A DNA stretch of 64,000 nucleotides from NCBI GenBank assembly GCA_030691505.1, contig JAUYEG010000091.1, forward strand, positions 34,552 to 98,551, in the 5' to 3' direction. The stretch comes from Bacillota bacterium (GTDB lineage: Bacteria; Bacillota; Sulfobacillia; JAUYEG01). The translations under genes and the position numbers were made by a program. This document shows positions 1 through 64,000 of the stretch, one piece after another (position 1 is the first letter of the stretch; each line of letters starts with the position of its first letter). The notes under the pieces are model-generated. The model saw nothing but the letters and a program-made list of their open reading frames with translations, had not been told where the DNA came from and made no database searches.

Positions 1-14
1 AGTCTCAGGAGTCT

Positions 15-242
15 GTGCGGGTGCGGCTGTTCGGAGAGCTGGTGCGCTTTGCCGCCGGCCGCGGCTATGAGTTCGAGTGGCCGTTGGCGACCGGCCAGAC
101 CGTCGCGGACATACTCGCCGCCATCGGGATACCCGAGGCCGAAGTGTGGATGGTGGCGATAAACGGCACCAAGGTTCCGGGGACGACGCAGCCGCGGGCG
201 GGTGACCAGTTGATGGTGTTTTCGCCGGTGGGCGGCGGCTGA
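15..242 (+). CDS. MoaD/ThiS-family ubiquitin-like sulfur-carrier protein
   Basis: 75-aa ORF ending in the diagnostic C-terminal Gly-Gly (SPVGGG). It lies directly upstream of a pterin-dependent AOR gene. The GTG start is near the window edge, so the 5' end is uncertain. Confidence 0.7.
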   Translation: MRVRLFGELVRFAAGRGYEFEWPLATGQTVADILAAIGIPEAEVWMVAINGTKVPGTTQPRAGDQLMVFSPVGGG

Positions 243-337
243 CCGGGCGGGCGGCCGGAGCGCGGCGTCCGACAGCAGGCGCGCGGCGCCAGGCGGCAGC
301 CGGCTAGACATCGAGCTTGTGAGCGGGAGGGTGAATT

Positions 338-2224
338 TTGAGCAACGGATATTGGGGCAAGATCATGCGCGTTAACCTAACTGACGGGACGATCGGGACC
401 GAGACCCCGCCGGAGCAGTTCTACCGCGCCTACTACGGCGGGCGGGGCCTCATCGCGTACTACCTCCTCAAGGAAGTGCCCCCGGGCACGGATCCACTGG
501 GGCCCGACAACCGGTTCATCGTGGCTCCGGGCGTGGTCACCGGTGTGCCGTATGCCGGTGCGGGACGCAACAGCTATGGAGCCCTTTCGCCCCTGACCGA
601 CGCTTACGGCGAGGGTGAGGGCGGCGGCTTTTTCGGCGCTGAGCTAAAGCGGGCCGGCGTGGACGCGGTTGTTTTCGAAGGCGCCTCGGCCAAGCCCGTC
701 TACCTGTATGTACACGACGGCGAGGCGGAGTTGCGCGATGCGTCTCACCTATGGGGCAAGACCACCGGGGAAGTCGAGGAACTCGTGCAAGAGGAGCTCG
801 GTGACAAGCGGGTTCGTGTCGCTCAGTGCGGCATCGCTGGCGAGAATATGTCGCGCCTCGCCGCGGTCTGCAACGACCTGACCCACTACGCCGGTCGGGC
901 CGGGCTGGGCGCCGTGATGGGCGCCAAGAAGCTCAAGGCGATCGTCGCGCGCGGGACCACGGCGGTGCCCGTCGCCGACGCTGACAAGGTTCGTGAGCTG
1001 GCCCGCTGGATGGTCGAGCACTGGAACGAATCCTCGCAGGGCCTGCACGACCACGGTACGGCCAGCGGACTGGTCGGGCTAAGCACGTCGGGCGGCCTGC
1101 CGACCCGCAACTTCCAGCAGGGGCACTTCGAGGGCGCCGAAAAGATCTCCGGCCAGACCATGACCGAAAAGATCCTGATAGACCGGGATACGTGTTTCGC
1201 GTGCCCCATCCGCTGCAAGCGCGTCGTCAAGACGGGTCCGCCGCATAACGTGGACCCGAAGTACGGCGGTCCGGAGTATGAGACGCTCGGCTCGCTCGGC
1301 TCGCTCTGCGGCGTGGATGACCTTGAGGCCGTGGCCAAGGCCAATGAGCTGTGCAACGCATACGGCCTGGACACGATCGGGGTGGGCGTGACCATCGCCT
1401 TCGCGATGGAGTGCTTCGAGAACGGCCTGATCACCAAGGAAGACACCGGCGGCGTCGAGCTGCGTTTCGGCAATGCGGCGGCCATGCTGGAGATGGTCGA
1501 GAAGATCGCGCGGCGCGAGGGCTTCGGCGACCTGCTCGCCGAGGGCTCCTACCGCGCGGCCCAGAAGATCGGCAAGGGCGCCGAGCAGTACTCGGTCAGC
1601 GTCAAGAAGCAGGAGGTGCCGATGCACGAGCCGCGCCTCAAGCACGGGCTCGGTGTCGGGTACAGCCTGTCGCCGACCGGGGCCGACCACTGCCACAACA
1701 TCCACGATACGGGGTACACCAAGAGCGTGGGTTCGGCGGCGGGGTGGGGCGTGCTCGAGCCGATGCCGGCCGACTACCTCGGCGCCGAGAAGGTCCGCCT
1801 CCTCATGTACAACACGATCATGAAGAGCGCCAACAACTGCATGGTTATCTGCCAGTTCGTGCCCTGGCGCCTTGAGCATCTCGCCGGGCTGGTCGAAGGG
1901 ATCACGGGCTGGAACCACACCCACTTTGAGTTGATGAAGGTCGGCGAGCGGGCGATCAACCTGACCCGGGTTTTCAACCTGCGGCAGGGGTTCGGCGCCG
2001 CCGAGGACACGCTGACCGAGCGGTTCTTCGAGCCGTTCAAGGACGGCCCGCTGGCGGGCGCAAGGGTTGACCGCGATGCCTGGCAAAAGGCCAAGGTCAC
2101 CTACTACCGCATGATGGGCTGGACGGACGACGGTGTGCCGACGCCCGAGAAGCTCCATGAGCTGGGCATCGGCTGGGCCATCGACTACCTGCCGGCGGAC
2201 GCGCGGCGCGAGGCCGGAGCCTAG
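338..2224 (+). CDS. aor: Tungsten-containing aldehyde:ferredoxin oxidoreductase (AOR family)
   Basis: 628 aa. The N-terminus MSNGYWGKIMRVNLTDG...YYGGRGL and the internal DTCFACPIRC cluster region are typical of AOR-family enzymes. TTG start 6 nt after GGGAGGG. Confidence 0.92.
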   Translation: MSNGYWGKIMRVNLTDGTIGTETPPEQFYRAYYGGRGLIAYYLLKEVPPGTDPLGPDNRFIVAPGVVTGVPYAGAGRNSYGALSPLTDAYGEGEGGGFFGAELKRAGVDAVVFEGASAKPVYLYVHDGEAELRDASHLWGKTTGEVEELVQEELGDKRVRVAQCGIAGENMSRLAAVCNDLTHYAGRAGLGAVMGAKKLKAIVARGTTAVPVADADKVRELARWMVEHWNESSQGLHDHGTASGLVGLSTSGGLPTRNFQQGHFEGAEKISGQTMTEKILIDRDTCFACPIRCKRVVKTGPPHNVDPKYGGPEYETLGSLGSLCGVDDLEAVAKANELCNAYGLDTIGVGVTIAFAMECFENGLITKEDTGGVELRFGNAAAMLEMVEKIARREGFGDLLAEGSYRAAQKIGKGAEQYSVSVKKQEVPMHEPRLKHGLGVGYSLSPTGADHCHNIHDTGYTKSVGSAAGWGVLEPMPADYLGAEKVRLLMYNTIMKSANNCMVICQFVPWRLEHLAGLVEGITGWNHTHFELMKVGERAINLTRVFNLRQGFGAAEDTLTERFFEPFKDGPLAGARVDRDAWQKAKVTYYRMMGWTDDGVPTPEKLHELGIGWAIDYLPADARREAGA

Positions 2225-2249
2225 TCTAGGGAACGTGCGATGTGGAGCG

Positions 2250-2285
2250 GGCCCTGGAGTGCATTAGTCTCCAGGGCCTATTGCT
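2250..2285 (+). terminator. Terminator-like hairpin after aor
   Basis: 10-bp stem GGCCCTGGAG/CTCCAGGGCC (2250-2278) with a 9-nt loop, followed by TATTGCTG. The U-tract is weak. Confidence 0.45.
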
Positions 2286-2294
2286 GCGGTTCGG

Positions 2295-2344
2295 TTGAGC
2301 GTCTGAGCTCAATCCTCACGGACCTATTGAGCGCCAGAGCTCAA
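2295..2344. promoter_or_regulatory. Two copies of an 18-bp palindromic unit TTGAGC-N6-GCTCAA (candidate operator pair)
   Basis: TTGAGCGTCTGAGCTCAA at 2295-2312 and TTGAGCGCCAGAGCTCAA at 2327-2344, 32 bp centre to centre, upstream of the ylbF-like gene. Confidence 0.3.
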
Positions 2345-2453
2345 CCGGGCGGCGGCAGTTGTGCGTGTAGGACTAATGGCGGCATCCCGCGGCCGCCTGA
2401 TGTACTCCGCTTCCCCGGACAAGATAATACGGTGCGGAGGTGACCAAAGGCAC

Positions 2454-2936
2454 ATGAGTGTGAGCAACGTGTACGACCAGGCCCATTTGCTCGCTCGCAG
2501 CATCAAGGCCAGCCCCGAGTACGCCGATTTTCGCCTTGCGTCTTCCAGGCTTGAGGGGGAGAAGTCGAGCCTGGCGGTATTCAGGGACTTTCGCCGGCGG
2601 CAGTTCGAACTGCAGAGCCGCCTCTTCCGCGGCCAGGAGGTGGACGAGGCGGAGCAAGAACGGTTCGCCAAGCTCTCAGACATCGTCTCCAGCCACCCGG
2701 TCATCAGCGCCTTTCTGCAGGCCGAGTTCACCCTTTCGCGGCTGCTCGGCGACATCCAGAAGATCATCGCCGAGGCGGTGGACATCGAGCTGAGCTGGTC
2801 GGAGGCTGAGAACAAAGAGGTGGCGACGGCCGCCACGGACGCGGCGGCTGAAGGCGCGGCGGCTGAGGCGGCATCCGAGGTAGCATCCCAAGCCGACGAG
2901 ACCGGCAGGAGCGGGCCCGAAGCTCCCCGGGGCTAG
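2454..2936 (+). CDS. YlbF/YmcA-family regulatory protein (UPF0342-like) with Ala/Glu-rich tail
   Basis: MSVSNVYDQAHLLARSIKASPEYADF...FRRRQFELQ...ISAFLQAEFTLSRLLGDIQKII matches the YlbF/YheA helical-bundle pattern. I chose the ATG at 2454 (GGAGG 13 nt upstream) over the longer track ORF starting at 2361. Confidence 0.65.
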   Translation: MSVSNVYDQAHLLARSIKASPEYADFRLASSRLEGEKSSLAVFRDFRRRQFELQSRLFRGQEVDEAEQERFAKLSDIVSSHPVISAFLQAEFTLSRLLGDIQKIIAEAVDIELSWSEAENKEVATAATDAAAEGAAAEAASEVASQADETGRSGPEAPRG

Positions 2937-3002
2937 GCGGGCGGGCGGTTCGCGGCAGTTCGCCGCGGAGGGCTTCCTAGGCATTGTCCTACCTGCAACC
3001 CC

Positions 3003-3302
3003 TCACGTTGGGCCTGCCGTCTCCCGTACGACCTGCATTACGCCCATGAGCCGAAAAAGGGCGTCCGCTAGCTCGTCTCTTGTCAGCCGCGGCGGTGTGT
3101 CCGCGAGCCCCGCCAGAGCCTTGAGCATCAGGTTTCGGCGGGAGGTTACTAAGTCCAAAGCGCTCCACAGATCACCGCGAGCGATGTACTTGGCGCACAG
3201 CAGTGAGCCGCACCAGTCCAGGCGTCCGCGGCGCGCCCGGCGACGGAGCCCCGGGCCTGCAGACCGAGCACACTGTAGTCCGCAACTTGCCGGGTGGCCC
3301 AA
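3003..3302 (-). CDS. Hypothetical 99-aa ORF, possibly a gene remnant
   Basis: Only the C-terminal two thirds (DWCGSLLCAKYIARGDLWSALDLV...) looks protein-like. There is no convincing RBS, and a neighbouring frame (3149-3331) also carries protein-like sequence, which suggests a decayed gene. Confidence 0.25.
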   Translation of the reverse strand: MGHPASCGLQCARSAGPGLRRRARRGRLDWCGSLLCAKYIARGDLWSALDLVTSRRNLMLKALAGLADTPPRLTRDELADALFRLMGVMQVVRETAGPT

Positions 3303-3697
3303 GTGCTGCGTGCCTCCTCACGTGAAATCACGTCTGCCCGTAGTCTACATGGTTTACACGGCCCCGGCCCTGGACTTACAATGTGAAACGAACTGCCAAC
3401 CCAAGACGACTGTCAGCTAAGGGGAGATTTTCGTGTCGGTGGTTGCGTCCTAAGTCAAGAAGCCGCTAGCGCGGGTTGCGGGGGCGGAGATGCCTTCGCG
3501 ACGGATGGGGCTTGTTTGCCCTTTTGCGCGGCGGCCTTGCGGTGGACTGCACCACCTCCGCACCGGCCGCGGTCCTTCTCTGGGCTGCGGGGCCAAGGCT
3601 GACACGCATATAGCGCAGCTAACAGGGCCGCGGGTGGATGTCCACCGGCGGCCTTTTCGCTATGGGTTTGTTGCTGATACGGAGGAGGCTACCAGCG

Positions 3698-5734
3698 GTG
3701 GCTGCAACGGTCCTTGAGACCTTGGAATACCCCAAAATCACGGCAATGCTCGCCGAGCACACGCTAAGCGGGCTGGGCAGGGGACTCGCCGAGAGTCTGG
3801 CTCCGCTCGCCGGACTCCGCGCTGTTGAAACCGCCATGCTGGAAACGACGGAGGCGGTTGCGGTCTTGGAGCGCGGGGCGCAGATCCCGCTATGGGGGCT
3901 CGGCGACATGCGGCCCCTTATCGAACGCGTCGAAAAGGACGGCGTCCTCGGCGCGGCGGAACTCGTGCGGTTGGCCGACTGCCTGCGCGGATGCCGCGAG
4001 TTCAAACGATATATGTCCGCCAAGCAGGACCTGGCGCCCAACCTTGGCCGCCACGCGGGCGGGATAGCGCTTTTCCCGGAGCTGGAGGAAGAAATCTACG
4101 CCTCCATCGACGGGTCGCGGGTGGCCGACTCGGCCAGCCCCAGGCTGGCGCGCGTCCGCAAGGAGATCCGGATTGTCGAGGACCGGATCAAGAGCCGTCT
4201 CCAGTCGTACCTGACCGCGCCCAAGTACCGCGAGGCGCTGCAGGACAGCATCATCACGGTCAGGGGCGACCACTACGCGCTGCCGGTCAAGGCCAGCCAC
4301 CGGCACGCGGTGGACGGCGTGGTGGTCGACACCTCCGGCAGCGGCGCGACGGTGTTCATCGAACCGGCCGCCGTCCGCAGGCTGACGAACGAGCTCCAGG
4401 TGCTCCGCGGAGAGGAGGAGGCCGAGGAGTTCCAGGTGTTGACCGCGCTCTCGGGGCTCGTCGGAGCGCAGGCGATGCTGATCTCCGCCAACCTGCGGAT
4501 CATGGCCCACTACGACCTGGCTTTCGCCAAGGGGCGGCTGAGTCTGGCGATGGGCGGGCGGTCCGTGCCGGTCAACGACGTGGGGTTTATCCAGCTGCTG
4601 CAGGCCCGGCACCCGCTGCTCGGCGGCGACGCCGTACCCCTGGACCTGGTGGTGGGGCGGCGCTATCGCACCGTGGTCATCACGGGACCCAACACCGGCG
4701 GCAAAACCGTCGTGCTCAAGACGGTCGGGCTGCTGACGCTGATGGCCCAGTCCGGGCTGCACGTTCCGGTGGGCGAGGGGAGCATGTTGGCGATGTTCGG
4801 CCAGGTGCTGGCGGACATCGGGGATGCGCAGAGCATCGAGCAGTCGCTGAGCACCTTCTCCGGGCACATCAGCCACATTGCTGAGATCATGTGGGTGGCC
4901 GGGCGGTCCTCGCTCGTGCTGCTCGACGAAATCGGCACCGGGACCGACCCCGCCGAGGGTGCGGCCCTGGCCATGGGCATCCTCGAAGAGCTGCACGCCG
5001 CCGGTGCGGTGACGCTGGCGACGACGCACTACAGCGATGTGAAGCGGCTCGGCGATACGCATGCGGGGTTCATCAACGGGAGGATGGATTTCGACTCGGT
5101 GTCGCTGCGCCCGCTCTTCCGGCTGGTCATGGGAGAGGCGGGGGCGAGCCAGGCATTCTGGATAGCCGAACGGCTGGGCATCGTACCCGGCGTTCTTGAC
5201 CGCGCGCGCCGGCACCTGGCGTTGCGGCCTGAAGAAGCGGCCGGTGGCGGGATCAGGACCGGTGGCGGCGAGGGCGGCCGGGCTGGGACGGAGTCAGGCC
5301 CCAAGCCCCTGGAGGCCATCCAGCCGTTGCCCAAGGTTCGGGCGGTGGGGGCGCCGGCCGAGCCGGGCGGGGCGGCTACAGGAAGCAGCGATTCGCAAAC
5401 GGCAAAAGACGCCAAACGCCCCTGGAAACTCGGCGACTCGGTGCTCATCGAGCCGACCAATCAGCAGGGCGTTGTCGCGGTGCTCCCGGACGAGCAGGGC
5501 GAAATGGTGGTATTCGCCCGCGGCCGGCGCGAGCGCGTCAACCACAAGCGGGTCAAGCTTATCGCGCCGGCCGAGAATCTGTACCCCGAGGGCTATGACC
5601 TGCGCACGGTGCTCTATACCTGGCAGGAGCGCAAGAATATGCACGACATGGAGCGCAAGCGCGACCAGGTGGTGGCCGCCTCGCCGGGCAGCGAGATGGC
5701 GCCGAAGTCGCGGATTGAGGTGGACAGGAAGTAG
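3698..5734 (+). CDS. mutS2: MutS2-family ATPase lacking the C-terminal Smr domain
   Basis: LETLEYPKI start region, Walker A VITGPNTGGKTVVLK, and DEIGTGTDPAEGAAL are typical of MutS2. The GTG at 3698 has GGAGGAGG 9 nt upstream. A KOW-like KLGDSVLIEP segment is present, but no Smr (LDLRG...HGxGxG) module follows. Confidence 0.85.
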   Translation: MAATVLETLEYPKITAMLAEHTLSGLGRGLAESLAPLAGLRAVETAMLETTEAVAVLERGAQIPLWGLGDMRPLIERVEKDGVLGAAELVRLADCLRGCREFKRYMSAKQDLAPNLGRHAGGIALFPELEEEIYASIDGSRVADSASPRLARVRKEIRIVEDRIKSRLQSYLTAPKYREALQDSIITVRGDHYALPVKASHRHAVDGVVVDTSGSGATVFIEPAAVRRLTNELQVLRGEEEAEEFQVLTALSGLVGAQAMLISANLRIMAHYDLAFAKGRLSLAMGGRSVPVNDVGFIQLLQARHPLLGGDAVPLDLVVGRRYRTVVITGPNTGGKTVVLKTVGLLTLMAQSGLHVPVGEGSMLAMFGQVLADIGDAQSIEQSLSTFSGHISHIAEIMWVAGRSSLVLLDEIGTGTDPAEGAALAMGILEELHAAGAVTLATTHYSDVKRLGDTHAGFINGRMDFDSVSLRPLFRLVMGEAGASQAFWIAERLGIVPGVLDRARRHLALRPEEAAGGGIRTGGGEGGRAGTESGPKPLEAIQPLPKVRAVGAPAEPGGAATGSSDSQTAKDAKRPWKLGDSVLIEPTNQQGVVAVLPDEQGEMVVFARGRRERVNHKRVKLIAPAENLYPEGYDLRTVLYTWQERKNMHDMERKRDQVVAASPGSEMAPKSRIEVDRK

Positions 5735-5804
5735 CTGCTCCCTTGCGGGGTACGTCCTCGAGCGAGGGCTTGTGGTCATCCTGGGGTCGGGCGTACAATT
5801 GACT

Positions 5805-5892
5805 CCGGTATCCTCAAGTAGGCGATGGGGCTCGCCGATGCCGGCGGTCCGGCTGATGGCTCCTGCAGATGGTAGGAGCCGTTTTGTTTTGT
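5805..5892 (+). ncRNA. Candidate small structured RNA (promoter-like TTGTGG-N18-TACAAT, two hairpins, intrinsic terminator)
   Basis: A TACAAT box at 5794-5799 has TTGTGG 18 nt upstream. Downstream are the hairpin CCGGTATC...GGCGA-TGGGGC-TCGCC-GATGCCGG and then the terminator. The element sits in the 250-nt gap between mutS2 and the truncated dynamin gene. Confidence 0.25.
5858..5892 (+). terminator. Rho-independent terminator
   Basis: GGCTCCT-GCAGATGGT-AGGAGCC followed by GTTTTGTTTTGT. Confidence 0.65.
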
Positions 5893-5984
5893 GCGCCCGG
5901 CAGGGCGCACTCACTTGGGGGTGTGAGTCCCCTACAGGCCCGACGGGGGAACTGTCCTTTGACCGGCTTGGACTCGTGTCGCTG

Positions 5985-7289
5985 CTAGGGCAACTGCAAC
6001 GACTTCAGAGCGCGTGAACCGCCGGGTACGGAACCGTACGCCCGGTACTGCATGCGTTTGTGGGCATGTGCGCAGAGGAGATGCGTGTTGATGGTGGCAT
6101 CGCCAGCCTCAGAGCAACAAGGCAGGGCTGCAAAGCAGGCGGCCGCCCCGATCCTCTCCGCCGAAACTTCTTCCATCTTGGCCTCGAAGACCCGGAGGCG
6201 CCTCTCCAAGTCCTCGAGGGGCAGTTCCAGTGACCGCTGCATCAGCTTGACAGTCAGCACGGCTTCACCCAGGACGTCGACGGCTTTGGACGTGACGGCC
6301 TCCGCCAGCGCGTCATTCTTGTGTTTGGTCAGAAAGCCCAGGAGGTGCTCCTCCACCGCCTTCAGGCCGCTCTCTGCCCACAGCGATTCATTCTCCTCCG
6401 CGCGCGCCCGCACACCCCGCCTCGCGGAAACCGCGAAGATCGGCGCCTCTCGGACCAGCCCGCCGCGGTGGATCAGCGCGCCTCGCAGGAAACCGATGGC
6501 CGCGTCGAGTTCCTCCCTGTCCAGATAGTCCGTCTTGTTAAACACGACGAAGAGCCGGGCTATGCTCCGCTCAACCTCCGAGAGGAATTGAGCCTCGGCA
6601 TCGGTCAGAGGGGGGTCGGCCGACACCACAAACAAAGCCGCATCGCACTGGGGCAGAAAACGGAGCGTGGCTTCCGTATTGTGCCGCAACGTCGAGCCAA
6701 TGCCGGGCGTATCGATCAAGACCACGCCTTGGGCCAGGAACGGTGAAGGATGCATTACCTCCACCGCCGCGATACCCAGTCTGTTTTGGGGGTTGGCTTC
6801 CTCGGTAACCAGCTCCCTGAGCATCTCACTAGCGTCTTCAGGGCAATCCAAGTTGTGTTCGCGCGGGGCCCGGTTATCGAGATAGGTGACCTTGACCACG
6901 AGTTGCTTGCCCGCCCGCAGAAAGGTGGGTATCGCGGTGAGGGGCACGACAGCCGTCGGAAGGAGCGACTCACCGAGCAGCGCGTTGAGCAGGGTGCTCT
7001 TGCCCCGCTTGAACTGCCCCAGAACAGCCAGATGAAAACGGCGCTCCCGCAGTCGTTGCGCAAGCCCGGACAGGGAATCCCGGACGGCCTTCAGGGCACC
7101 CTCGGCGCCGTCTCCAGCCACGGTATCTATGGCTTGTGCCAGCAGGTCGTCCAGTTGGTGCAGGCCGTCCTCCTGCCGTCCACTTCCCCGGAGGGCGTTG
7201 CGGGTTTCCTTTGTTTCCAACACGCGCTTTTCCCCCAGATGCCGCCAATTGGCTTGCACACTATCTGGCCACCCTGTCGCCGGCTTCAC
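5985..7289 (-). CDS. Bacterial dynamin-like GTPase, apparently 3'-truncated
   Basis: P-loop LGQFKRGKSTLLNAL, DTPG (VVLIDTPGIGS) and NKTD (VVFNKTDYL) motifs of the dynamin family. The last ~55 aa (AACFAALPCCSEAGDATINTHLLCAHAHKRMQY...) look non-native, and the paddle/stalk half is missing. Confidence 0.75.
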   Translation of the reverse strand: MKPATGWPDSVQANWRHLGEKRVLETKETRNALRGSGRQEDGLHQLDDLLAQAIDTVAGDGAEGALKAVRDSLSGLAQRLRERRFHLAVLGQFKRGKSTLLNALLGESLLPTAVVPLTAIPTFLRAGKQLVVKVTYLDNRAPREHNLDCPEDASEMLRELVTEEANPQNRLGIAAVEVMHPSPFLAQGVVLIDTPGIGSTLRHNTEATLRFLPQCDAALFVVSADPPLTDAEAQFLSEVERSIARLFVVFNKTDYLDREELDAAIGFLRGALIHRGGLVREAPIFAVSARRGVRARAEENESLWAESGLKAVEEHLLGFLTKHKNDALAEAVTSKAVDVLGEAVLTVKLMQRSLELPLEDLERRLRVFEAKMEEVSAERIGAAACFAALPCCSEAGDATINTHLLCAHAHKRMQYRAYGSVPGGSRALKSLQLP

Positions 7290-7686
7290 ACGCCGGGCAC
7301 GACGGTATACGCCGGCGCCGTGTCACGGGCGCACCGCCAAGCCCCTAAACTTCGGAAGCAAGGTCCTCGGCCATGGCCGAGTAGAGCGTCAACACCCGCC
7401 CGGGCCCAAAAGCACAATGACCCCTACCTCAGTAGGAGTCATCAGTCTTGCGACAGATCGCGAACTCCATCGCGGACAACCGTCCGGTTGCCTTGTTCTG
7501 CCCTGTATTCTATGCGAATTGGCTATTGGTCCTCTTTCAGCTGGTCACCGGGCGGCAAGGCGACTGCCGAACCAGTACGGCCCACTCCGGAGATTGGGTC
7601 TGAGCAGGGATTTGCCTCGCGTCGCCGAACCCGCAGTCCAATCACGGCTTACGCAGCCTATACGCACAAGGAGACCAGCGACTGTC

Positions 7687-8661
7687 TTGAACCAACCGCT
7701 CACGACCCTGGCGATCATGTTCGGCTCGCTGACCATCGGGTACGCCTACCAGGTTTCATTTCGACGCGCCAGGCCGGAGGCTGAGCACAAGGTGCCGCGT
7801 CTTGCGGCGGCCGTCCAGCGGCTTGTCGTGACCGTCATATCTCCGCTGACGCTGCTCAACGCCTTTTGGGTACTGTCGGTGTCGGGCGGCACGATGGTTC
7901 TCTTTCCGCTGGTCGGGGCGCTTTCGCATGTGGTTGGCGGAGCGTCCGCCATCGCGGCGTCGCGGTTGCTTGGCCTGGACCGCAAGTCAACGGGATCCAT
8001 GCTGACCTGCGGGGCGTTCACCAACCTGGGCTCTATCGGCGGGCTCGTGTCGTTCATATTCCTCGGCGAGGCCGGTTACGCGCTGGCCGCCCTGTTCCGG
8101 ATGTTCGAGCCTGTGCTCTACTTTCTTGTCGGCTTTCCCATGGCCAAGACGTACGCGCAGGAGGCGTCGGATGACAACCGGCTGCGGCTTGACCTTAGGG
8201 CCATCGTACGGGACAGGCTGATCTTGCTGCCAATACTGGGCATCGCGGCGGGGGTGGTGCTCAACTCCTCCGGCCTTATCAGGCCGCCGGCGGTGGGTGT
8301 TGCCAACTCCTACTTGATCCTGGCATCGACCGTTGGGATGCTCTTTGCGGTGGGCCTCAACATGCGGCCCGCCGCGGCCCGCGGGTACATGTGTGAAAGC
8401 GCGGCGATCGCGGGCATCAAGTACGTGGTCCTGCCTGCTACACTGACCCTGGTGGCGCTCCTGCTCGGCTACGGGCGGCTCGAAGGAGGGCTCCCTCTCA
8501 GGGTGGTCATCACCATGTCGGCGATGCCCGTCGCCTTTAACTCGCTGGTCCCGCCATCGCTGTACGGCCTCAATAAGGACCTCGCCAATTCGGCCTGGCT
8601 GGTCAGCATGGCCCTGCTCGTCGTCGTCCTGCCGCTGCTGTCGCTGGTGCGGATGATCTAG
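7687..8661 (+). CDS. AEC-family (auxin efflux carrier-like) membrane transporter
   Basis: About 10 predicted TM segments. GAFTNLGSIGGLV and MPVAFNSLVPPSLYGLNKDLANS resemble the two AEC repeats. I chose the TTG at 7687 (AAGGAG 13 nt upstream); the 186 aa upstream in the track ORF are non-protein-like. Confidence 0.7.
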   Translation: MNQPLTTLAIMFGSLTIGYAYQVSFRRARPEAEHKVPRLAAAVQRLVVTVISPLTLLNAFWVLSVSGGTMVLFPLVGALSHVVGGASAIAASRLLGLDRKSTGSMLTCGAFTNLGSIGGLVSFIFLGEAGYALAALFRMFEPVLYFLVGFPMAKTYAQEASDDNRLRLDLRAIVRDRLILLPILGIAAGVVLNSSGLIRPPAVGVANSYLILASTVGMLFAVGLNMRPAAARGYMCESAAIAGIKYVVLPATLTLVALLLGYGRLEGGLPLRVVITMSAMPVAFNSLVPPSLYGLNKDLANSAWLVSMALLVVVLPLLSLVRMI

Positions 8662-8964
8662 TCCCGAGCGCCGGTCCGCCCCCAGGCCGGGTATGCCTGG
8701 CCATAGGCTGCGAGTAGGTCAACTTCCGCGGCACGGACCCACTCAAGGCCAATCCAGCTGGTGGTCCGCGTCACCCAAGTGGTGACGGAGTGCGGCGACC
8801 CGGCCGTGGCCCTCCGGGTGCGCGCCCAGTGCAGCGAAGGGCGCTAGCCGCGGGACGGGGCACCACAGAGCCGAGGGGCGCAACGATGCGCGCTCCCTCG
8901 GCTTTGCTTCCTGCCTCAGGTCGTCTGTTCCCCGGGGCTTCTCTTGTCCCGCTCGCTGCTGCTC

Positions 8965-10068
8965 CTACTTCACATCCTCAAACCGCCCCGCCAGCCGCTT
9001 GGTGACCTCGGGCAGGGTGGTGTACTCCATGTCCTCGAGCGGCAGCCGGTGGGGCTCGAACGGTCCCATGCTCCGCAGGTAGTCCGCAACCTCGTTGGCA
9101 AGCTGCCGGGCCCGGTCAAAGGCCACATCGGCGAAGAAGTCCTGCGGGCCGATCAGCTTGCCTTGCGCAAGCTGAAACCCGAGGCCCACAACGCGCGGCG
9201 GCCCGTCAAACCGGCTCGGGGTCGCGCCCTCCACGCTGCACGGCATGAGCGGCCCATGGTGCGAGCCGCGCATCCAGCCGGCCACCAGATGCGGCCGGGA
9301 GAAGGGCTCAAGGACCTCGCCGACCGCGGGAAGCCCGCTCTGGCAGCGCACAATCAGCACCGGGTCGTCCTTGCCGACGTACTTGCCGGCGATGTGCGAC
9401 AGGCGCTGGGTGCTGGATGCGGCGGCGATCATCCCCGACTCGCGCGCCCATATGGTGCGGATGCAGTAGCGGCCCGGCGCCCCGATAAAGACGAGCATGT
9501 CGTACAGTTCCTCGGGGCAATTGAAGATGATCCGCTTATGGTCACGCAGGTCGAGCACCTCGAAGCGGAAACCGGCGTGCACGCGCGGGTCGATAACCAG
9601 GCCGGCGGTGTTGAACGGGTCGGCGAAGATCTTGTACAGGGGCAGGTTCCAGGCGCCCGGACTGGTCTTGTCGGCCATGAACACGATCACCGGCTCGCTG
9701 GTCCGCTCCGCGAACTCCATCTCGGCCACGCCCGGTCCCATACCCTTGACGTTGCCGGAAAACGCGTCGGCAAGCAGGTCCTGGCCGGCGCCGTAGAGCT
9801 TGAGCCGCCGGGCTTCCTCGGTGCAACTGACAAATGTGTCCCAGCTGAGCTTGTGGATGCTGTCGTCGTCGACCCCCCGCCGGTGGGTCATGACCAGGTT
9901 GATGTCGTCGCCGACGTGGGTGACGTGGGCGTCTACCAGCAGGCCGTTTTCCTTGGCCTGGGCCATGCAGGACGCGGCGCGCGCGAGCAGGGCCGGGTGG
10001 ACGCTCGAATGACCGACGAATCCGCCGACGTCGGCCTTGATAACGCTGAGGGTGATCTTTTCGGCCAA
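8965..10068 (-). CDS. fbp: Fructose-1,6-bisphosphate aldolase/phosphatase (class V FBPase)
   Basis: AEKITLSVIKADVGGFVGHSSVHP...DDINLVMTH...GPGAWNLPLYKIFADPFNTAGLVIDP is the hallmark sequence of the bifunctional FBP aldolase/phosphatase. TTG start with GGGAGGAG 7 nt upstream. The rest of the 892-aa track ORF is antisense to the next gene. Confidence 0.93.
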   Translation of the reverse strand: MAEKITLSVIKADVGGFVGHSSVHPALLARAASCMAQAKENGLLVDAHVTHVGDDINLVMTHRRGVDDDSIHKLSWDTFVSCTEEARRLKLYGAGQDLLADAFSGNVKGMGPGVAEMEFAERTSEPVIVFMADKTSPGAWNLPLYKIFADPFNTAGLVIDPRVHAGFRFEVLDLRDHKRIIFNCPEELYDMLVFIGAPGRYCIRTIWARESGMIAAASSTQRLSHIAGKYVGKDDPVLIVRCQSGLPAVGEVLEPFSRPHLVAGWMRGSHHGPLMPCSVEGATPSRFDGPPRVVGLGFQLAQGKLIGPQDFFADVAFDRARQLANEVADYLRSMGPFEPHRLPLEDMEYTTLPEVTKRLAGRFEDVK

Positions 10069-10506
10069 GTGCAGTCTCCTCCCGGGTGGGCCACATGATA
10101 AACGGGGGAAGGCAGCTTCCCCGGGCTTAGTCTTTCGCCCGGCCGCCAGGCTTTCCCTCTCCGGCGGAGCCGCCCCGTTCGTGCTTATCGTATGGCCGCG
10201 AAGCCAAGGGCATGCCCGCGCAACTTCGCCGGCGAGCCAGGCGGGGGTGGCAGGTGCTGCACGACAGTCAACCTCTACGACCGCATCTACGCCATGCGCG
10301 GCGACCGCGTCGAGGCCATCTGGAGGGTAGCCGCCCGCGGGCGGTCGGATTAGAGGGCGTCTGGCACGGCTCCGCAGGCAGGAATGACCGTCCGGGAGGC
10401 ATAAGAGACGTAAAACGCCCGCCGGGTGCATCGTCCCGATTCCAGCCAGTTGTTTTGCTCGCAAATGGTTTACGAAAGGTGGTCGGATACGCCAGTGGTG
10501 CAGCCA

Positions 10507-11652
10507 ATGGAGGTGCTGGCCCATCTTCGCCGGCATCAGGACGACATGGTGGAGTTGCTGGGCCGGATTGTCGAGCTTGAGTCGCCGTCCCTGGAAAAGG
10601 CCGCCACCGACAAGCTGGTTGACTTCCTCGCCGGACAGCTGGCGGCCCTCGGCTGCGAGGTTGAGCGGGTGGGCCAAACCGCATTCGGCGACCATCTCGT
10701 GGCACGCTGGTGGCCCGCCGCGGCGGGATCGGCCCCGGTCGGGCAGGTGCTGATTCTGTGCCACATCGACACGGTGTGGGCGACCGGCGAGACGGCGCGC
10801 CGCCCGTTCCGCGTCGAGGACGGCAAGGTCTATGGTCCTGGGGCGGAGGACATGAAGGGCGGAGTGGTCCAGGCGCTGGCGGCCATCCGGGCCATGCTCG
10901 ACCTTGGCCTTGCGCCGAGAAAGCGCGTCGTGCTGGTCTTTAACACCGATGAGGAGGTCGGCAGCCCCACTTCGCGCGCAGTCATCGAGCGCGAGGCGCT
11001 CCGTAGCGCCGCCGTGTTTGTTCTGGAGCCGCCGGTCGGCACGGCCGGCAAGATCAAGACATTCCGCAAGGGCGGCGGCGGGTTTGAGGTCACCGTCAAG
11101 GGCCGCGCGGCCCACGCCGGCGCAGACCACCAGCACGGTGTCAATGCGATCGAGGAACTCGCGCACCAGATCCTGCGCATCCAGGCCCTGACCGACTACA
11201 CTACCGGGACCACGCTCAACGTCGGCACGGTCGAGGGCGGCACCCGGCGCAACGTCGTGCCCGCCGAGGCGAAGGCGGGCGTGGATGTTCGGGTTTCCAC
11301 CGCGGAGGAAGGCCAGCGGGTGCTCAAAGCCATGCTGGGTCTCAAGCCCGTCAACCCCGCGGCGGAGGTCACGGTGACCGGAGGCCTCAACCGGCCGCCG
11401 ATGGAGCGCACGGACAAGATTGTCGCGATGTTCCGCAAAGCACAGCAGCTTGCCGCGGAGCTCGGCCTGGCCATCGACGAAACCGGGACGGGCGGCGGGA
11501 GCGACGGCAACTTCACCGCGGCGCTCGGAGTGCCCACGCTGGATGGCCTGGGTGCCGTGGGCGAGGGCGGGCACGCGCAGGGCGAGTACGCCATCGTGAG
11601 CCACATGCCGGAGCGGGCGGCCCTGCTGGTGCGGCTGCTTCAATCCATCTAG
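10507..11652 (+). CDS. M20-family metallopeptidase (carboxypeptidase G2-like)
   Basis: LCHIDTVW, GPGAEDMKGG and FNTDEEVGS metal-ligand motifs of M20/M25/M40 peptidases. The start is ambiguous (ATG 10507 or GTG 10495). Confidence 0.85.
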   Translation: MEVLAHLRRHQDDMVELLGRIVELESPSLEKAATDKLVDFLAGQLAALGCEVERVGQTAFGDHLVARWWPAAAGSAPVGQVLILCHIDTVWATGETARRPFRVEDGKVYGPGAEDMKGGVVQALAAIRAMLDLGLAPRKRVVLVFNTDEEVGSPTSRAVIEREALRSAAVFVLEPPVGTAGKIKTFRKGGGGFEVTVKGRAAHAGADHQHGVNAIEELAHQILRIQALTDYTTGTTLNVGTVEGGTRRNVVPAEAKAGVDVRVSTAEEGQRVLKAMLGLKPVNPAAEVTVTGGLNRPPMERTDKIVAMFRKAQQLAAELGLAIDETGTGGGSDGNFTAALGVPTLDGLGAVGEGGHAQGEYAIVSHMPERAALLVRLLQSI

Positions 11653-11740
11653 CTAGATTCGTCGATTTCGCGTCCGATCTTTAGTCGGGGTCCAATCGAT
11701 CGCCGGCTGCCTTGCCGGCGGGCGGTAAGGGGGTGACGGG

Positions 11741-11848
11741 ATGGCCGTCTGGAAATGCGGGACTTGCGGGTACGAGAAGGATTCGCGCTGCAAGCCGGGC
11801 AAATGCCCCGAGTGCCAGAGCAAGGGCAGCTTTACCAAGAAGGAGTAG
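11741..11848 (+). CDS. 35-aa rubredoxin-like zinc-ribbon protein (below the ORF-track cutoff)
   Basis: MAVWKCGTCGYEKDSRCKPGKCPECQSKGSFTKKE carries two CxxC knuckles. GGGGGTG lies 5 nt upstream of the ATG. Confidence 0.55.
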   Translation: MAVWKCGTCGYEKDSRCKPGKCPECQSKGSFTKKE

Positions 11849-11943
11849 CACGCCGGTCGGGTTCGGTCGGGCCGGTCGGGAAATCCCGGCCAGACAAGAA
11901 GCTCTTATATAAGGACCGTCGAACCACCGACACTATCTGAGAA

Positions 11944-11972
11944 GGTACAATAAGAATTGCATTATGTATAGT
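11944..11972 (+). promoter_or_regulatory. Candidate sigma-A promoter of the flagellar operon leader
   Basis: GGTACA-N17-TATAGT in the only AT-rich stretch of the region. It would place the TSS a few nt before the riboswitch. Confidence 0.35.
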
Positions 11973-11975
11973 CGG

Positions 11976-12064
11976 GACTCCCGACAAAGGCAAACCCATC
12001 GCGAGGTGGGGACGCAAAGCCAGGGGTCTGGCCCTGCCAGATAGCCCGGTTGCCGAAGGAGACT
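11976..12064 (+). promoter_or_regulatory. c-di-GMP-I (GEMM-I) riboswitch aptamer
   Basis: AAAGGCAAACC-CATC-GCGA-GGTGG-GGACGCAAAGCC reproduces the conserved GGCAAACC...GNRA tetraloop...GACGCAAAGCC core of GEMM-I (compare Vc2 GGCAAACCAUUCGAAAGAGUGGGACGCAAAGCC). A second hairpin TCTGGC-CCT-GCCAGA flanked by GGGG/CCC follows. Confidence 0.85.
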
Positions 12065-12097
12065 TTGCTTTTCCCGGGGGGCGCACGTCCCTCCAGG

Positions 12098-12140
12098 TCC
12101 TGTCTCCTGCGCGACCGCGGCAGGCGACAGGACTTTTCAG
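12098..12140 (+). terminator. Intrinsic terminator, the expression platform of the riboswitch
   Basis: GTCCTGTCTCCTGC-GCGACCGCG-GCAGGCGACAGGAC followed by TTTTCAGTT, ending 4 nt before the flgB SD. AGGAGAC at 12057-12063 can pair with GTCTCCT in the 5' arm as a potential antiterminator. Confidence 0.75.
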
Positions 12141-12158
12141 TTCTAGGAGGCGAGCTGC

Positions 12159-12596
12159 GTGGGAATCCGCGCCCAAGGGGCAATCGACGCCCTCGACCGC
12201 GCACTCGGAAGAGCGTCGCTCCGCGGTGAGCTGCTGGCCAACAACCTGGCCAACGTCAACACCCCGGGGTACAAGCGGCTGGACCTGGCCTTCGAGGACG
12301 TTCTGGCGTCCGCGTCCACATCCGGCACCGCGGGCGGGGCTGCGTCCCTAAGCTCAAACTCGCTTAACCCTGCCGTGACCAACGCGGCGCACATCGCCGG
12401 ACGGCAGGCCGCGTCCGCCGACCCCGAGGTGATCCGCGCCGCGGGCACCTCGCTGCGCAGCGACGGCAACAACGTTGACATAGAGTCCGAGATGGCCCTG
12501 CTTGCCGAGAACAGCCTCTACTATCAGGCCCTGGTCCGCGAGATGAACAACCGCCTGTCCGCGCTGCGGCTGGCGATCACCGAGGGGAGGCGCTAG
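12159..12596 (+). CDS. flgB: Flagellar basal-body rod protein FlgB
   Basis: LLANNLANVNTPGYKR motif. GTG start 8 nt after TAGGAGG. First gene of the cluster. Confidence 0.9.
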   Translation: MGIRAQGAIDALDRALGRASLRGELLANNLANVNTPGYKRLDLAFEDVLASASTSGTAGGAASLSSNSLNPAVTNAAHIAGRQAASADPEVIRAAGTSLRSDGNNVDIESEMALLAENSLYYQALVREMNNRLSALRLAITEGRR

Positions 12597-12599
12597 GCG

Positions 12600-13052
12600 A
12601 TGCGCATCTTCCACGCCCTTGAGGTGGCCGCCTCCGGGCTGACGTGCGAGCGGCTGCGCCTGGACGTCATCGCCAACAACCTGGCCAACGTCAACACGAC
12701 CCGTACCCCGGAAGGGGGGCCGTACGCCCGCCAGATGGCCGTCGTGGCGTCGCGGCCGGCTGACCAGGCCAGCGGGTTTGGTTCCAGTGGTTTCGGCGGC
12801 TCGACGGCGCCCGCGGTAGGCAACGGTGTGCGGGTGGTGGGAATAGCCCGCGACCTGACCCCTCCGGTGCTGAAATATGACCCTGCCCACCCGGACGCCG
12901 ACGCGTCGGGGTATGTCGCCCTTCCCAACGTCAATGTCGTGACCGAGATGGTTGACCTGATCAGCGCGACACGGGCCTATGAAGCCAACGTCACAGCCCT
13001 TAACGCAATCAAGCAGATGATGCTCAAGGCGCTCGAGATCGGTCGGGCATAG
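12600..13052 (+). CDS. flgC: Flagellar basal-body rod protein FlgC
   Basis: MRIFHALEVAASGLTCERLRLDVIANNLANVNTTRT... and C-terminal VNVVTEMVDLISATRAYEAN. Confidence 0.93.
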   Translation: MRIFHALEVAASGLTCERLRLDVIANNLANVNTTRTPEGGPYARQMAVVASRPADQASGFGSSGFGGSTAPAVGNGVRVVGIARDLTPPVLKYDPAHPDADASGYVALPNVNVVTEMVDLISATRAYEANVTALNAIKQMMLKALEIGRA

Positions 13053-13069
13053 CAGGAGGCAGGTACGAA

Positions 13070-13393
13070 GTGCGCATCAACCCCGTCGGGATCGCCGGCG
13101 TCTGGCAGCCGCCGCAACTGACGCCAAAAGGCGTCGGCGGCGCTCCCGCGCCGGCGGCTCCGGCGTCAGCGGGGCCGACCTTCCAAAATTCGCTGACCCA
13201 GGCGCTGCGGCAGGTCAACGAGCTGCAGCTGCAGGCCGAGGATCTCGCCCAGGCCCTTGCCGCGGGCCAGGCTCAGGACCTGCACCAGGTGATGCTGGCG
13301 GCCGAGAAGGCCAACCTCTCGCTGCAGTTCACGCTGCAGATCCGCAACAAGGTCATTGAGGCTTATCAGGAGATCATGCGCATCCAGGTCTAG
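13070..13393 (+). CDS. fliE: Flagellar hook-basal body complex protein FliE
   Basis: FQNSLTQALRQVNELQ...LHQVMLAAEKANLSLQFTLQIRNKVIEAYQEIMRIQV. Confidence 0.9.
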   Translation: MRINPVGIAGVWQPPQLTPKGVGGAPAPAAPASAGPTFQNSLTQALRQVNELQLQAEDLAQALAAGQAQDLHQVMLAAEKANLSLQFTLQIRNKVIEAYQEIMRIQV

Positions 13394-13445
13394 CCCCAGG
13401 TCGAGCCGGCAAAGAAACGCTCACAACCACGAGGAGGATGTGCGG

Positions 13446-14966
13446 GTGAAGGCAAGTGAGGCGCTAGCGCAGGCACAGGCCCTGTGGCGGGGCATGGACC
13501 CACGCCGCCGGACAGTGCTGGTCGCCGCATCGGTCACGGTGCTCGCCCTTCTTGCCGGCTGGACCTATCTCGCCGGCAAGCCCGAGTTCGTGGTGCTGTA
13601 CAACCGGCTTGAGGCGAGGGACGCGTCGTCGATCGTCAGCGTTTTGGAGGGCAAGGGCACAGCGTACCGCCTCGCCGACGGGGGAGCGACCATCCTCGTG
13701 CCCTCGCGCGACGTGCACGGCACCCGGCTGGCGCTGGCCGGCGAAGGGCTGCCGAGCCTCGGCTCGCCAGGCTTCGAGTTGCTCGAGGGCATCTCGATCG
13801 GGGCAACCGAATTTGAGCGGCGCGCGGCCTACGTGCGCGCCCTTTCCGGTGAACTGGCGCGGACCATCGGCCAGATCTCGGAGGTGGAATCGGCTCGGGT
13901 CCACGTCGTCCAGCCGGAACAGAGCCTGTTTCTGTCGCAGGCGCGCCCCACCACGGCCGCGGTCTTCATCAAGCACCGCCCCGGGGCCAAGCTGGACCCG
14001 GAGCAGGTGCGCGGCATCGTTCACCTCGTCGCCCGCAGCGTAGAGGGCCTGGGGCCGGAGTCGGTGACGGTTATCGACGAGGGCGGCAGGGTCCTTTCGT
14101 CCGCGGATTCGGCGTCGGCGTCGTCCGGCGCCGGCCGGGCGGCGGGCAACCTTGAGGCCAGCCGCCAAGCCTCCCTGGAGATGGAGAGCGGCCTCCAGCG
14201 GCTGCTGGAGCAGGTACTCGGGCCGGGCAACGTCGCCGCGCGGGTCGCCGCCGAGCTGTCCTTTGACGAGTCCGTGATCAACCGGCGCGTGTTTGAGCCG
14301 CCCGGAGACTCACAGGGGCTGGTCCGCAGCGTGCAGGAGCTGACCGAGTACTTCCGCGGCACCGACGGCGCGGACGGGGGCGTGGCCGGCACCCAGAGCA
14401 ACGTGCCGATCTACGGGTCCGGGTCTGCCGGCGGGACGGCCTCGGAGCGCGAGCGGACCGAGACGGTAAAGAACTTCGAGCTCAATGAGATCACCGAACA
14501 CACCGTCGTCGCCCCGGGGGCCATGAAGCGGCTGTCGGTCTCAGTCGTCGTAAACAAGGAGCTGGCCGCGGCAGACCTCCAGCGCCTTGAGAGGCTGGTC
14601 AGCGCGGCGGTCGGCAGCGACGCGGGGCGCAACGACCAGATCGTGGTCACGGGGATGCCCTTTAACACCGAGCTGGCTCAGACCGTTTTGGCCGACATGG
14701 CCGCGCAGCGCCGCAACCAGTTGATCGCCATCGGTTCGGGCGCCGGGCTGGCTCTTTTGATGGGCATTGTGCTGCTGCTGCGGTCGCGCCGCGCCGCCTC
14801 CCGCCGGGCCCGCCAGCAGCCGGTGCTGGTGGCTGAAGAGGTCGGTCCGCAACTGGCCGAGGCCGATATCGCGCGGATACGCACCCAGGACGAACTGGCG
14901 CGGCTGTTCAGGCAAAAGCCTCAGGCCGCCGCACAGGTCATACGCTCCTGGCTGGTTGAGGAGTGA
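13446..14966 (+). CDS. fliF: Flagellar MS-ring protein FliF
   Basis: N-terminal TM, YscJ/FliF-type periplasmic region (VLYNRLEARDASSIVSVLEGKG...), C-terminal TM and FliG-binding tail. GTG at 13446 lies 8 nt after GAGGAGG. Confidence 0.92.
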   Translation: MKASEALAQAQALWRGMDPRRRTVLVAASVTVLALLAGWTYLAGKPEFVVLYNRLEARDASSIVSVLEGKGTAYRLADGGATILVPSRDVHGTRLALAGEGLPSLGSPGFELLEGISIGATEFERRAAYVRALSGELARTIGQISEVESARVHVVQPEQSLFLSQARPTTAAVFIKHRPGAKLDPEQVRGIVHLVARSVEGLGPESVTVIDEGGRVLSSADSASASSGAGRAAGNLEASRQASLEMESGLQRLLEQVLGPGNVAARVAAELSFDESVINRRVFEPPGDSQGLVRSVQELTEYFRGTDGADGGVAGTQSNVPIYGSGSAGGTASERERTETVKNFELNEITEHTVVAPGAMKRLSVSVVVNKELAAADLQRLERLVSAAVGSDAGRNDQIVVTGMPFNTELAQTVLADMAAQRRNQLIAIGSGAGLALLMGIVLLLRSRRAASRRARQQPVLVAEEVGPQLAEADIARIRTQDELARLFRQKPQAAAQVIRSWLVEE

Positions 14967-16006
14967 ACGGCGCCGTGTCCCTGCAAATCAGACCCGCGCG
15001 TCGTCAGAACCTCAACGGCAGGCAGAAAGCCGCGGCGCTGCTCATCGCCCTCGGTTCCGACACCTCGGCGACAGTCTTCAGGCATTTGCAGCAGGACGAG
15101 ATCGAGCAGCTCACGCTGGAGATCGCGGCGACGCGCTCCGTGGACGTCGAGACCCGCAACAAGGTCCTGGAGGAGTTTCACCAGATGTGTGTCGCCCAAG
15201 AGTACCTGAGCCAAGGCGGCCTGGAATACGCCCGGCAGGTGCTGTACGAGGCACTCGGCCCCGAGCGCACCAAGACGATACTCAACCAGTTGACCTCGAC
15301 GCTGCAGGTGCGGCCGTTCGATTTCCTGCGCCGCACGGATGCCGCGCAACTCTTGAGCTTTATCCGTAACGAGCACCCGCAGACCATCGCGCTCATCCTC
15401 GCCTATCTCGAGCCGTCGCAGAGCGCCGTGGTTCTCGCGTCGCTGCCGCAGGACCTGCAGACCGAGGTCACCCGGCGCATCGCGGTCATGGACCGCACGT
15501 CGCCGGACGTCGTGCGCGAGGTCGAGCGGGTGCTGGAACGCAAGGTCGCCTCGGTGGCGTCGGAGGACTACACGGCCGCCGGCGGGCTTGACACGTGCGT
15601 CGCGATGCTCAACCGCGTCGACCGGGGGACCGAGAAGCAGATCATCGAGGCCCTGCTCGAGCAGGACCCCGAACTTGCGGAGGAGATCCGCAAGCGGATG
15701 TTTGTCTTCGAGGACCTCATCAATATCGACGACCGCTACATGCAGCGGGTGCTGCGCGACGTCGACCTCAACAAGGACCTCCCGCTGGCCCTCAAAGTCG
15801 CGTCGGAGGAAGTCACGGCAAAGATCCAGCGCAACCTGTCCAAGCGCGCGGTGGAGAACCTCGTCGAGGCGATCGAGTATCTCGGCCCGGTCCGGCTGCG
15901 CCAAGTCGAGGAAGCGCAGCAGAAGATCGTCAACCTCGTTCGCCGCCTGGAGGAAGAGGGCGAGATCGTGACGGCCCGCGGCAGCGGAGGCGAGCTCATT
16001 GTCTAG
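14963..16006 (+). CDS. fliG: Flagellar motor switch protein FliG
   Basis: GRQKAAALLIALGSD...EIEQLTLEIA...EHPQTIALILAYL...MFVFEDL. Confidence 0.93.
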   Translation: MNGAVSLQIRPARRQNLNGRQKAAALLIALGSDTSATVFRHLQQDEIEQLTLEIAATRSVDVETRNKVLEEFHQMCVAQEYLSQGGLEYARQVLYEALGPERTKTILNQLTSTLQVRPFDFLRRTDAAQLLSFIRNEHPQTIALILAYLEPSQSAVVLASLPQDLQTEVTRRIAVMDRTSPDVVREVERVLERKVASVASEDYTAAGGLDTCVAMLNRVDRGTEKQIIEALLEQDPELAEEIRKRMFVFEDLINIDDRYMQRVLRDVDLNKDLPLALKVASEEVTAKIQRNLSKRAVENLVEAIEYLGPVRLRQVEEAQQKIVNLVRRLEEEGEIVTARGSGGELIV

Positions 16007-16832
16007 AGTGGGCGGAAACCTCCTCAAGCCGAGCCTCTACCAGGCAGGCGGGCCCTGTCTGGTCAGCGGGCTGTTGCGATGCGATGGCTGGCGGCAGGCT
16101 GGGGCAGACGGTGCCTCTGGGCTCGGGACCCGGCCTGGCACCGGGTATGGCGCAGGCGCGGACGCCGGCATCGGAATGGATGCCGCAGCGGATGCCAATT
16201 TTGCTGCCGGAACCGAAATACGCGAGCAACTGCGGGCCGCGGCCGAGGCAGTCGAGGCCGCCGGGCGGCGGGCCGCCGAGATCGTCGCCGGTGCCGAGAG
16301 CCGCGCCGCCACGATTGCCGCCGACGCGGCCAGGCAGGCCGAGGAGCGGGCGCTCGGCGAGCTTCAGGACGAGATCGCCAGGACGCGCGAGCGGGCGGCC
16401 GCCGAGGCCGGGGAAATCGTTGCCGCGGCACGGGCCCAATCCCAGATGGCTCTGGCCGCCGTCGAGCGGGAGGCCATCGTGCTGGCGCTCGAGATCGCGC
16501 GCAAGGTCGTGGCGAGCGAACTGCAGGTTTCGCCCGAAGTGGTGCTGGCTGTGGCGGGAGAGGCTCTGGGCCGGCTTCCGAACGGAGTCGCCGTGGCGGC
16601 CCTGCGGGTCAGCCCGGAGGACCTGCAGCGGGCCCTGGCGGGCCGCGAGCGCCTCAAGAACATCTCCGGCGACCTGCGTGAACTCGAGGTGATTTCCCAT
16701 CCGCAGGTGGCGCGGGGTGGCTGCATCGTCGAAACTCCTGCCGGCGACGTCGACGCCCGCATCGAGACCAGGTTTGGGAAGCTCGAGCAGGCGCTGCTGC
16801 CGGACGCTGAGGACGGGGAGGGCGGAGCATGA
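15999..16832 (+). CDS. fliH: Flagellar assembly protein FliH
   Basis: Ala/Glu-rich coiled coil followed by the FliH C-terminal domain (ALEIARKVV...GGCIVETPAGDVDARIETRF). The 5' end is uncertain (TTG 15999 or GTG 16008). Confidence 0.8.
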   Translation: MSRVGGNLLKPSLYQAGGPCLVSGLLRCDGWRQAGADGASGLGTRPGTGYGAGADAGIGMDAAADANFAAGTEIREQLRAAAEAVEAAGRRAAEIVAGAESRAATIAADAARQAEERALGELQDEIARTRERAAAEAGEIVAAARAQSQMALAAVEREAIVLALEIARKVVASELQVSPEVVLAVAGEALGRLPNGVAVAALRVSPEDLQRALAGRERLKNISGDLRELEVISHPQVARGGCIVETPAGDVDARIETRFGKLEQALLPDAEDGEGGA

Positions 16833-18262
16833 GCGCGGAGATCAGCGTGGCCGTCTCGCCGGCCGAGGCCCTGCGCGCCGCAGGTTCGCGGTTGCGCGGC
16901 GCCGAGCCGCTAAGTATGCGCGGGCGCGTGTGCCAGGTTGTGGGGCTGACCGTGGGCGCTCATGGGCCCGCGTCGGCGATCGGGGAGCTATGCTATCTCG
17001 TGCCGCACCGTGCCAGGCCGGGGATTCCGGCCGAGGTCGTGGGTTTCCGCGACAACCTGACGCTGCTCATGCCATTTGGCGAGCTGCAGGGCGTAGGACC
17101 GGGATGCGAGGTCGTCGTGTCCGGGCACGGTTTCCGCGTCGGCGTGGGACAGGGTTTGCTTGGGCGGGTTCTCGATGGGCTGGGCCGGCCGATCGACGGG
17201 CAGGGTCCAGTCGTTGCTCAGGCGCGGCGCGCCACCAGGGCCGCGGCCCCGGACCCGCTGCAACGCCCCGTCATTGACGAGGCCCTGCCGGTGGGCGTGC
17301 GCGCCCTGGACGGCTTCCTTACCTGCGGCAAGGGCCAGCGCATGGGGATCTTCTCCGGCAGCGGGGTCGGCAAGAGCACGTTGCTCGGGATGGTGGCGCG
17401 CAACACCGCCGCCGACGTCAGCGTTATCGCCCTCGTTGGCGAACGCGGGCGCGAAGTGCGTGAGTTTCTCGACCGGGATCTGGGCCCGGCGGGTCTGGCC
17501 CGGTCGGTGGTTGTGGTCGCCACGTCCGATCAGCCGGCGTTGGTACGCATCCAGGCGGCATACACGGCGACGACGATCGCTGAGTTTTTCCGGGACCGCG
17601 GTGCGGACGTGGTGCTTCTGATGGACTCGATCACGCGTTTCGCCATGGCCCTCCGCGAAGTCGGCCTGGCCATCGGGGAGCCGCCGGCGACTCGCGGATA
17701 CACCCCCTCTGTCTTTGCCACGCTGCCCAAGCTGCTCGAACGTGCCGGGAGGGCTGCGGCAGGCTCCGTGACCGGCTTCTACACCGTCCTCATCGACGGC
17801 GATGACCTGACCGAGCCGGTCACCGATGCGATGCGCGGGCTCCTTGACGGTCATGTGCTCCTGAGCCGCGAACTCGCCGCCCGCGGGCAGTACCCCGCAG
17901 TCGATATCCTCGGCAGCGTGAGCCGCCTGATGCCGGCGATCACCGACCGGCAGCAGCAGGCCTCGGCGGCGCGGCTGCGCGCCATGCTCGCGGTGTACCG
18001 CGACGCTCAGGACCTCATCAGCGTCGGGGCCTACCGGCCGGGCAGCAACCCGGAGATCGACGCCGCGCGGGGCGCGGTGCCCCAGATTCTGGCCTTCCTG
18101 CGCCAGGACGTTGAAGAGGCCGCGGATTTCGCGGCCACCCGGGAGCGGCTGCTTGCCCTATCGATGTCTCAGGCCGAGCCTCACACTCAGCGGGGAGCCG
18201 CCAGCGCCGTGGCCCCGGGCCAGCTTGCCGCGGTCGCATCCACCACCGGAGGTCGGCTCTGA
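16829..18262 (+). CDS. fliI: Flagellum-specific ATP synthase FliI
   Basis: Walker A GSGVGKST, LLMDSITRFA, and the RGYTPSVF motif of T3SS ATPases. Confidence 0.95.
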   Translation: MSAEISVAVSPAEALRAAGSRLRGAEPLSMRGRVCQVVGLTVGAHGPASAIGELCYLVPHRARPGIPAEVVGFRDNLTLLMPFGELQGVGPGCEVVVSGHGFRVGVGQGLLGRVLDGLGRPIDGQGPVVAQARRATRAAAPDPLQRPVIDEALPVGVRALDGFLTCGKGQRMGIFSGSGVGKSTLLGMVARNTAADVSVIALVGERGREVREFLDRDLGPAGLARSVVVVATSDQPALVRIQAAYTATTIAEFFRDRGADVVLLMDSITRFAMALREVGLAIGEPPATRGYTPSVFATLPKLLERAGRAAAGSVTGFYTVLIDGDDLTEPVTDAMRGLLDGHVLLSRELAARGQYPAVDILGSVSRLMPAITDRQQQASAARLRAMLAVYRDAQDLISVGAYRPGSNPEIDAARGAVPQILAFLRQDVEEAADFAATRERLLALSMSQAEPHTQRGAASAVAPGQLAAVASTTGGRL

Positions 18263-18744
18263 TGGCGCATTTCACATTCCGTCTTCAGCGCGTGCTGGCT
18301 CTGCGCGAGGCAGAGGCCAAGCGGGCCAAGACCGCCGCGGCGGCTGCCGCAGCGGCATCTCACGAGCTAGAGCAGCAACTCGAGCGGGCGGCGTCCGTCA
18401 TGCACAACGCGTCCGAGCCGTTCCGCGCCTCCCCCCGTGGCGCGCGCACGGCGAGCGGCGCCCAACTGGCGGCGGCGGCCGCCTATCTGGGCCGGACCCG
18501 CGACGAGGCTGCCGAGGCAGCAGTCAAGCTGCAGGAGGCATACGCGGTCCAGGCCGAGGGCATGGCCTTAGCCCGCCAGGCATGGGGGGATGCGGAGGCG
18601 CTGTCCAACCTGCGCGACCGCCGCCAGCGGATCTGGCAGAGCGACGAACTCGCCGCCCAGCAGCGTGAGATTGACGACCTGAGCGCCGCCGGCCGCGCGC
18701 GGCAGGCGGCCGGCCCGGCGGCGGCAGACGGGAGGACGGCCTGA
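18262..18744 (+). CDS. fliJ: Flagellar export protein FliJ
   Basis: MAHFTFRLQRVLALREAEAKRAK coiled-coil protein directly after fliI, with an ATGA overlap. Confidence 0.8.
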   Translation: MAHFTFRLQRVLALREAEAKRAKTAAAAAAAASHELEQQLERAASVMHNASEPFRASPRGARTASGAQLAAAAAYLGRTRDEAAEAAVKLQEAYAVQAEGMALARQAWGDAEALSNLRDRRQRIWQSDELAAQQREIDDLSAAGRARQAAGPAAADGRTA

Positions 18745-19445
18745 TGAGCAGGACTCCCGACGTGGAAAAGCAGGCCGTCGCGGCCCGCGGCGAGGACGAC
18801 AGCCCGCAGGCGTCCGAGGGCGCCGCTGAGGCCCGTGCGGGCCTCAGGTTCTCTCCGGTGCTGGTATTCGGCATCGTGTTCCTGCTCCTGGCCATCACCG
18901 CCGCGTCGCTCATAGTCTTTCACCCGACCGCCCGCACGCGTGCCACGGCTCTGGTTTCAGCTGTACTCCGGCGTAGCCCGCCCGCAGGCACCGACGCGGG
19001 CGCGGATCAGGGCACTGGCCCCGGCAGCCCGGGCACACCGGGCACACCGGGCACACCCGGTACGGGCGGGGCAGATGCGCTTGCGGCAGAGCGCGCAGCT
19101 CTTACGGCGGAGCGTGCCCGGCTGAAGGCGCTGGAGGGTGAGCTGTCCGGGCTCGAAGCGATCTTGGCGCAGCGCGAGGAGGCCCTTGCGGCGGCGCAGT
19201 CCGCGCTCGACGAGCAAATCGCCAAGCAGGCGGTCTTTACCGCGGACCTCAACCGCATGGTGCGTATCTGCCAGCAGATGCGCCCGCGCGAGGCCGCCGA
19301 GCTGATGGAGCAACTGGACGACGCGCAGGCCCTGACAATCCTGCTGCGTTTGGCCGAAACCAGCGCCGCCCAGATCCTCGGCGCGATGTCCCGCGACCGG
19401 GCGGCGCAGCTGATCAAATTGATGGTCCCGGCGGGCGCCGGGTAA
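18744..19445 (+). CDS. YlxF/MotE-like flagellar protein (MgtE-N-type domain) with PGT repeat
   Basis: One TM, a (PGT)n linker, a coiled coil, and C-terminal MRPREAAELMEQLDDAQALTILLRLAETSAAQILGAMSRDRAAQL typical of the MgtE-intracellular-N/FlbB family. It has the same position as B. subtilis ylxF. Confidence 0.75.
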   Translation: MSRTPDVEKQAVAARGEDDSPQASEGAAEARAGLRFSPVLVFGIVFLLLAITAASLIVFHPTARTRATALVSAVLRRSPPAGTDAGADQGTGPGSPGTPGTPGTPGTGGADALAAERAALTAERARLKALEGELSGLEAILAQREEALAAAQSALDEQIAKQAVFTADLNRMVRICQQMRPREAAELMEQLDDAQALTILLRLAETSAAQILGAMSRDRAAQLIKLMVPAGAG

Positions 19446-19519
19446 AGAGCAGCCTTGCGGGTGACCGGCGCGTCGTCTGCCCCGGAACCCAGCCAGCGAG
19501 AGAAAGGAGGTCAGAAAAC

Positions 19520-21709
19520 ATGAATGAGACGACAATGGCGATCCCGGGTCTCGGCCTCAACCCAAACGGGTCTGCCCGTCGAGCCCTCGGGGCCGGGCGC
19601 TCAGCGCGCGGCAGTGCGGCCGCGGAGGTAACCGGTGCGGCGATGGATGCAGTGGTCTTCGAGGCCCAGCTGCAGGCCCAACTGCAGGCCCAACTGCAGG
19701 CCCAGGCCCAGTCCGGGCGGACGCCTGAGACCGTGGCTACGGGCTTGGCCGAAGTTAGGGTAGTGGCCGCCGCAGATGCGTCCGGCGTTGACGCAGGAAC
19801 GGGCGTGGGCCCAGGGGCAGGTACAGGCAGTCAGGCGGTCGAGGCATCCATCGTCCACGGAGGCCCCTCCGTCGAGCAGCGTCTCTTCGAGCTGCCCGCA
19901 GCGGACGGGAACGACGCCATGGCTCTGGAGGGTGATCGTGCCCTCACCGGTCAGGGGGGCCTGCGCAGCCGGGTTCAGACGGTGAACGTGTCCGATTCCG
20001 CACCCGCCGGCCTGGAGGCGCCGGTGGCAGAACGGCCCGCGCCCGCGGACGCCGCGGCACGGGATGCGGATGCCGCCACCGCGCCCCCGGCCTTGATGCG
20101 CGGGGCGCCGGCCGACGGCGCTGAACCTGCGGCCGTAACCTGGCCGGCAACTGCGGTCCCGGTGGACGGGCCCTCCAGTGGCGGGGTCAGAAGCCGTCAG
20201 GAAGCCTCGGAACCGGCGGACTCCGACGTCGCCACGGCCCGCGCCAGGCCCGACATCCGCGGGCTGTCCACAACCGACCCTGTGATCGGCCAGGGCAGGA
20301 CCGCTGAGCCCGGAAGCAGGCTCCATGGCGGGTGGGCAATTCGGGCGCCTCAGGCCGCACGCCAGGGCGAACGGCCGTCCACGGACGGCATCCATCCCGG
20401 ACGGCACGACCTGACGGCACTCGCAGAGGCCGACACCGATGAGGTGGTGGCCCAGGCGATCTCCAGAATGCGGGTGCCGCAATCCGCGGCAGGGGGGCGC
20501 GCCCCGGAGGTTCAGCTCCGCCCGGAGACCGCGCCGGAGGCGTCCGATCCTCGATTCCCCGCCCTGGACGCGCCAGCTGTTGACCGGCGCCCGCCCGCGG
20601 GTGTGGCCGCAGGCGGCAGTGGCCTGGTCACGGTGGAAAAGGCGGCGGCAAGCGATTCGTCGACCCGGGCTCCGGCCTGGATGCGCGGGGCTCCGGCCAG
20701 GGAGTTGGCCGCGACTAGCGGTCTGCCGAGGACGGAGCACGGCGGTCACGCCGCCGGGGCGGCGGCCGACGGCGCTGAACCTGCGGCCGTAACCTGGCCG
20801 GCAACCGCGGTCCCGGTGGACGGGCCCTCCAGTGCGCAAAGCGCAGCCGGTGAACAGTCAAAGGCCGTGTCGGTGGCAGAGGCCCGACGCGGGGCCGTAG
20901 GCACGGTGTCCGCCCTGGATACGGAGGCAAGAGAAAACGGACCGGTTCGCGGGCTTCGGCCCGGCACCCCTTCTGCGGCAGCCGGAGCCGCAAGCCGCCT
21001 GGAAGTCTCGGAGCCGGCGGACTCCGACGTCGCCACGGCCCGCGCCAGGCCGGACGGCCGCCGGCTGTCCACAGCCGCTCCTGTGCCCGGCCAGGGCAGG
21101 ACCGTTGAGCCCGGAAGCGGGCTCCACGGCGGGTGGGCAATTCGGGCGCCTCAGGCCGGACACCAGGACGGACGGCCGTCGACGGACGGGATCCATTCCG
21201 GACGGCACGACCTGACGGCGTTCACGGAGGCCGACACCGATGAGGTGGTGGCCCAGGTGATGTCCAGGATGCGCGTGCTGCAATCCGCGGCAGGCGAGCG
21301 CGTCCTGGAGGTCCAGCTCCGCCCTGAGCACCTCGGCCGGATTCTCCTGCGGATCAGCGGCCTGCCGGGGGGCGCCGTGCACGCTGCTCTGCGGGCGGAG
21401 CGCTCGGAGATCGCCGGCCTTTTGCGCGAACGCGTCGTCGAGCTGACGCAAGCCCTCTCGGAACAGGGGCTCCGCGTCGGCGCGGTAGAGGTGTCGACCC
21501 TCACCCAGGCAGGAGCCCAGCATGGCTCGGCGCTGGGTCCCGGAGGCCGTCAGGGCTGGCGTGGCGGACGCGAGGCGAGTACCGCCCGGCAGGATCCCGT
21601 TACAGAGCGCGTTGGCCTCGCAGCGTCAAATGCCGCGCTGCACCCCCACAACTGGGCGGCCCTGCTGCGTCCCGGATACGGGCCGGGGCACGTGAACGTT
21701 CTGGCCTAG
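19520..21709 (+). CDS. fliK: Flagellar hook-length control protein FliK with large internal duplication
   Basis: C-terminal Flg_hook domain (LEVQLRPEHLGRILLRI...GAVHAALRAERSEIAGLLRERVVELTQALSEQGLRVGAVEV). The long Ala/Pro/Gly-rich N-terminal ruler contains a roughly 200-aa repeat. Confidence 0.88.
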   Translation: MNETTMAIPGLGLNPNGSARRALGAGRSARGSAAAEVTGAAMDAVVFEAQLQAQLQAQLQAQAQSGRTPETVATGLAEVRVVAAADASGVDAGTGVGPGAGTGSQAVEASIVHGGPSVEQRLFELPAADGNDAMALEGDRALTGQGGLRSRVQTVNVSDSAPAGLEAPVAERPAPADAAARDADAATAPPALMRGAPADGAEPAAVTWPATAVPVDGPSSGGVRSRQEASEPADSDVATARARPDIRGLSTTDPVIGQGRTAEPGSRLHGGWAIRAPQAARQGERPSTDGIHPGRHDLTALAEADTDEVVAQAISRMRVPQSAAGGRAPEVQLRPETAPEASDPRFPALDAPAVDRRPPAGVAAGGSGLVTVEKAAASDSSTRAPAWMRGAPARELAATSGLPRTEHGGHAAGAAADGAEPAAVTWPATAVPVDGPSSAQSAAGEQSKAVSVAEARRGAVGTVSALDTEARENGPVRGLRPGTPSAAAGAASRLEVSEPADSDVATARARPDGRRLSTAAPVPGQGRTVEPGSGLHGGWAIRAPQAGHQDGRPSTDGIHSGRHDLTAFTEADTDEVVAQVMSRMRVLQSAAGERVLEVQLRPEHLGRILLRISGLPGGAVHAALRAERSEIAGLLRERVVELTQALSEQGLRVGAVEVSTLTQAGAQHGSALGPGGRQGWRGGREASTARQDPVTERVGLAASNAALHPHNWAALLRPGYGPGHVNVLA

Positions 21710-21743
21710 CGGATTCCAACAGCATCGGAGGAGGTGAACGAGC

Positions 21744-22178
21744 GTGAGTACGACCTACGGGGTTTCCGGGACAGGAACGAGCGTGGCCGCAAGCGTTCCG
21801 GCCAGGCAGCCCGGCGACGTCGATAAGCAGCAGTTCCTTAAGCTGCTGGTGACCCAGCTGAGCATGCAGGACCCGCTGAAGCCGATGACCGACCACGCCT
21901 ACATCGCCCAGCTGGCGCAGTTCTCCAGCCTGGAGCAGATGTCCCAGATGAACTCCGAGATGTCCGCCCTGCGGATGTCGCTTGAGAACGGGCAGATGAG
22001 GCAGACGGCACTCGGCGCGCTGAGTCTGCTCGGGGCCCAGGCCACCGTGCGTGGGACCGGCGACCGCAGCCTGACCGGGACGATCGAGGCTGTGAAGCTG
22101 CTGGGCACGACAATCCTGCTGCGCATGGCCGGCGAGGAGTTCACGCTGGATCAACTGCAGGAGGTTACAAGGCAGTGA
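21744..22178 (+). CDS. flgD: Flagellar hook-capping/assembly protein FlgD
   Basis: [40 protein letters not shown]. Confidence 0.9.
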
Positions 22179-22564
22179 GCGGCGCGGGTCTGGGCGGTAC
22201 GCTGCGGCCCATCGGTCCGCCAGGACGCCCGGAGATCCGGACGCCTGCCCCAGGAGCCACTGGGGCCCAGCGGGGTGGCTTTGCGGACTTCGCGGCCGTG
22301 CTGCGAGCGGAGGTCGAGGGGGTCAAGTTCTCCCAGCATGCGCAACAGCGCCTGCAATCACGCGGGCTTACCCTCAGCGACGCCGCGAGCGCCAGGCTCA
22401 ACGGGGCTCTGGGCACGCTGGCCCGCAAGGGCGGGCGGACCTCGCTGGTGTTGCTTGACGATCTGGCACTCGTGGTCAGCGTCACCAACCGCACGGTGAT
22501 CACCGCTGTGCCAGCTCCCGATGAGGCGGTGTTCACGAACATCGACAGCGCCATCAGGGCGTAG
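22175..22564 (+). CDS. Flagellar operon protein (TIGR02530-like, between flgD and flgE)
   Basis: [18 protein letters not shown]...[28 protein letters not shown] matches my memory of this small conserved family, as does the position. Confidence 0.65.
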
Positions 22565-22645
22565 CAGAGAGGGCCGGACCTCGCAGGAGGGGGCCCCGGC
22601 CGGCGCGGACGGCGACCGGCCAACAAGAAGGGGGTCTAGCAAGAG

Positions 22646-23869
22646 ATGATGCGGTCCATGTTTTCCGGAGTATCCGGACTGCGCAACCATCAGGTGCGCA
22701 TGGACGTCATTGGAAACAACATCGCCAACGTCAACACCGTTGGCTTCAAGGCCGGGCGCGTGACCTTCCAGGAGGTCTTCAGCCAGGTCATCCGGGGGAC
22801 TTCCCCGCCGGACGACGAACTCGGCGGGACCAACCCGCAGCAGATTGGCCTGGGCATGGCCGTTTCCAGCATCGACACGCTGTTCACCCAGGGCAATCTG
22901 CAGATGACGGACAAGATGACCGACCTGGCCATTCAGGGCAACGGGTTCTTCGTGCTCGAGGACGGCGGGCAGTTCGCTTACACCCGCGCCGGGGCATTCG
23001 ACATCGACGGCGCCGGCTACCTGATCGACCCGGGCAGCGGCCGGCGTGTCCTGGGTTGGGCGGCTGACGCCGGTATCCTGCCGATGCGTGACGTCTCCAA
23101 CCTCGGGCCCGTCCGGATCTCGCCCGGGCAGAGCGTGCCGGCCAAGCCCACCTCGGCCCTGACATACGGTGGAAACCTCAACGCCGGTGCGGCCATCGGG
23201 GACAAGCACGTGACCTCCATAGACATCTTCGATTCACTCGGCGCCAAGCACACTCTGGTCATGACGTTTGAGAAGACCGCGGACAATCAATGGTCCTGGA
23301 CCGCCGCGGTCGGCGAAATCGTGCTGGGCGGCGCCGCCGGGACCCTGACGTTCGGACCCACCGGCGAGTTGACCGTCTCCACCGGCGGGCCGATTACGTT
23401 CGACCCCGGCAACGGCGCCGACTCGCTCAGCATCGCCCCCGATTTGGCGAACGTCAACCAGTACGTCTCCAACTCCACATGCAGCGCGGTCAGCCGCGAC
23501 GGCTACGGGGTCGGGGTGCTGGTTTCGTTCACGACCGACCCCGCCGGTACCATCACCGGCGTCTTCAGCAACGGCGTCACGTTGGCGTTGGCCCAGGTGG
23601 CAGTGGCCTCCTTCGCTAACCCCGCGGGCCTGATAAACCAGGGCGGGAGCCTGTACCGCGAGTCCAACAACTCCGGCGTGCGCCAGCTGGGCCAGGCCGG
23701 GACGGGCAACCGCGGCCAGATCGCCTCCGGCGCCCTTGAGATGTCCAATGTCGACCTGTCGCAGGAGTTCACCAACATGATCGTTACCCAGCGGGGATTC
23801 CAGGCAAACTCGAGGATCATCAGCACATCCGACGAGATGCTCCAGGAGCTCGTCAACCTGAAGCGCTGA
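22646..23869 (+). CDS. flgE: Flagellar hook protein FlgE
   Basis: MMRSMFSGVSGLRNHQVRMDVIGNNIANVNTVGFK... and C-terminal LEMSNVDLSQEFTNMIVTQRGFQANSRIISTSDEMLQELVNLKR. Confidence 0.95.
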   Translation: MMRSMFSGVSGLRNHQVRMDVIGNNIANVNTVGFKAGRVTFQEVFSQVIRGTSPPDDELGGTNPQQIGLGMAVSSIDTLFTQGNLQMTDKMTDLAIQGNGFFVLEDGGQFAYTRAGAFDIDGAGYLIDPGSGRRVLGWAADAGILPMRDVSNLGPVRISPGQSVPAKPTSALTYGGNLNAGAAIGDKHVTSIDIFDSLGAKHTLVMTFEKTADNQWSWTAAVGEIVLGGAAGTLTFGPTGELTVSTGGPITFDPGNGADSLSIAPDLANVNQYVSNSTCSAVSRDGYGVGVLVSFTTDPAGTITGVFSNGVTLALAQVAVASFANPAGLINQGGSLYRESNNSGVRQLGQAGTGNRGQIASGALEMSNVDLSQEFTNMIVTQRGFQANSRIISTSDEMLQELVNLKR

Positions 23870-23893
23870 TAGCGGTTAGCAGTCGCAATGCAG

Positions 23894-23919
23894 TGCCGCC
23901 CGGCGCGAGCCGGGCGGCA
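23894..23919 (+). other. Strong GC hairpin after flgE (no U-tract)
   Basis: TGCCGCCCGGC-GCGA-GCCGGGCGGCA: an 11-bp stem with a GNRA loop inside the operon. Confidence 0.5.
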
Positions 23920-23942
23920 TGTGGCCCGGGGGGAGGAGCACG

Positions 23943-24143
23943 GTGATCAACGTAACGAGGCTGAACGGCGGCCGGGTCGTCCTCAACGCCGAGCTCGTCG
24001 AGCTCGTCGAGGCGTTGCCGGACACGACCGTCACGCTGCAAAACGGCCACAAGTACATCGTCGGCGAGACGGTGGACGAGGTCATCGAGCGCATAATTCA
24101 TTACCGCCGGGCACTGCACGTCACCGTCCCGGCGGGGGAGTGA
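23943..24143 (+). CDS. flbD: Flagellar protein FlbD
   Basis: VINVTRLNGGRVVLNAELVELVEALPDTTVTLQNGHKYIVGETVDEVIERIIHYRR. I chose the GTG at 23943, which follows GGGAGGAG. Confidence 0.88.
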   Translation: MINVTRLNGGRVVLNAELVELVEALPDTTVTLQNGHKYIVGETVDEVIERIIHYRRALHVTVPAGE

Positions 24144-24153
24144 GGCGACCGGA

Positions 24154-25029
24154 ATGGACCAGACGACGATCATCGGCCTGGTCGCCGGCCTCATCCTCAT
24201 GCTGCTGGCTCTTGTCCTGGGCGGCACCGCCAGCGCGTTCTGGGATGTCAAATCCATCATTATCACCTTTGGCGGCACCTTCGCCGCAACGCTGATCAGC
24301 CTGCCGACGCGGCAGTTGCTCGAGGCCGGCCGCGTGATGCGCAAGGCCTTCAAGGTCAAGGACGTGCATCCGCTGGCGACCATCTCCGAACTGGTCAGGT
24401 TCGCCGAACGGGCCCGCCGCGAGGGCCTGCTTGCGCTCGAGGACGACGCCGACCAGCTCGACGACCAGTTCCTCAAGAAGGGCCTGCAGCTCGTGGTCGA
24501 CGGCTCCGACCCGGAGCTGGTGCGCGACATCCTGCAGACCGAGATCGCGTTCATCGAGGACAGGCACAAAGCCGGTGCGCAACTGTTTGACACCCTTGGC
24601 GCCCTGGCGCCGGCGTTCGGGATGATCGGGACGATCATCGGTCTGATTCAGATGTTGCGCAACCTGGACGATCCAAGCACCATCGGCAGTGGCATGGCTA
24701 CAGCCCTGCTCACCACGTTTTACGGCGCGCTGGCCGCCAACCTGATCTTTATTCCCATCGCGGGCAAGCTGCGCAACCGCAGCCAGAGCGAGATGCTCAT
24801 GAAAGAGGTCATGTTGGAGGGCATCCTCAGCGTCCAGGCTGGAGACAACCCGCGCATCGTCGAGGAAAAGCTCAAGGTATTCCTCGCCCCCAGGCTACGC
24901 CGGCCGGTCGCCAAGGGCGCCGGGGCGGGTGCCGGGGCTGTGCAGGCAGGGGCGGCGGGTGCCGTCGGTGGCTCCGCCGTGGGCACGGGCGGCGGCGCGG
25001 GCTCCACGTCCAACGGCGGGGCGGCCTAG
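24154..25029 (+). CDS. motA: Flagellar stator protein MotA with Gly/Ala-rich C-terminal tail
   Basis: Four-TM MotA/TolQ/ExbB pattern (AFGMIGTIIGLIQML...TALLTTFYGALAANLIFIPIAGKL). Confidence 0.93.
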   Translation: MDQTTIIGLVAGLILMLLALVLGGTASAFWDVKSIIITFGGTFAATLISLPTRQLLEAGRVMRKAFKVKDVHPLATISELVRFAERARREGLLALEDDADQLDDQFLKKGLQLVVDGSDPELVRDILQTEIAFIEDRHKAGAQLFDTLGALAPAFGMIGTIIGLIQMLRNLDDPSTIGSGMATALLTTFYGALAANLIFIPIAGKLRNRSQSEMLMKEVMLEGILSVQAGDNPRIVEEKLKVFLAPRLRRPVAKGAGAGAGAVQAGAAGAVGGSAVGTGGGAGSTSNGGAA

Positions 25030-25767
25030 ATGGCTTCCACCAGGCGACGCAAATCGCGCCAGGAAGGCGCGCCCGCAGGCGCCCCCGCCTGGATGCTGAC
25101 CTATGGGGACCTGGTTACCCAGATCCTGATCTTCTTTGTGCTGCTGTTTGCGATGTCGTCGATTGACGCGCAGAAGTTCCAGGCCGCCCTGCTGTCGCTG
25201 CAGGGGGCGTTTGGCTTTCTGTCCGGCGAGAGCATGGTTGACCCGCCGAAGATCCCGGACAGCGCGCGGGATGACCTGGACGCGCGCGACTACCAGCAAA
25301 TGCTCGGCGTCCAGCAGCTCATCGATGAGCGGCTGCAGAGCGCGGGGCTGCGGGCCTCCGTTTCCATGGATCTCGAGGAGCGGGGGCTGGTCATCCGGTT
25401 TATGGACAGCGTCCTCTTTGACCCGGGCAAGGCCCAGATCAAGCCTCTCGGGCGGCAGACGCTGGAGAACATCGCGCCGACGCTGCACGAGATCCCAAAC
25501 CAGGTGCGGATCGAGGGCCATACGGACAACCTGCCGATCGTCACAGCCGCCTTCCCCTCCAACTGGGAGCTGTCGACGGCACGGGCGACCAACGTGGTCC
25601 GCTTTCTCATCGAGGACCGCGGGCTGGACGCGCGGCGGATGTCCGCCGCGGGATATGGCGAGTGGCGTCCCGTGGCACCCAACGACAGCCCGGCCAACCG
25701 TCAACTCAACCGCCGGGTTGACATCGTGGTGCTTTATGAATCCAAGGGCCGGCTCGAGCCGAGATAG
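25030..25767 (+). CDS. motB: Flagellar stator protein MotB (OmpA-like C-terminus)
   Basis: WMLTYGDLVTQILIFFVLLF plug/TM region with the conserved Asp. The OmpA-like domain includes GHTDN...NWELSTARA...NRRVDIV. Confidence 0.93.
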   Translation: MASTRRRKSRQEGAPAGAPAWMLTYGDLVTQILIFFVLLFAMSSIDAQKFQAALLSLQGAFGFLSGESMVDPPKIPDSARDDLDARDYQQMLGVQQLIDERLQSAGLRASVSMDLEERGLVIRFMDSVLFDPGKAQIKPLGRQTLENIAPTLHEIPNQVRIEGHTDNLPIVTAAFPSNWELSTARATNVVRFLIEDRGLDARRMSAAGYGEWRPVAPNDSPANRQLNRRVDIVVLYESKGRLEPR

Positions 25768-25778
25768 GGAGGCTGCGC

Positions 25779-26213
25779 ATGAAGGGCAAAGGCAAGTCAC
25801 GGCTGATCCTGCTGGTCGGGCTTCTGGTCTTTATCGCCGGGGCCGGGGCCCTGGTATGGTTCCTGGTGCTCTCCCCCGGCAGGACGTCGGCCAACCCGGC
25901 GCCCGCCCCCGTGGGCAAGCCCTTCGACGCCGGCAGCTATCTCACCAACCTGGCCGATGAGGGCGGCCGGCGGGTGCTCCGAGCCGCGGTGGAGCTGTCC
26001 GTGGGCGACAACAAGACGCTCCAGGAGCTCAAGGAGAGGTCGACCGAGGTGCGCAACGAGATCCTGGCCCTGCTCCGCAGCAAGAGACTGGCTGATTTGG
26101 AGGGCGCCACGGGCATGGTCAACGCCGCCGCCGAGCTTACCGGCCGGATCAACGCCCTCCTGGGGCGGCCCGGCGTCCTGAAGACTTTCTTCACAGATTT
26201 CATTATCCAGTAG
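25779..26213 (+). CDS. fliL: Flagellar basal body-associated protein FliL
   Basis: N-terminal TM plus a FliL domain (YLTNLADEGGRRVLRAAVELSV...EVRNEILALL). Confidence 0.85.
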   Translation: MKGKGKSRLILLVGLLVFIAGAGALVWFLVLSPGRTSANPAPAPVGKPFDAGSYLTNLADEGGRRVLRAAVELSVGDNKTLQELKERSTEVRNEILALLRSKRLADLEGATGMVNAAAELTGRINALLGRPGVLKTFFTDFIIQ

Positions 26214-26253
26214 CCACGGCGGATTTCGTGGCCGGACACGGGAGGTGCAGGCG

Positions 26254-27207
26254 ATGAGCGCGGTTCAGAACCCGGGGCGGCGGGGCGGGAATGCGGCGGC
26301 GCGCCCAGTCAACGGGCATACCCCCATGCGCAGCTACGATTTCCGGCGCCCGGACAAGTTCTCCAAAGATCAGCTGCGCACGCTGCACATGCTGCACGAG
26401 AACTACGCCCGGGTCGTCAGCACCGTCCTGTCGGGGCAGTTGCGGACGACAGTCGAGGTGGCCGTGGCTTCCGTAAAGCAGGAAACCTACGCCGAGTTCT
26501 CACTCCGCCTGCATAACCCCGGCGCGATCGCGGTCGTCTCCCTGGCTCCGCTGAGCGGCAACGCGGTCCTCGAAGTGGAGCCCGGCGTGGCGATGTACCT
26601 CGTGGACCGGGTTCTCGGCGGCGCCGGGACCTCCGCCGTGCAATTGCGGGAGCTGACCGAGATCGAGCTTACCGTGGCCCGCCGTCTGGTGTGGTCGCTG
26701 CTCGAGCACCTTCGCGACGGCTGGCGTAACATCGTGGAGGTTACCCCGGCGGTTGAGTCGGTCGAAACCAACCCCATGTTCACCCAGGTCGTGGCCCCCG
26801 GGGAGATGTGCGCCGTGGTCTCCTTCACCATCAGGGTCGGGCTGGTGGCCGGCACGATCTGCCTGTGCCTTCCCTACCTTCTGATGGAGCCCGTCGTCTC
26901 CAAGCTCACCGCCTTCGTGTGGTTCAGCGGGGCGCCGCGCGCGCGCGCCGCGGCGGACGGGGAAATGATCAAAGCCCGGCTCCAGGAGGTTTCGGTCGAA
27001 GTCGTCGCCGAGCTCGGCGGGGCCGTGCTCACCCTGGAGGACCTGCTTGGTCTTTCGGTCGGTGACGTCGTGGTCCTCGACCGCGCTACGGTCGATCCCA
27101 TCCTGATTCGCGTGGGACACAGCGTCAAGCTCAGCGCCCGTCCCGGAACCCACCGCGGCCGGCTGGCGCTCAGTATCATCGAACGAGTTGAGGAGGGCCA
27201 GCAATGA
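26254..27207 (+). CDS. fliM: Flagellar motor switch protein FliM
   Basis: YDFRRPDKFSKDQLRTLHMLHENYARVVST...; ATG at 26254 after GGGAGGTG. Confidence 0.93.
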   Translation: MSAVQNPGRRGGNAAARPVNGHTPMRSYDFRRPDKFSKDQLRTLHMLHENYARVVSTVLSGQLRTTVEVAVASVKQETYAEFSLRLHNPGAIAVVSLAPLSGNAVLEVEPGVAMYLVDRVLGGAGTSAVQLRELTEIELTVARRLVWSLLEHLRDGWRNIVEVTPAVESVETNPMFTQVVAPGEMCAVVSFTIRVGLVAGTICLCLPYLLMEPVVSKLTAFVWFSGAPRARAAADGEMIKARLQEVSVEVVAELGGAVLTLEDLLGLSVGDVVVLDRATVDPILIRVGHSVKLSARPGTHRGRLALSIIERVEEGQQ

Positions 27208-27632
27208 AGGCAGTCACCTCTGACCCGGCGGCATCCGGGACCACAACGCCCGCCGAGGCCGGCGCAGGAAGCGGCGCAGCCGGCGGCACAGCCGCGCAGG
27301 TCACTGTCCAGAACGCCCTGTTTCAGGATCTTCAGGGCAAGACCGGAGTTTCCGCCGCGCTGGCGGCGGGGGGAGGCAACATGGAGCTGCTGCTCGATGT
27401 GCCGCTCCAGCTGACGGTCGAGCTTGGCCGGGCACGCCGCACGATCAAGGAGGTCCTCGGTTTTGGGCCCGGCTCGGTCGTCGAGCTTGACCGGCTGGCC
27501 GGGGAGCCCGTGGATGTGCTCATCAACGGCAAACTGCTCGGCAAGGGCGAGGTCGTGGTGATCAACGAGAACTTCGGCGTACGCGTCACCGACATCTTGA
27601 GCCCGGTCGAGCGGGTCAGGCAGATAAGCTAG
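27204..27632 (+). CDS. fliN: Flagellar motor switch protein FliN (short form, no CheC-like domain)
   Basis: LLLDVPLQLTVELGRARRTIKEVLGFGPGSVVELDRLAGEPVDVLINGKLLGKGEVVVINENFGVRV (SpoA domain). Confidence 0.92.
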   Translation: MKAVTSDPAASGTTTPAEAGAGSGAAGGTAAQVTVQNALFQDLQGKTGVSAALAAGGGNMELLLDVPLQLTVELGRARRTIKEVLGFGPGSVVELDRLAGEPVDVLINGKLLGKGEVVVINENFGVRVTDILSPVERVRQIS

Positions 27633-27656
27633 CCTGGCTGGTGTGGAGGTATAAGC

Positions 27657-28085
27657 TTGGACGGTTTCTGGCAGGCGGTCAAGGTGGTGGTCGTCACGGC
27701 CCTGGTTGTCACGGCCGCCGGCTTCACAGCGCGGCAGACCGCGACCCGCATGCGGTCGGCCGGGCGCGGCCGCTATCTGGCGGTTGTGGACTCCATCTCC
27801 CTGGGGATGCAGCGCGGGCTGTTCCTGGTGCGGCTCGGCGAGCGGCACGTGGTGATCGGGCTGGCGCGCGATCAGATCACGCTGCTGTCTGACCTCGGCA
27901 CCGACGGGCTTGGGAGCCTGCCCGCGTTGCCCTCCGCCGCGAACCCCGGGCCAGCCGGTTGCCCCGGTTCCCGGCAACCGCGTCCGGACGATCCGGGCGC
28001 CCGTCGCCTGGCCGGCCGCCTTGACGCACTGTGGGCCAAGTTGACGGGGGACGAGCAATCGCAGCGGGGGCCCGGCGGCCGATGA
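27657..28085 (+). CDS. fliO: Flagellar biosynthesis protein FliO/FliZ
   Basis: Single TM followed by LAVVDSISLGMQRGLFLVRLGERHVVIG. Positioned between fliN and fliP. Confidence 0.75.
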   Translation: MDGFWQAVKVVVVTALVVTAAGFTARQTATRMRSAGRGRYLAVVDSISLGMQRGLFLVRLGERHVVIGLARDQITLLSDLGTDGLGSLPALPSAANPGPAGCPGSRQPRPDDPGARRLAGRLDALWAKLTGDEQSQRGPGGR

Positions 28086-28759
28086 ACGGACTGCCAAGCG
28101 TGACGATCAACCCAGGGGCGGGCGGCGGCGAGCCGGTGGCAACCGTGCTGCAGATTGTCTTTTTGCTCACGGTGCTGACCCTGGCTCCGGCCATACTGAT
28201 TCTCACGACGAGCTTCACCCGCATCACCGTGGTCCTCGGCTTCGTGCGCAACGCCCTGGCCACGCAGCAGATGCCGCCCAACCAGGTGCTGATCGGCCTG
28301 GCGCTGTTCCTGACCTTCTTTGTCATGGCCCCCGTTTTCGGGGCCATTAACGAGCAGGCCCTGCAGCCCTACCTCGCCGGCGAGCTCGACGCGGGCACCG
28401 CGCTGGCCCGGAGCGAGGCTCAGCTCAAGGGCTTCATGCTCAAGCACACGCGCGAAAAGGAGCTGGCCCTTTTCGCCAGCATGAACTCGGACGAGCCGCC
28501 GGCCCGCCCCGAGGACGTCCCGACGCTGGCGCTGATTCCGGCCTTCGTGATAAGCGAACTCAAGACGGCCTTCCAGATCGGCTTTGTGATCTTCGTGCCG
28601 TTTCTGGTCATCGACATGGTCGTCGCCAGCACGCTGATGTCCATGGGGATGCTGATGCTCCCGCCGATGATGATCTCGCTTCCCTTTAAAATCGTGCTGT
28701 TTGTGCTGGTAGACGGTTGGTATCTGGTCATCCGGTCGCTCGTGACCGGGCTGCAGTAG
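28082..28759 (+). CDS. fliP: Flagellar export apparatus protein FliP
   Basis: TSFTRITVVLGFVRNALATQQMPPNQVLIGLALFLTFFVMAPV. The ATG at 28082 overlaps the fliO stop. Confidence 0.95.
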   Translation: MNGLPSVTINPGAGGGEPVATVLQIVFLLTVLTLAPAILILTTSFTRITVVLGFVRNALATQQMPPNQVLIGLALFLTFFVMAPVFGAINEQALQPYLAGELDAGTALARSEAQLKGFMLKHTREKELALFASMNSDEPPARPEDVPTLALIPAFVISELKTAFQIGFVIFVPFLVIDMVVASTLMSMGMLMLPPMMISLPFKIVLFVLVDGWYLVIRSLVTGLQ

Positions 28760-28771
28760 GGGGGAACGTCC

Positions 28772-29041
28772 ATGTCCGTGGAGATCGTGCTCAACGTGGG
28801 CCGGCAGGCCGTGTGGACGGCTCTGAGCGTGGCCTCGCCCGTGCTCGCGCTGACGCTGGCGGTCGGGCTCCTGGTCAGCATCTTCCAGGCCACGACGCAG
28901 ATTCACGAGCAGACCCTGACGTTCGCGCCCAAGATCGTCGCCACCCTGATATCCCTGCTGGTATTCGGGCCCTGGATGCTCGCCAGGATCCTCGACCTGA
29001 CCCGTAACCTTTTGGGCAATCTCAACTCTTTCGTGCGCTGA
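28772..29041 (+). CDS. fliQ: Flagellar export apparatus protein FliQ
   Basis: 89 aa; LLVSIFQATTQIHEQTLTFAPKIVA. Confidence 0.93.
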   Translation: MSVEIVLNVGRQAVWTALSVASPVLALTLAVGLLVSIFQATTQIHEQTLTFAPKIVATLISLLVFGPWMLARILDLTRNLLGNLNSFVR

Positions 29042-29052
29042 GGAGGAAACCG

Positions 29053-29898
29053 ATGACCCTGGAGCTCGGAATCGACCTGGCCTACCTGGCGGCATTGCCG
29101 CTGGTCAGCCTGCGCTGCCTGGGGACCTTCGCTGTGGCGCCCCTCTTTGGCAGCAGGTTTGTTCCGGCTCAGGTCCGGGTGGCGCTGGGCCTGCTGTGCG
29201 GGGTGCTTTTGGTTCCCCTGGCTCTGGGCGGGGCCGGAGGCGCGGCGGCTGCCGGTGCAGCCGGCCCGCTGGCCACGCTTGCGGCGGGCGGATCGTGGGG
29301 GGCGCTGGCCTCCCCGATGGAGTACGCCATCCGCTGCGGCGCCGAGTTGCTGCTGGGCCTGGGCGTCGGATACCTCGCACTGCTCTTCCTGGCGGCTGCG
29401 CAGATCGCGGGCCAGGTGATGGACATGGAACTGGGCTTCGCGATGGTCAGCGTGCTGGATCCGCAGTTCGGGTTGCAGCTGCCGCTGATCGGCAGCCTGC
29501 TCAACCTGCTCGGCGTCCTCGTGTTCCTGGCCCTTGACGGCCACCTGCTGCTGATGCGGGCCCTGCGCGACAGCGTCCTGCTTTTGCCGCCGGGGGGGCT
29601 CGGCCTTGACGCAGGCGCAGCTGAGCTGCTCCTTCGCGCATTCGCCGCCACCTTCGTGACGGCGCTGAAGCTCGCTGCCCCCGTCGTCGCCGCCCTGTTC
29701 CTGGTCAGCGTGGCCCTGGGAATTGTGGCGCGCACCGTGCCGCAGATGAACGTTTTCGTGGTCGGCCTGCCCCTGCGGATCGCGGTTGGCATCGCCGTGC
29801 TCCTGCTGACGCTGCCGTATGTGGGCGCGGTCTTCGCCCCGGCCCTGAGCGGCGTGTTCGAGACCATCAACCGGCTCCTCGCCGGGCTGGCAGGGTAG
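29053..29898 (+). CDS. fliR: Flagellar export apparatus protein FliR
   Basis: Polytopic 281-aa protein with QIAGQVMDMELGFAMVSVLDPQ. Confidence 0.9.
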   Translation: MTLELGIDLAYLAALPLVSLRCLGTFAVAPLFGSRFVPAQVRVALGLLCGVLLVPLALGGAGGAAAAGAAGPLATLAAGGSWGALASPMEYAIRCGAELLLGLGVGYLALLFLAAAQIAGQVMDMELGFAMVSVLDPQFGLQLPLIGSLLNLLGVLVFLALDGHLLLMRALRDSVLLLPPGGLGLDAGAAELLLRAFAATFVTALKLAAPVVAALFLVSVALGIVARTVPQMNVFVVGLPLRIAVGIAVLLLTLPYVGAVFAPALSGVFETINRLLAGLAG

Positions 29899-29908
29899 GT
29901 GAGAGCGC

Positions 29909-30991
29909 GTGCCGGCTGACTCCAGCCAGGAACGTCGGGAACCAGCAACCCCAAAGAGGCGTCAGGATGCCCGCAAACGGGGGCAGGTTTTTCGCAGCAC
30001 GGAAATGTCGGCGGCTTTCGCCCTGATGGGCGGTGGAGCGGCCCTGGCCTGGAGCGGCGGCAATACCGTGCGCGTGCTCCGCGAGTACCTCGCCAGGTCG
30101 CTGGACCTGCGGGCGGCGGCCGCGCTGGCTTCCGGTGAGATGACCACCGCCGCCGCCGGGTTGCTCTTCCGGGGCGCGCTCACGGTGCTGGTCCGTGCCT
30201 GCCTGCCCGTTGTCCTGGCAGCCGCGGTGATGGGCCTTGCGGCCGATCTGACGCAATCAGGGCTCAACTTCGCGACCCAGCCGCTGGCCCCCAGGCTGGA
30301 CCGTCTCGACCCCATCGCGGGGACAAAGCGCCTGGTGTCGCGGCGGGCCCTGGTTGAGCTGGCGAAATCGTTGGCCAAGGTGACCGTGGTGGCCTGGGCA
30401 GCTTTCAGCGCCGTTGCCCCGCGCATCGGTCTCTTTGGGGGGATGGCCCTGCTTCGTTTGGAGCAGGGGATGTCGCTCACCGGCAGCCTCGCGTGGCAGG
30501 TGGCGTCGCGGACGCTGGCAGCGCTGTTCGTTGTGGCGGCCCTCGATTACGTCTACCAGCGGCATGAGCACGAGCAGTCGCTCCGCATGACCCGCGAGGA
30601 GCTCAAGCAGGAACTCAAGGAGACAGACGGCGACCCCAAGCTGCGCGCGCGCATCCGCCAGCGGCAGCGAGAGATTTCGCGCCGCAGGATGATGGCGGCG
30701 GTGCCCAAGGCCGACGTTGTCATAGTCAACCCGACCCACTACGCCTGTGCACTGTCGTACCGCGGCGCCCAGATGCGCGCGCCCCGCCTGGTGGCCAAGG
30801 GCAAGGACCATATGGCCCTGCGCATCAAGGAGCTGGCCCGCGAACACCGGGTCCCGGTCGTGGACGACGCGCCGCTGGCGCGGGCGCTCTACGCCACCGT
30901 CGAGATCGGCGCCGAGGTTCCCCCCGAGCTCTACCGGGCGGTCGCTGAGGTGCTGGCTTTTGTGTACCGGCTCAAAGGAAAGGTGGCCTAG
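29909..30991 (+). CDS. flhB: Flagellar export switch protein FlhB
   Basis: EPATPKRRQDARKRGQVFRS N-terminus and the NPTH autocleavage site (VIVNPTHYACAL). Confidence 0.95.
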   Translation: MPADSSQERREPATPKRRQDARKRGQVFRSTEMSAAFALMGGGAALAWSGGNTVRVLREYLARSLDLRAAAALASGEMTTAAAGLLFRGALTVLVRACLPVVLAAAVMGLAADLTQSGLNFATQPLAPRLDRLDPIAGTKRLVSRRALVELAKSLAKVTVVAWAAFSAVAPRIGLFGGMALLRLEQGMSLTGSLAWQVASRTLAALFVVAALDYVYQRHEHEQSLRMTREELKQELKETDGDPKLRARIRQRQREISRRRMMAAVPKADVVIVNPTHYACALSYRGAQMRAPRLVAKGKDHMALRIKELAREHRVPVVDDAPLARALYATVEIGAEVPPELYRAVAEVLAFVYRLKGKVA

Positions 30992-30997
30992 CGGCCC

Positions 30998-33058
30998 ATG
31001 ACGAAAACCGCACTGCCCGCCGGCCTGGCCCGCCACGGGGATCTGCTCGTGCCCCTGGCGGTCATCGCCATGGTCGTGATGATGGTCATCCCGCTGCCCC
31101 CGGTCGTGCTCGACCTGCTGTTAGCGTTCAATCTGACCATCGCGCTGGTAGTGCTGCTGGTCACGATGTTCACGACCGAGCCGCTGCAGTTCTCGATATT
31201 CCCATCGTTGCTGCTGATTACGACGCTGTTCCGGCTGGCGCTCAACGTTTCGTCCACCCGTCTGATCCTGCTCCACGGCTACGCCGGGCAGATCATCCAG
31301 CAGTTCGGCCAGTTCGTCGTCGGGGGCAACGCCCTTGTGGGCCTGATCGTCTTCCTGATCCTCGTGGTCATCCAGTTTGTGGTGATCACCAAGGGCGCCG
31401 AGCGCGTGGCCGAGGTCGCAGCGCGGTTTACCCTCGACGCCATGCCGGGCAAACAGATGTCCATCGACGCCGACCTCAACGCCGGCTTGCTCAGCGAGGA
31501 CCAGGCGCGGCAGCGCCGCCGCGAGGTGGAGCGCGAGGCCGATTTCTACGGGGCGATGGACGGTGCGTCCAAGTTTGTGAAGGGCGACGCCATCGCGGGT
31601 CTCATCATCACGGTCATCAACTTCCTCGGCGGCATCGCCATAGGGGTACTGCAGCGGGGAATGCCGTTCGCCGATGCTTCCAGCACGTATTCGCTCCTAA
31701 CCGTCGGCGACGGGCTGGTCAGCCAGATCCCCGCGCTTCTGATTTCCACCGCCACGGGCATCACCGTCACCAGGGCGGCCTCCGAGGCCAGCATGGGCCG
31801 CGACCTCGTCGGGCAGCTGCTCTCCCAGCCCAAAGTGATGCAGGTTGCATCCATGCTGCTCTTCGGGTTCGGGCTCGTGCCCGGCCTGCCGCGCCTGCCT
31901 TTCTTCGTGCTCGGCGCGCTGTCGCTGGCCCTGGCCAGGTCGCTGCGCCGCGCGGCGGCGCAGGCAACCCAGTTCGACGCCGATCAGAAGCGTCTTGACG
32001 AGCTTGACGCTTTTCGCAAGCCGGAGGCCGCTCTGTCATTGCTCCATCTCGATCCGCTGGAGATCGAATTGGGCTATGCCCTGGTGCCGCTGGCGGAGCG
32101 GGACGGCGGCGATCTGCCCGAGCGCATCAGCGTGATCCGCCGCCAGCTGGCCATGGAGCTTGGCATGGTGGTGCCGCCGATCCGGATTCTTGACAACATC
32201 CAGCTGCAGCCAAACACCTATGTCATCCGCCTGCGCGGCGTGACCGTGGCCCGGGGCCAGGTCTATCTCGACCGCTACCTGGGAATGAATCCAGGCAACG
32301 ATGACCCCGGGATCGAGGGTCTGCCGACGCGGGAGCCCGCCTTCGGCCTTCCGGCGCTGTGGCTCGCCAAGGAGTCCAAGGAACGCGCGGAGCTGGCCGG
32401 CCTCACCGTGGTCGACCCGCCGTCGGTCCTGGCGACCCACCTGACCGAGGTAATCAAGGCGCACGCCGGCGAGCTGCTTGGCCGCCAAGAGGTTCAGGCC
32501 CTGCTGGATGCGCTCAAGACGCGCCTTCCGGCCGTGGTCGAGGAACTGGTGCCCGGCCTGATGACCCTTGGTGAGGTCCAGAAGGTACTGCAAAACCTGC
32601 TACGCGAGAGCATCTCGATCCGCGACCTTGGGACCATCCTGGAAACCCTTGCTGACCTGGCGCGAGGGACCAAGGACACGGATATCCTCACCGAGCAGGT
32701 CCGCCAGAGCCTGTCGCGGATGATCAGCAGCGCCGCGGTGGGCGAGTCCGAAACGCTCCACGTCGTAACACTTGCCCCCGGGCTCGAGGAGAGCATCATG
32801 GCCGCCGTGCGCCGCACCGACACCGGCGTGACCCTGGCCATGGAGCCCGAGCTGCACAGGCGCATCCTCACCTCGCTGGCCCAGGAAACAGATAAAATCA
32901 GCGAGCGCGGCAGGACTCCCGTCGTGCTCTGTTCCCCGCTGGTCCGCCTCTATTTCCGGCGCCTCACCGAGCGTGTCGCGCGGCGCCTGACGATTCTGTC
33001 CTACAACGAACTTGACCCGGACCTCACTGTCGAGGCCGTCGGGGTGGTGAGCGCGTGA
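30998..33058 (+). CDS. flhA: Flagellar export gate protein FlhA
   Basis: FPSLLLITTLFRLALNVSSTRLIL...GAMDGASKFVKGDAIAG plus the cytoplasmic FlhA-C domain. Confidence 0.96.
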   Translation: MTKTALPAGLARHGDLLVPLAVIAMVVMMVIPLPPVVLDLLLAFNLTIALVVLLVTMFTTEPLQFSIFPSLLLITTLFRLALNVSSTRLILLHGYAGQIIQQFGQFVVGGNALVGLIVFLILVVIQFVVITKGAERVAEVAARFTLDAMPGKQMSIDADLNAGLLSEDQARQRRREVEREADFYGAMDGASKFVKGDAIAGLIITVINFLGGIAIGVLQRGMPFADASSTYSLLTVGDGLVSQIPALLISTATGITVTRAASEASMGRDLVGQLLSQPKVMQVASMLLFGFGLVPGLPRLPFFVLGALSLALARSLRRAAAQATQFDADQKRLDELDAFRKPEAALSLLHLDPLEIELGYALVPLAERDGGDLPERISVIRRQLAMELGMVVPPIRILDNIQLQPNTYVIRLRGVTVARGQVYLDRYLGMNPGNDDPGIEGLPTREPAFGLPALWLAKESKERAELAGLTVVDPPSVLATHLTEVIKAHAGELLGRQEVQALLDALKTRLPAVVEELVPGLMTLGEVQKVLQNLLRESISIRDLGTILETLADLARGTKDTDILTEQVRQSLSRMISSAAVGESETLHVVTLAPGLEESIMAAVRRTDTGVTLAMEPELHRRILTSLAQETDKISERGRTPVVLCSPLVRLYFRRLTERVARRLTILSYNELDPDLTVEAVGVVSA

Positions 33059-34269
33059 TGAACGAGAACCGTCCGCGGACGCCCGCATCCAGAGCTGCCC
33101 GGCGCCCCATGGCGGCCGGCGTATTCCGGGCCAGGACGATGGAGGAGGCTCTGACGCGGGTGCGGTTGGCCCTAGGACCGGGCGCCGTCATCGTGACCAC
33201 GCGCCGGCGGCCCAAGTACCACCTGTTCGGACCGGTGGTGGCCGAAATCGTTGCCCGCGCCCCGTCGCCGGGCGCGAACCCCCCCAAGGCGGGGGGCCCC
33301 GCTCCCACCAGAGCCGCCCGCGGTTCCGCTGACCGGCGCCCCACCGCGGGAGCCCCCGAGATGCGCGGCGCCGCAGCCGTGACCGCGGAGCCCCGGAAGA
33401 GCGCGGCGGGCTCCAGGAGCAGCACCGGTGGGGTGCAGGCTGCGCTCCAGGAGCTGCTCGTCGCGGCAGGTGTGGCCCCCGGCCTGGCGACCATGCTGTC
33501 CGTCAACGCCCTGCTCGGCCAATCCGGTCCGCTGCTCAGCGCCAAGCAGCTGACCGCCCGGCTGGCCAATGCGCTGGCGGAGATGGTCGGCGCCGTAAGG
33601 CCGGCGGACCTGTCGGGCGAAGGCAGCCGTGTCATCGCCTTCATCGGACCGCACGGCGGGGGCAAGACGACCGCGCTGGCAAAGCTTGCCTGCGAGCTCG
33701 TCCTAGCCGGCGGCCGCAAGGTTGCCCTGCTCACCGCCGATACCCACCGGTTGGGAGCGGCGGATCAACTCGCACGCTACGCGGCCATCCTCAACGTCAG
33801 CTTTGGGGCTGCCTACACCCCCGGGGAGCTGCGGAGGATGCGCGATGACGCCACCTCCAAATCCGACGTCACACTTATAGACACTCCGGGGCGCAACTGG
33901 CGCTCCATCGAAGACCTGAACGACCTGGCGGCTATGCTCGACTCCGCCCATCCGGACGAGGTTCACCTTGTGCTCCCGGCGGTCTACCAGCTCAGCGTCG
34001 CGGAGCACCTCATTTCCGCCTATAGGCCCCTCGGCGTCGACCGGCTGCTGGTCAGCAAGCTCGATGAAGCCGAAACCTACGGCCCGGTTGTCAACCTGGT
34101 CGCCGGCTGCCGGCTGCCGCTTTCCTATGTCGGCCTGGGCCCGGACGTCCCCGGAACACTCTGGGCGCCCGATCCCGGCCATCTCGCCCGCACGCTGCTG
34201 GCCGGCAAGTCACCACAGGACCCCGTACCGGAGCCGCAGCGGGAGGAGGCTGGCGCAGTTGGGCGCTGA
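33058..34269 (+). CDS. flhF: Flagellar SRP-type GTPase FlhF
   Basis: GPHGGGKTT (G1), LLTADTHRLGAADQL, DTPGRN (G3) and SKLDE (G4). The long Ala/Pro-rich B-domain makes the start uncertain (33055, 33058 or 33109). Confidence 0.9.
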   Translation: MNENRPRTPASRAARRPMAAGVFRARTMEEALTRVRLALGPGAVIVTTRRRPKYHLFGPVVAEIVARAPSPGANPPKAGGPAPTRAARGSADRRPTAGAPEMRGAAAVTAEPRKSAAGSRSSTGGVQAALQELLVAAGVAPGLATMLSVNALLGQSGPLLSAKQLTARLANALAEMVGAVRPADLSGEGSRVIAFIGPHGGGKTTALAKLACELVLAGGRKVALLTADTHRLGAADQLARYAAILNVSFGAAYTPGELRRMRDDATSKSDVTLIDTPGRNWRSIEDLNDLAAMLDSAHPDEVHLVLPAVYQLSVAEHLISAYRPLGVDRLLVSKLDEAETYGPVVNLVAGCRLPLSYVGLGPDVPGTLWAPDPGHLARTLLAGKSPQDPVPEPQREEAGAVGR

Positions 34270-34792
34270 CGATCTCAACGGGCGGCGCGGGAAGCCTCCC
34301 GCCGGTCCGGGCCACCCGTCCGGCCCCGGGAGTGACCGCGTATGGATTGAGGTCCTCGCAGGCCTTAGCCAGGGCGCCGAGCCGCCGCCAGCTACGGAAC
34401 GCCGCAGCCACCCGCGAACCCGAGTGGCCGTCCCGGTTGCCGCGGCACGGCTGCCTCGTCCCGAAGAGGGAGCAAACACCGCCCTCAGGTTCGTCAGCGG
34501 GATATCGCGCGATGTCGGGTCCGGTGGCCTTTCGTTCACGTGCCCCGGGGTCGACCTGAAGGCGGGAGACCTGGTTTCGCTGTTTCTCACCCCGCCCGGC
34601 GCCGGTCGCCGCATCCAGGCGACGTGCCTTGTGCTGCGGATCAGCGGCCTGTGGGTGGCGGCGCGCTTTGTGGACCTGGATGAGCGGGCCCAACTGGAGC
34701 TAACCCGTCTCGTGCGCCGCTATGGCCAGAGATGGAGCGCCCTGGACGCCGCCGGCGAGGCCTGGGGGGTGGAGGAACGTGACGAACGCTGA
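34259..34792 (+). CDS. PilZ-domain c-di-GMP receptor candidate
   Basis: RRSHPR (RRxxxR) followed 27 aa later by DVGSGGLSF (D-x-S/G-x-x-G). The TTG at 34259 lies 9 nt after a perfect GGGAGGAGG and overlaps the flhF stop. Confidence 0.75.
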   Translation: MGADDLNGRRGKPPAGPGHPSGPGSDRVWIEVLAGLSQGAEPPPATERRSHPRTRVAVPVAAARLPRPEEGANTALRFVSGISRDVGSGGLSFTCPGVDLKAGDLVSLFLTPPGAGRRIQATCLVLRISGLWVAARFVDLDERAQLELTRLVRRYGQRWSALDAAGEAWGVEERDER

Positions 34793-35057
34793 CTTTGTGC
34801 CGATGGCGCGCCTTTGCCTCACGGGCGTGGCCGTGCTGGCGACGGCCGCGGGCGCCCTGGCGGCCGGCGTTACGACCGGTGGTCTCGTGGCCCGCACCGC
34901 CCTGGCGGGGGTGTGTTTCTGGATACTCGGCACGGTACTCGGCCGGCTGATCGCATGGTGCGGGGCGCCCGCTTCCAAGCGGGGGCCGGCGCTCCCGGGC
35001 AGCAAGGGACAGGTTCTCGACGTGACCTTGCCGGCGACGCATCCGCCGGGCGTCTAG
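34779..35057 (+). CDS. Small hydrophobic protein (2 predicted TM), unknown function
   Basis: MARLCLTGVAVLATAAGALAAG...LAGVCFWILGTVLGRLIAW. The start is ambiguous (GTG 34779, GTG 34797 or ATG 34803). Confidence 0.4.
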   Translation: MTNADFVPMARLCLTGVAVLATAAGALAAGVTTGGLVARTALAGVCFWILGTVLGRLIAWCGAPASKRGPALPGSKGQVLDVTLPATHPPGV

Positions 35058-35104
35058 GACGGGCCCCGCGGGCCACCGTTCTCTGAATTTGGGGGGAATG
35101 ACTG

Positions 35105-35890
35105 ATGAGCTCCGTCGCACCGAGCCGCAAAGGACAGAGCGAGCTGTGGCAGCTTTACCGCGTGACGCGGGACTCCGCGGTACGCGAACGGCTGATTATC
35201 CGGTATGCGCCGCTGGTCAAGTACGTCGCGGGCCGCCTGGCGATGGGCCTGCCGCCGAGCATCGAAGTTGACGACCTCATCAGCTACGGCGTGTTCGGGC
35301 TGATCGATGCGATCGACAAATTTGACCTTGACCGCGAGGTAAAGTTCGAAACCTATGCAATCGCCCGCATCCGGGGAGCCATGCTCGACGGGCTGCGGGC
35401 CTACGACTGGATCCCCTATTCGGTGCGCCAGAAGGCCAAGGTACTGGAGCGGACCTACAGCAAGCTGGAAGGCCGCCTCGGGCGGTCCGCCACCGACGCG
35501 GAGGTTGCCGCCGAACTATGCGTCACCCCGGCCAAGCTCGGCAAGATGCTCCTTGACGTACGCGGGCTGGCGGTGACCTCTCTAGACGAAACCTGGAACG
35601 GCGAAGATGAGAGCGGCAACGGCCTTCGTCCGATCGAGGTCATCGAGGATACCAGCGCGGAAGATCCTGTCGGCCGCGTCGAGTTCGAGGAGCGCAAGAA
35701 GCTCGTCGCCGAGGCCGTGACCAAACTCCCGGAGAAGGAGAGGCTCGTCGTGGCCCTCTACTACTTCGAGGGTCTCACTGCCAAGGAAATCAGCCACATA
35801 CTGAAAGTCTCCCAGTCCCGCATCTCCCAGCTGCATAGCCGGGCAATCATGCGGCTGCGCGGCCGGCTCGGCGCGGACTTCATGTTTTAG
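35105..35890 (+). CDS. fliA: Flagellar sigma factor FliA/SigD (sigma-28)
   Basis: Regions 2-4 are present: YAPLVKYVAGRL, DDLISYGVFGLIDAIDKFD, ETYAIARIRGAMLD, LTAKEISHILKVSQSRISQLH. Confidence 0.93.
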   Translation: MSSVAPSRKGQSELWQLYRVTRDSAVRERLIIRYAPLVKYVAGRLAMGLPPSIEVDDLISYGVFGLIDAIDKFDLDREVKFETYAIARIRGAMLDGLRAYDWIPYSVRQKAKVLERTYSKLEGRLGRSATDAEVAAELCVTPAKLGKMLLDVRGLAVTSLDETWNGEDESGNGLRPIEVIEDTSAEDPVGRVEFEERKKLVAEAVTKLPEKERLVVALYYFEGLTAKEISHILKVSQSRISQLHSRAIMRLRGRLGADFMF

Positions 35891-35902
35891 GGGGCGTTGC
35901 CC

Positions 35903-36256
35903 GTGAAACCGATGGACCTGCAGACCCTGTTGACCAGATCGACCGACGTGGCGCGCTCCCGGCACGTGGAAATCCAGCGCCCGGCGCTTGCGCAGCAACA
36001 GTTCGCGGCCGAGATCAACCGCACCGTGGTCCATAAACAGCGCACTGTGGGCGAAACCCCCGGTGTGCGCGGCGGCCGGATCGACCGCGACTCGAAAAGG
36101 GGCCGCGGGCGGGAATCGGGCAGCGGCCGGGAACCGGGCGGCGGGCCCGGCGGCGACCCGCCCAATGACGGGGCCGCCGGGCCGCAGCAGGGAGCGGGCA
36201 AGGGCCGTCTGGTCGACGTGATCCTCGATTTGGGCTTGTGCCAGGGGGGTACCTAG
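35903..36256 (+). CDS. Hypothetical protein (Gly/Arg-rich C-terminal half) downstream of fliA
   Basis: The ORF has AGGGGG 8 nt upstream of the GTG. The N-terminal 60 aa are protein-like (MDLQTLLTRSTDVARSRHVEIQRPALAQQQFAAEINR). I recognise no family. Confidence 0.45.
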   Translation: MKPMDLQTLLTRSTDVARSRHVEIQRPALAQQQFAAEINRTVVHKQRTVGETPGVRGGRIDRDSKRGRGRESGSGREPGGGPGGDPPNDGAAGPQQGAGKGRLVDVILDLGLCQGGT

Positions 36257-36258
36257 CA

Positions 36259-36684
36259 ATGGCCGTGACACTTGGTTTCGTCTCGCTCCTGCTGGCCGCG
36301 CTGGCCTGTTTTCGGGCCCATGGCGCCCGCCGTCACACGCGGCGTCTGCAGGCCACGCTCGAGGAGATGATCGCGCTGATGGAACTGCTCTCCGAGCGGT
36401 ATCCGGGTGAGGGGATTGACTCAGCGGGTGAAACCGCGGAGGGCCCCGCGGGCCGATGCTCTGCCCCGGTAACTGAGGAGTTCGCCCCGGCTGCGGACGG
36501 TCGCGCCGGCGCCGGCGGCGCGCCGCCATGCTCTCCGGATGCCGGCGCGGGTGTGCGTCAGCGAGTGGCTCAGCTTGACGCCAACGGGGCGAGCCGGAGC
36601 GCCATCTGCCGCGAGATCGGACTCAGCCAGGGCGAGGTCAAGCTGATGCTGGCAATGTACCAGCGGATAGGGGGCGCTGCCTGA
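36259..36684 (+). CDS. Membrane-anchored hypothetical protein with C-terminal HTH-like segment
   Basis: N-terminal TM (MAVTLGFVSLLLAALACF), a low-complexity linker, and C-terminal SRSAICREIGLSQGEVKLMLAMYQ. Its stop overlaps the flgF start. Confidence 0.5.
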   Translation: MAVTLGFVSLLLAALACFRAHGARRHTRRLQATLEEMIALMELLSERYPGEGIDSAGETAEGPAGRCSAPVTEEFAPAADGRAGAGGAPPCSPDAGAGVRQRVAQLDANGASRSAICREIGLSQGEVKLMLAMYQRIGGAA

Positions 36685-37433
36685 TGATTAGAGGGCTGTA
36701 CACAGCCGCCTCGGGGATGCTCGTCGGGATGGCCCGCCAGGACGTATGGTCCAACAACCTGGCCAACGCCCAGACTCCGGGTTACCGGCAAGATGAGGTG
36801 GCCCTTAGGAGCTTTCCGGATGTTTTGTTGAAACGCTACGAGGCCGCCTCGCCCGCCGGAGTCATCCTCGGGCGCCTGGGATCGGGCGCCGACGTGGCCG
36901 AGGTCGTTGCGTGTTCGCTGCCTGGCCGCTACGTGCAGACGCAGAACCCGCTTGACCTGGCACTGGAGGGCGACGGCTACCTGGCCGTGGCAACCGCCGC
37001 CGGGACGCGGTACACGAGGCAGGGACGGTTGCACCTTGACGGCGATGGTTTCCTCTGCACGGCGACCGCCCACCGGGTGCTGGATCAGAGCGGAGTGCCT
37101 ATCCGGCTGGCAGGCGGCGAGGAACCGGTGATCGAGCCCGACGGCAGACTGATCGTGGCCGGGGAGAGCGCCGGTCAAATCGGCCTCTGGCGTATCGCAG
37201 GCGGCGTCAGCCCGCGCAAGGAGGGCCAGAACCTCTTCGCCGCCGGCGCGGTCGTGCCCGACGGGGGCATGACGCGCGTCCGCCAGAGCAGCGTGGAGCT
37301 CCCCAACCTGGACGCGATCGGCGCCATGACCGAGATGCTGTCGATCCTCCGCGCCTACGAGGCGAGCCAGAAGGCCCTGCAGGCCCAGGACGAGACGCTC
37401 GGCAAGGCCGTCAACGAAGTCGGGAGGGTTTAG
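36684..37433 (+). CDS. flgF: Flagellar basal-body rod protein (FlgF/FlhO-like)
   Basis: MIRGLYTAASGMLVGMARQDVWSNNLANAQTPGYRQD and C-terminal MTEMLSILRAYEASQKAL. Confidence 0.88.
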   Translation: MIRGLYTAASGMLVGMARQDVWSNNLANAQTPGYRQDEVALRSFPDVLLKRYEAASPAGVILGRLGSGADVAEVVACSLPGRYVQTQNPLDLALEGDGYLAVATAAGTRYTRQGRLHLDGDGFLCTATAHRVLDQSGVPIRLAGGEEPVIEPDGRLIVAGESAGQIGLWRIAGGVSPRKEGQNLFAAGAVVPDGGMTRVRQSSVELPNLDAIGAMTEMLSILRAYEASQKALQAQDETLGKAVNEVGRV

Positions 37434-37434
37434 G

Positions 37435-38220
37435 ATGATCAGATCGCTCTGGAATGCAGCCTCCGGGCTGCGCGCGGGACAGATCCGCGTTGACACCGTG
37501 GCCCACAACGTGGCCAACATCAACACCCCCGGTTACCGGCGGGCCCAGGTCGATTTCGCCGACCTCCTGTATGAAACCGCCGCGGGCGGGCGGCTGCTGC
37601 TCGGCAACGGGGTCAGGCCGATGGTGATGACCAACGACGCGTCGCCCGGGCCGCTCGAACAGACCGGCAACACTCTGGATCTGGCGATCGACGGACAGGG
37701 GTACTTTGTCGTCCAGGCCGGCGACGGGGCCCTGCGCTATACCCGCGACGGGTCCTTCAAGCTGGACGGCGAGGGGCGCATCGTCACATCCGCGGGACTG
37801 CTGCTCCGCCTTGACGGCCCGGATGGCGGTCTGGCGCGGATTCCTCCCGACGCGCGGGAACTAACCGTGGATAGCGGCGGGGCCGTAACGTGCGTGGCCG
37901 GGGACGGCGCTGAGCCCATCGTATTGGGCCGCATCCGGATTGCGTGTCCGCTTCCGGCCGCGTCAGGGCGTACGCCGGCGATGCTTCCGGTTGGCGGCAA
38001 CTTGTTCGTTCCCGCTGACGGAACCACGGTTGTGCTCCACGCGCCCGGTCAGAAGGGCTCCGGAGGCGTCCGGCAGGGATGGCTGGAACGCTCCAACGTC
38101 GTCCTGGCCGACGAGCTCGTGGAGTTGATCACCGCCCAGCGGGCGTTTGAACTCAACTCCCGGGCCGTCCAGACCGCGGACCAGATGCTGAGCCTTGCGA
38201 ACGGCATTCGCAGGGGCTAG
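37435..38220 (+). CDS. flgG: Flagellar distal rod protein (FlgG/FlhP-like)
   Basis: MIRSLWNAASGLRAGQIRVDTVAHNVANINTPGYRR and C-terminal LERSNVVLADELVELITAQRAFELNSRAVQTADQML. Confidence 0.9.
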   Translation: MIRSLWNAASGLRAGQIRVDTVAHNVANINTPGYRRAQVDFADLLYETAAGGRLLLGNGVRPMVMTNDASPGPLEQTGNTLDLAIDGQGYFVVQAGDGALRYTRDGSFKLDGEGRIVTSAGLLLRLDGPDGGLARIPPDARELTVDSGGAVTCVAGDGAEPIVLGRIRIACPLPAASGRTPAMLPVGGNLFVPADGTTVVLHAPGQKGSGGVRQGWLERSNVVLADELVELITAQRAFELNSRAVQTADQMLSLANGIRRG

Positions 38221-38239
38221 AGAGCGGAGGTAGATAATC

Positions 38240-38620
38240 GTGAGCATAGCGAACTGCCCCAACTGCGGTGCGCTCTTCGTGCCGGGCCCCAAGGGGGTCT
38301 GCCCGCGGTGCGCGCAGCTTGAGGAGGAGCAGTTTGAGCTGGTCAAGGCGTTTCTTCTGGCAAATCCGGACGCCGTGCTGGCGGGCGTGTCCGAGGCAAC
38401 CGGGGTCGAACAGCAGGCAGTGCTGAGATTCATCCGTTCATCGCGGCTGGTGGTGGGCCGGCCGCAGAGTTTCGGGCTGACTTGCGACCGTTGCGGCGAT
38501 CCCGTTTCAACCGGGCATCTCTGCCCGTCCTGCGCCAAGGAATTGGCACATCAGATCAAGGGACTCGACGCCCGGGGCCGCAACCGGATGCACAGCATCG
38601 AGATCAAACGCATGCATTAG
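38240..38620 (+). CDS. YvyF-family flagellar operon zinc-ribbon protein
   Basis: CPNCGALF...CPRC at the N-terminus and CDRCG...CPSC at the C-terminus. It sits immediately upstream of flgM, as yvyF does in B. subtilis. Confidence 0.75.
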   Translation: MSIANCPNCGALFVPGPKGVCPRCAQLEEEQFELVKAFLLANPDAVLAGVSEATGVEQQAVLRFIRSSRLVVGRPQSFGLTCDRCGDPVSTGHLCPSCAKELAHQIKGLDARGRNRMHSIEIKRMH

Positions 38621-38693
38621 CGTTCCCCCGTTCAGGCTGGGGGGCAAGGGTTCGATGATAACCACGATGGATTCCGGGTGGGGAGGTAGGCTG

Positions 38694-38987
38694 TTGCAGA
38701 TTTCACGCAGCCAGATCGATCAGGTGTTGCAGGCCCTGGCAGAAGCCGGGCATGGAGCCGGCAACTCCAAACCCAGACTGAAAGCGGTAAGGCCGGGCTC
38801 AAGCGAGGTCCTGTCCTCTCCAGACAAGACCGCCCAATTGTGCGAGATGATCGCCAGCCTGCCGGAGGTGCGCCCCGAACGCCTGGCCGAAATCGCGGCC
38901 TCGCTGAGGAGCGGCGAATACGATCCCACCGCGGTGGAGATCGCCGAGAAACTGCTGGGCCGGGCGCTGGCTGACCGCCTGAAGTGA
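38694..38987 (+). CDS. flgM: Anti-sigma-28 factor FlgM
   Basis: C-terminal EVRPERLAEIAASLRSGEYDPTAVEIAEKLLG is the FlgM signature. The TTG at 38694 lies 7 nt after GGGAGG. Confidence 0.85.
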   Translation: MQISRSQIDQVLQALAEAGHGAGNSKPRLKAVRPGSSEVLSSPDKTAQLCEMIASLPEVRPERLAEIAASLRSGEYDPTAVEIAEKLLGRALADRLK

Positions 38988-38988
38988 T

Positions 38989-39516
38989 GTGAACGCATTG
39001 AACGTGAGCGAAAGCCCGGGCGGACGCCATCAGCCCGTGCACGAAATAATCGAGGAGCAGGTAGATGCCTACCGGCGGCTGCTTGTCCTTGCCAAGGCCA
39101 AACAGGAGGCCCTCGTGTCCGGCGACGTCGCGGCGCTCGAGACCGCCGTCACCGGTGAAAAGGCCCTGCTGCGCACCCTGGGCTGGCTCGAGCTGCGCTA
39201 CTCCGAAGCCTGCGCCGCGCTGGGACGCGCGCACGGCCTGCGCCCAGGCGAGGTTCAGGACCTGCTCGGCGAGCTTCTCGACCGGCGCGAGGGATCGCTG
39301 GCCGCCGCAGGGCTCAAGGAGCTGGCCGACATCGCCGCCCAGCTGGCTTTCGTGATTCAGGCCAATAGCGAGTTAATACGGCGAGCTCGGGCGTACGTGG
39401 ATTTTTCCCTCGGTCAGCTGGGGCGCATGTCCTGTGGTCCGGTCTATGATCAGACCGGCGCCGTGCTGCCGCCGGTCAGGGACGCCGCCGCGGCAGGCGT
39501 CAGCAAGCGGGTGTAG
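38989..39516 (+). CDS. flgN: FlgN-family export chaperone (YvyG-like)
   Basis: Helical protein (EIIEEQVDAYRRLLVLAKAKQEALVSGDVAALE) between flgM and flgK. Confidence 0.65.
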   Translation: MNALNVSESPGGRHQPVHEIIEEQVDAYRRLLVLAKAKQEALVSGDVAALETAVTGEKALLRTLGWLELRYSEACAALGRAHGLRPGEVQDLLGELLDRREGSLAAAGLKELADIAAQLAFVIQANSELIRRARAYVDFSLGQLGRMSCGPVYDQTGAVLPPVRDAAAAGVSKRV

Positions 39517-39527
39517 GGGGTGACGGG

Positions 39528-40934
39528 ATGCGGACGACCTTTTCCGGCCTTGAGATAGCGAGCCGGGCCCTGGCATCGAGCCAGCGGGCGCTGGACGTGA
39601 CCGGCCACAACATCGCAAACGCCAACGCGATTGGCTACACGCGGCAGCGCGTCACGCTTGCGGCCACCGATCCCTACACGGTCGCGAGCACGGTGCGCGG
39701 GGCCCAGGCGGGGCAGGTGGGCACCGGCGTATGGGTGCTGGAGATCAAGCGGCTCCAAAACCTGCTGTTAGCCGGCCAGACCAGGAACCTCGCCGCCGAG
39801 GCCGCCGCAGCCGAATGCAGGCAGGAGGGGCTGTCGCGTCTTCAGGCGGTTATCAACGAACCCGGCGAGAACGGCCTTCATTCCCTGCTGGACGGGTTTT
39901 GGAATAGCTGGCAGGCGCTCAGCACCGATCCGGCCGATCTCGCCCTGCGAGCGGGCTGCCGCGCCGCGGCGACGAGCCTTTGCGATGGATTCCGGCGCAC
40001 GGCGACCCTGGTGCAGTCGATGCGCGACGGCGCCGATGAGGGCTTGCGCGCCGAAGTCCAGCTGGTCAACTCCTTGGCCCGCGAGATATCACTGATCAAT
40101 GACTCCATACGGCGCGCCACACAGATCGGCGACAATCCCAATGACCTTTTGGACCGCAGGGACGTGCTGCTGGCCGACCTCGCCAGGTCCGTGGACGTCC
40201 GCGTCCACGAGTACGGGGACGGATCGGTCGCGGTCACCATCGGTGGTTTTGAGCTGGTTCAGCAGTTCGGCTTCCAGGAGCTCGCGGTGAAGGTCGACCC
40301 TGTGAGCGGCCTCGTCCAGGCAGTCTGGGCCGACTGCGGCCTGCCGGTCCGCGTGAGCGGAGGCAAGCTGGCCGGGCTCCTCGAAATGCGAGACCAGGTC
40401 TACGGCCGCTTCCTCGCCGATCTCGACAGCATCACCGCAGCGTTGGCTGCGCGGGTCAACGAAGTGCACCGGACCGGGTACACGCTTGAGGGCCAGCCTG
40501 GCGGCGACTTCTTCGACCCATCCGCCACCGGGGCAATCAACCTGAGCCTGGCCCCCGGCATTCTGGACAACCTCCGGAACATCGCCACGTCGGGCGGCGG
40601 CGAGCCCGGCGACGGGAGTTGCGCACTGGCCATCTCGCGGATCCGTGCCGACGGCCTGGCCGGGCTTGGCGGCTACACCGTGGACGGTTTGTACCGCGGT
40701 CTGGTGGCTGACATCGGAGTCCGGGCCTTGGAGACCGACCGTCAACTGGAGACACTGGATCTTCTCGGCAGGCAGGTTGCGGCGCAGCTCGACCGGGAGG
40801 CCGGCGTCTCGATCGACGAAGAGCTGATCGATCTGATGAAACACCAGCATGCCTACAACGCCGCGGCCCGCGTGCTGTCGGCGATGGACGAAATGATCGC
40901 AACCCTGCTCGAGCGCTTGGGCGCGGGCAGGTAG
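39528..40934 (+). CDS. flgK: Hook-filament junction protein FlgK
   Basis: MRTTFSGLEIASRALASSQRALDVTGHNIANANAIGYTRQ and C-terminal VSIDEELIDLMKHQHAYNAAARVLSAMDEM. Confidence 0.93.
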   Translation: MRTTFSGLEIASRALASSQRALDVTGHNIANANAIGYTRQRVTLAATDPYTVASTVRGAQAGQVGTGVWVLEIKRLQNLLLAGQTRNLAAEAAAAECRQEGLSRLQAVINEPGENGLHSLLDGFWNSWQALSTDPADLALRAGCRAAATSLCDGFRRTATLVQSMRDGADEGLRAEVQLVNSLAREISLINDSIRRATQIGDNPNDLLDRRDVLLADLARSVDVRVHEYGDGSVAVTIGGFELVQQFGFQELAVKVDPVSGLVQAVWADCGLPVRVSGGKLAGLLEMRDQVYGRFLADLDSITAALAARVNEVHRTGYTLEGQPGGDFFDPSATGAINLSLAPGILDNLRNIATSGGGEPGDGSCALAISRIRADGLAGLGGYTVDGLYRGLVADIGVRALETDRQLETLDLLGRQVAAQLDREAGVSIDEELIDLMKHQHAYNAAARVLSAMDEMIATLLERLGAGR

Positions 40935-40950
40935 GGTGGGGGATGAGGCG

Positions 40951-41847
40951 ATGCGCGTGACCTGGAATTCGATGCTCGACAACATGCTTGCGGGTATGTC
41001 CGGGGCAGCTGGCAACGTGCAGAAGTATCAGACCCAGCTCGCCACGGGAAAGCGCGTCAACAAGCCCTCGGACGACCCCGCCGCCGTCATCCGGATTCTG
41101 GCGCTGCGCTCCGGCATCCGGCGCGCGGAGGGCTATCTGACCAGCATGGCCCAGGCGCAGGAGTGGCTTACAGTCACCGAGGCCGGTCTCAGCCGCGGCG
41201 CGGCAATCGTCGCCCAGGCCAAGGAGTGTGCCCAGCGGGGCGCCAGCGATGTGCTTACGCAGGCTGGTCGGGACATAATCGCCCGCGAACTGGACGAGTT
41301 GCTCTCGGAGTTGCTCGGGGTCAGCAATACCCGGCACGTGGACCGCTACGTGTTCGCGGGGGCCCGCAACAATGCGGCTCCCTTTGCCTTCCAAGGAGCC
41401 CCCCCTACCGGCTACACGTATTCTGGGGACGAAACGGCGCTGGGCTGGGAGGTGGAACCGGGGGCGGTTGTGAACGTGAACACCATCGGAGGAGCCGTGT
41501 TCGGAGGAGCCGACGGTGCCTTTGCGGCCCTGATCCGTGTTCGCGACGACCTGCGGGCCGGAGACGTGCCGTCGCTCGGTCAGCAGGATCTGGAGCTGCT
41601 GGACCGAGCACACGAGAGGCTTCTATCCGCCCAGGCGGACGTGGGCGCCCGGGCCAGAGGGCTCGATGCGAGCAAGGACACCCTCACGCGGTTGCGGCAA
41701 GAGTACCACTCCCTGCTCAGCGGGTACGAGGATGCCGACATGGCCGAGGCCATCATGCGGCTCCAGATCGCCGAAACGTCGTATGCCGCGGCGCAGGGAG
41801 CGACGGCGAGGATGATCCGTCCCACGCTTGTGGACCTGTTGAGGTAA
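40951..41847 (+). CDS. flgL: Hook-filament junction protein FlgL
   Basis: MRVTWNSMLDNMLAGMSGAAGNVQKYQTQLATGKRVNKPSDDPAA and C-terminal DADMAEAIMRLQIAETSYAAAQGATARM. Confidence 0.9.
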   Translation: MRVTWNSMLDNMLAGMSGAAGNVQKYQTQLATGKRVNKPSDDPAAVIRILALRSGIRRAEGYLTSMAQAQEWLTVTEAGLSRGAAIVAQAKECAQRGASDVLTQAGRDIIARELDELLSELLGVSNTRHVDRYVFAGARNNAAPFAFQGAPPTGYTYSGDETALGWEVEPGAVVNVNTIGGAVFGGADGAFAALIRVRDDLRAGDVPSLGQQDLELLDRAHERLLSAQADVGARARGLDASKDTLTRLRQEYHSLLSGYEDADMAEAIMRLQIAETSYAAAQGATARMIRPTLVDLLR

Positions 41848-41849
41848 AG

Positions 41850-42425
41850 ATGCCGCCGGGCGGCGACGGCCGCCGCTCGGGCCGGGGAGGTGCGCTATTG
41901 GGGACCCTTATTGATATTGAGCCCCTGGGCAGGGTTGAGATAGCTCAAGAGTCGGTTTTCGGCTTCGCCAACGGGCTCCCTGGCTTTCCCGCCGCCCGCC
42001 GGTTCGGGCTGGTGGCGAGGAAGCAGGACAGCCCCTTTGCCTGGATGGTGTCGCTGGACCAGCCCGATCTTGCGTTTGTGATTGTGAACCCCTTTGAGCT
42101 ATTTCCGTCCTACAGCCCCCGTCTTTCGCCGGAGGACCTGCACTGTCTGGGACTGGCGGAGCAGGGCGAGGCCGTTCTGTACGCCATCGTCAACGTACCC
42201 GACGACCCCAAGGAGATGACGCTCAACCTCAGGGCGCCGGTGGCCCTGAATCCGGCGCAGCGGGTCGGTCGCCAGGCGATTCTGGCGGGGCAGGAGTACT
42301 CGACTCGGCATCCCGTGCTGGGAGGAGACCCGGCGCCCAGGCCGCCCACGGACGAGCAGGCCGATGCCGAGAGCAACCAGACAAGCCAGGGAAGGCGTGA
42401 TGCCGGTGCTGGTACTGACGCGTAA
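41850..42425 (+). CDS. fliW: Flagellar assembly factor FliW (CsrA antagonist)
   Basis: LGRVEIAQESVFGFANGLPGFPAARRF...PFAWMVSLDQPDLAFVIVNPF...MTLNLRAPVALN. An alternative TTG start at 41898 (GGGGAGG 7 nt upstream) fits family length better. The C-terminal tail overlaps csrA by 26 nt. Confidence 0.85.
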   Translation: MPPGGDGRRSGRGGALLGTLIDIEPLGRVEIAQESVFGFANGLPGFPAARRFGLVARKQDSPFAWMVSLDQPDLAFVIVNPFELFPSYSPRLSPEDLHCLGLAEQGEAVLYAIVNVPDDPKEMTLNLRAPVALNPAQRVGRQAILAGQEYSTRHPVLGGDPAPRPPTDEQADAESNQTSQGRRDAGAGTDA

Positions 42426-42633
42426 GCGCAACCAGAGCATCATCATAGGCGACGAGGTCGAGGTCACCGTGCTGGAGGTGCGGGGCGACCAGGTAAGGCT
42501 GGGCATCAACGCCCCGCGCCGCGTTTCCGTCCACCGCCGGGAGGTTTATGACGAGATACAGCTGGCCAATCAGGAGGCCGCGAGGTCGCGCCGCGGGCTT
42601 GCCCGGGCGCTTGACTTCTTGAAGCGCAACTAG
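42400..42633 (+). CDS. csrA: Carbon storage regulator CsrA (flagellin translation repressor)
   Basis: MPVLVLTRKRNQSIIIGDEVEVTVLEVRGDQVRLGINAPRRVSVHRREVY. Confidence 0.93.
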   Translation: MPVLVLTRKRNQSIIIGDEVEVTVLEVRGDQVRLGINAPRRVSVHRREVYDEIQLANQEAARSRRGLARALDFLKRN

Positions 42634-42689
42634 CGGCAGTACTGTCTGCGACGCCAACCCGCCCTGGATTGGGCAGATGCTGAGTCCGA

Positions 42690-42718
42690 CCTGCTTCCGA
42701 TGGTGAGCAGGTTTTGTG
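42690..42718 (+). terminator. Rho-independent terminator after csrA
   Basis: CCTGCTTC-CGATGGT-GAGCAGG followed by TTTTGTG. Confidence 0.6.
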
Positions 42719-42843
42719 CCACACCTGCTCGGTATTGAGCAGGTCCGAGTCACCCTTGGTGTCCGAGTCAACCCTTAGCCATGCGACCCCCGCATGCTTA
42801 GCCGTACGACCCACCGCATCCCAAGCCGCAATGGCGAGCCCCT

Positions 42844-42871
42844 TAAGAATCCGGTTGGGGCCACCGATGCA
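42844..42871 (+). promoter_or_regulatory. Sigma-28 (FliA/SigD)-type promoter of the flagellin gene
   Basis: TAAG-N15-ACCGATGC against the consensus TAAA-N15-GCCGATAA, about 100 nt upstream of the flagellin ATG. Confidence 0.6.
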
Positions 42872-42924
42872 ATACGCAGGGTAGGCGGTCGGCCCGGCCG
42901 GCCGGAGGGTCAGAACGCCTGGAG

Positions 42925-42965
42925 GCACGGAAGCCTCAACCCAGGACAAACATCAAGGAGGATGA
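42925..42965 (+). promoter_or_regulatory. Candidate CsrA-binding GGA sites in the flagellin leader (one overlaps the SD)
   Basis: GGC-ACGGAA-GCC places a GGA in a hairpin loop, followed by CAGGACA and AAGGAGGATG (the SD). Confidence 0.45.
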
Positions 42966-42974
42966 ATCCACCAC

Positions 42975-44069
42975 ATGCGCATCAACCAGAACGTCGCCGC
43001 GTTCAACGCCTGGCGCAACCTCACTGTAACCGACTCGCAGATGAACAAGTCCCTTGAGAAACTGTCGTCCGGCTTGCGCGTCAACCGCGCCGCGGACGAC
43101 GCCGCCGGACTGGCCATCTCGGAGAAGATGCGCTCCCAGGTCCGGGGTCTGTTGCAGGCCAGCCGCAACGCCCAGGATGCAATCTCTCTGATCCAGACCG
43201 CAGAAGGCGCGCTGGTCGAGGTCCACAGCATCCTGCAGCGGATGCGCGAACTCGCGGTTGAGGCAGCCACGGACGGGCTGACCGATGCCGACCGCGCCAA
43301 GATCGTGACGGAGTTCACCCAGATCAAGGCGGAAATCGACCGCATTGCCGGGACGACCACATTTAACGGCGTGAACCTGCTCCAGGGCGGCTTGGGCTCA
43401 TCGGTCAGCGCGGTCGGCACGGGCCTCGTGCCATCGGCCGGTGTCGCCAACATCGTGTCCACCGGTGCAGCCGCGGACACCTACACGCTGAGCTTCGTGG
43501 CCCTTACCGGGGTCATGACCCTAACCGACGGAACGAACAGCCAGAACATCACCGTCACGGCACCCACAGGATTCAACACCACGACTATCGATTTCACAGC
43601 GTTTAACGTCCAGGTGACGGTCAACGCAAACCTCACGGCAAACATCGCAGCCAACAACACGTTTGACGTTTCGGCCGGCTCGGCCAGCGTGCTGGTCGGC
43701 GCCAATGCGGGCGACACAATATCCGTCACCGTTAGCGACATGCGGGTTGCAGCTCTGAGCATTACGGCCTCAGCCGTGGACACAGTGGCCAACGCGAGCA
43801 CAGCCCTGAGCGCTCTGGACGCTGCCATCGGCACAGTGTCAACCCAACGCGCCAACCTCGGCGCTTACCAGAACAGGCTGGAGCATACCATCGCCGGCCT
43901 GGGCGTCGCCGCGGAGAACCTGTCCGCAGCCGAATCGCGGATCCGCGACGTCGACATGGCCCTGGAAATGACCCAGTTCACCCGGCACCAGATCCTGATC
44001 CAGGCGGGCACGGCCATGCTGGCGCAGGCCAACATGAAGCCGCAGGCCGTCCTGCAGTTGCTGCAGTAG
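42975..44069 (+). CDS. fliC: Flagellin
   Basis: MRINQNVAAFNAWRNLTVTDSQMNKSLEKLSSGLRVNRAADDAAGLAISEKMR and C-terminal DMALEMTQFTRHQILIQAGTAMLAQANMKPQAVLQLLQ. Confidence 0.96.
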   Translation: MRINQNVAAFNAWRNLTVTDSQMNKSLEKLSSGLRVNRAADDAAGLAISEKMRSQVRGLLQASRNAQDAISLIQTAEGALVEVHSILQRMRELAVEAATDGLTDADRAKIVTEFTQIKAEIDRIAGTTTFNGVNLLQGGLGSSVSAVGTGLVPSAGVANIVSTGAAADTYTLSFVALTGVMTLTDGTNSQNITVTAPTGFNTTTIDFTAFNVQVTVNANLTANIAANNTFDVSAGSASVLVGANAGDTISVTVSDMRVAALSITASAVDTVANASTALSALDAAIGTVSTQRANLGAYQNRLEHTIAGLGVAAENLSAAESRIRDVDMALEMTQFTRHQILIQAGTAMLAQANMKPQAVLQLLQ

Positions 44070-44135
44070 CGGGCGGCGCCAGATCCGGGACCGGGGCCCC
44101 CGCCCCCCGGATGGCCTAAGACGAGACGACGTAGC

Positions 44136-44167
44136 GCGCGGGGCCGGCGGGTTCGCCGGCCCCGCGC
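44136..44167 (+). terminator. Very stable GC hairpin after the flagellin gene (no U-tract)
   Basis: 14-bp perfect stem GCGCGGGGCCGGCG-GGTT-CGCCGGCCCCGCGC. Confidence 0.4.
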
Positions 44168-44230
44168 AGCAAGCAGGGCGAGGCACAGGTGCGAGAGTGT
44201 AAGCCGGAAGCGGAGGAGGCGGGATGCGAG

Positions 44231-53490: not shown

Positions 53491-54224
53491 TGCCGGTGCA
53501 AGGTAATGCCGCCCCGCCTTCCGGGTCCGGCCCTGATGAGGCGGAGCTAGTCAGGACGGCCGGGCAACTCCGCGCGGCGCACGCGGTCGGCCCGCCGGAT
53601 CTCTCCGGCCGCCCTGTGGACGAGCTTGTCGCGGCGATCCTCTCCCAGCATACCTCCGACCACAACAGCCACCGGGCATTCGCGGCCCTCAAACGGCGAT
53701 ACCCGCGGTGGTCGCAGGTCCTCGACGCTGACGCAGGTGAGGTCGCCGACGTCATCCGCTGCGGCGGCCTCGCGGACCAGAAAGCGCCCCGCATCATGGC
53801 CCTGGTGCGAGAGCTGCCTCGTGATGCGGGCGGCGAGCCGACGCTGGACCATCTCGCCGGCATGGAGCCGCACCAGGCGCACTCGTACCTCACCTCGTTC
53901 GCCGGCGTCGGGCCCAAGACCGCGGCCTGTGCTCTGCTTTTTGCCTATGGGTGGCCCACGTTTCCCGTCGATACGCATGTCCACAGGGTCGCGCGAAGGC
54001 TGGGGTGGGCGGAGGACAGGGACACCGCGGAAAAGGTGTTCGAGATTCTTTCCGTGTGCGTTCCGGACTACCTGACCTATGATCTTCACGTCGGGCTCGT
54101 GCGGCATGGCCGCGGCGTCTGCAGGCCGCGCGACCCGCGGTGCCACGCCTGCGATCTGCAGGACCGCTGCGCCTACCGGGCGAAGATAGCCGGTCGGCAT
54201 GACGATGGAGGTGCCGTGATTTGA
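53490..54224 (+). CDS. Endonuclease III-like HhH-GPD DNA glycosylase with a 4Fe-4S cluster loop
   Basis: LVAAILSQHTSD, the HhH motif LTSFAGVGPKTAACALLF, VDTHVHRV, and C-x6-C-x2-C-x5-C (CRPRDPRCHACDLQDRC). The ATG overlaps the murD stop. Confidence 0.85.
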   Translation: MPVQGNAAPPSGSGPDEAELVRTAGQLRAAHAVGPPDLSGRPVDELVAAILSQHTSDHNSHRAFAALKRRYPRWSQVLDADAGEVADVIRCGGLADQKAPRIMALVRELPRDAGGEPTLDHLAGMEPHQAHSYLTSFAGVGPKTAACALLFAYGWPTFPVDTHVHRVARRLGWAEDRDTAEKVFEILSVCVPDYLTYDLHVGLVRHGRGVCRPRDPRCHACDLQDRCAYRAKIAGRHDDGGAVI

Positions 54225-55348
54225 CCGGTGGGCCAAAGACCAACCTCGCGGCGGTGATGACCGGACCGCACGAGCACTTGGTGTTGCAGGAGCTGCCAAT
54301 GCCTCGCGTGGAGCCGGGTGGTGTGTTGCTTCGTACGATCGCCAGCGAGGTGTGCGGCACCGATGTGCACATCTGGCACGGCCGTTTGAGCGGGGTGCCG
54401 TACCCAATTATCCCTGGGCATGTGAGCGTCGGCGAAGTCGTGGAGACGGGAGGGCATGTCGTCGACGTAGACGGCAGGCCGGTGGCGCCCGGGGAAGTTG
54501 TGACCTTCCTTGATGTGCATGAGACCTGCGGTTTGTGTTGGTATTGCCTTGTGGCCAAGGCCAGCACGCGCTGCCCGCATCGAAAAGTCTACGGGATCAC
54601 CTACGGGGTTGCTGACGGCCTGCTCGGTGGGTGGAGCGAGCATATATACCTTAAGCCGGGGGTCAAGATCGTTCACCTGCCGGACAACGTAAGCCCCGAG
54701 CGCTTCATCGGTGGGGGCTGCGGGCTGCCCACTGCCTTTCACGCTGTTGAGCGAGGCGGGGTCGGGCTGGGAGACACTGTTGCCGTCCAGGGCAGCGGGC
54801 CCGTGGGCCTTAACGCGGTGATCCTGTCCCAGCTGGCCGGAGCTGTCAAAGTGATTCTCATCGGCTCGCCCGCGATCAGGCTGGCCATGGGGCGTGCGCT
54901 GGGCGCCGACGCAACGCTTGACATCGCCGACACGACGCCCGAGCTGCGGCGGGCCGCTGTTTTGGACATGACCGGCGGGCGCGGGGCGGATGTGACCATT
55001 GAAGTGACCGGCAACCCGGCCGCAGTAACCGAGGGCATGCGACTGACGCGTGACGCCGGTGTCCTGGCGGTTGCCGGCCAGTACACGGACGCCGGAGAGA
55101 CGTGTTACAACCCCCACCAGGACCTCAACCGGCGTCATATCGAGGTGCGCGCGACGTGGGGCACGGACTTTTCGCATCTCTACCGTGGCATTCAGGTAGT
55201 CGCCAAGCACGGCGACCGGTTTCGCTGGGAGCGGTTTATCACCCGCCGTTACGGGCTCGGTGGAGCGGAGCAGGCGTTGACTGAGGTGGCGTCGGGCAAG
55301 GTCATCAAGGCGGTCATCGACCCCAGATTTGGTTTGGGGACAGGATAA
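54221..55348 (+). CDS. Zinc-dependent medium-chain alcohol dehydrogenase/reductase
   Basis: CGTDVHIW, GHVSVGEV, structural-Zn Cys cluster CGLCWYCLV...RC, and the Rossmann motif VQGSGPVGL. Confidence 0.88.
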   Translation: MTGGPKTNLAAVMTGPHEHLVLQELPMPRVEPGGVLLRTIASEVCGTDVHIWHGRLSGVPYPIIPGHVSVGEVVETGGHVVDVDGRPVAPGEVVTFLDVHETCGLCWYCLVAKASTRCPHRKVYGITYGVADGLLGGWSEHIYLKPGVKIVHLPDNVSPERFIGGGCGLPTAFHAVERGGVGLGDTVAVQGSGPVGLNAVILSQLAGAVKVILIGSPAIRLAMGRALGADATLDIADTTPELRRAAVLDMTGGRGADVTIEVTGNPAAVTEGMRLTRDAGVLAVAGQYTDAGETCYNPHQDLNRRHIEVRATWGTDFSHLYRGIQVVAKHGDRFRWERFITRRYGLGGAEQALTEVASGKVIKAVIDPRFGLGTG

Positions 55349-55379
55349 GCATGCGGATCGCAGCGCAGGAGGCAGTCGC

Positions 55380-56585
55380 TTGAGCAGAGTCAGGCTGTAC
55401 GATGAGCCACGGTACTATGACATCGCTTTTGGCTGGGACATCAGCCCCGAGGCGGATTTCCTCGAGAGGGTCTTTAGCGATTTAGCAGCGCATGAGGTAC
55501 GCTCGGTGCTCGATTTGGCCTGTGGGACGGGCCGCTTTGCGCTCGAGCTAGCCAGGCGCGGGTACCTTGCTGCGGGCCTCGATCTATCTCGCGATATGTT
55601 GAGCTATGCCCGGCAGAAAGCGGTCGAGCACGGCCTATCGGTTGAGCTCTTCCTCAAGGACATGTCCGACTTTGCCCTCTACCGCACCTTCGACGCCGCA
55701 ATCTGTATGACCGGCTCAATCTACTACCTTCATACGATTGAGAGCCTCGTCGAGCACCTGCGGCGGGTCGCCACTCATCTCGTGCAGGGCGGGCTGTACG
55801 TCATGGATGTCCCCCTCGCTCTGCCGGATTCGGGCGTGCCTCCCGTCCAGGAATGGACGGCGGAGCGTGACCGGGTACGCGTGGCCACCCGCTGGGAGCT
55901 TCTGGGGCCGCCAGATCCGGATACCGGGCTGGCTACCGAGCGGCTTACGCTACGCGGCTTCGAGCGGGGCTGGGAACGGGTATGGGAGCAAGAAGCCACC
56001 GTCCACTTGCTCCGACCACAGGACCTCCAGGCAGCCGTCGACGCGTCGCGCCATTTCCGACTTGCCGCCATGTACCGTGAATTTGACGTTGAGAGCAGGC
56101 AGGACGGGCCTCCTGCGGGACACCGGGTCATCGTCGTGTTGGTCCGGACCACCGCGCCCGAGCCCCTGCCGCCCCGCGATGAGTCCGCCGACCGGTACCC
56201 CCCGAGAGGGCGGGATGGTGCCGGACGGAGGCCGGGACGAGAGGGCGGCGACAGACGGACGGGCGGGCGGGGCCCCAGACGCCCGGAGCAAGGTGCGGGC
56301 CGGGACCGTACTCGCGATAGCTCCAGCGCGTCGCCGCAACGACCGTCCAGGCCAGCCAGACCCCCTAGACCTCCCGCGCCCCAAGCGCCCGTTGACGCTA
56401 CGCCTGAGGGCCCGGTGGCGCAGGCGTCCGCCGCGCCTCCGGCCGGCAATGCTCCAAAGCGGCGCCGCCGGCGTGGCGGGCGAGGGCGCCGCGGCGCGGG
56501 CCCGCAACCTCCGCAGGGCGCGGCGCAACAGGACCCAGGAGCGCCGCCCAAGCCGCCGCGCGGCGCAGGAGATCCGCTAGCCTAG
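55380..56585 (+). CDS. Class I SAM-dependent methyltransferase with a ~135-aa Arg/Gly/Pro-rich disordered tail
   Basis: Motif I VLDLACGTGRFALELA. The TTG at 55380 lies 7 nt after AGGAGG. The C-terminus is rich in RGR, RRP and PPRP runs (KRRRRRGGRGRRG). Confidence 0.8.
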   Translation: MSRVRLYDEPRYYDIAFGWDISPEADFLERVFSDLAAHEVRSVLDLACGTGRFALELARRGYLAAGLDLSRDMLSYARQKAVEHGLSVELFLKDMSDFALYRTFDAAICMTGSIYYLHTIESLVEHLRRVATHLVQGGLYVMDVPLALPDSGVPPVQEWTAERDRVRVATRWELLGPPDPDTGLATERLTLRGFERGWERVWEQEATVHLLRPQDLQAAVDASRHFRLAAMYREFDVESRQDGPPAGHRVIVVLVRTTAPEPLPPRDESADRYPPRGRDGAGRRPGREGGDRRTGGRGPRRPEQGAGRDRTRDSSSASPQRPSRPARPPRPPAPQAPVDATPEGPVAQASAAPPAGNAPKRRRRRGGRGRRGAGPQPPQGAAQQDPGAPPKPPRGAGDPLA

Positions 56586-56982
56586 CCTTCAGTTAGCTGA
56601 GCAACCGCTGCGGAGGCGTCTGGCGGTCCTTTGCCAACATGTGGCCCAAGCTATGTTGTTTGGGTCCCGAATGTTCTATGGCTGTTCTAACCTCGCCAAG
56701 CATCACAGCCGCACCTATAGCAGGGCTTATTTGCGCAGGTATGCCATCATTCCCGAATACCTCCAAGAAGGAGCGGCCTCTGTGTTGCGGAAATAATCAG
56801 GCATGTCAGCGCGTATAAGCTTTGTGGCGCTGGGCGCGAACCCGATGCGGACCAGGCACTCTCACAGCTTTCCTCTACCCGTGCCTACCAGGGGATCAGA
56901 TGCAGGATTACAGTTTGCGTGAGGGGGGGAATGCCCTAAACTGTTCGTCGTGCCGACTGAACGCCGAGGGATCGCATTGGTT

Positions 56983-56996
56983 CGCAGTCGACTGCG
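56983..56996. promoter_or_regulatory. 14-bp perfect palindrome CGCAGTCGACTGCG upstream of the membrane-module operon
   Basis: It lies 34 nt upstream of the TTG start at 57030, within a 444-nt, less GC-rich non-coding leader. Confidence 0.3.
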
Positions 56997-57029
56997 GGAC
57001 GATGTGTAAGCAGGAGGAGGGACAAAGAG

Positions 57030-57782
57030 TTGAATGCAGGCGTAACGGTTTCCTTTATCGTCTTCGCCCTATTCGTCGGGGTTTTCTACTACTCCGGCGC
57101 CCGTTTCAAGCAGACGGGCAAGTTCAGCGCGCGCAAGTTCGAAGCGCTCGGCAAGATGGAAGAAGCCATTGGCCGTGCGACGGAAATGGGCAAGCCGGTG
57201 CACTGGAGCTACGGCATGGGAGCTTTCGACGCTCAGTACCTGGCGGCGTTCGTGCTCCTTGAGTACGCTGCGAGCCTGTGCGCCAAGTACGACACCCGCA
57301 TGATCGTCAGCATTGCTCTGCCTGAGGTCGTTCCGATGACCGAGGAGGTCATCCGCAAGGCGTACATCGAGCAGGGTAAGCTTGATACTCTGCACACGGA
57401 GGATGTGCGGTTCTGGGGTGGTTCGCACAACCCGGCAATGATTGGCACCATCTCGCGCGAGCAGGTCGCTGGCAACTTCATGATCGGATCGCTGTTCCAC
57501 GAGTCGATCCTGAGCATTGAGGCAGCCGCCCGCTATAACGCGATCCAGGTCATGGGCACCCAGAACACCCACCAGTTGCCGTTCATCGCTGCAGGGTGCG
57601 ACGCCATCTTCATCGGCGCGGAGATGTTCGCAGCAGCGGCCCAGCTTGAGCCGACTCCGGTTCGCGTCGGGTCCGTATGGGCGGCAGACGTCCTCAACGT
57701 CGTTTTCGTCGGTCTCATGATCATCGGGGCTCTTCTGGTCACGGCCGGCAACACCAGCCTGAAGACCCTCATCCTAAAGTAG
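57030..57782 (+). CDS. Uncharacterised bitopic membrane protein A (N- and C-terminal TM, ~190-aa central domain)
   Basis: The TTG lies 8 nt after AGGAGGAGGG. TM segments are VTVSFIVFALFVGVFYY and VLNVVFVGLMIIGALLV. I recognise no family. Confidence 0.7.
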   Translation: MNAGVTVSFIVFALFVGVFYYSGARFKQTGKFSARKFEALGKMEEAIGRATEMGKPVHWSYGMGAFDAQYLAAFVLLEYAASLCAKYDTRMIVSIALPEVVPMTEEVIRKAYIEQGKLDTLHTEDVRFWGGSHNPAMIGTISREQVAGNFMIGSLFHESILSIEAAARYNAIQVMGTQNTHQLPFIAAGCDAIFIGAEMFAAAAQLEPTPVRVGSVWAADVLNVVFVGLMIIGALLVTAGNTSLKTLILK

Positions 57783-57796
57783 GGTGGTGAACGGGC

Positions 57797-58423
57797 ATGC
57801 AATTTGTCAAATCTAAACTGCCGGTTGTCGTCACGTTCGGGGCCGCGTTCATCATCGTTGCGCAGTACTATTTCAACATTCCCGCCTGGAAGACTCTCGC
57901 GGCCGAGTTTCTCCGGTGGAATGTCATCATCGCGGCCTTCGCCCTTGCGCTCGGCATCGGCGGTATCGTCAAGCTGCACTGGGGCAGGATCTCCAGGCGG
58001 CAGCCCACGGCCGTTTACAGCGCTGCCACTCTAATCACGTTGGCCATCTTCCTGTTCGTCGGCCTCTACGAGACCACACGTGGCAAGACCTATACCTGGT
58101 TGTACGACTTCATCTACAACCCGGTAGCGGCCACGTCGTATGCCACAACGTTTTTCTTCATCACCTCAGCTGCGTACCGGGCCTTCAGGATCAAGAACAG
58201 TTACGCAGCCGTCCTGATGATCTCAGCGATCCTGATGATGCTTCAGGTAGGCGTGTTCTCTGTTTACCTACCTGTTGCACCGAAGATCGCTGCCTGGGTT
58301 TGGAACATCCCGACGACCGCGGGTATGCGCGCTGTGACTATCGGCGCAGCCCTCTCCGTGGTAGGCAATGCGTTCCGGGTCATCACCGGGCTCGAGCGCG
58401 GCCACCTCGGCGGCGGCGAGTAG
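57797..58423 (+). CDS. Uncharacterised polytopic membrane protein B (~6 TM)
   Basis: 208 aa, strongly hydrophobic. The start follows the upstream stop embedded in TAGGGTGGTG. Confidence 0.7.
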   Translation: MQFVKSKLPVVVTFGAAFIIVAQYYFNIPAWKTLAAEFLRWNVIIAAFALALGIGGIVKLHWGRISRRQPTAVYSAATLITLAIFLFVGLYETTRGKTYTWLYDFIYNPVAATSYATTFFFITSAAYRAFRIKNSYAAVLMISAILMMLQVGVFSVYLPVAPKIAAWVWNIPTTAGMRAVTIGAALSVVGNAFRVITGLERGHLGGGE

Positions 58424-58436
58424 GGGGTGCATAGCG

Positions 58437-59267
58437 ATGATAAAGAAGCTTAGCGACATTGACGTAAGATGGTTGTATCTGATCATGGTCATCTTTGCGA
58501 TCTACCCGTTGCTCAGGCCGATCGGCCTTCCGTTGCCGATCACCGATCGCGCCCGGAATTCGTTCGCCGCGATCGATGCCCTGCGGCCGGGAGACCTGGT
58601 ATTCTTCGGGATCGACTACAGCCCGACCCAGGAAGCCGAGATGTGGCCGCAGACCCTCGCGATCGGCCATCACCTGGCGCAGCGCGGCGTCAAGATGGTA
58701 ATGCTCAACATGATCGAGGGCGCCTACCGTTATGAAGAGCGGATCCGCGACTTCATCCTTAGCGAGTACCCGAACTACCAGTACGGAGTTAACATAATCG
58801 CCCTGCCGTTCACAGCCGGCCGCGAAGCCGCGTTCAACTCGATAGTCGCGGACCTCAAGGGCCTTTATCAGGTAGACCTCGCCGGTGCGGCACTCAACAC
58901 CCTGCCGCTCTGGAACGAGATCACCGGTGCGGGCGACTTTGACATGTATGTTGAGCTCGCCGACGCCCCCGACTGGTGGCTGCGTCCAATGAGCCAGGTG
59001 CCTGGTCTTAAGCTCTGGAACGGCACTGTGGCGAGCGGCGCGTCCACAATGGCGCCTCTCTACCAGTCCGGCCAGATGGTTGGGTTCATCTACGGCATGG
59101 CCGGCGCCGCTGAGTACGAAGCTCTCGTGAAGAAGCCCGGCTCCGCAGCGGCAGCCATGGACACGCAGTCCATGGGGCATGCGTTGATCATCTTGTTCGT
59201 GATCCTTGGCAACATCGGCTACATCGTTCAGAGGAACGCTGAAGCCAAGGCCAAGGGTCGGAAATAG
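58437..59267 (+). CDS. Uncharacterised bitopic membrane protein C (same architecture as A)
   Basis: The ATG at 58437 follows TAGGGGGTG. TM segments are WLYLIMVIFAIYPLL and HALIILFVILGNIGYIV, with a central ~220-aa domain. Confidence 0.7.
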   Translation: MIKKLSDIDVRWLYLIMVIFAIYPLLRPIGLPLPITDRARNSFAAIDALRPGDLVFFGIDYSPTQEAEMWPQTLAIGHHLAQRGVKMVMLNMIEGAYRYEERIRDFILSEYPNYQYGVNIIALPFTAGREAAFNSIVADLKGLYQVDLAGAALNTLPLWNEITGAGDFDMYVELADAPDWWLRPMSQVPGLKLWNGTVASGASTMAPLYQSGQMVGFIYGMAGAAEYEALVKKPGSAAAAMDTQSMGHALIILFVILGNIGYIVQRNAEAKAKGRK

Positions 59268-59279
59268 GGGGTGACTGCC

Positions 59280-59888
59280 ATGTTGAATGCAACCACAGGT
59301 ACATGGCTAGCCGCGTTCCTGACGCTCGGTCTGTTTAGCTGGATGTACAAGGAGAACCCGTGGTTCCGCCTCGTGGAGCACATCTACGTCGGCGCGGCAC
59401 TCGGCGTTCTCGCATCGCAGGGCTATCAGAGCGTCATGGACATTGCATGGAAACCGGCAACCCAGCAGGGTAAGACCCTCCTCTACGTCCCGCTGATCTT
59501 GGGCGCCCTGCTGTTCTCCCGGTGGTCCAAGAAGTACATGTGGGTCAGCCGGTCGTCGATGGGCTTCCTGGTCGGCACGCTCTCTGCTGTTGTCATGACC
59601 GGCGCGATCAAGGCTCAGCTGACTGCACAGGTCGCGGCGACGATGATGCCGCTCAACTCGGCAAATAACATCATCTTCTTTGTCATAACCGCGGCTGCTA
59701 CCATGTACTTCGTCTTCACGTTGCAGGCGAAGTGGGCGAGCCCGATCATGGACCTCGGCAAGTACGGGATGATGATCGCGTTCGGCGCCACGTTCGGCAA
59801 CACGGTCATGTCGCGTATCTCACTCTTCACCGGCCGGTTGCAGTTCCTGCTCTTTCAGTGGCTGAAACTGACGCCGGGCGGCAGCTAG
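59280..59888 (+). CDS. Uncharacterised polytopic membrane protein D (~6 TM)
   Basis: The ATG at 59280 follows TAGGGGGTG. The product is hydrophobic, about 200 aa. Confidence 0.7.
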   Translation: MLNATTGTWLAAFLTLGLFSWMYKENPWFRLVEHIYVGAALGVLASQGYQSVMDIAWKPATQQGKTLLYVPLILGALLFSRWSKKYMWVSRSSMGFLVGTLSAVVMTGAIKAQLTAQVAATMMPLNSANNIIFFVITAAATMYFVFTLQAKWASPIMDLGKYGMMIAFGATFGNTVMSRISLFTGRLQFLLFQWLKLTPGGS

Positions 59889-59976
59889 ACCTAGACACAG
59901 GCACAAGAAGGGGGGGGCATTGCGCCCCCCCTTTTCACGGAAACATATTTCGCCCCACTAAGGAGGTTTTCGGCTG

Positions 59977-62118
59977 TTGGGCAAAGTGACATCCCCGCAG
60001 GAGTTTTTCGGTTTCGAGATGGGTGCGGATCGCAAGCTGGCCCGATGGGACAAGATCGTGGAGTATTTCAACAAGCTGGATAGCGAGTCAGACCGCCTGA
60101 AAGTCGTGGATATGGGCAAGAGCACCGAGGGCAACCCGTTCCTGCTCGTGATCATCTCGTCGCCGGCCAACCTGGCCAACCTGGAGCACCTGCGGCAGAT
60201 CAACCTCAAACTGGCCGACCCGCGCGGCCTGGACGATGCGGCGATCGAGGCGCTCGTCTCGGAGGGCAAGGCCGTCGTCTGCCAGAGCATGAGCCTGCAC
60301 GCTACAGAGGTCGGCGGGACGCAGATGGCCCCCGAGCTGGCGTACGACCTGCTTGCAGGCGACTGCGAGGAGACGCGCCGGATACTGGACGAGGTCATCT
60401 TCCTCATGGTCCCGTGTTTTAACCCCGACGGCGAGATAATGGTGACCGACTGGTACAACAAATGGCTGGGGACCGAGTGGGAAGGCAGCTCGCTGCCGTG
60501 GCTTTACCAGAAGTACACCGGGCACGACAACAACCGAGACGCGTACGCGCTGAACATGCCCGAGGCGCAACACATGGCCAAGATCCTCTTCCGGGACTGG
60601 AAACCGCAGGCCTACCAGGACCATCACCACATGGGCAGCGACGGTGCGCGGCTGTACGTCGCTCCGTACTGCGATCCCATCCACCCGCACGGCGACCCGC
60701 TCATCTGGCGGGAGCACTCCTGGTACGGCGCCCACATGGCGTACAAGCTCGAGCAGGCCGGCAAGAGCGGCATCCTCAACGGGGCGATGTTCCCGGGGTG
60801 GGGCCACCTCGGTTTCCACTGGATCACGATCTACCACAACATCGCCGGGATGCTCACGGAATCGGCGAGCGCCAAGCTGGCCACGCCACTCTACGTGCAT
60901 CCAAGCCAGCTGACGGGCGCGGGGATGTTTGCGCCCAAGACCTGGCCCAAATACGAGGCGCAGACAAACTTCCCGAACCCCTGGCCCGGTGGCTGGTGGC
61001 GGCTGCGCGACATCGTCGAGCAGCAGAAGATCTCGTCCGGGGCCCTGCTCGACCTGGCGGCCCGGCACAAGGAGACAGTCCTCTATAACGCCTACCTCAA
61101 GGCCAAACGGCAGACCGAGCGCGGTGCGGAGGGCGGCCCGTACGCTTACGCTATCCGCGAAGACCAGCACGACGCCCTGACCGTCCGCAAGCTGGTGCAG
61201 AAACTGCTTGACCAGGGTATCGAGGTCGGGCGGGCCAAGGCCGGCTTCGAGTCCGGCGGGTGCTGCTATCCGGCCGGGACCTACGTGGTCCAGCTGGCCC
61301 AGCCCAAGATGGGCCTGATCAAGACCCTGCTGGGCCGGACCCGGTATCCGGACACCTACTGGACGCGCCGGATGGACAACTCGCCGGGCGTCTTTGACAC
61401 GGCAACCGACACGATCGCCGAGTTTATGGGCGTCACGGCCGAGCCAGTGGATGCCCCGGTTACAGTCGAAACCGAAACTATCTGCTGCGCGGCTCCGGTC
61501 GCGGCGGCCGTGTGCAAGAGGGCGGGCGCTACCGCGGGCTGGATCCTCGACGGGCGGCTCAACGACGCCTACCGGGTCGTCAACCGGCTGCTCGCCGCGG
61601 GCGTCAAGGTGTCGCGGCTTGCCAAGCCGGCGTGCGCGGGCGCCGCGTGTTTCGGTGCCGGATCGTTCCTGGTTGAGCCGGGCGCGGGCGCAGAGGCCAT
61701 TCTGACCAGGGCGGCGCAGGAACTCGGCGTCGGCGCCCAGGGGGTCGCGGTCAGGCCGGACGTCCCCGAGGTGCCCGTGAGCACGAAGCGCGTGGCGATG
61801 TACCAGCGGTATTTTGGCGGCAACATGGATGAGGGCTGGACGCGGTTCATCTTTGACACGTTCGAGTTCCCGTTCGAGACCGTCATGGATCCGCAGATGA
61901 AGGCAGGGAATCTGAGGGACAAGTACGACGTCCTGGTCCTGCCGCCCGACCGCAAGGAGATCATGGTCGACTTCAACAAGGCGGACCGCAAAGACCCGAT
62001 GGTGCAGATGTTCATCCGCCATTTCGCAGGGTCGTGCCCGCCGGAGTACCGGAGCGGTTTCGGGGACGAGGGCGTCAAGGCGATCCGCGAGTTTGTCGCC
62101 CAGGTGGGCGACTGGTGA
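59977..62118 (+). CDS. Large M14-family zinc metallopeptidase (carboxypeptidase-like), N-terminal 713 aa
   Basis: HxxE zinc motif in SMSLHATEVGG, YTGHDNNRD, and the downstream His in YQDHHHMG. The TTG at 59977 lies 10 nt after AAGGAGG. The frame ends at 62118, but homology appears to continue in another frame. Confidence 0.8.
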   Translation: MGKVTSPQEFFGFEMGADRKLARWDKIVEYFNKLDSESDRLKVVDMGKSTEGNPFLLVIISSPANLANLEHLRQINLKLADPRGLDDAAIEALVSEGKAVVCQSMSLHATEVGGTQMAPELAYDLLAGDCEETRRILDEVIFLMVPCFNPDGEIMVTDWYNKWLGTEWEGSSLPWLYQKYTGHDNNRDAYALNMPEAQHMAKILFRDWKPQAYQDHHHMGSDGARLYVAPYCDPIHPHGDPLIWREHSWYGAHMAYKLEQAGKSGILNGAMFPGWGHLGFHWITIYHNIAGMLTESASAKLATPLYVHPSQLTGAGMFAPKTWPKYEAQTNFPNPWPGGWWRLRDIVEQQKISSGALLDLAARHKETVLYNAYLKAKRQTERGAEGGPYAYAIREDQHDALTVRKLVQKLLDQGIEVGRAKAGFESGGCCYPAGTYVVQLAQPKMGLIKTLLGRTRYPDTYWTRRMDNSPGVFDTATDTIAEFMGVTAEPVDAPVTVETETICCAAPVAAAVCKRAGATAGWILDGRLNDAYRVVNRLLAAGVKVSRLAKPACAGAACFGAGSFLVEPGAGAEAILTRAAQELGVGAQGVAVRPDVPEVPVSTKRVAMYQRYFGGNMDEGWTRFIFDTFEFPFETVMDPQMKAGNLRDKYDVLVLPPDRKEIMVDFNKADRKDPMVQMFIRHFAGSCPPEYRSGFGDEGVKAIREFVAQVGDW

Positions 62119-62120
62119 CG

Positions 62121-64000: not shown

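What the first reader, a model, noticed from the sequence alone, without database searches (positions are those of the whole stretch)
11976..12145. c-di-GMP-I riboswitch with terminator gating the flagellar operon (flgB leader)
The leader contains the GEMM-I core almost verbatim (GGCAAACC, a stem capped by the GNRA tetraloop GCGA, GGACGCAAAGCC, then a second hairpin). A strong intrinsic terminator follows immediately (12098-12140) and ends 4 nt before the flgB SD. AGGAGAC (12057-12063), at the 3' edge of the aptamer, is complementary to GTCTCCT in the terminator 5' arm. A ligand-dependent antiterminator/terminator choice (OFF switch) is therefore plausible. This mirrors the Cd1 riboswitch upstream of flgB in Clostridioides difficile. 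Here it sits in a high-GC lineage, in front of a gene array with no other obvious terminator until after csrA, about 30 kb downstream.
Basis: partly seen in the sequence, partly recalled or inferred. Interest (0 to 1): 0.75.

Follow-up and report, generated by a model that had tools for sequence, protein, structure and literature searches.

The report
c-di-GMP riboswitch gating a flagellar operon
The leader of this flagellar gene cluster carries a genuine c-di-GMP-sensing RNA switch that most likely stops transcription when the signal is high, a correct but ordinary finding because the same arrangement is well studied in Clostridioides difficile.

Summary
Rfam finds a full-length c-di-GMP-I-clan aptamer at 11980-12058 (73.9 bits, E 1e-15). 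The best model is the sibling RF03167 ("GGC variant"), not RF01051. However, the window and all its relatives have A, not G, at the variant-defining position, and the pocket triplet is the canonical G11989/A12016/C12053. A strong hairpin (12096-12134, about -27 kcal/mol) with a U-tract ends just before the flgB Shine-Dalgarno. AGGAGAC (12057-12063) pairs with GUCUCCU (12102-12108) in the terminator's 5' arm, and the duplex extends into the P1 3' strand. Eight of ten related flgB leaders from the same uncultured high-GC lineage keep the aptamer. Five distinct leaders keep the same terminator and antiterminator design, with compensatory changes in the terminator stem. Nascent-transcript folding gives the antiterminator as the default state, and P1 costs about 5.5-7.5 kcal/mol more, which is OFF-switch logic. 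The controlled cluster contains fliA/sigD and a PilZ gene. This closely parallels Cd1 of C. difficile, so it is a new member of a known kind. Ligand binding and termination remain untested.

The parts
11927..11972 (+). Conserved AT-rich upstream motif (CGACAC ... ACAATAA-N8-TTATGTA). It is a putative promoter or operator of the flgB operon. The transcription start is unknown; one weak candidate is GGTACA(11944-49)-N17-TATAGT(11967-72).
   Evidence: The motif recurs upstream of flgB in all clade leaders, including riboswitch-less L082 and L169. The region is 42% GC against 66.7% for the window. The sigma-70 consensus scan found nothing, so its function is inferred only.
11980..12058 (+). c-di-GMP-I-clan aptamer. 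P1a is 11990-91 with 12014-15. P1b is 11995-12000 with 12005-12010, capped by GCGA. P2 is 12018-12028 with 12040-12051, with a distal stem UGGC/GCCA.
   Evidence: RF03167 at 73.9 bits, E 1.2e-15, covering the full model. Own model R1 scores 94 bits and non-clade model R2 58.8 bits. The core helices are 98.6% paired with 7 covarying pairs over 12 sequences.
11978..11983 (+). P1 5' strand in the bulged-AA register: C11978, U11979, C11980, C11981, C11982, G11983.
   Evidence: The four inner pairs hold in 7 of 7 clade sequences, and one pair runs CG/UG/UA. The Rfam register breaks in L170.
11989..11989 (+). Pocket nucleotide equivalent to Vc2 G20.
   Evidence: Read from the alignment to the Rfam consensus. 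It is G in all 15 aptamers examined.
12016..12016 (+). Pocket nucleotide equivalent to Vc2 A47. It is A here, where the RF03167 consensus has G.
   Evidence: The Rfam match line is blank at this column. It is A in all 15 aptamers.
12053..12053 (+). Pocket nucleotide equivalent to Vc2 C92.
12054..12063 (+). Switching sequence CGAAGGAGAC. It serves either as the 3' strand of P1 (12054-55 and 12058-61) or as the 5' strand of the antiterminator.
   Evidence: Duplex with 12102-12111 at -13.5 kcal/mol. CCGAAGGAGA is invariant in the five group-A leaders. P1 register.
12076..12093 (+). Middle hairpin GGGGGGC-GCAC-GUCCCUC, enclosed by the antiterminator helix.
   Evidence: Predicted in every fold. A hairpin occupies the same place in L162, L164, L081 and L166 with different sequence.
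12096..12134 (+). Intrinsic terminator hairpin. The 5' arm is 12096-12110, the loop 12111-12119 and the 3' arm 12120-12134.
   Evidence: -27 to -28 kcal/mol, z = -4.55. Over a 12-position stem, 58 of 60 cells are paired across 5 leaders, with compensatory changes at positions 5 and 6.
12102..12111 (+). Antiterminator 3' strand GUCUCCUGCG, lying inside the terminator's 5' arm.
   Evidence: The C-to-U change in L162 and L164 keeps pairing with G in both alternative partners.
12134..12144 (+). U-rich tail UUUUCAGUUCU.
   Evidence: Read directly from the sequence. Comparable tails occur in L162, L164 and L081, but the L166 tail is degenerate.
12145..12150 (+). Shine-Dalgarno AGGAGG of flgB, outside the terminator stem.
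   Evidence: Read directly from the sequence. It lies 8 nt upstream of the GTG at 12159.
12159..12596 (+). flgB, the first gene of the cluster.
   Evidence: TIGR01396 at 106.5 bits against a cutoff of 59; Pfam Flg_bb_rod.
12159..42633 (+). Co-directional flagellar cluster: flgB, flgC, fliE-K, flgD, flgE, motAB, fliL-R, flhB, flhA, flhF, a PilZ ORF, fliA, flgF, flgG, flgM, flgN, flgK, flgL, fliW and csrA.
   Evidence: Pfam and NCBIfam annotation. Whether it is a single transcript is not shown.
35105..35890 (+). FliA/WhiG-family sigma factor (SigD equivalent), downstream of the riboswitch.
   Evidence: TIGR02479 at 262 bits against a cutoff of 189.6.

Best explanation
The flgB leader is a canonical-pocket class I (GEMM-I) c-di-GMP riboswitch that works as a transcription-terminating OFF switch.

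- **Low c-di-GMP:** the segment CGAAGGAGAC (12054-12063) pairs with GUCUCCUGCG (12102-12111). This occupies the 5' arm of the terminator, so RNA polymerase reads through into flgB and the downstream flagellar genes, including fliA.
- **High c-di-GMP:** the ligand is held by G11989, A12016 and C12053 and stabilises P1 (11978-11983 with 12054-55 and 12058-61). That withholds the switching segment from the antiterminator. The 12096-12134 hairpin and its U-tract then form, and transcription stops about 15-25 nt upstream of the start codon.

What is shown: aptamer identity, the helices and their covariation, the presence and conservation of the terminator, and the shared nucleotides between P1 and the antiterminator. 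What is inferred: ligand binding, the direction of the switch, and the extent of the regulated transcript.
For: - **Aptamer identity:** Rfam clan hit at 73.9 bits, E 1.2e-15. An independent non-clade model scores the window at 58.8 bits.
- **Structure:** 98.6% of cells paired, 7 covarying pairs, 0 of 500 shuffles reach this, and slid controls give 24-44%.
- **Pocket:** G/A/C.
- **Terminator:** z = -4.55. The stem is conserved with compensatory C-G<->U-A and U-A<->C-G changes in 5 leaders.
- **Antiterminator:** the duplex is present in 5 of 5 group-A leaders at -10.6 to -16.0 kcal/mol, and it always reaches into the CCG of the P1 3' strand despite different partner sequences.
- **Energetics:** in 4 of 4 full-length leaders the nascent-transcript MFE contains the antiterminator. 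Forcing P1 costs +5.5 to +7.4 kcal/mol, which ligand binding could plausibly pay.
- **P1 register:** the register that shares GGAG with the antiterminator holds in 7 of 7 sequences with one covarying pair.
- **Conservation:** 8 of 10 clade lineages keep the aptamer in the same syntenic position.
- **Biology:** high c-di-GMP repressing motility matches the experimentally characterised Cd1 (PMC6366702, PMC5386303).
Against: - There is no experimental or transcriptomic evidence.
- The best Rfam model is the GGC-variant model, and the reason is only partly explained.
- The antiterminator is only 7+2 bp. Taken alone it is modestly better than shuffles (49/2000 for the window, up to 166/2000 for L162 and L164), and its 5' strand is invariant, so it shows no true covariation.
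- The full-length MFE fold does not reproduce the aptamer, and it forms the terminator regardless, so any switching has to be kinetic.
- The transcription start is unknown. If it lies upstream of 11971, a GUCGGG/CCCGAC hairpin would compete with P1.
- The L166 U-tract is degenerate, and three sister leaders (L168, L170, L173) use a different platform.
- No GGDEF or EAL genes lie in the window, so c-di-GMP synthesis in this organism is assumed.
Confidence: 0.82

Rival explanations
1. The aptamer is a specificity variant that senses something other than c-di-GMP, either the ligand of RF03167-type 'GGC' RNAs or c-AMP-GMP. The switch would then report a different signal.
For: RF03167 is the top-scoring clan member for the window and every clade relative, and it remains so without P1. 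The aptamer lacks the CUAA...AUG tetraloop receptor that the canonical flgB-associated aptamers carry.
Against: The variant-defining G is absent: A12016 sits where RF03167 has G. Position 20 is G, not the A typical of c-AMP-GMP binders (PMC9481103 on this pocket position). C92 is C. A model built from canonical aptamers alone finds the window at E about 3e-14.
Confidence: 0.05
2. The aptamer is real but the output differs. It could be an ON switch, it could act on translation or RNA stability, or the hairpin could be a constitutive attenuator not coupled to the aptamer.
For: The full-length MFE forms the terminator whatever the aptamer's state. Sister leaders L168 and L173 have no U-tract terminator and may pair CCUCCC with their SD. 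The antiterminator's significance in a single sequence is modest.
Against: In the window the SD (12145-12150) lies outside every predicted helix of the leader. The switching segment is shared between P1 and the antiterminator in 5 of 5 leaders. Nothing in the aptamer is complementary to the terminator's 3' arm, as an ON design would require. The terminator stem covaries.
Confidence: 0.08
3. The element is an evolutionary relic that no longer regulates anything.
For: Two related lineages have lost the aptamer. L082 has none, and L169 retains only a CUCGCUCAAGGCAAGCCC remnant. The closest genome-collection relatives L001 and L002 also have none.
Against: The window's aptamer matches the full model with every helix intact and all pocket and junction nucleotides conserved. 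Eight of ten clade lineages at 53-76% FlgB identity retain it, with compensatory changes, which indicates purifying selection.
Confidence: 0.03

Closest known systems
Cd1 (Cdi-1-3), the class I c-di-GMP riboswitch in the flgB 5' UTR of Clostridioides difficile
   Same: Both are class I aptamers in the leader of an flgB-led early flagellar operon that also encodes the flagellar sigma factor. Both have an intrinsic terminator directly after the aptamer and OFF logic. The expected terminated RNA here is about 160 nt if transcription starts near 11979, the same size as the 160-nt Cd1 product (PMC6366702, PMC5386303).
   Different: - Here the terminator ends about 10 nt before the SD. The C. difficile UTR is 498 nt, with 338 nt and an invertible 'flagellar switch' between Cd1 and flgB (PMC5386303); no such element is present here.
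- The aptamer here is a compact form with a GCGA tetraloop and no CUAA/AUG receptor.
- The host is an uncultured lineage with 66.7% GC.
- Cd1 is experimentally validated, and this element is not.
Vc2 of Vibrio cholerae, the structural archetype of c-di-GMP-I (RF01051)
   Same: It shares the two-helix architecture, the GGCAAAC / GACGCAAAGC junction sequences and the pocket G20/A47/C92 (Vc2 numbering from my own knowledge of the published crystal structures).
   Different: The window has a shorter P2 without the tetraloop-receptor module. Its expression platform is a terminator. The gene context is also different.
c-di-GMP-I-GGC variant (RF03167)
   Same: This is the best-scoring Rfam model (73.9 bits). 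It shares the compact receptor-less P2 and the cacgaa...cgaag P1.
   Different: The defining G at the A47 position is absent from the window and from all 14 relatives examined. The definition of the variant comes from my own recollection of Weinberg et al. 2017 (PNAS 114:E2077), which was not readable here, together with the Rfam consensus shown.
Other flgB-leader c-di-GMP-I aptamers found here (L003 Carboxydocellales, L027 Neobacillus bataviensis, L086, L094, L100, L130, L148)
   Same: All have an aptamer upstream of flgB with G20/A47. C92 could be read as C in all of them except L027, where it could not be parsed.
   Different: These have a GAAA (L100: UAAA) tetraloop and a longer P2, which in most carries a CUAA...AUG-type receptor. 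Their platforms were not analysed. They are only 36-47% identical in FlgB to the window.

Membership tests
c-di-GMP-I riboswitch (GEMM-I; Rfam clan CL00126, RF01051) | A covariance-model score above the curated threshold. | tested here: met
   RF03167 scores 73.9 bits against 59, and one further clan member also reached its own gathering score. The RF01051 score itself is hidden by clan competition.
c-di-GMP-I riboswitch (GEMM-I; Rfam clan CL00126, RF01051) | Helices P1a/P1b and P2 supported by covariation. | tested here: met
   Of 18 core pairs, 98.6% of cells are paired and 7 pairs change on both sides. 0 of 500 shuffles reach this, and slid controls give 24-44%.
c-di-GMP-I riboswitch (GEMM-I; Rfam clan CL00126, RF01051) | Ligand-pocket nucleotides G20, A47 and C92 (Vc2 numbering). 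| tested here: met
   G11989, A12016 and C12053.
c-di-GMP-I riboswitch (GEMM-I; Rfam clan CL00126, RF01051) | A GNRA tetraloop docking into a receptor in the other helix. | tested here: inconclusive
   A GCGA tetraloop is present at 12001-12004. The CUAA...AUG receptor seen in the GAAA-type relatives is replaced by a plain UGGC/GCCA stem. A helical receptor is possible but cannot be tested by sequence.
c-di-GMP-I riboswitch (GEMM-I; Rfam clan CL00126, RF01051) | Selective binding of c-di-GMP. | not testable with these tools
   This requires in-line probing, ITC or a gel-shift assay.
c-di-GMP-I riboswitch (GEMM-I; Rfam clan CL00126, RF01051) | Location in a 5' leader, on the sense strand, upstream of motility, membrane or environment genes. 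| tested here: met
   The aptamer is on the + strand, 101 nt upstream of the flgB start, in a 310-nt intergenic region.
c-di-GMP-I-GGC variant (RF03167) | A score above the gathering threshold. | tested here: met
   73.9 bits against 59.
c-di-GMP-I-GGC variant (RF03167) | G in place of A47, the middle letter of 'GGC'. | tested here: not met
   The window has GACGCAAAGCC where the model consensus has GACGCGAAgCc, and the match line is blank at that column. The same holds in all clade relatives. It is therefore not filed as a GGC variant.
c-AMP-GMP riboswitch (GEMM-Ib) | A at position 20. | tested here: not met
   G11989.
Transcription-terminating OFF riboswitch (Cd1-like) | An intrinsic terminator (GC-rich hairpin plus U-tract) immediately downstream of the aptamer. 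| tested here: met
   Hairpin 12096-12134 at -27 to -28 kcal/mol, z = -4.55, followed by UUUUCAGUUCU. The stem covaries. The simple consensus scanner missed it, probably because of the 9-nt loop and the internal mismatch.
Transcription-terminating OFF riboswitch (Cd1-like) | An antiterminator that is mutually exclusive with both P1 and the terminator. | tested here: met
   12054-12063 pairs with 12102-12111. The same nucleotides form the P1 3' strand. The arrangement is conserved in 5 of 5 group-A leaders, and the nascent-transcript MFE contains the antiterminator. This evidence is computational only.
Transcription-terminating OFF riboswitch (Cd1-like) | Ligand-dependent increase in terminated transcript. 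| not testable with these tools
   This requires single-round in vitro transcription, or Term-seq or northern analysis.

The most novel reading that the evidence does not exclude
The window's clade may carry a distinct compact sub-type of GEMM-I (GYGA tetraloop, no 11-nt receptor, bulged-AA P1). On this reading it is the A47 sibling or ancestor of the orphan 'GGC' variant that Rfam groups it with, and it could differ from classical aptamers in affinity or ligand range. Within a single syntenic locus, the same aptamer is joined to at least two different expression platforms: a terminator in the window's group, and a long P1 clamp with a possible SD-sequestering design in L168 and L173. It has also been lost twice (L082, L169). 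That would make the locus a natural series for studying how riboswitch platforms are exchanged and lost.
Probability: 0.1. Interest if true: 0.45.

Novelty: new member of a known kind. Interest (0 to 1): 0.25.

Why it matters
It extends the well-studied Cd1 paradigm to an uncultured, high-GC lineage known only from metagenomes. In that paradigm c-di-GMP shuts off early flagellar genes, and through fliA the late ones, at the level of transcription elongation. The nearest named relatives of this lineage, by FlhA, are Bacillota at 64% identity or less.

It also has a practical lesson for annotation. A top hit to the Rfam model of a specificity variant (RF03167) does not make a sequence that variant, so the pocket nucleotides have to be read directly.

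The PilZ gene inside the same operon suggests two layers of c-di-GMP control over motility. None of this changes current understanding of the riboswitch class.

Tried and rejected
1. **Simple scanner:** the consensus terminator/promoter scan found nothing at the leader. I rejected this as evidence of absence because direct folding shows a hairpin of about -28 kcal/mol.
2. **Alternative pairing in the full-leader MFE:** the fold pairs AAAGGCAAA (11986-94) with UUUGCUUUU (12064-72) and does not reproduce the aptamer. I rejected it as a conserved alternative because L081 and L166 lack the U-rich complement.
3. **5' hairpin competing with P1:** GUCGGG-ACU-CCCGAC (11971-11985) could compete with P1, but it occurs only in the window and L164, and it matters only if transcription starts upstream. 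This is left open.
4. **Why RF03167 outranks RF01051:** my idea that RF03167 wins only because it models P1 is partly wrong. Removing P1 costs about 19 bits, but RF03167 still ranks first.
5. **Closest genome relatives:** L001 and L002 have no aptamer even at E<=1, so they gave no comparative information.
6. **MAFFT alignment of whole leaders (A1):** it put the terminator's 3' arms out of register. I replaced it with per-sequence arm matching. The first script mis-picked the L081 arm, and one search corrected this.
7. **Energy-only terminator scan:** raw folding energy does not discriminate in 67% GC DNA, so only compact hairpins were considered.
8. **Literature:** the paper defining the GGC variant could not be read.
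9. **Promoter:** no convincing sigma-70 or sigma-28 promoter could be assigned upstream of the aptamer.

Full report
**1. The observation**

Rfam at gathering thresholds finds one c-di-GMP-clan aptamer in the window. It lies at 11980-12058 on the + strand and matches the full length of the model at 73.9 bits, E 1.2e-15.

- GGCAAACC at 11990-11997
- a 6-bp stem capped by the GCGA tetraloop at 12001-12004
- GGACGCAAAGCC at 12010-12021
- a second hairpin at 12018-12051

Downstream, a hairpin (12096-12110 paired with 12120-12134, one U.C mismatch) folds at -27 to -28 kcal/mol, with z = -4.55 and 0 of 200 shuffles as stable. It is followed by UUUUCAGUUCU. The AGGAGG Shine-Dalgarno is at 12145-12150 and the flgB GTG at 12159. 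A simple consensus scanner did not call this terminator, probably because of its 9-nt loop and internal mismatch.

**2. Gene context**

The downstream genes form a complete, co-directional flagellar cluster. It runs flgB, flgC, fliE-K, flgD, flgE, motAB, fliL-R, flhB, flhA, flhF, a PilZ-domain ORF, a FliA/WhiG sigma factor (TIGR02479, 262 bits), flgF, flgG, flgM, flgN, flgK, flgL, fliW and csrA. Flagellin, fliD and fliS follow.

Inside the cluster I found no compact hairpin plus U-tract comparable with the leader terminator:

- The simple scanner's hits are at about the frequency seen in shuffles.
- The best energy-based candidates are -15 to -21 kcal/mol and lie within coding sequence.
- A modest candidate follows csrA at about 42692-42719.

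A sigma-28-like motif upstream of flagellin suggests internal promoters.

**3. Which family**

The top Rfam model is RF03167 (c-di-GMP-I-GGC), not RF01051. One further clan member also reached its gathering score, but the tool hides it.

The RF03167 consensus has a conserved G in GACGC**G**AAgCc. The window has A there (A12016), and the match line is blank at that column. Mapping the three pocket positions (Vc2 G20/A47/C92; numbering from my own knowledge of the crystal structures) gives G11989, A12016 and C12053, which is the canonical c-di-GMP signature. Among the 15 flgB-region aptamers collected, G20 and A47 are universal. C92 could be read in 13; L083 has U there and L027 could not be parsed.

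A covariance model built only from seven aptamers of other lineages finds the window at 58.8 bits, E about 3e-14.

I first supposed that RF03167 wins because it models P1. Scanning the core without P1 lowers its score from 73.9 to 55.3 bits, but it still ranks first. P1 therefore explains about 19 bits, not the ranking. The likely remainder is the missing CUAA...AUG receptor module, which RF01051 models and this clade replaces with a plain UGGC/GCCA stem under a GYGA tetraloop. This is recorded as only partly explained.

**4. Relatives**

The lineage is poorly represented in public data.

| Search | Best relative |
|---|---|
| FlgC in species-representative genomes | 67% identity |
| FlgB in JGI metagenomes | 60% identity |
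| FlgB in the 5.8-billion-protein collection | a handful at 53-76% |
| FlhA | about eight unnamed proteins at 76-89%, then <=64% to named Bacillota |

The window is 66.7% GC. I fetched the DNA around the close FlgB relatives. The synteny of M20 peptidase, a 34-35-aa CxxC ORF, the leader, then flgB, flgC, fliE and fliF is conserved.

Eight of ten distinct lineages carry the same compact aptamer directly upstream of flgB. L082 has none. L169 retains only a remnant, CUCGCUCAAGGCAAGCCC.

Across about 160 more distant flgB/flgC loci, my model finds an aptamer upstream of flgB in seven further lineages, including Carboxydocellales and Neobacillus bataviensis. The arrangement therefore recurs sporadically.

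On 12 distinct aptamers the core helices are 98.6% paired, and 7 pairs change on both sides. 0 of 500 shuffles reach this, and slid controls give 24-44%.

**5. Expression platform**

Five distinct leaders share one design (window, L162/163, L164/165, L081/167, L166): CCGAAGGAGA[C/U/G], a middle hairpin, then a long hairpin whose 5' arm contains GUCU[C/U]CU.

- **Terminator stem:** it is paired in 58 of 60 cells over 12 positions, with fully compensatory changes at two positions (C-G<->U-A and U-A<->C-G). Four of the five have a good U-tail.
- **Antiterminator duplex:** it is -10.6 to -16.0 kcal/mol in all five. It always continues into the CCG of the P1 3' strand, although the partner sequence differs (GCG, CGG or UUGG).
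- **Limits of that evidence:** each duplex alone is only modestly better than shuffles (8 to 166 of 2000), and the 5' strand is invariant. The support is conservation, not covariation.
- **P1 register:** in the seven clade sequences, a register with A12056 and A12057 bulged has its four inner pairs intact in 7 of 7, and one pair runs C-G, U.G, U-A. That register is G11983-C12054, C11982-G12055, C11981-G12058, C11980-G12059, then U11979-A12060 and C11978-G12061. The Rfam register breaks in L170. In the bulged register, every P1 3'-strand nucleotide is also an antiterminator nucleotide.

Three sister leaders (L168, L170, L173) instead have an 8-bp helix outside P1 and a different downstream platform.

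**6. Direction of the switch**

I folded transcripts truncated just after the antiterminator's 3' strand. This is the state that exists before the terminator's 3' arm is made.

- In 4 of 4 leaders the MFE contains the antiterminator.
- Forcing P1 costs +5.5 to +7.4 kcal/mol when the RNA starts 2 nt upstream of the aptamer.
- Forcing P1 costs +6.8 to +14.9 kcal/mol with 14 nt of upstream leader.

Read-through is thus the default state, and ligand binding would have to pay for P1. This is OFF logic. These energies ignore tertiary contacts and the ligand, so this step is inference.

In the full-length RNA the terminator forms regardless, so control must be kinetic, as is usual for such switches. 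The SD lies outside all predicted helices, which argues against translational control in the window.

**7. Comparison with what is known**

Cd1 of C. difficile is a class I aptamer in the flgB 5' UTR.

- c-di-GMP causes termination and yields a 160-nt RNA.
- The ~23-kb operon includes sigD.
- A further 338 nt, containing an invertible switch, separates the termination site from flgB (PMC6366702, PMC5386303).

The window matches Cd1 in gene context, logic, the presence of fliA in the operon, and probably the size of the terminated RNA. It differs in having a compact leader with no invertible element, a receptor-less aptamer and a high-GC uncultured host. It is a new member of a known kind.

**8. 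Verdict**

My confidence in aptamer identity is very high. My confidence in a transcription-terminating OFF mechanism is about 0.8. Interest is low to moderate, because the result extends a textbook arrangement to a new lineage and gives a cautionary example about variant-model hits.

Noticed in passing
window 5812-5872 (+) and 7426-7483 (-): Two fluoride-riboswitch hits lie just above the gathering score (35.1 and 34.1 bits against 34) and flank one minus-strand gene (5985-7289, a dynamin-family GTPase). The minus-strand aptamer lies about 137 nt upstream of that gene, and its 3' end overlaps a terminator-like hairpin. The plus-strand aptamer follows mutS2, has its own hairpin with UUGUUUUG (5855-5883), and points antisense into the 3' end of the same gene. 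No crcB or eriC gene is nearby. The next plus-strand gene (to 8661) is a weak auxin-efflux-carrier-family transporter.
   Followed up: partly
window ~34330-34792 (+) (PilZ domain ~34397-34718): A PilZ-domain ORF (PF07238, E 1.7e-8) sits inside the flagellar cluster, between flhF and fliA. It is a possible second, protein-level c-di-GMP input to motility in the same operon as the riboswitch. Its start codon was not resolved, and there was no NCBIfam hit.
   Followed up: partly
window 11743-11850 (+); L082 2129-2233; L166 480-584; L169 1079-1183: A 34-35-aa ORF with two CxxC pairs (MAVWKCGTCGYEKDSRCKPGKCPECQSKGSFTKKE) is conserved immediately upstream of the flgB leader across the clade, whether or not the riboswitch is present. 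It has no Pfam family.
   Followed up: partly
window 11927-11972; same position in L082, L164, L166, L168, L169, L170, L173: A conserved AT-rich motif, CGACA(C/T) ... (G/T)CAATAA-N8-(G)TTATGT(A), lies upstream of the aptamer. It is also present in the two leaders that lack the aptamer. It matches neither the sigma-70 nor the sigma-28 consensus convincingly, so it may be a promoter or an operator of unknown type.
   Followed up: partly
L169 1417-1500; L082 2230-2480: Two lineages with the same synteny have lost the aptamer. L169 keeps CUCGCUCAAGGCAAGCCC, which looks like a decayed 5' part of the aptamer. L082 has an unrelated leader.
   Followed up: partly
L168 1295-1500, L170 1306-1500, L173 1301-1500: Sister leaders share the aptamer but have an additional helix of about 8 bp outside P1 (AACGAGUC with GGCUCGUU) and a UUCCCA-UUUG-UGGGAA hairpin. 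In L168 and L173 there is no U-tract terminator, but a CCUCCC segment could pair with the GAGGGGGG SD. The expression platform has apparently been exchanged within one locus.
   Followed up: no
L083 3745-3830 (and a weak second hit at 3651-3718): A c-di-GMP-I aptamer (66 bits) lies downstream of flgB and flgC rather than upstream. It has U at the C92-equivalent position, so it may be a specificity variant inside a flagellar operon.
   Followed up: no
window ~42843-42962: Upstream of flagellin there is a sigma-28-like motif (TAAG-N16-CCGATG). The leader contains several GGA motifs, including the SD AAGGAGGA, and lies next to fliW and csrA. This is the layout of the CsrA-FliW-flagellin partner-switch known from Bacillus subtilis (the comparison is from my own knowledge).
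   Followed up: no
window 44189-46066 (+) and 46858-48330 (+): FliD carries an inserted F5/8 type C (discoidin-like) domain. A PAS-containing sigma-54 activator lies just after fliS.
   Followed up: no
L162, L163, L165, L167 (contig starts): Four independent short-read assemblies break inside the aptamer, 66-70 nt before its 3' end. This suggests a recurrent assembly problem at the AT-rich promoter or the aptamer boundary.
   Followed up: no

What the first reader, a model, noticed from the sequence alone, without database searches (positions are those of the whole stretch)
57030..59888. Uncharacterised four-gene membrane module (bitopic-polytopic-bitopic-polytopic) linked to M14 and M20 peptidases
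Four tightly coupled genes encode proteins I cannot assign to any known family.
- A (250 aa) and C (276 aa) each have one N-terminal and one C-terminal TM flanking a ~190-220-aa soluble domain.
- B (208 aa) and D (~200 aa) are ~6-TM integral proteins.

The A-B / C-D alternation looks like a duplicated two-gene unit. By eye, A and C are colinear in places (EAIGRATEMGKPVHWSYG...RMIVSIA against AAIDALRPGDLVFFGIDY...KMVMLNM; FIGAEMFAAAAQL against FIYGMAGAAEYEAL), but this similarity is weak.

Every junction has the upstream TAG stop embedded in the next SD (TAGGGTGGTG, TAGGGGGTG, TAGGGGGTG). That implies stoichiometric co-translation, as expected for a complex. The module is visibly lower in GC than the flanks. 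It is followed on the same strand by an ~850-aa M14 metallopeptidase and faces an AbgB-like M20 amidohydrolase. A novel heteromeric uptake or processing system for peptides or gamma-glutamyl/aminoacyl conjugates is a reasonable hypothesis, but nothing in the sequence proves it.
Basis: inference. Interest (0 to 1): 0.7.

Follow-up and report, generated by a model that had tools for sequence, protein, structure and literature searches.

The report
Widespread uncharacterised four-subunit membrane complex
Four tightly linked genes encode a membrane complex that recurs in the same order in many bacterial and archaeal phyla, matches no characterised protein family, and is most likely a new kind of nutrient importer feeding neighbouring peptide- and amide-cleaving enzymes.

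Summary
Four co-directional genes sit 12-14 nt apart: A 57030-57782, B 57797-58423, C 58437-59267, D 59280-59888. A and C have the plan TM helix, alpha/beta domain, TM helix. B and D are about 6-TM proteins.

A is Pfam DUF6754. B, C and D match nothing in Pfam, NCBIfam or PDB. AlphaFold models of A and C are confident (pLDDT 91 and 93), but Foldseek finds only generic Rossmann-like folds (TM about 0.3).

The order A-B-C-D is conserved in 76-78 of 80 genome loci, across Bacillota, Armatimonadota, Eisenbacteria, Zixibacteria, Nitrospirota, Planctomycetota and archaea. It often occurs in several copies per genome.

A's domain is predicted cytoplasmic and is the most conserved. C's domain is predicted extracytoplasmic and is the most variable.

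Genes adjacent to the module are enriched for amidohydrolases, M20 peptidases, GGT and aminotransferases. Close relatives of this locus keep the M14 and M20 neighbours.

Best reading (about 0.4): a novel multi-subunit importer for peptide-like or amide substrates.

- The proposed A-B/C-D duplication is not demonstrated (A vs C E about 0.005; B vs D no signal).
- The low GC reflects membrane-protein composition, not foreign origin.
- The TAG stops are not special, because TAG is this genome's commonest stop.

A second conserved neighbour set (a GlmL-like ATPase and partners) accompanies other branches of the family.

The parts
57012..57021 (+). Shine-Dalgarno sequence AGGAGGAGGG, 8 nt upstream of the TTG start of gene A
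   Evidence: Read directly from the sequence.
57030..57782 (+). Gene A, 250 aa. Plan: N-terminal TM helix, highly conserved cytoplasmic Rossmann-like alpha/beta domain (DUF6754), C-terminal TM helix.
   Evidence: Pfam PF20539, E=1e-50. AF2 pLDDT 90.7. Foldseek finds only generic Rossmann folds. Long homologues carry a signal peptide and an FN3-like ectodomain before TM1, and 4.5 K/R follow TM1, which places the domain in the cytoplasm. Mean pairwise identity 47%, or 51% for the soluble part.
57797..58423 (+). Gene B, 208 aa. Six-TM integral membrane protein, predicted N-in/C-in, with the conserved motif ASAAYRAFR after TM4.
   Evidence: Hydropathy and K/R bias. Conservation. No Pfam, NCBIfam or PDB match. 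1812 clusters at 50% identity with E<=1e-3. Found in 78 of 80 loci.
58437..59267 (+). Gene C, 276 aa. Plan: N-terminal TM helix, variable alpha/beta domain predicted extracytoplasmic, C-terminal TM helix with conserved polar residues (D242, Q244, S245, H248, N259).
   Evidence: AF2 pLDDT 92.8. Foldseek generic only. K/R-rich N- and C-tails. No family or PDB hit. A C-like domain is inserted in the TM3-TM4 loop of one B homologue. Lowest conservation of the four: 34%, or 32% for the soluble part.
59280..59888 (+). Gene D, 202 aa from ATG 59280 (alternative start GTG 59271). About six TM segments, orientation ambiguous (slightly favours N-out), conserved motif LYKENPxYRxAEH, possible internal 2-TM hairpin repeat.
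   Evidence: Hydropathy. Start choice from relatives and SD spacing. Self-comparison by hhalign: 7-114 against 67-184, E=4e-4, probability 34%. No Pfam or PDB match. At least 1464 clusters at 90% identity.
59910..59935 (+). G/C-rich hairpin (GGGGGGGGC-ATTG-CGCCCCCCC) followed by TTTT. Probable terminator closing the A-D operon.
   Evidence: Sequence. The terminator scan reported the stem on the - strand; the + strand has only 4 T and so falls below the scan's criterion.
59977..62537 (+). Cytoplasmic M14 metallocarboxypeptidase-family gene, about 850 aa. In this assembly a 1-nt frameshift near 62097-62100 splits it into 59977-62118 and 62034-62537.
   Evidence: Pfam Peptidase_M14, E=2e-15. The 856-aa orthologue of L085 aligns in two frames. 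No signal peptide is visible in the N-terminus.
62617..63945 (-). Convergent M20-family amidohydrolase, 442 aa, of the aminoacylase / hippurate-hydrolase / AbgB type. It recurs as a neighbour of the module.
   Evidence: TIGR01891, E=3.8e-46, above the cut-off. M20_dimer. Matches neighbour cluster 4 at E=4.6e-99. Homologues lie beside ABCD in about 10 loci.

Best explanation
A, B, C and D are the four subunits of one cytoplasmic-membrane complex of a previously uncharacterised family. I read it as a multi-subunit solute importer.

**Proposed roles**
- B and D, each about 6 TM, form the membrane core and the translocation path.
- C holds a variable alpha/beta domain on the outer face, tethered by a TM helix at each end. 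It acts as the substrate-recognition or receptor element.
- A holds a very conserved Rossmann-like domain on the cytoplasmic face, tethered the same way. This is the conserved coupling, gating or ligand-binding engine. Its conserved residues include R35, GRATEMG 48-54, R143/E144, E158, E164, Q173, HQLPF 181-185, C190/D191 and E198.

**Proposed role in this organism**
The module imports peptide-like or amide-linked amino-acid conjugates (oligopeptides, N-acyl or gamma-glutamyl amino acids). The cytoplasmic M14 carboxypeptidase and M20 amidohydrolase encoded next to it then cleave them.

**Shown**
- Gene existence and tight spacing.
- Conserved synteny.
- Lack of any known family.
- Confident folds for A and C.
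- Enrichment of amide hydrolases among the neighbours.

**Predicted from sequence**
- Orientation of A and C in the membrane.

**Inferred**
- Assembly of the four proteins into one complex.
- Transport activity and its direction.
- Substrate class.
- Energy source.
For: 1. Order A-B-C-D is strictly conserved in 76-78 of 80 genome loci from at least 10 phyla, including 4 archaeal loci. Tandem and head-to-head multiplications keep whole ABCD units intact.
2. The spacers are 12-14 nt with the SD overlapping the upstream stop, and relatives conserve this.
3. Topology. A homologues carry signal peptide, FN3-like ectodomain, TM, then DUF6754, and a K/R cluster follows TM1, so A's domain is inside. 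C has K/R-rich termini, so its domain is outside. One B homologue has a C-like domain (E=3e-44) inserted in its predicted outer loop.
4. The conservation gradient is A 47% > D 38% > B 36% > C 34%. The cytoplasmic engine is conserved and the external part is variable, as in binding-protein-dependent importers.
5. Several paralogous modules occur per genome in peptide-fermenting Bacillota.
6. Adjacent genes are enriched for Amidohydro_1/3 (7), M20 (6), GGT (2) and aminotransferases (8) out of 112. Distal genes of the same loci give 2, 2 and 0 for the three hydrolase families. Fisher p=0.015.
7. The window's M20 is an orthologue-level match to a recurrent neighbour. A 70%-identical relative has four M14 genes and one M20 around ABCD.
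8. The M14 and M20 proteins lack signal peptides. None of the window genes scanned against Pfam between 35.1 kb and the window end is a transporter, though ORFs at 36570-38538 were not scanned. That leaves ABCD as the only membrane component seen here.
Against: - No sequence or structural similarity to any known transporter. B and D give no Pfam or PDB hit. C does not resemble periplasmic binding proteins beyond a generic alpha/beta fold.
- No energy-coupling motif was identified in A: no P-loop, and Foldseek TM only about 0.3.
- A large, very conserved cytoplasmic domain is unusual for a purely ion-driven carrier.
- Hydrolase enrichment is modest (about 13-20% of adjacent genes). It is confined to Bacillota paralogues. 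In other phyla the module sits among housekeeping genes or next to a GlmL-like ATPase set.
- A hairpin separates D from the M14 gene, so the two are not strictly co-transcribed.
- Topology rests on the positive-inside rule and homologue architecture, not on a dedicated predictor or experiment.
Confidence: 0.4

Rival explanations
1. The module is a membrane-anchored enzyme or processing complex, not a carrier. In this reading A's conserved cytoplasmic domain is catalytic, using its invariant His181, Cys190, Asp191 and several Glu/Arg. It would act on a membrane-associated or imported amino-acid derivative, a form of group translocation or modification. B, C and D would serve as scaffold and substrate channel.
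For: - A is the most conserved subunit (51% identity in the soluble domain).
- Its invariant polar residues sit at the C-terminal ends of strands and in loops, as in alpha/beta enzyme active sites.
- Neighbours are amino-acid and peptide enzymes.
- Foldseek hits are mostly enzymes with Rossmann-like domains.
Against: - No similarity to any enzyme family by Pfam, NCBIfam, PDB sequence or fold search.
- The window's own A has lost several residues that are otherwise at least 85% conserved: T70Y, A157H, G166A, G170N, Y192A, E197A.
- A variable extracytoplasmic C domain and two 6-TM subunits are more than a scaffold would need.
Confidence: 0.2
2. The module is an envelope-biogenesis, export or signalling device. 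It would move or sense a cell-surface component (a lipid-linked intermediate, a surface polymer or an external signal) rather than import nutrients. The hydrolase neighbours in Bacillota would then be secondary.
For: - In Armatimonadota, Eisenbacteria, Zixibacteria, Nitrospirota and archaea the module lies among housekeeping genes, with two extra small membrane proteins (clusters 0 and 2).
- A homologues in diderm phyla carry an extracellular FN3-like domain.
- Some B and D homologues carry large extra loops or extensions.
Against: - No kinase, HAMP, GGDEF, glycosyltransferase or polymerase partner recurs.
- Multiple paralogues per genome beside catabolic hydrolases fit nutrient uptake better.
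- The weak Wzy_C hit of D (E=0.016-0.043) appears in one family member only.
Confidence: 0.15
3. The module is an inverted-topology duplicate. In this reading A-B and C-D descend from one two-gene unit and insert in opposite orientations, forming a pseudo-symmetric antiparallel assembly. It is a structural and evolutionary claim that could coexist with any of the functions above.
For: - A and C share the plan TM, alpha/beta domain, TM. Their helices and strands fall at almost the same positions.
- The best profile alignment is collinear (A 31-114 against C 30-110).
- A is N-out and C is N-in. B is N-in and D weakly N-out.
Against: - hhalign probability is only 5-10% for A vs C and below 1% for B vs D.
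- BLASTP finds nothing.
- Rossmann-like beta-alpha repeats are collinear by nature.
- D's orientation is ambiguous: 8.1 against 6.0 K/R.
- D shows an internal hairpin repeat that B lacks.
Confidence: 0.15

Closest known systems
Binding-protein-dependent importers (ABC importers, TRAP-T DctPQM, TTT TctABC)
   Same: - Operon-encoded multi-subunit membrane system with two polytopic subunits, an extracytoplasmic domain and a cytoplasmic domain.
- The cytoplasmic part is the most conserved and the external part the most variable.
- Many paralogues per genome sit next to catabolic enzymes.
   Different: - No ABC ATPase, no Walker motifs, and no BPD_transp, DctQ/DctM or TctA/TctB domains.
- C is about half the size of a substrate-binding protein, is anchored by two TM helices, and shows no specific structural match to periplasmic binding proteins.
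- A is a Rossmann-like domain with no nucleotide-binding signature.
Pfam DUF6754 (PF20539)
   Same: Gene A is a full-length member: E=1e-50, 172.7 bits against a cut-off of 27, profile positions 13-255 of 257. All 120 listed homologues carry the same domain.
   Different: The Pfam entry covers one protein only and assigns no function. The obligatory partners B, C and D and the conserved four-gene order are not captured by any family. They are not mentioned in any paper in the searchable library.
NqrD/NqrE and RnfA/RnfE pairs of the Nqr and Rnf complexes
   Same: - Two 6-TM subunits of about 200 aa encoded in one operon with bitopic subunits.
- A possible opposite orientation of the two.
- In other branches of the family, a soluble neighbour with a faint RnfC_N/NqrA-like barrel-sandwich domain.
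   Different: - No hit to the Rnf-Nqr Pfam family appears in any output: the window's own B and D were scanned directly, and that family is absent from the top 25 of the 61-member scans.
- No conserved cysteines in B or D.
- No flavin or Fe-S subunits in the operon.
- The resemblance is architectural only and rests on my own knowledge of Nqr and Rnf.
RCK/KTN-gated channels and transporters (MthK, KtrAB)
   Same: A cytoplasmic Rossmann-like domain attached to a membrane permeation unit. MthK RCK domains are among the top Foldseek hits for A: E=0.013-0.02, TM 0.30-0.34.
   Different: The TM-scores are at the generic-fold level. There is no GxGxxG dinucleotide motif. A is anchored by two TM helices of its own. 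No K+ channel or transporter signature appears in B or D.

Membership tests
Pfam DUF6754 (PF20539) | Full-length match to the family HMM above the gathering score | tested here: met
   A scores 172.7 bits against a cut-off of 27, E=1e-50, profile positions 13-255 of 257.
ABC importer | ABC ATPase subunit (Walker A/B and signature motif) encoded with or shared by the permease genes | tested here: not met
   None of the four proteins, nor the M14 or M20 neighbours, has an ABC_tran domain. ABC_tran occurs near the module in only 5 of 80 loci. A's GRATEMGKP is not GxxxxGK[ST].
ABC importer | Permease subunits of a known TMD family (BPD_transp_1/2, FecCD, ECF-T/S) | tested here: not met
   61 B and 61 D homologues were scanned one by one. 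They gave only scattered noise hits (TMD0_ABC in 13 of 61, best E=0.0011; none above the cut-off).
TRAP-T / TTT transporters | DctP/DctQ/DctM or TctC/TctB/TctA family subunits | tested here: not met
   No such Pfam or NCBIfam hits. DUF3394, a domain of fused TRAP permeases, appeared in 4 of 61 B homologues at E>=0.027, which is noise level.
PTS (mannose-type EIIB/EIIC/EIID) | EIIC/EIID membrane domains and a phospho-accepting EIIB fold | tested here: not met
   No PTS families appear in the Pfam or NCBIfam scans. No EIIB structures appear among the top 50 Foldseek hits for A.
Periplasmic substrate-binding protein fold (for C) | Two alpha/beta lobes with a hinge, with a significant structural match to PBP structures | tested here: not met
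   C has a single alpha/beta domain of about 200 aa. The only PBP among the Foldseek hits is LuxP, at probability 0.25 and TM 0.16.
Rnf/Nqr membrane subunits (RnfA/E, NqrD/E) | Match to the Rnf-Nqr family (PF02508) and conserved cysteines | tested here: not met
   The window's own B and D give no such hit in direct Pfam and NCBIfam scans. PF02508 is not among the top 25 families shown for the 61-member scans. The B and D consensus sequences have no conserved Cys.
Dual-topology / inverted homologous gene pairs | Detectable homology between the paired proteins | tested here: inconclusive
   A vs C: E=0.003-0.017, probability 5-10%, collinear. B vs D: E=0.06-0.1, probability below 1%.
Dual-topology / inverted homologous gene pairs | Opposite K/R bias, meaning opposite orientation of the partners | tested here: inconclusive
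   A is N-out and C is N-in, and this is clear. B is N-in (10.1 against 4.0 K/R). D is only weakly N-out (8.1 against 6.0).
One stoichiometric hetero-oligomeric complex (A-B-C-D) | Physical association of the four proteins | not testable with these tools
   Only indirect evidence is available: strict synteny, short coupled junctions and one domain-insertion fusion of a C-like domain into B. No multimer prediction was available.
M20 amidohydrolase subfamily TIGR01891 (neighbour gene 62617-63945) | Score above the NCBIfam cut-off | tested here: met
   157.9 bits against a cut-off of 153.75, E=3.8e-46.
Peptidase M14 (neighbour gene 59977-62537) | Match to PF00246 above the gathering score; intact reading frame | tested here: inconclusive
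   The domain is present (57.6 bits against 21.6). The reading frame is broken near 62100 relative to the 856-aa orthologue. This is either a pseudogene or an assembly error.

The most novel reading that the evidence does not exclude
The ABCD module is the membrane half of a new class of primary-active transporter. Instead of an ABC or P-type ATPase, an actin-fold (ASKHA) ATPase of the GlmL/MutL family would drive it. That ATPase would work with a 375-aa barrel-sandwich/KOW partner and two small membrane proteins, and would dock on the conserved cytoplasmic DUF6754 domain. In Bacillota, many substrate-specific ABCD paralogues, including the one in this window, would share one such energising set encoded elsewhere in the genome.

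**What the evidence allows**
- These four extra genes flank ABCD in about 25 of 80 loci across Eisenbacteria, Zixibacteria, Ignavibacteria, Planctomycetota, Nitrospirota, Bathyarchaeia and a Bacillota clade.
- Three tandem ABCD units can follow a single ATPase/partner pair.
- In the reverse direction, 10 of 23 well-flanked loci of the partner protein have ABCD next to them.

**What argues against it**
- The partner also occurs alone, among housekeeping genes.
- None of the four extra genes is present in this window.
Probability: 0.1. Interest if true: 0.9.

Novelty: categorically new. Interest (0 to 1): 0.66.

Why it matters
If the module is a transporter, it defines a new multi-subunit transporter architecture. 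Two 6-TM subunits would combine with one inward-facing and one outward-facing alpha/beta domain, each anchored by two helices.

The family is large and phylogenetically broad:
- B alone has 1812 clusters at 50% identity.
- D has at least 1464 clusters at 90% identity.
- More than 584 genome loci encode a relative of A.
- Members occur in Bacillota, Armatimonadota, the FCB-group candidate phyla, Nitrospirota, Planctomycetota and TACK archaea.

These are mostly uncultured, peptide- or polymer-degrading organisms. Their metabolic reconstructions currently leave these genes blank.

Assigning the family would fill a recurrent gap in catabolic gene clusters for peptides, N-acyl amino acids and gamma-glutamyl compounds. 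It would give Pfam DUF6754 a function and three partner families. It would also open the question of how a Rossmann-like domain without nucleotide motifs couples to membrane transport.

Two cultured hosts, Symbiobacterium thermophilum and Fervidibacter sacchari, carry the module. That makes it directly testable.

Tried and rejected
- **Known family for B, C or D.** Pfam and NCBIfam scans of the window proteins and of 61 homologues each of B and D gave only noise. So did profile searches of A, B, C and D against all PDB sequences.
- **Structural homologue.** Foldseek of confident models of A and C against PDB gave best E about 3e-3 and TM about 0.3, across many unrelated Rossmann-like proteins. 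No specific relative emerged.
- **A-C and B-D duplication.** I tried BLASTP, hhalign with 90-sequence and 135-217-sequence alignments, and hhalign with AF2 secondary structure added. Only a weak A-C signal appeared.
- **Horizontal transfer as the cause of low GC.** Rejected, because GC3 is like that of the neighbours.
- **TAG stops as a special signal.** Rejected, because TAG is the majority stop codon here.
- **Riboswitch or leader RNA in the 440-nt region upstream of A.** No Rfam hit at E<=1.
- **Sigma-54 promoter upstream of A**, suggested by the sigma-54 activator at 46858-48327. No match with correct spacing.
- **Plasmid-borne copies.** None found.
- **Literature.** No paper mentions DUF6754 or PF20539. 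A search for 'GlmL' plus 'membrane' returned only unrelated g/ml matches.
- **Obligatory coupling of the GlmL-like ATPase set to ABCD.** Rejected as obligatory. Only 10 of 23 well-flanked partner loci have ABCD, and the partner also sits beside accA, era and prfA.
- **M14 as a family-wide neighbour.** Absent from the 80 genome loci. It is conserved only in close relatives.

Full report
**1. What is in the sequence**

ORF listing and direct reading confirm four co-directional genes.
- A: TTG 57030-57782, 250 aa.
- B: ATG 57797-58423, 208 aa.
- C: ATG 58437-59267, 276 aa.
- D: 59271/59280-59888.

For D, the ATG at 59280 (202 aa) is the better start. It lies 7 nt after GGGGGTG, and orthologues are 202 aa.

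The three internal junctions read TAGGGTGGTG..ATG, TAGGGGGTG..ATG and TAGGGGGTG..ATG, with 12-14 nt between stop and start. This fits translational coupling. TAG is the majority stop in this window (27 of 46 ORFs), so four TAG stops carry no extra meaning.

After D comes a 9-bp G/C hairpin followed by TTTT (59910-59935). The M14 gene then has its own AAGGAGG. The module is therefore most likely its own operon.

GC is 0.585-0.60 against 0.667 for the window. GC3 (0.78-0.835) falls inside the range of the flanking genes (0.73-0.92). The dip reflects the hydrophobic amino-acid content of membrane proteins, not foreign origin.

**2. Architecture**

Family-averaged hydropathy gives one TM segment at each end of A and of C, and six segments in B and in D.

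AlphaFold2 models are confident.
- A: pLDDT 90.7, pTM 0.85. It has TM helices 6-29 and 210-238 around a six-stranded beta/alpha domain.
- C: pLDDT 92.8, pTM 0.86. It has helices 10-26 and 236-275 around a similar beta/alpha domain.

Orientation:
- Long A homologues begin with a signal peptide and a 100-aa FN3-like domain before TM1. The 16 residues after TM1 carry 4.5 K/R on average. The DUF6754 domain is therefore cytoplasmic.
- C has K/R-rich N- and C-terminal tails, including a conserved D-R-R before TM1. The flanks of its domain are acidic or neutral. Its domain is predicted to be outside.
- B is N-in/C-in (10.1 K/R on inner loops against 4.0 on outer loops).
- D is ambiguous (8.1 against 6.0, weakly N-out).

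One metagenomic B homologue (P0402, locus L086) carries a C-like domain (E=3e-44) inserted in the TM3-TM4 loop. That is B's predicted outer loop, and the locus also has a separate C gene. This places C's domain and that loop on the same side, and it suggests that B and C work together.

**3. Family assignment**

A is a full-length member of Pfam DUF6754 (E=1e-50). B, C and D have no Pfam or NCBIfam family.

Profiles of all four families find nothing in the PDB sequence set.

Foldseek of both models against PDB returns only a broad mix of Rossmann-like domains at E>=3e-3 and TM about 0.3. These include RCK, SIS, shikimate dehydrogenase, GT-B halves, vWA and flavodoxin fusions.

No paper in the library mentions DUF6754 or PF20539.

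**4. Conservation and distribution**

- A has 487 database homologues, all carrying DUF6754.
- A pattern scan of one genome per species found at least 584 loci. The best 80 were fetched with 10-kb flanks.
- In those 80, iterated HMM searches find B in 78, C in 76 and D in 76.
- The order is always A-B-C-D. There are 60 single modules, seven tandem doubles or triples, and several head-to-head pairs. Exceptions lie mostly at contig ends.
- Hosts include many Bacillota MAGs, Symbiobacterium thermophilum, Fermentithermobacillaceae, Armatimonadota (including the cultured Fervidibacter sacchari), Eisenbacteria, Zixibacteria, Ignavibacteria, Nitrospirota, Planctomycetota, Dormibacterota, Bathyarchaeia, Methanomethylicia and Culexmicrobium.
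- Several MAGs carry three or four separate modules.
- B has 1812 clusters at 50% identity. D has at least 1464 clusters at 90% identity.
- Over 85 complete modules, mean pairwise identity is A 47% (soluble domain 51%), D 38%, B 36% and C 34% (soluble domain 32%).

**5. The duplication idea**

BLASTP finds no similarity for A vs C or for B vs D.

Profile-profile comparison of A and C gives E=0.003-0.005 and probability 7-10%. The four control pairs give E=0.15-0.36. Adding AF2 secondary structure does not help (E=0.017).

B vs D gives E=0.06-0.1.

In the models, the helices and strands of A and C fall at nearly the same positions. Beta-alpha repeats are collinear by nature, however.

D shows a weak internal repeat of one helical hairpin (E=4e-4, probability 34%). 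B shows none.

Conclusion: A and C share an architecture and may be ancient duplicates with opposite orientation. Homology is not demonstrated, and for B and D there is no evidence.

**6. Gene neighbourhood**

Clustering the flanking ORFs of the 80 loci shows two context types.

*Type I.* The module sits next to four extra genes:
- a GlmL/MutL-family ASKHA ATPase of about 615 aa (PF13941, E=7e-127; below the NCBIfam GlmL cut-offs);
- a 375-aa protein with a barrel-sandwich N-terminus (faint Biotin_lipoyl and RnfC_N hits) and a KOW-like C-terminus;
- two small membrane proteins.

This context occurs in Eisenbacteria, Zixibacteria, Ignavibacteria, Planctomycetota, Nitrospirota, Bathyarchaeia and one Bacillota clade. 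Armatimonadota have only the small proteins. These loci form particular clades in a tree of A.

*Type II.* This covers the other Bacillota clades, including the deep branch holding the window. The extra genes are absent; none is in the window. The module sits beside amide-bond hydrolases.

Among 112 immediately adjacent genes, Pfam finds Amidohydro_1/3 in 7, Peptidase_M20 in 6, GGT in 2 and aminotransferases in 8. Among 112 genes at least six positions away in the same loci, it finds Amidohydro_3 in 2 and M20 in 2. Hydrolases are thus 15 against 4, Fisher p=0.015.

The window's M20 (TIGR01891, above cut-off) matches a recurrent neighbour cluster at E=4.6e-99 and has homologues beside ABCD in about ten loci.

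M14 is not a family-wide neighbour. In a 70%-identical relative, however, the module is embedded in M14-ABCD-M14(856 aa)-GNAT-M20-M14-M14. The 91%-identical relative shares the upstream synteny.

Both peptidases lack signal peptides. None of the window genes scanned against Pfam between 35.1 kb and the window end is a transporter, though ORFs at 36570-38538 were not scanned.

**7. Reverse test of the ATPase link**

I scanned metagenome contigs with the 375-aa partner. Of 23 loci with at least 6 kb on both sides, 10 had ABCD adjacent and 15 had the GlmL-like gene. Where the partner stands alone, it lies by accA, era, prfA and prmC.

The association is far above chance and spans phyla, but it is not obligatory. 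I keep ATP-driven transport by an actin-fold ATPase as the most novel reading, at low probability.

**8. Interpretation**

The data fit a four-subunit membrane complex of an undescribed family. The pattern is:
- an outside domain that varies;
- an inside domain that is strongly conserved, with invariant Arg, Glu, His, Cys and Asp residues at strand ends;
- two polytopic subunits with conserved charged motifs at the membrane boundaries;
- many paralogues beside cytoplasmic hydrolases.

This pattern is what one expects of a substrate-specific importer family. I put that at about 0.4.

Rivals:
- a membrane-anchored enzyme or group-translocation complex centred on A (0.2);
- an envelope or signalling device (0.15);
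- the evolutionary claim of an inverted duplicate (0.15), which could coexist with any of these functions.

No step of transport, assembly or substrate has been shown.

**9. Novelty and score**

Every membership test against known transporter or respiratory-complex families failed. The only database record is a one-protein DUF with no function. The module is conserved across bacteria and archaea and has confident but unmatched folds.

I rate it as outside every known kind of system. The caveat is that its general role (transport) is probably conventional.

Interest is 0.66: a solid, testable, widespread unknown, with function inferred only from context.

Noticed in passing
window 59977-62537 (break near 62097-62100): The M14 peptidase gene is split into two overlapping frames (713 aa and 167 aa). 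The 856-aa orthologue in L085 aligns across the break (EFVQSGGRLVGMG). This implies a 1-nt indel in the G-rich stretch CAGGTGGG, which is either a pseudogene or an assembly error.
   Followed up: yes
window 49776-50564: The Amidohydro_1 gene is 263 aa here against 418-419 aa in relatives (L081, L085). Relative residues 252-395 are missing and the frame changes afterwards. This is a second disrupted gene in the window.
   Followed up: partly
L002, L010, L014, L018, L019, L021, L027, L036, L046, L050, L053, L057, L070, L079, L084 and others (for example L084:6064-10004): A second conserved gene set often flanks the module. It comprises a GlmL/MutL-family ASKHA ATPase (about 615 aa, with a C-terminal extension), a 375-aa barrel-sandwich/KOW protein with no family, and two small membrane proteins (about 125 and 160 aa). 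In Eisenbacteria the glycine-cleavage operon gcvT-H-P1-P2 precedes the whole set.
   Followed up: partly
L086:165-1505 (protein P0402): A B homologue carries a C-like alpha/beta domain (E=3e-44) inserted between TM3 and TM4, and a separate C gene follows it. Many other B homologues have unassigned insertions of 60-260 aa at the same position.
   Followed up: partly
L038, L048, L074, L080, L041, L028: Whole ABCD units are multiplied in tandem (up to three) or head-to-head. In Zixibacteria and Ignavibacteria, three units follow one ATPase/partner pair, and their A subunits carry N-terminal FN3-like ectodomains.
   Followed up: partly
window, all ORFs: TAG is the most frequent stop codon (27 TAG, 14 TGA, 5 TAA among 46 confident ORFs). 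This is unusual for a genome of 67% GC.
   Followed up: no
window 59271-59888 (gene D): D may consist of repeated two-helix hairpins. Self-comparison aligns residues 7-114 with 67-184 (E=4e-4, probability 34%).
   Followed up: partly
window 55329-56585: The SAM-dependent methyltransferase upstream of the module ends in a tail of about 130 aa. The tail is rich in Arg, Gly and Pro, of low complexity, and very high in GC (0.70-0.75).
   Followed up: no
window 38989-48327: Flagellar genes (flgN, flgK, two flagellin-family genes, and a fliD with an F5/8 type C domain) and a PAS sigma-54 activator lie upstream. No sigma-54 promoter with correct spacing was found in front of gene A.
   Followed up: partly
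L064:12362-13606, L062:12379-13629, L071:10818-12167: In Fervidibacter and its relatives, D is 415 aa, with a 200-aa extension that has no Pfam match. In L071, B is 450 aa.
   Followed up: no
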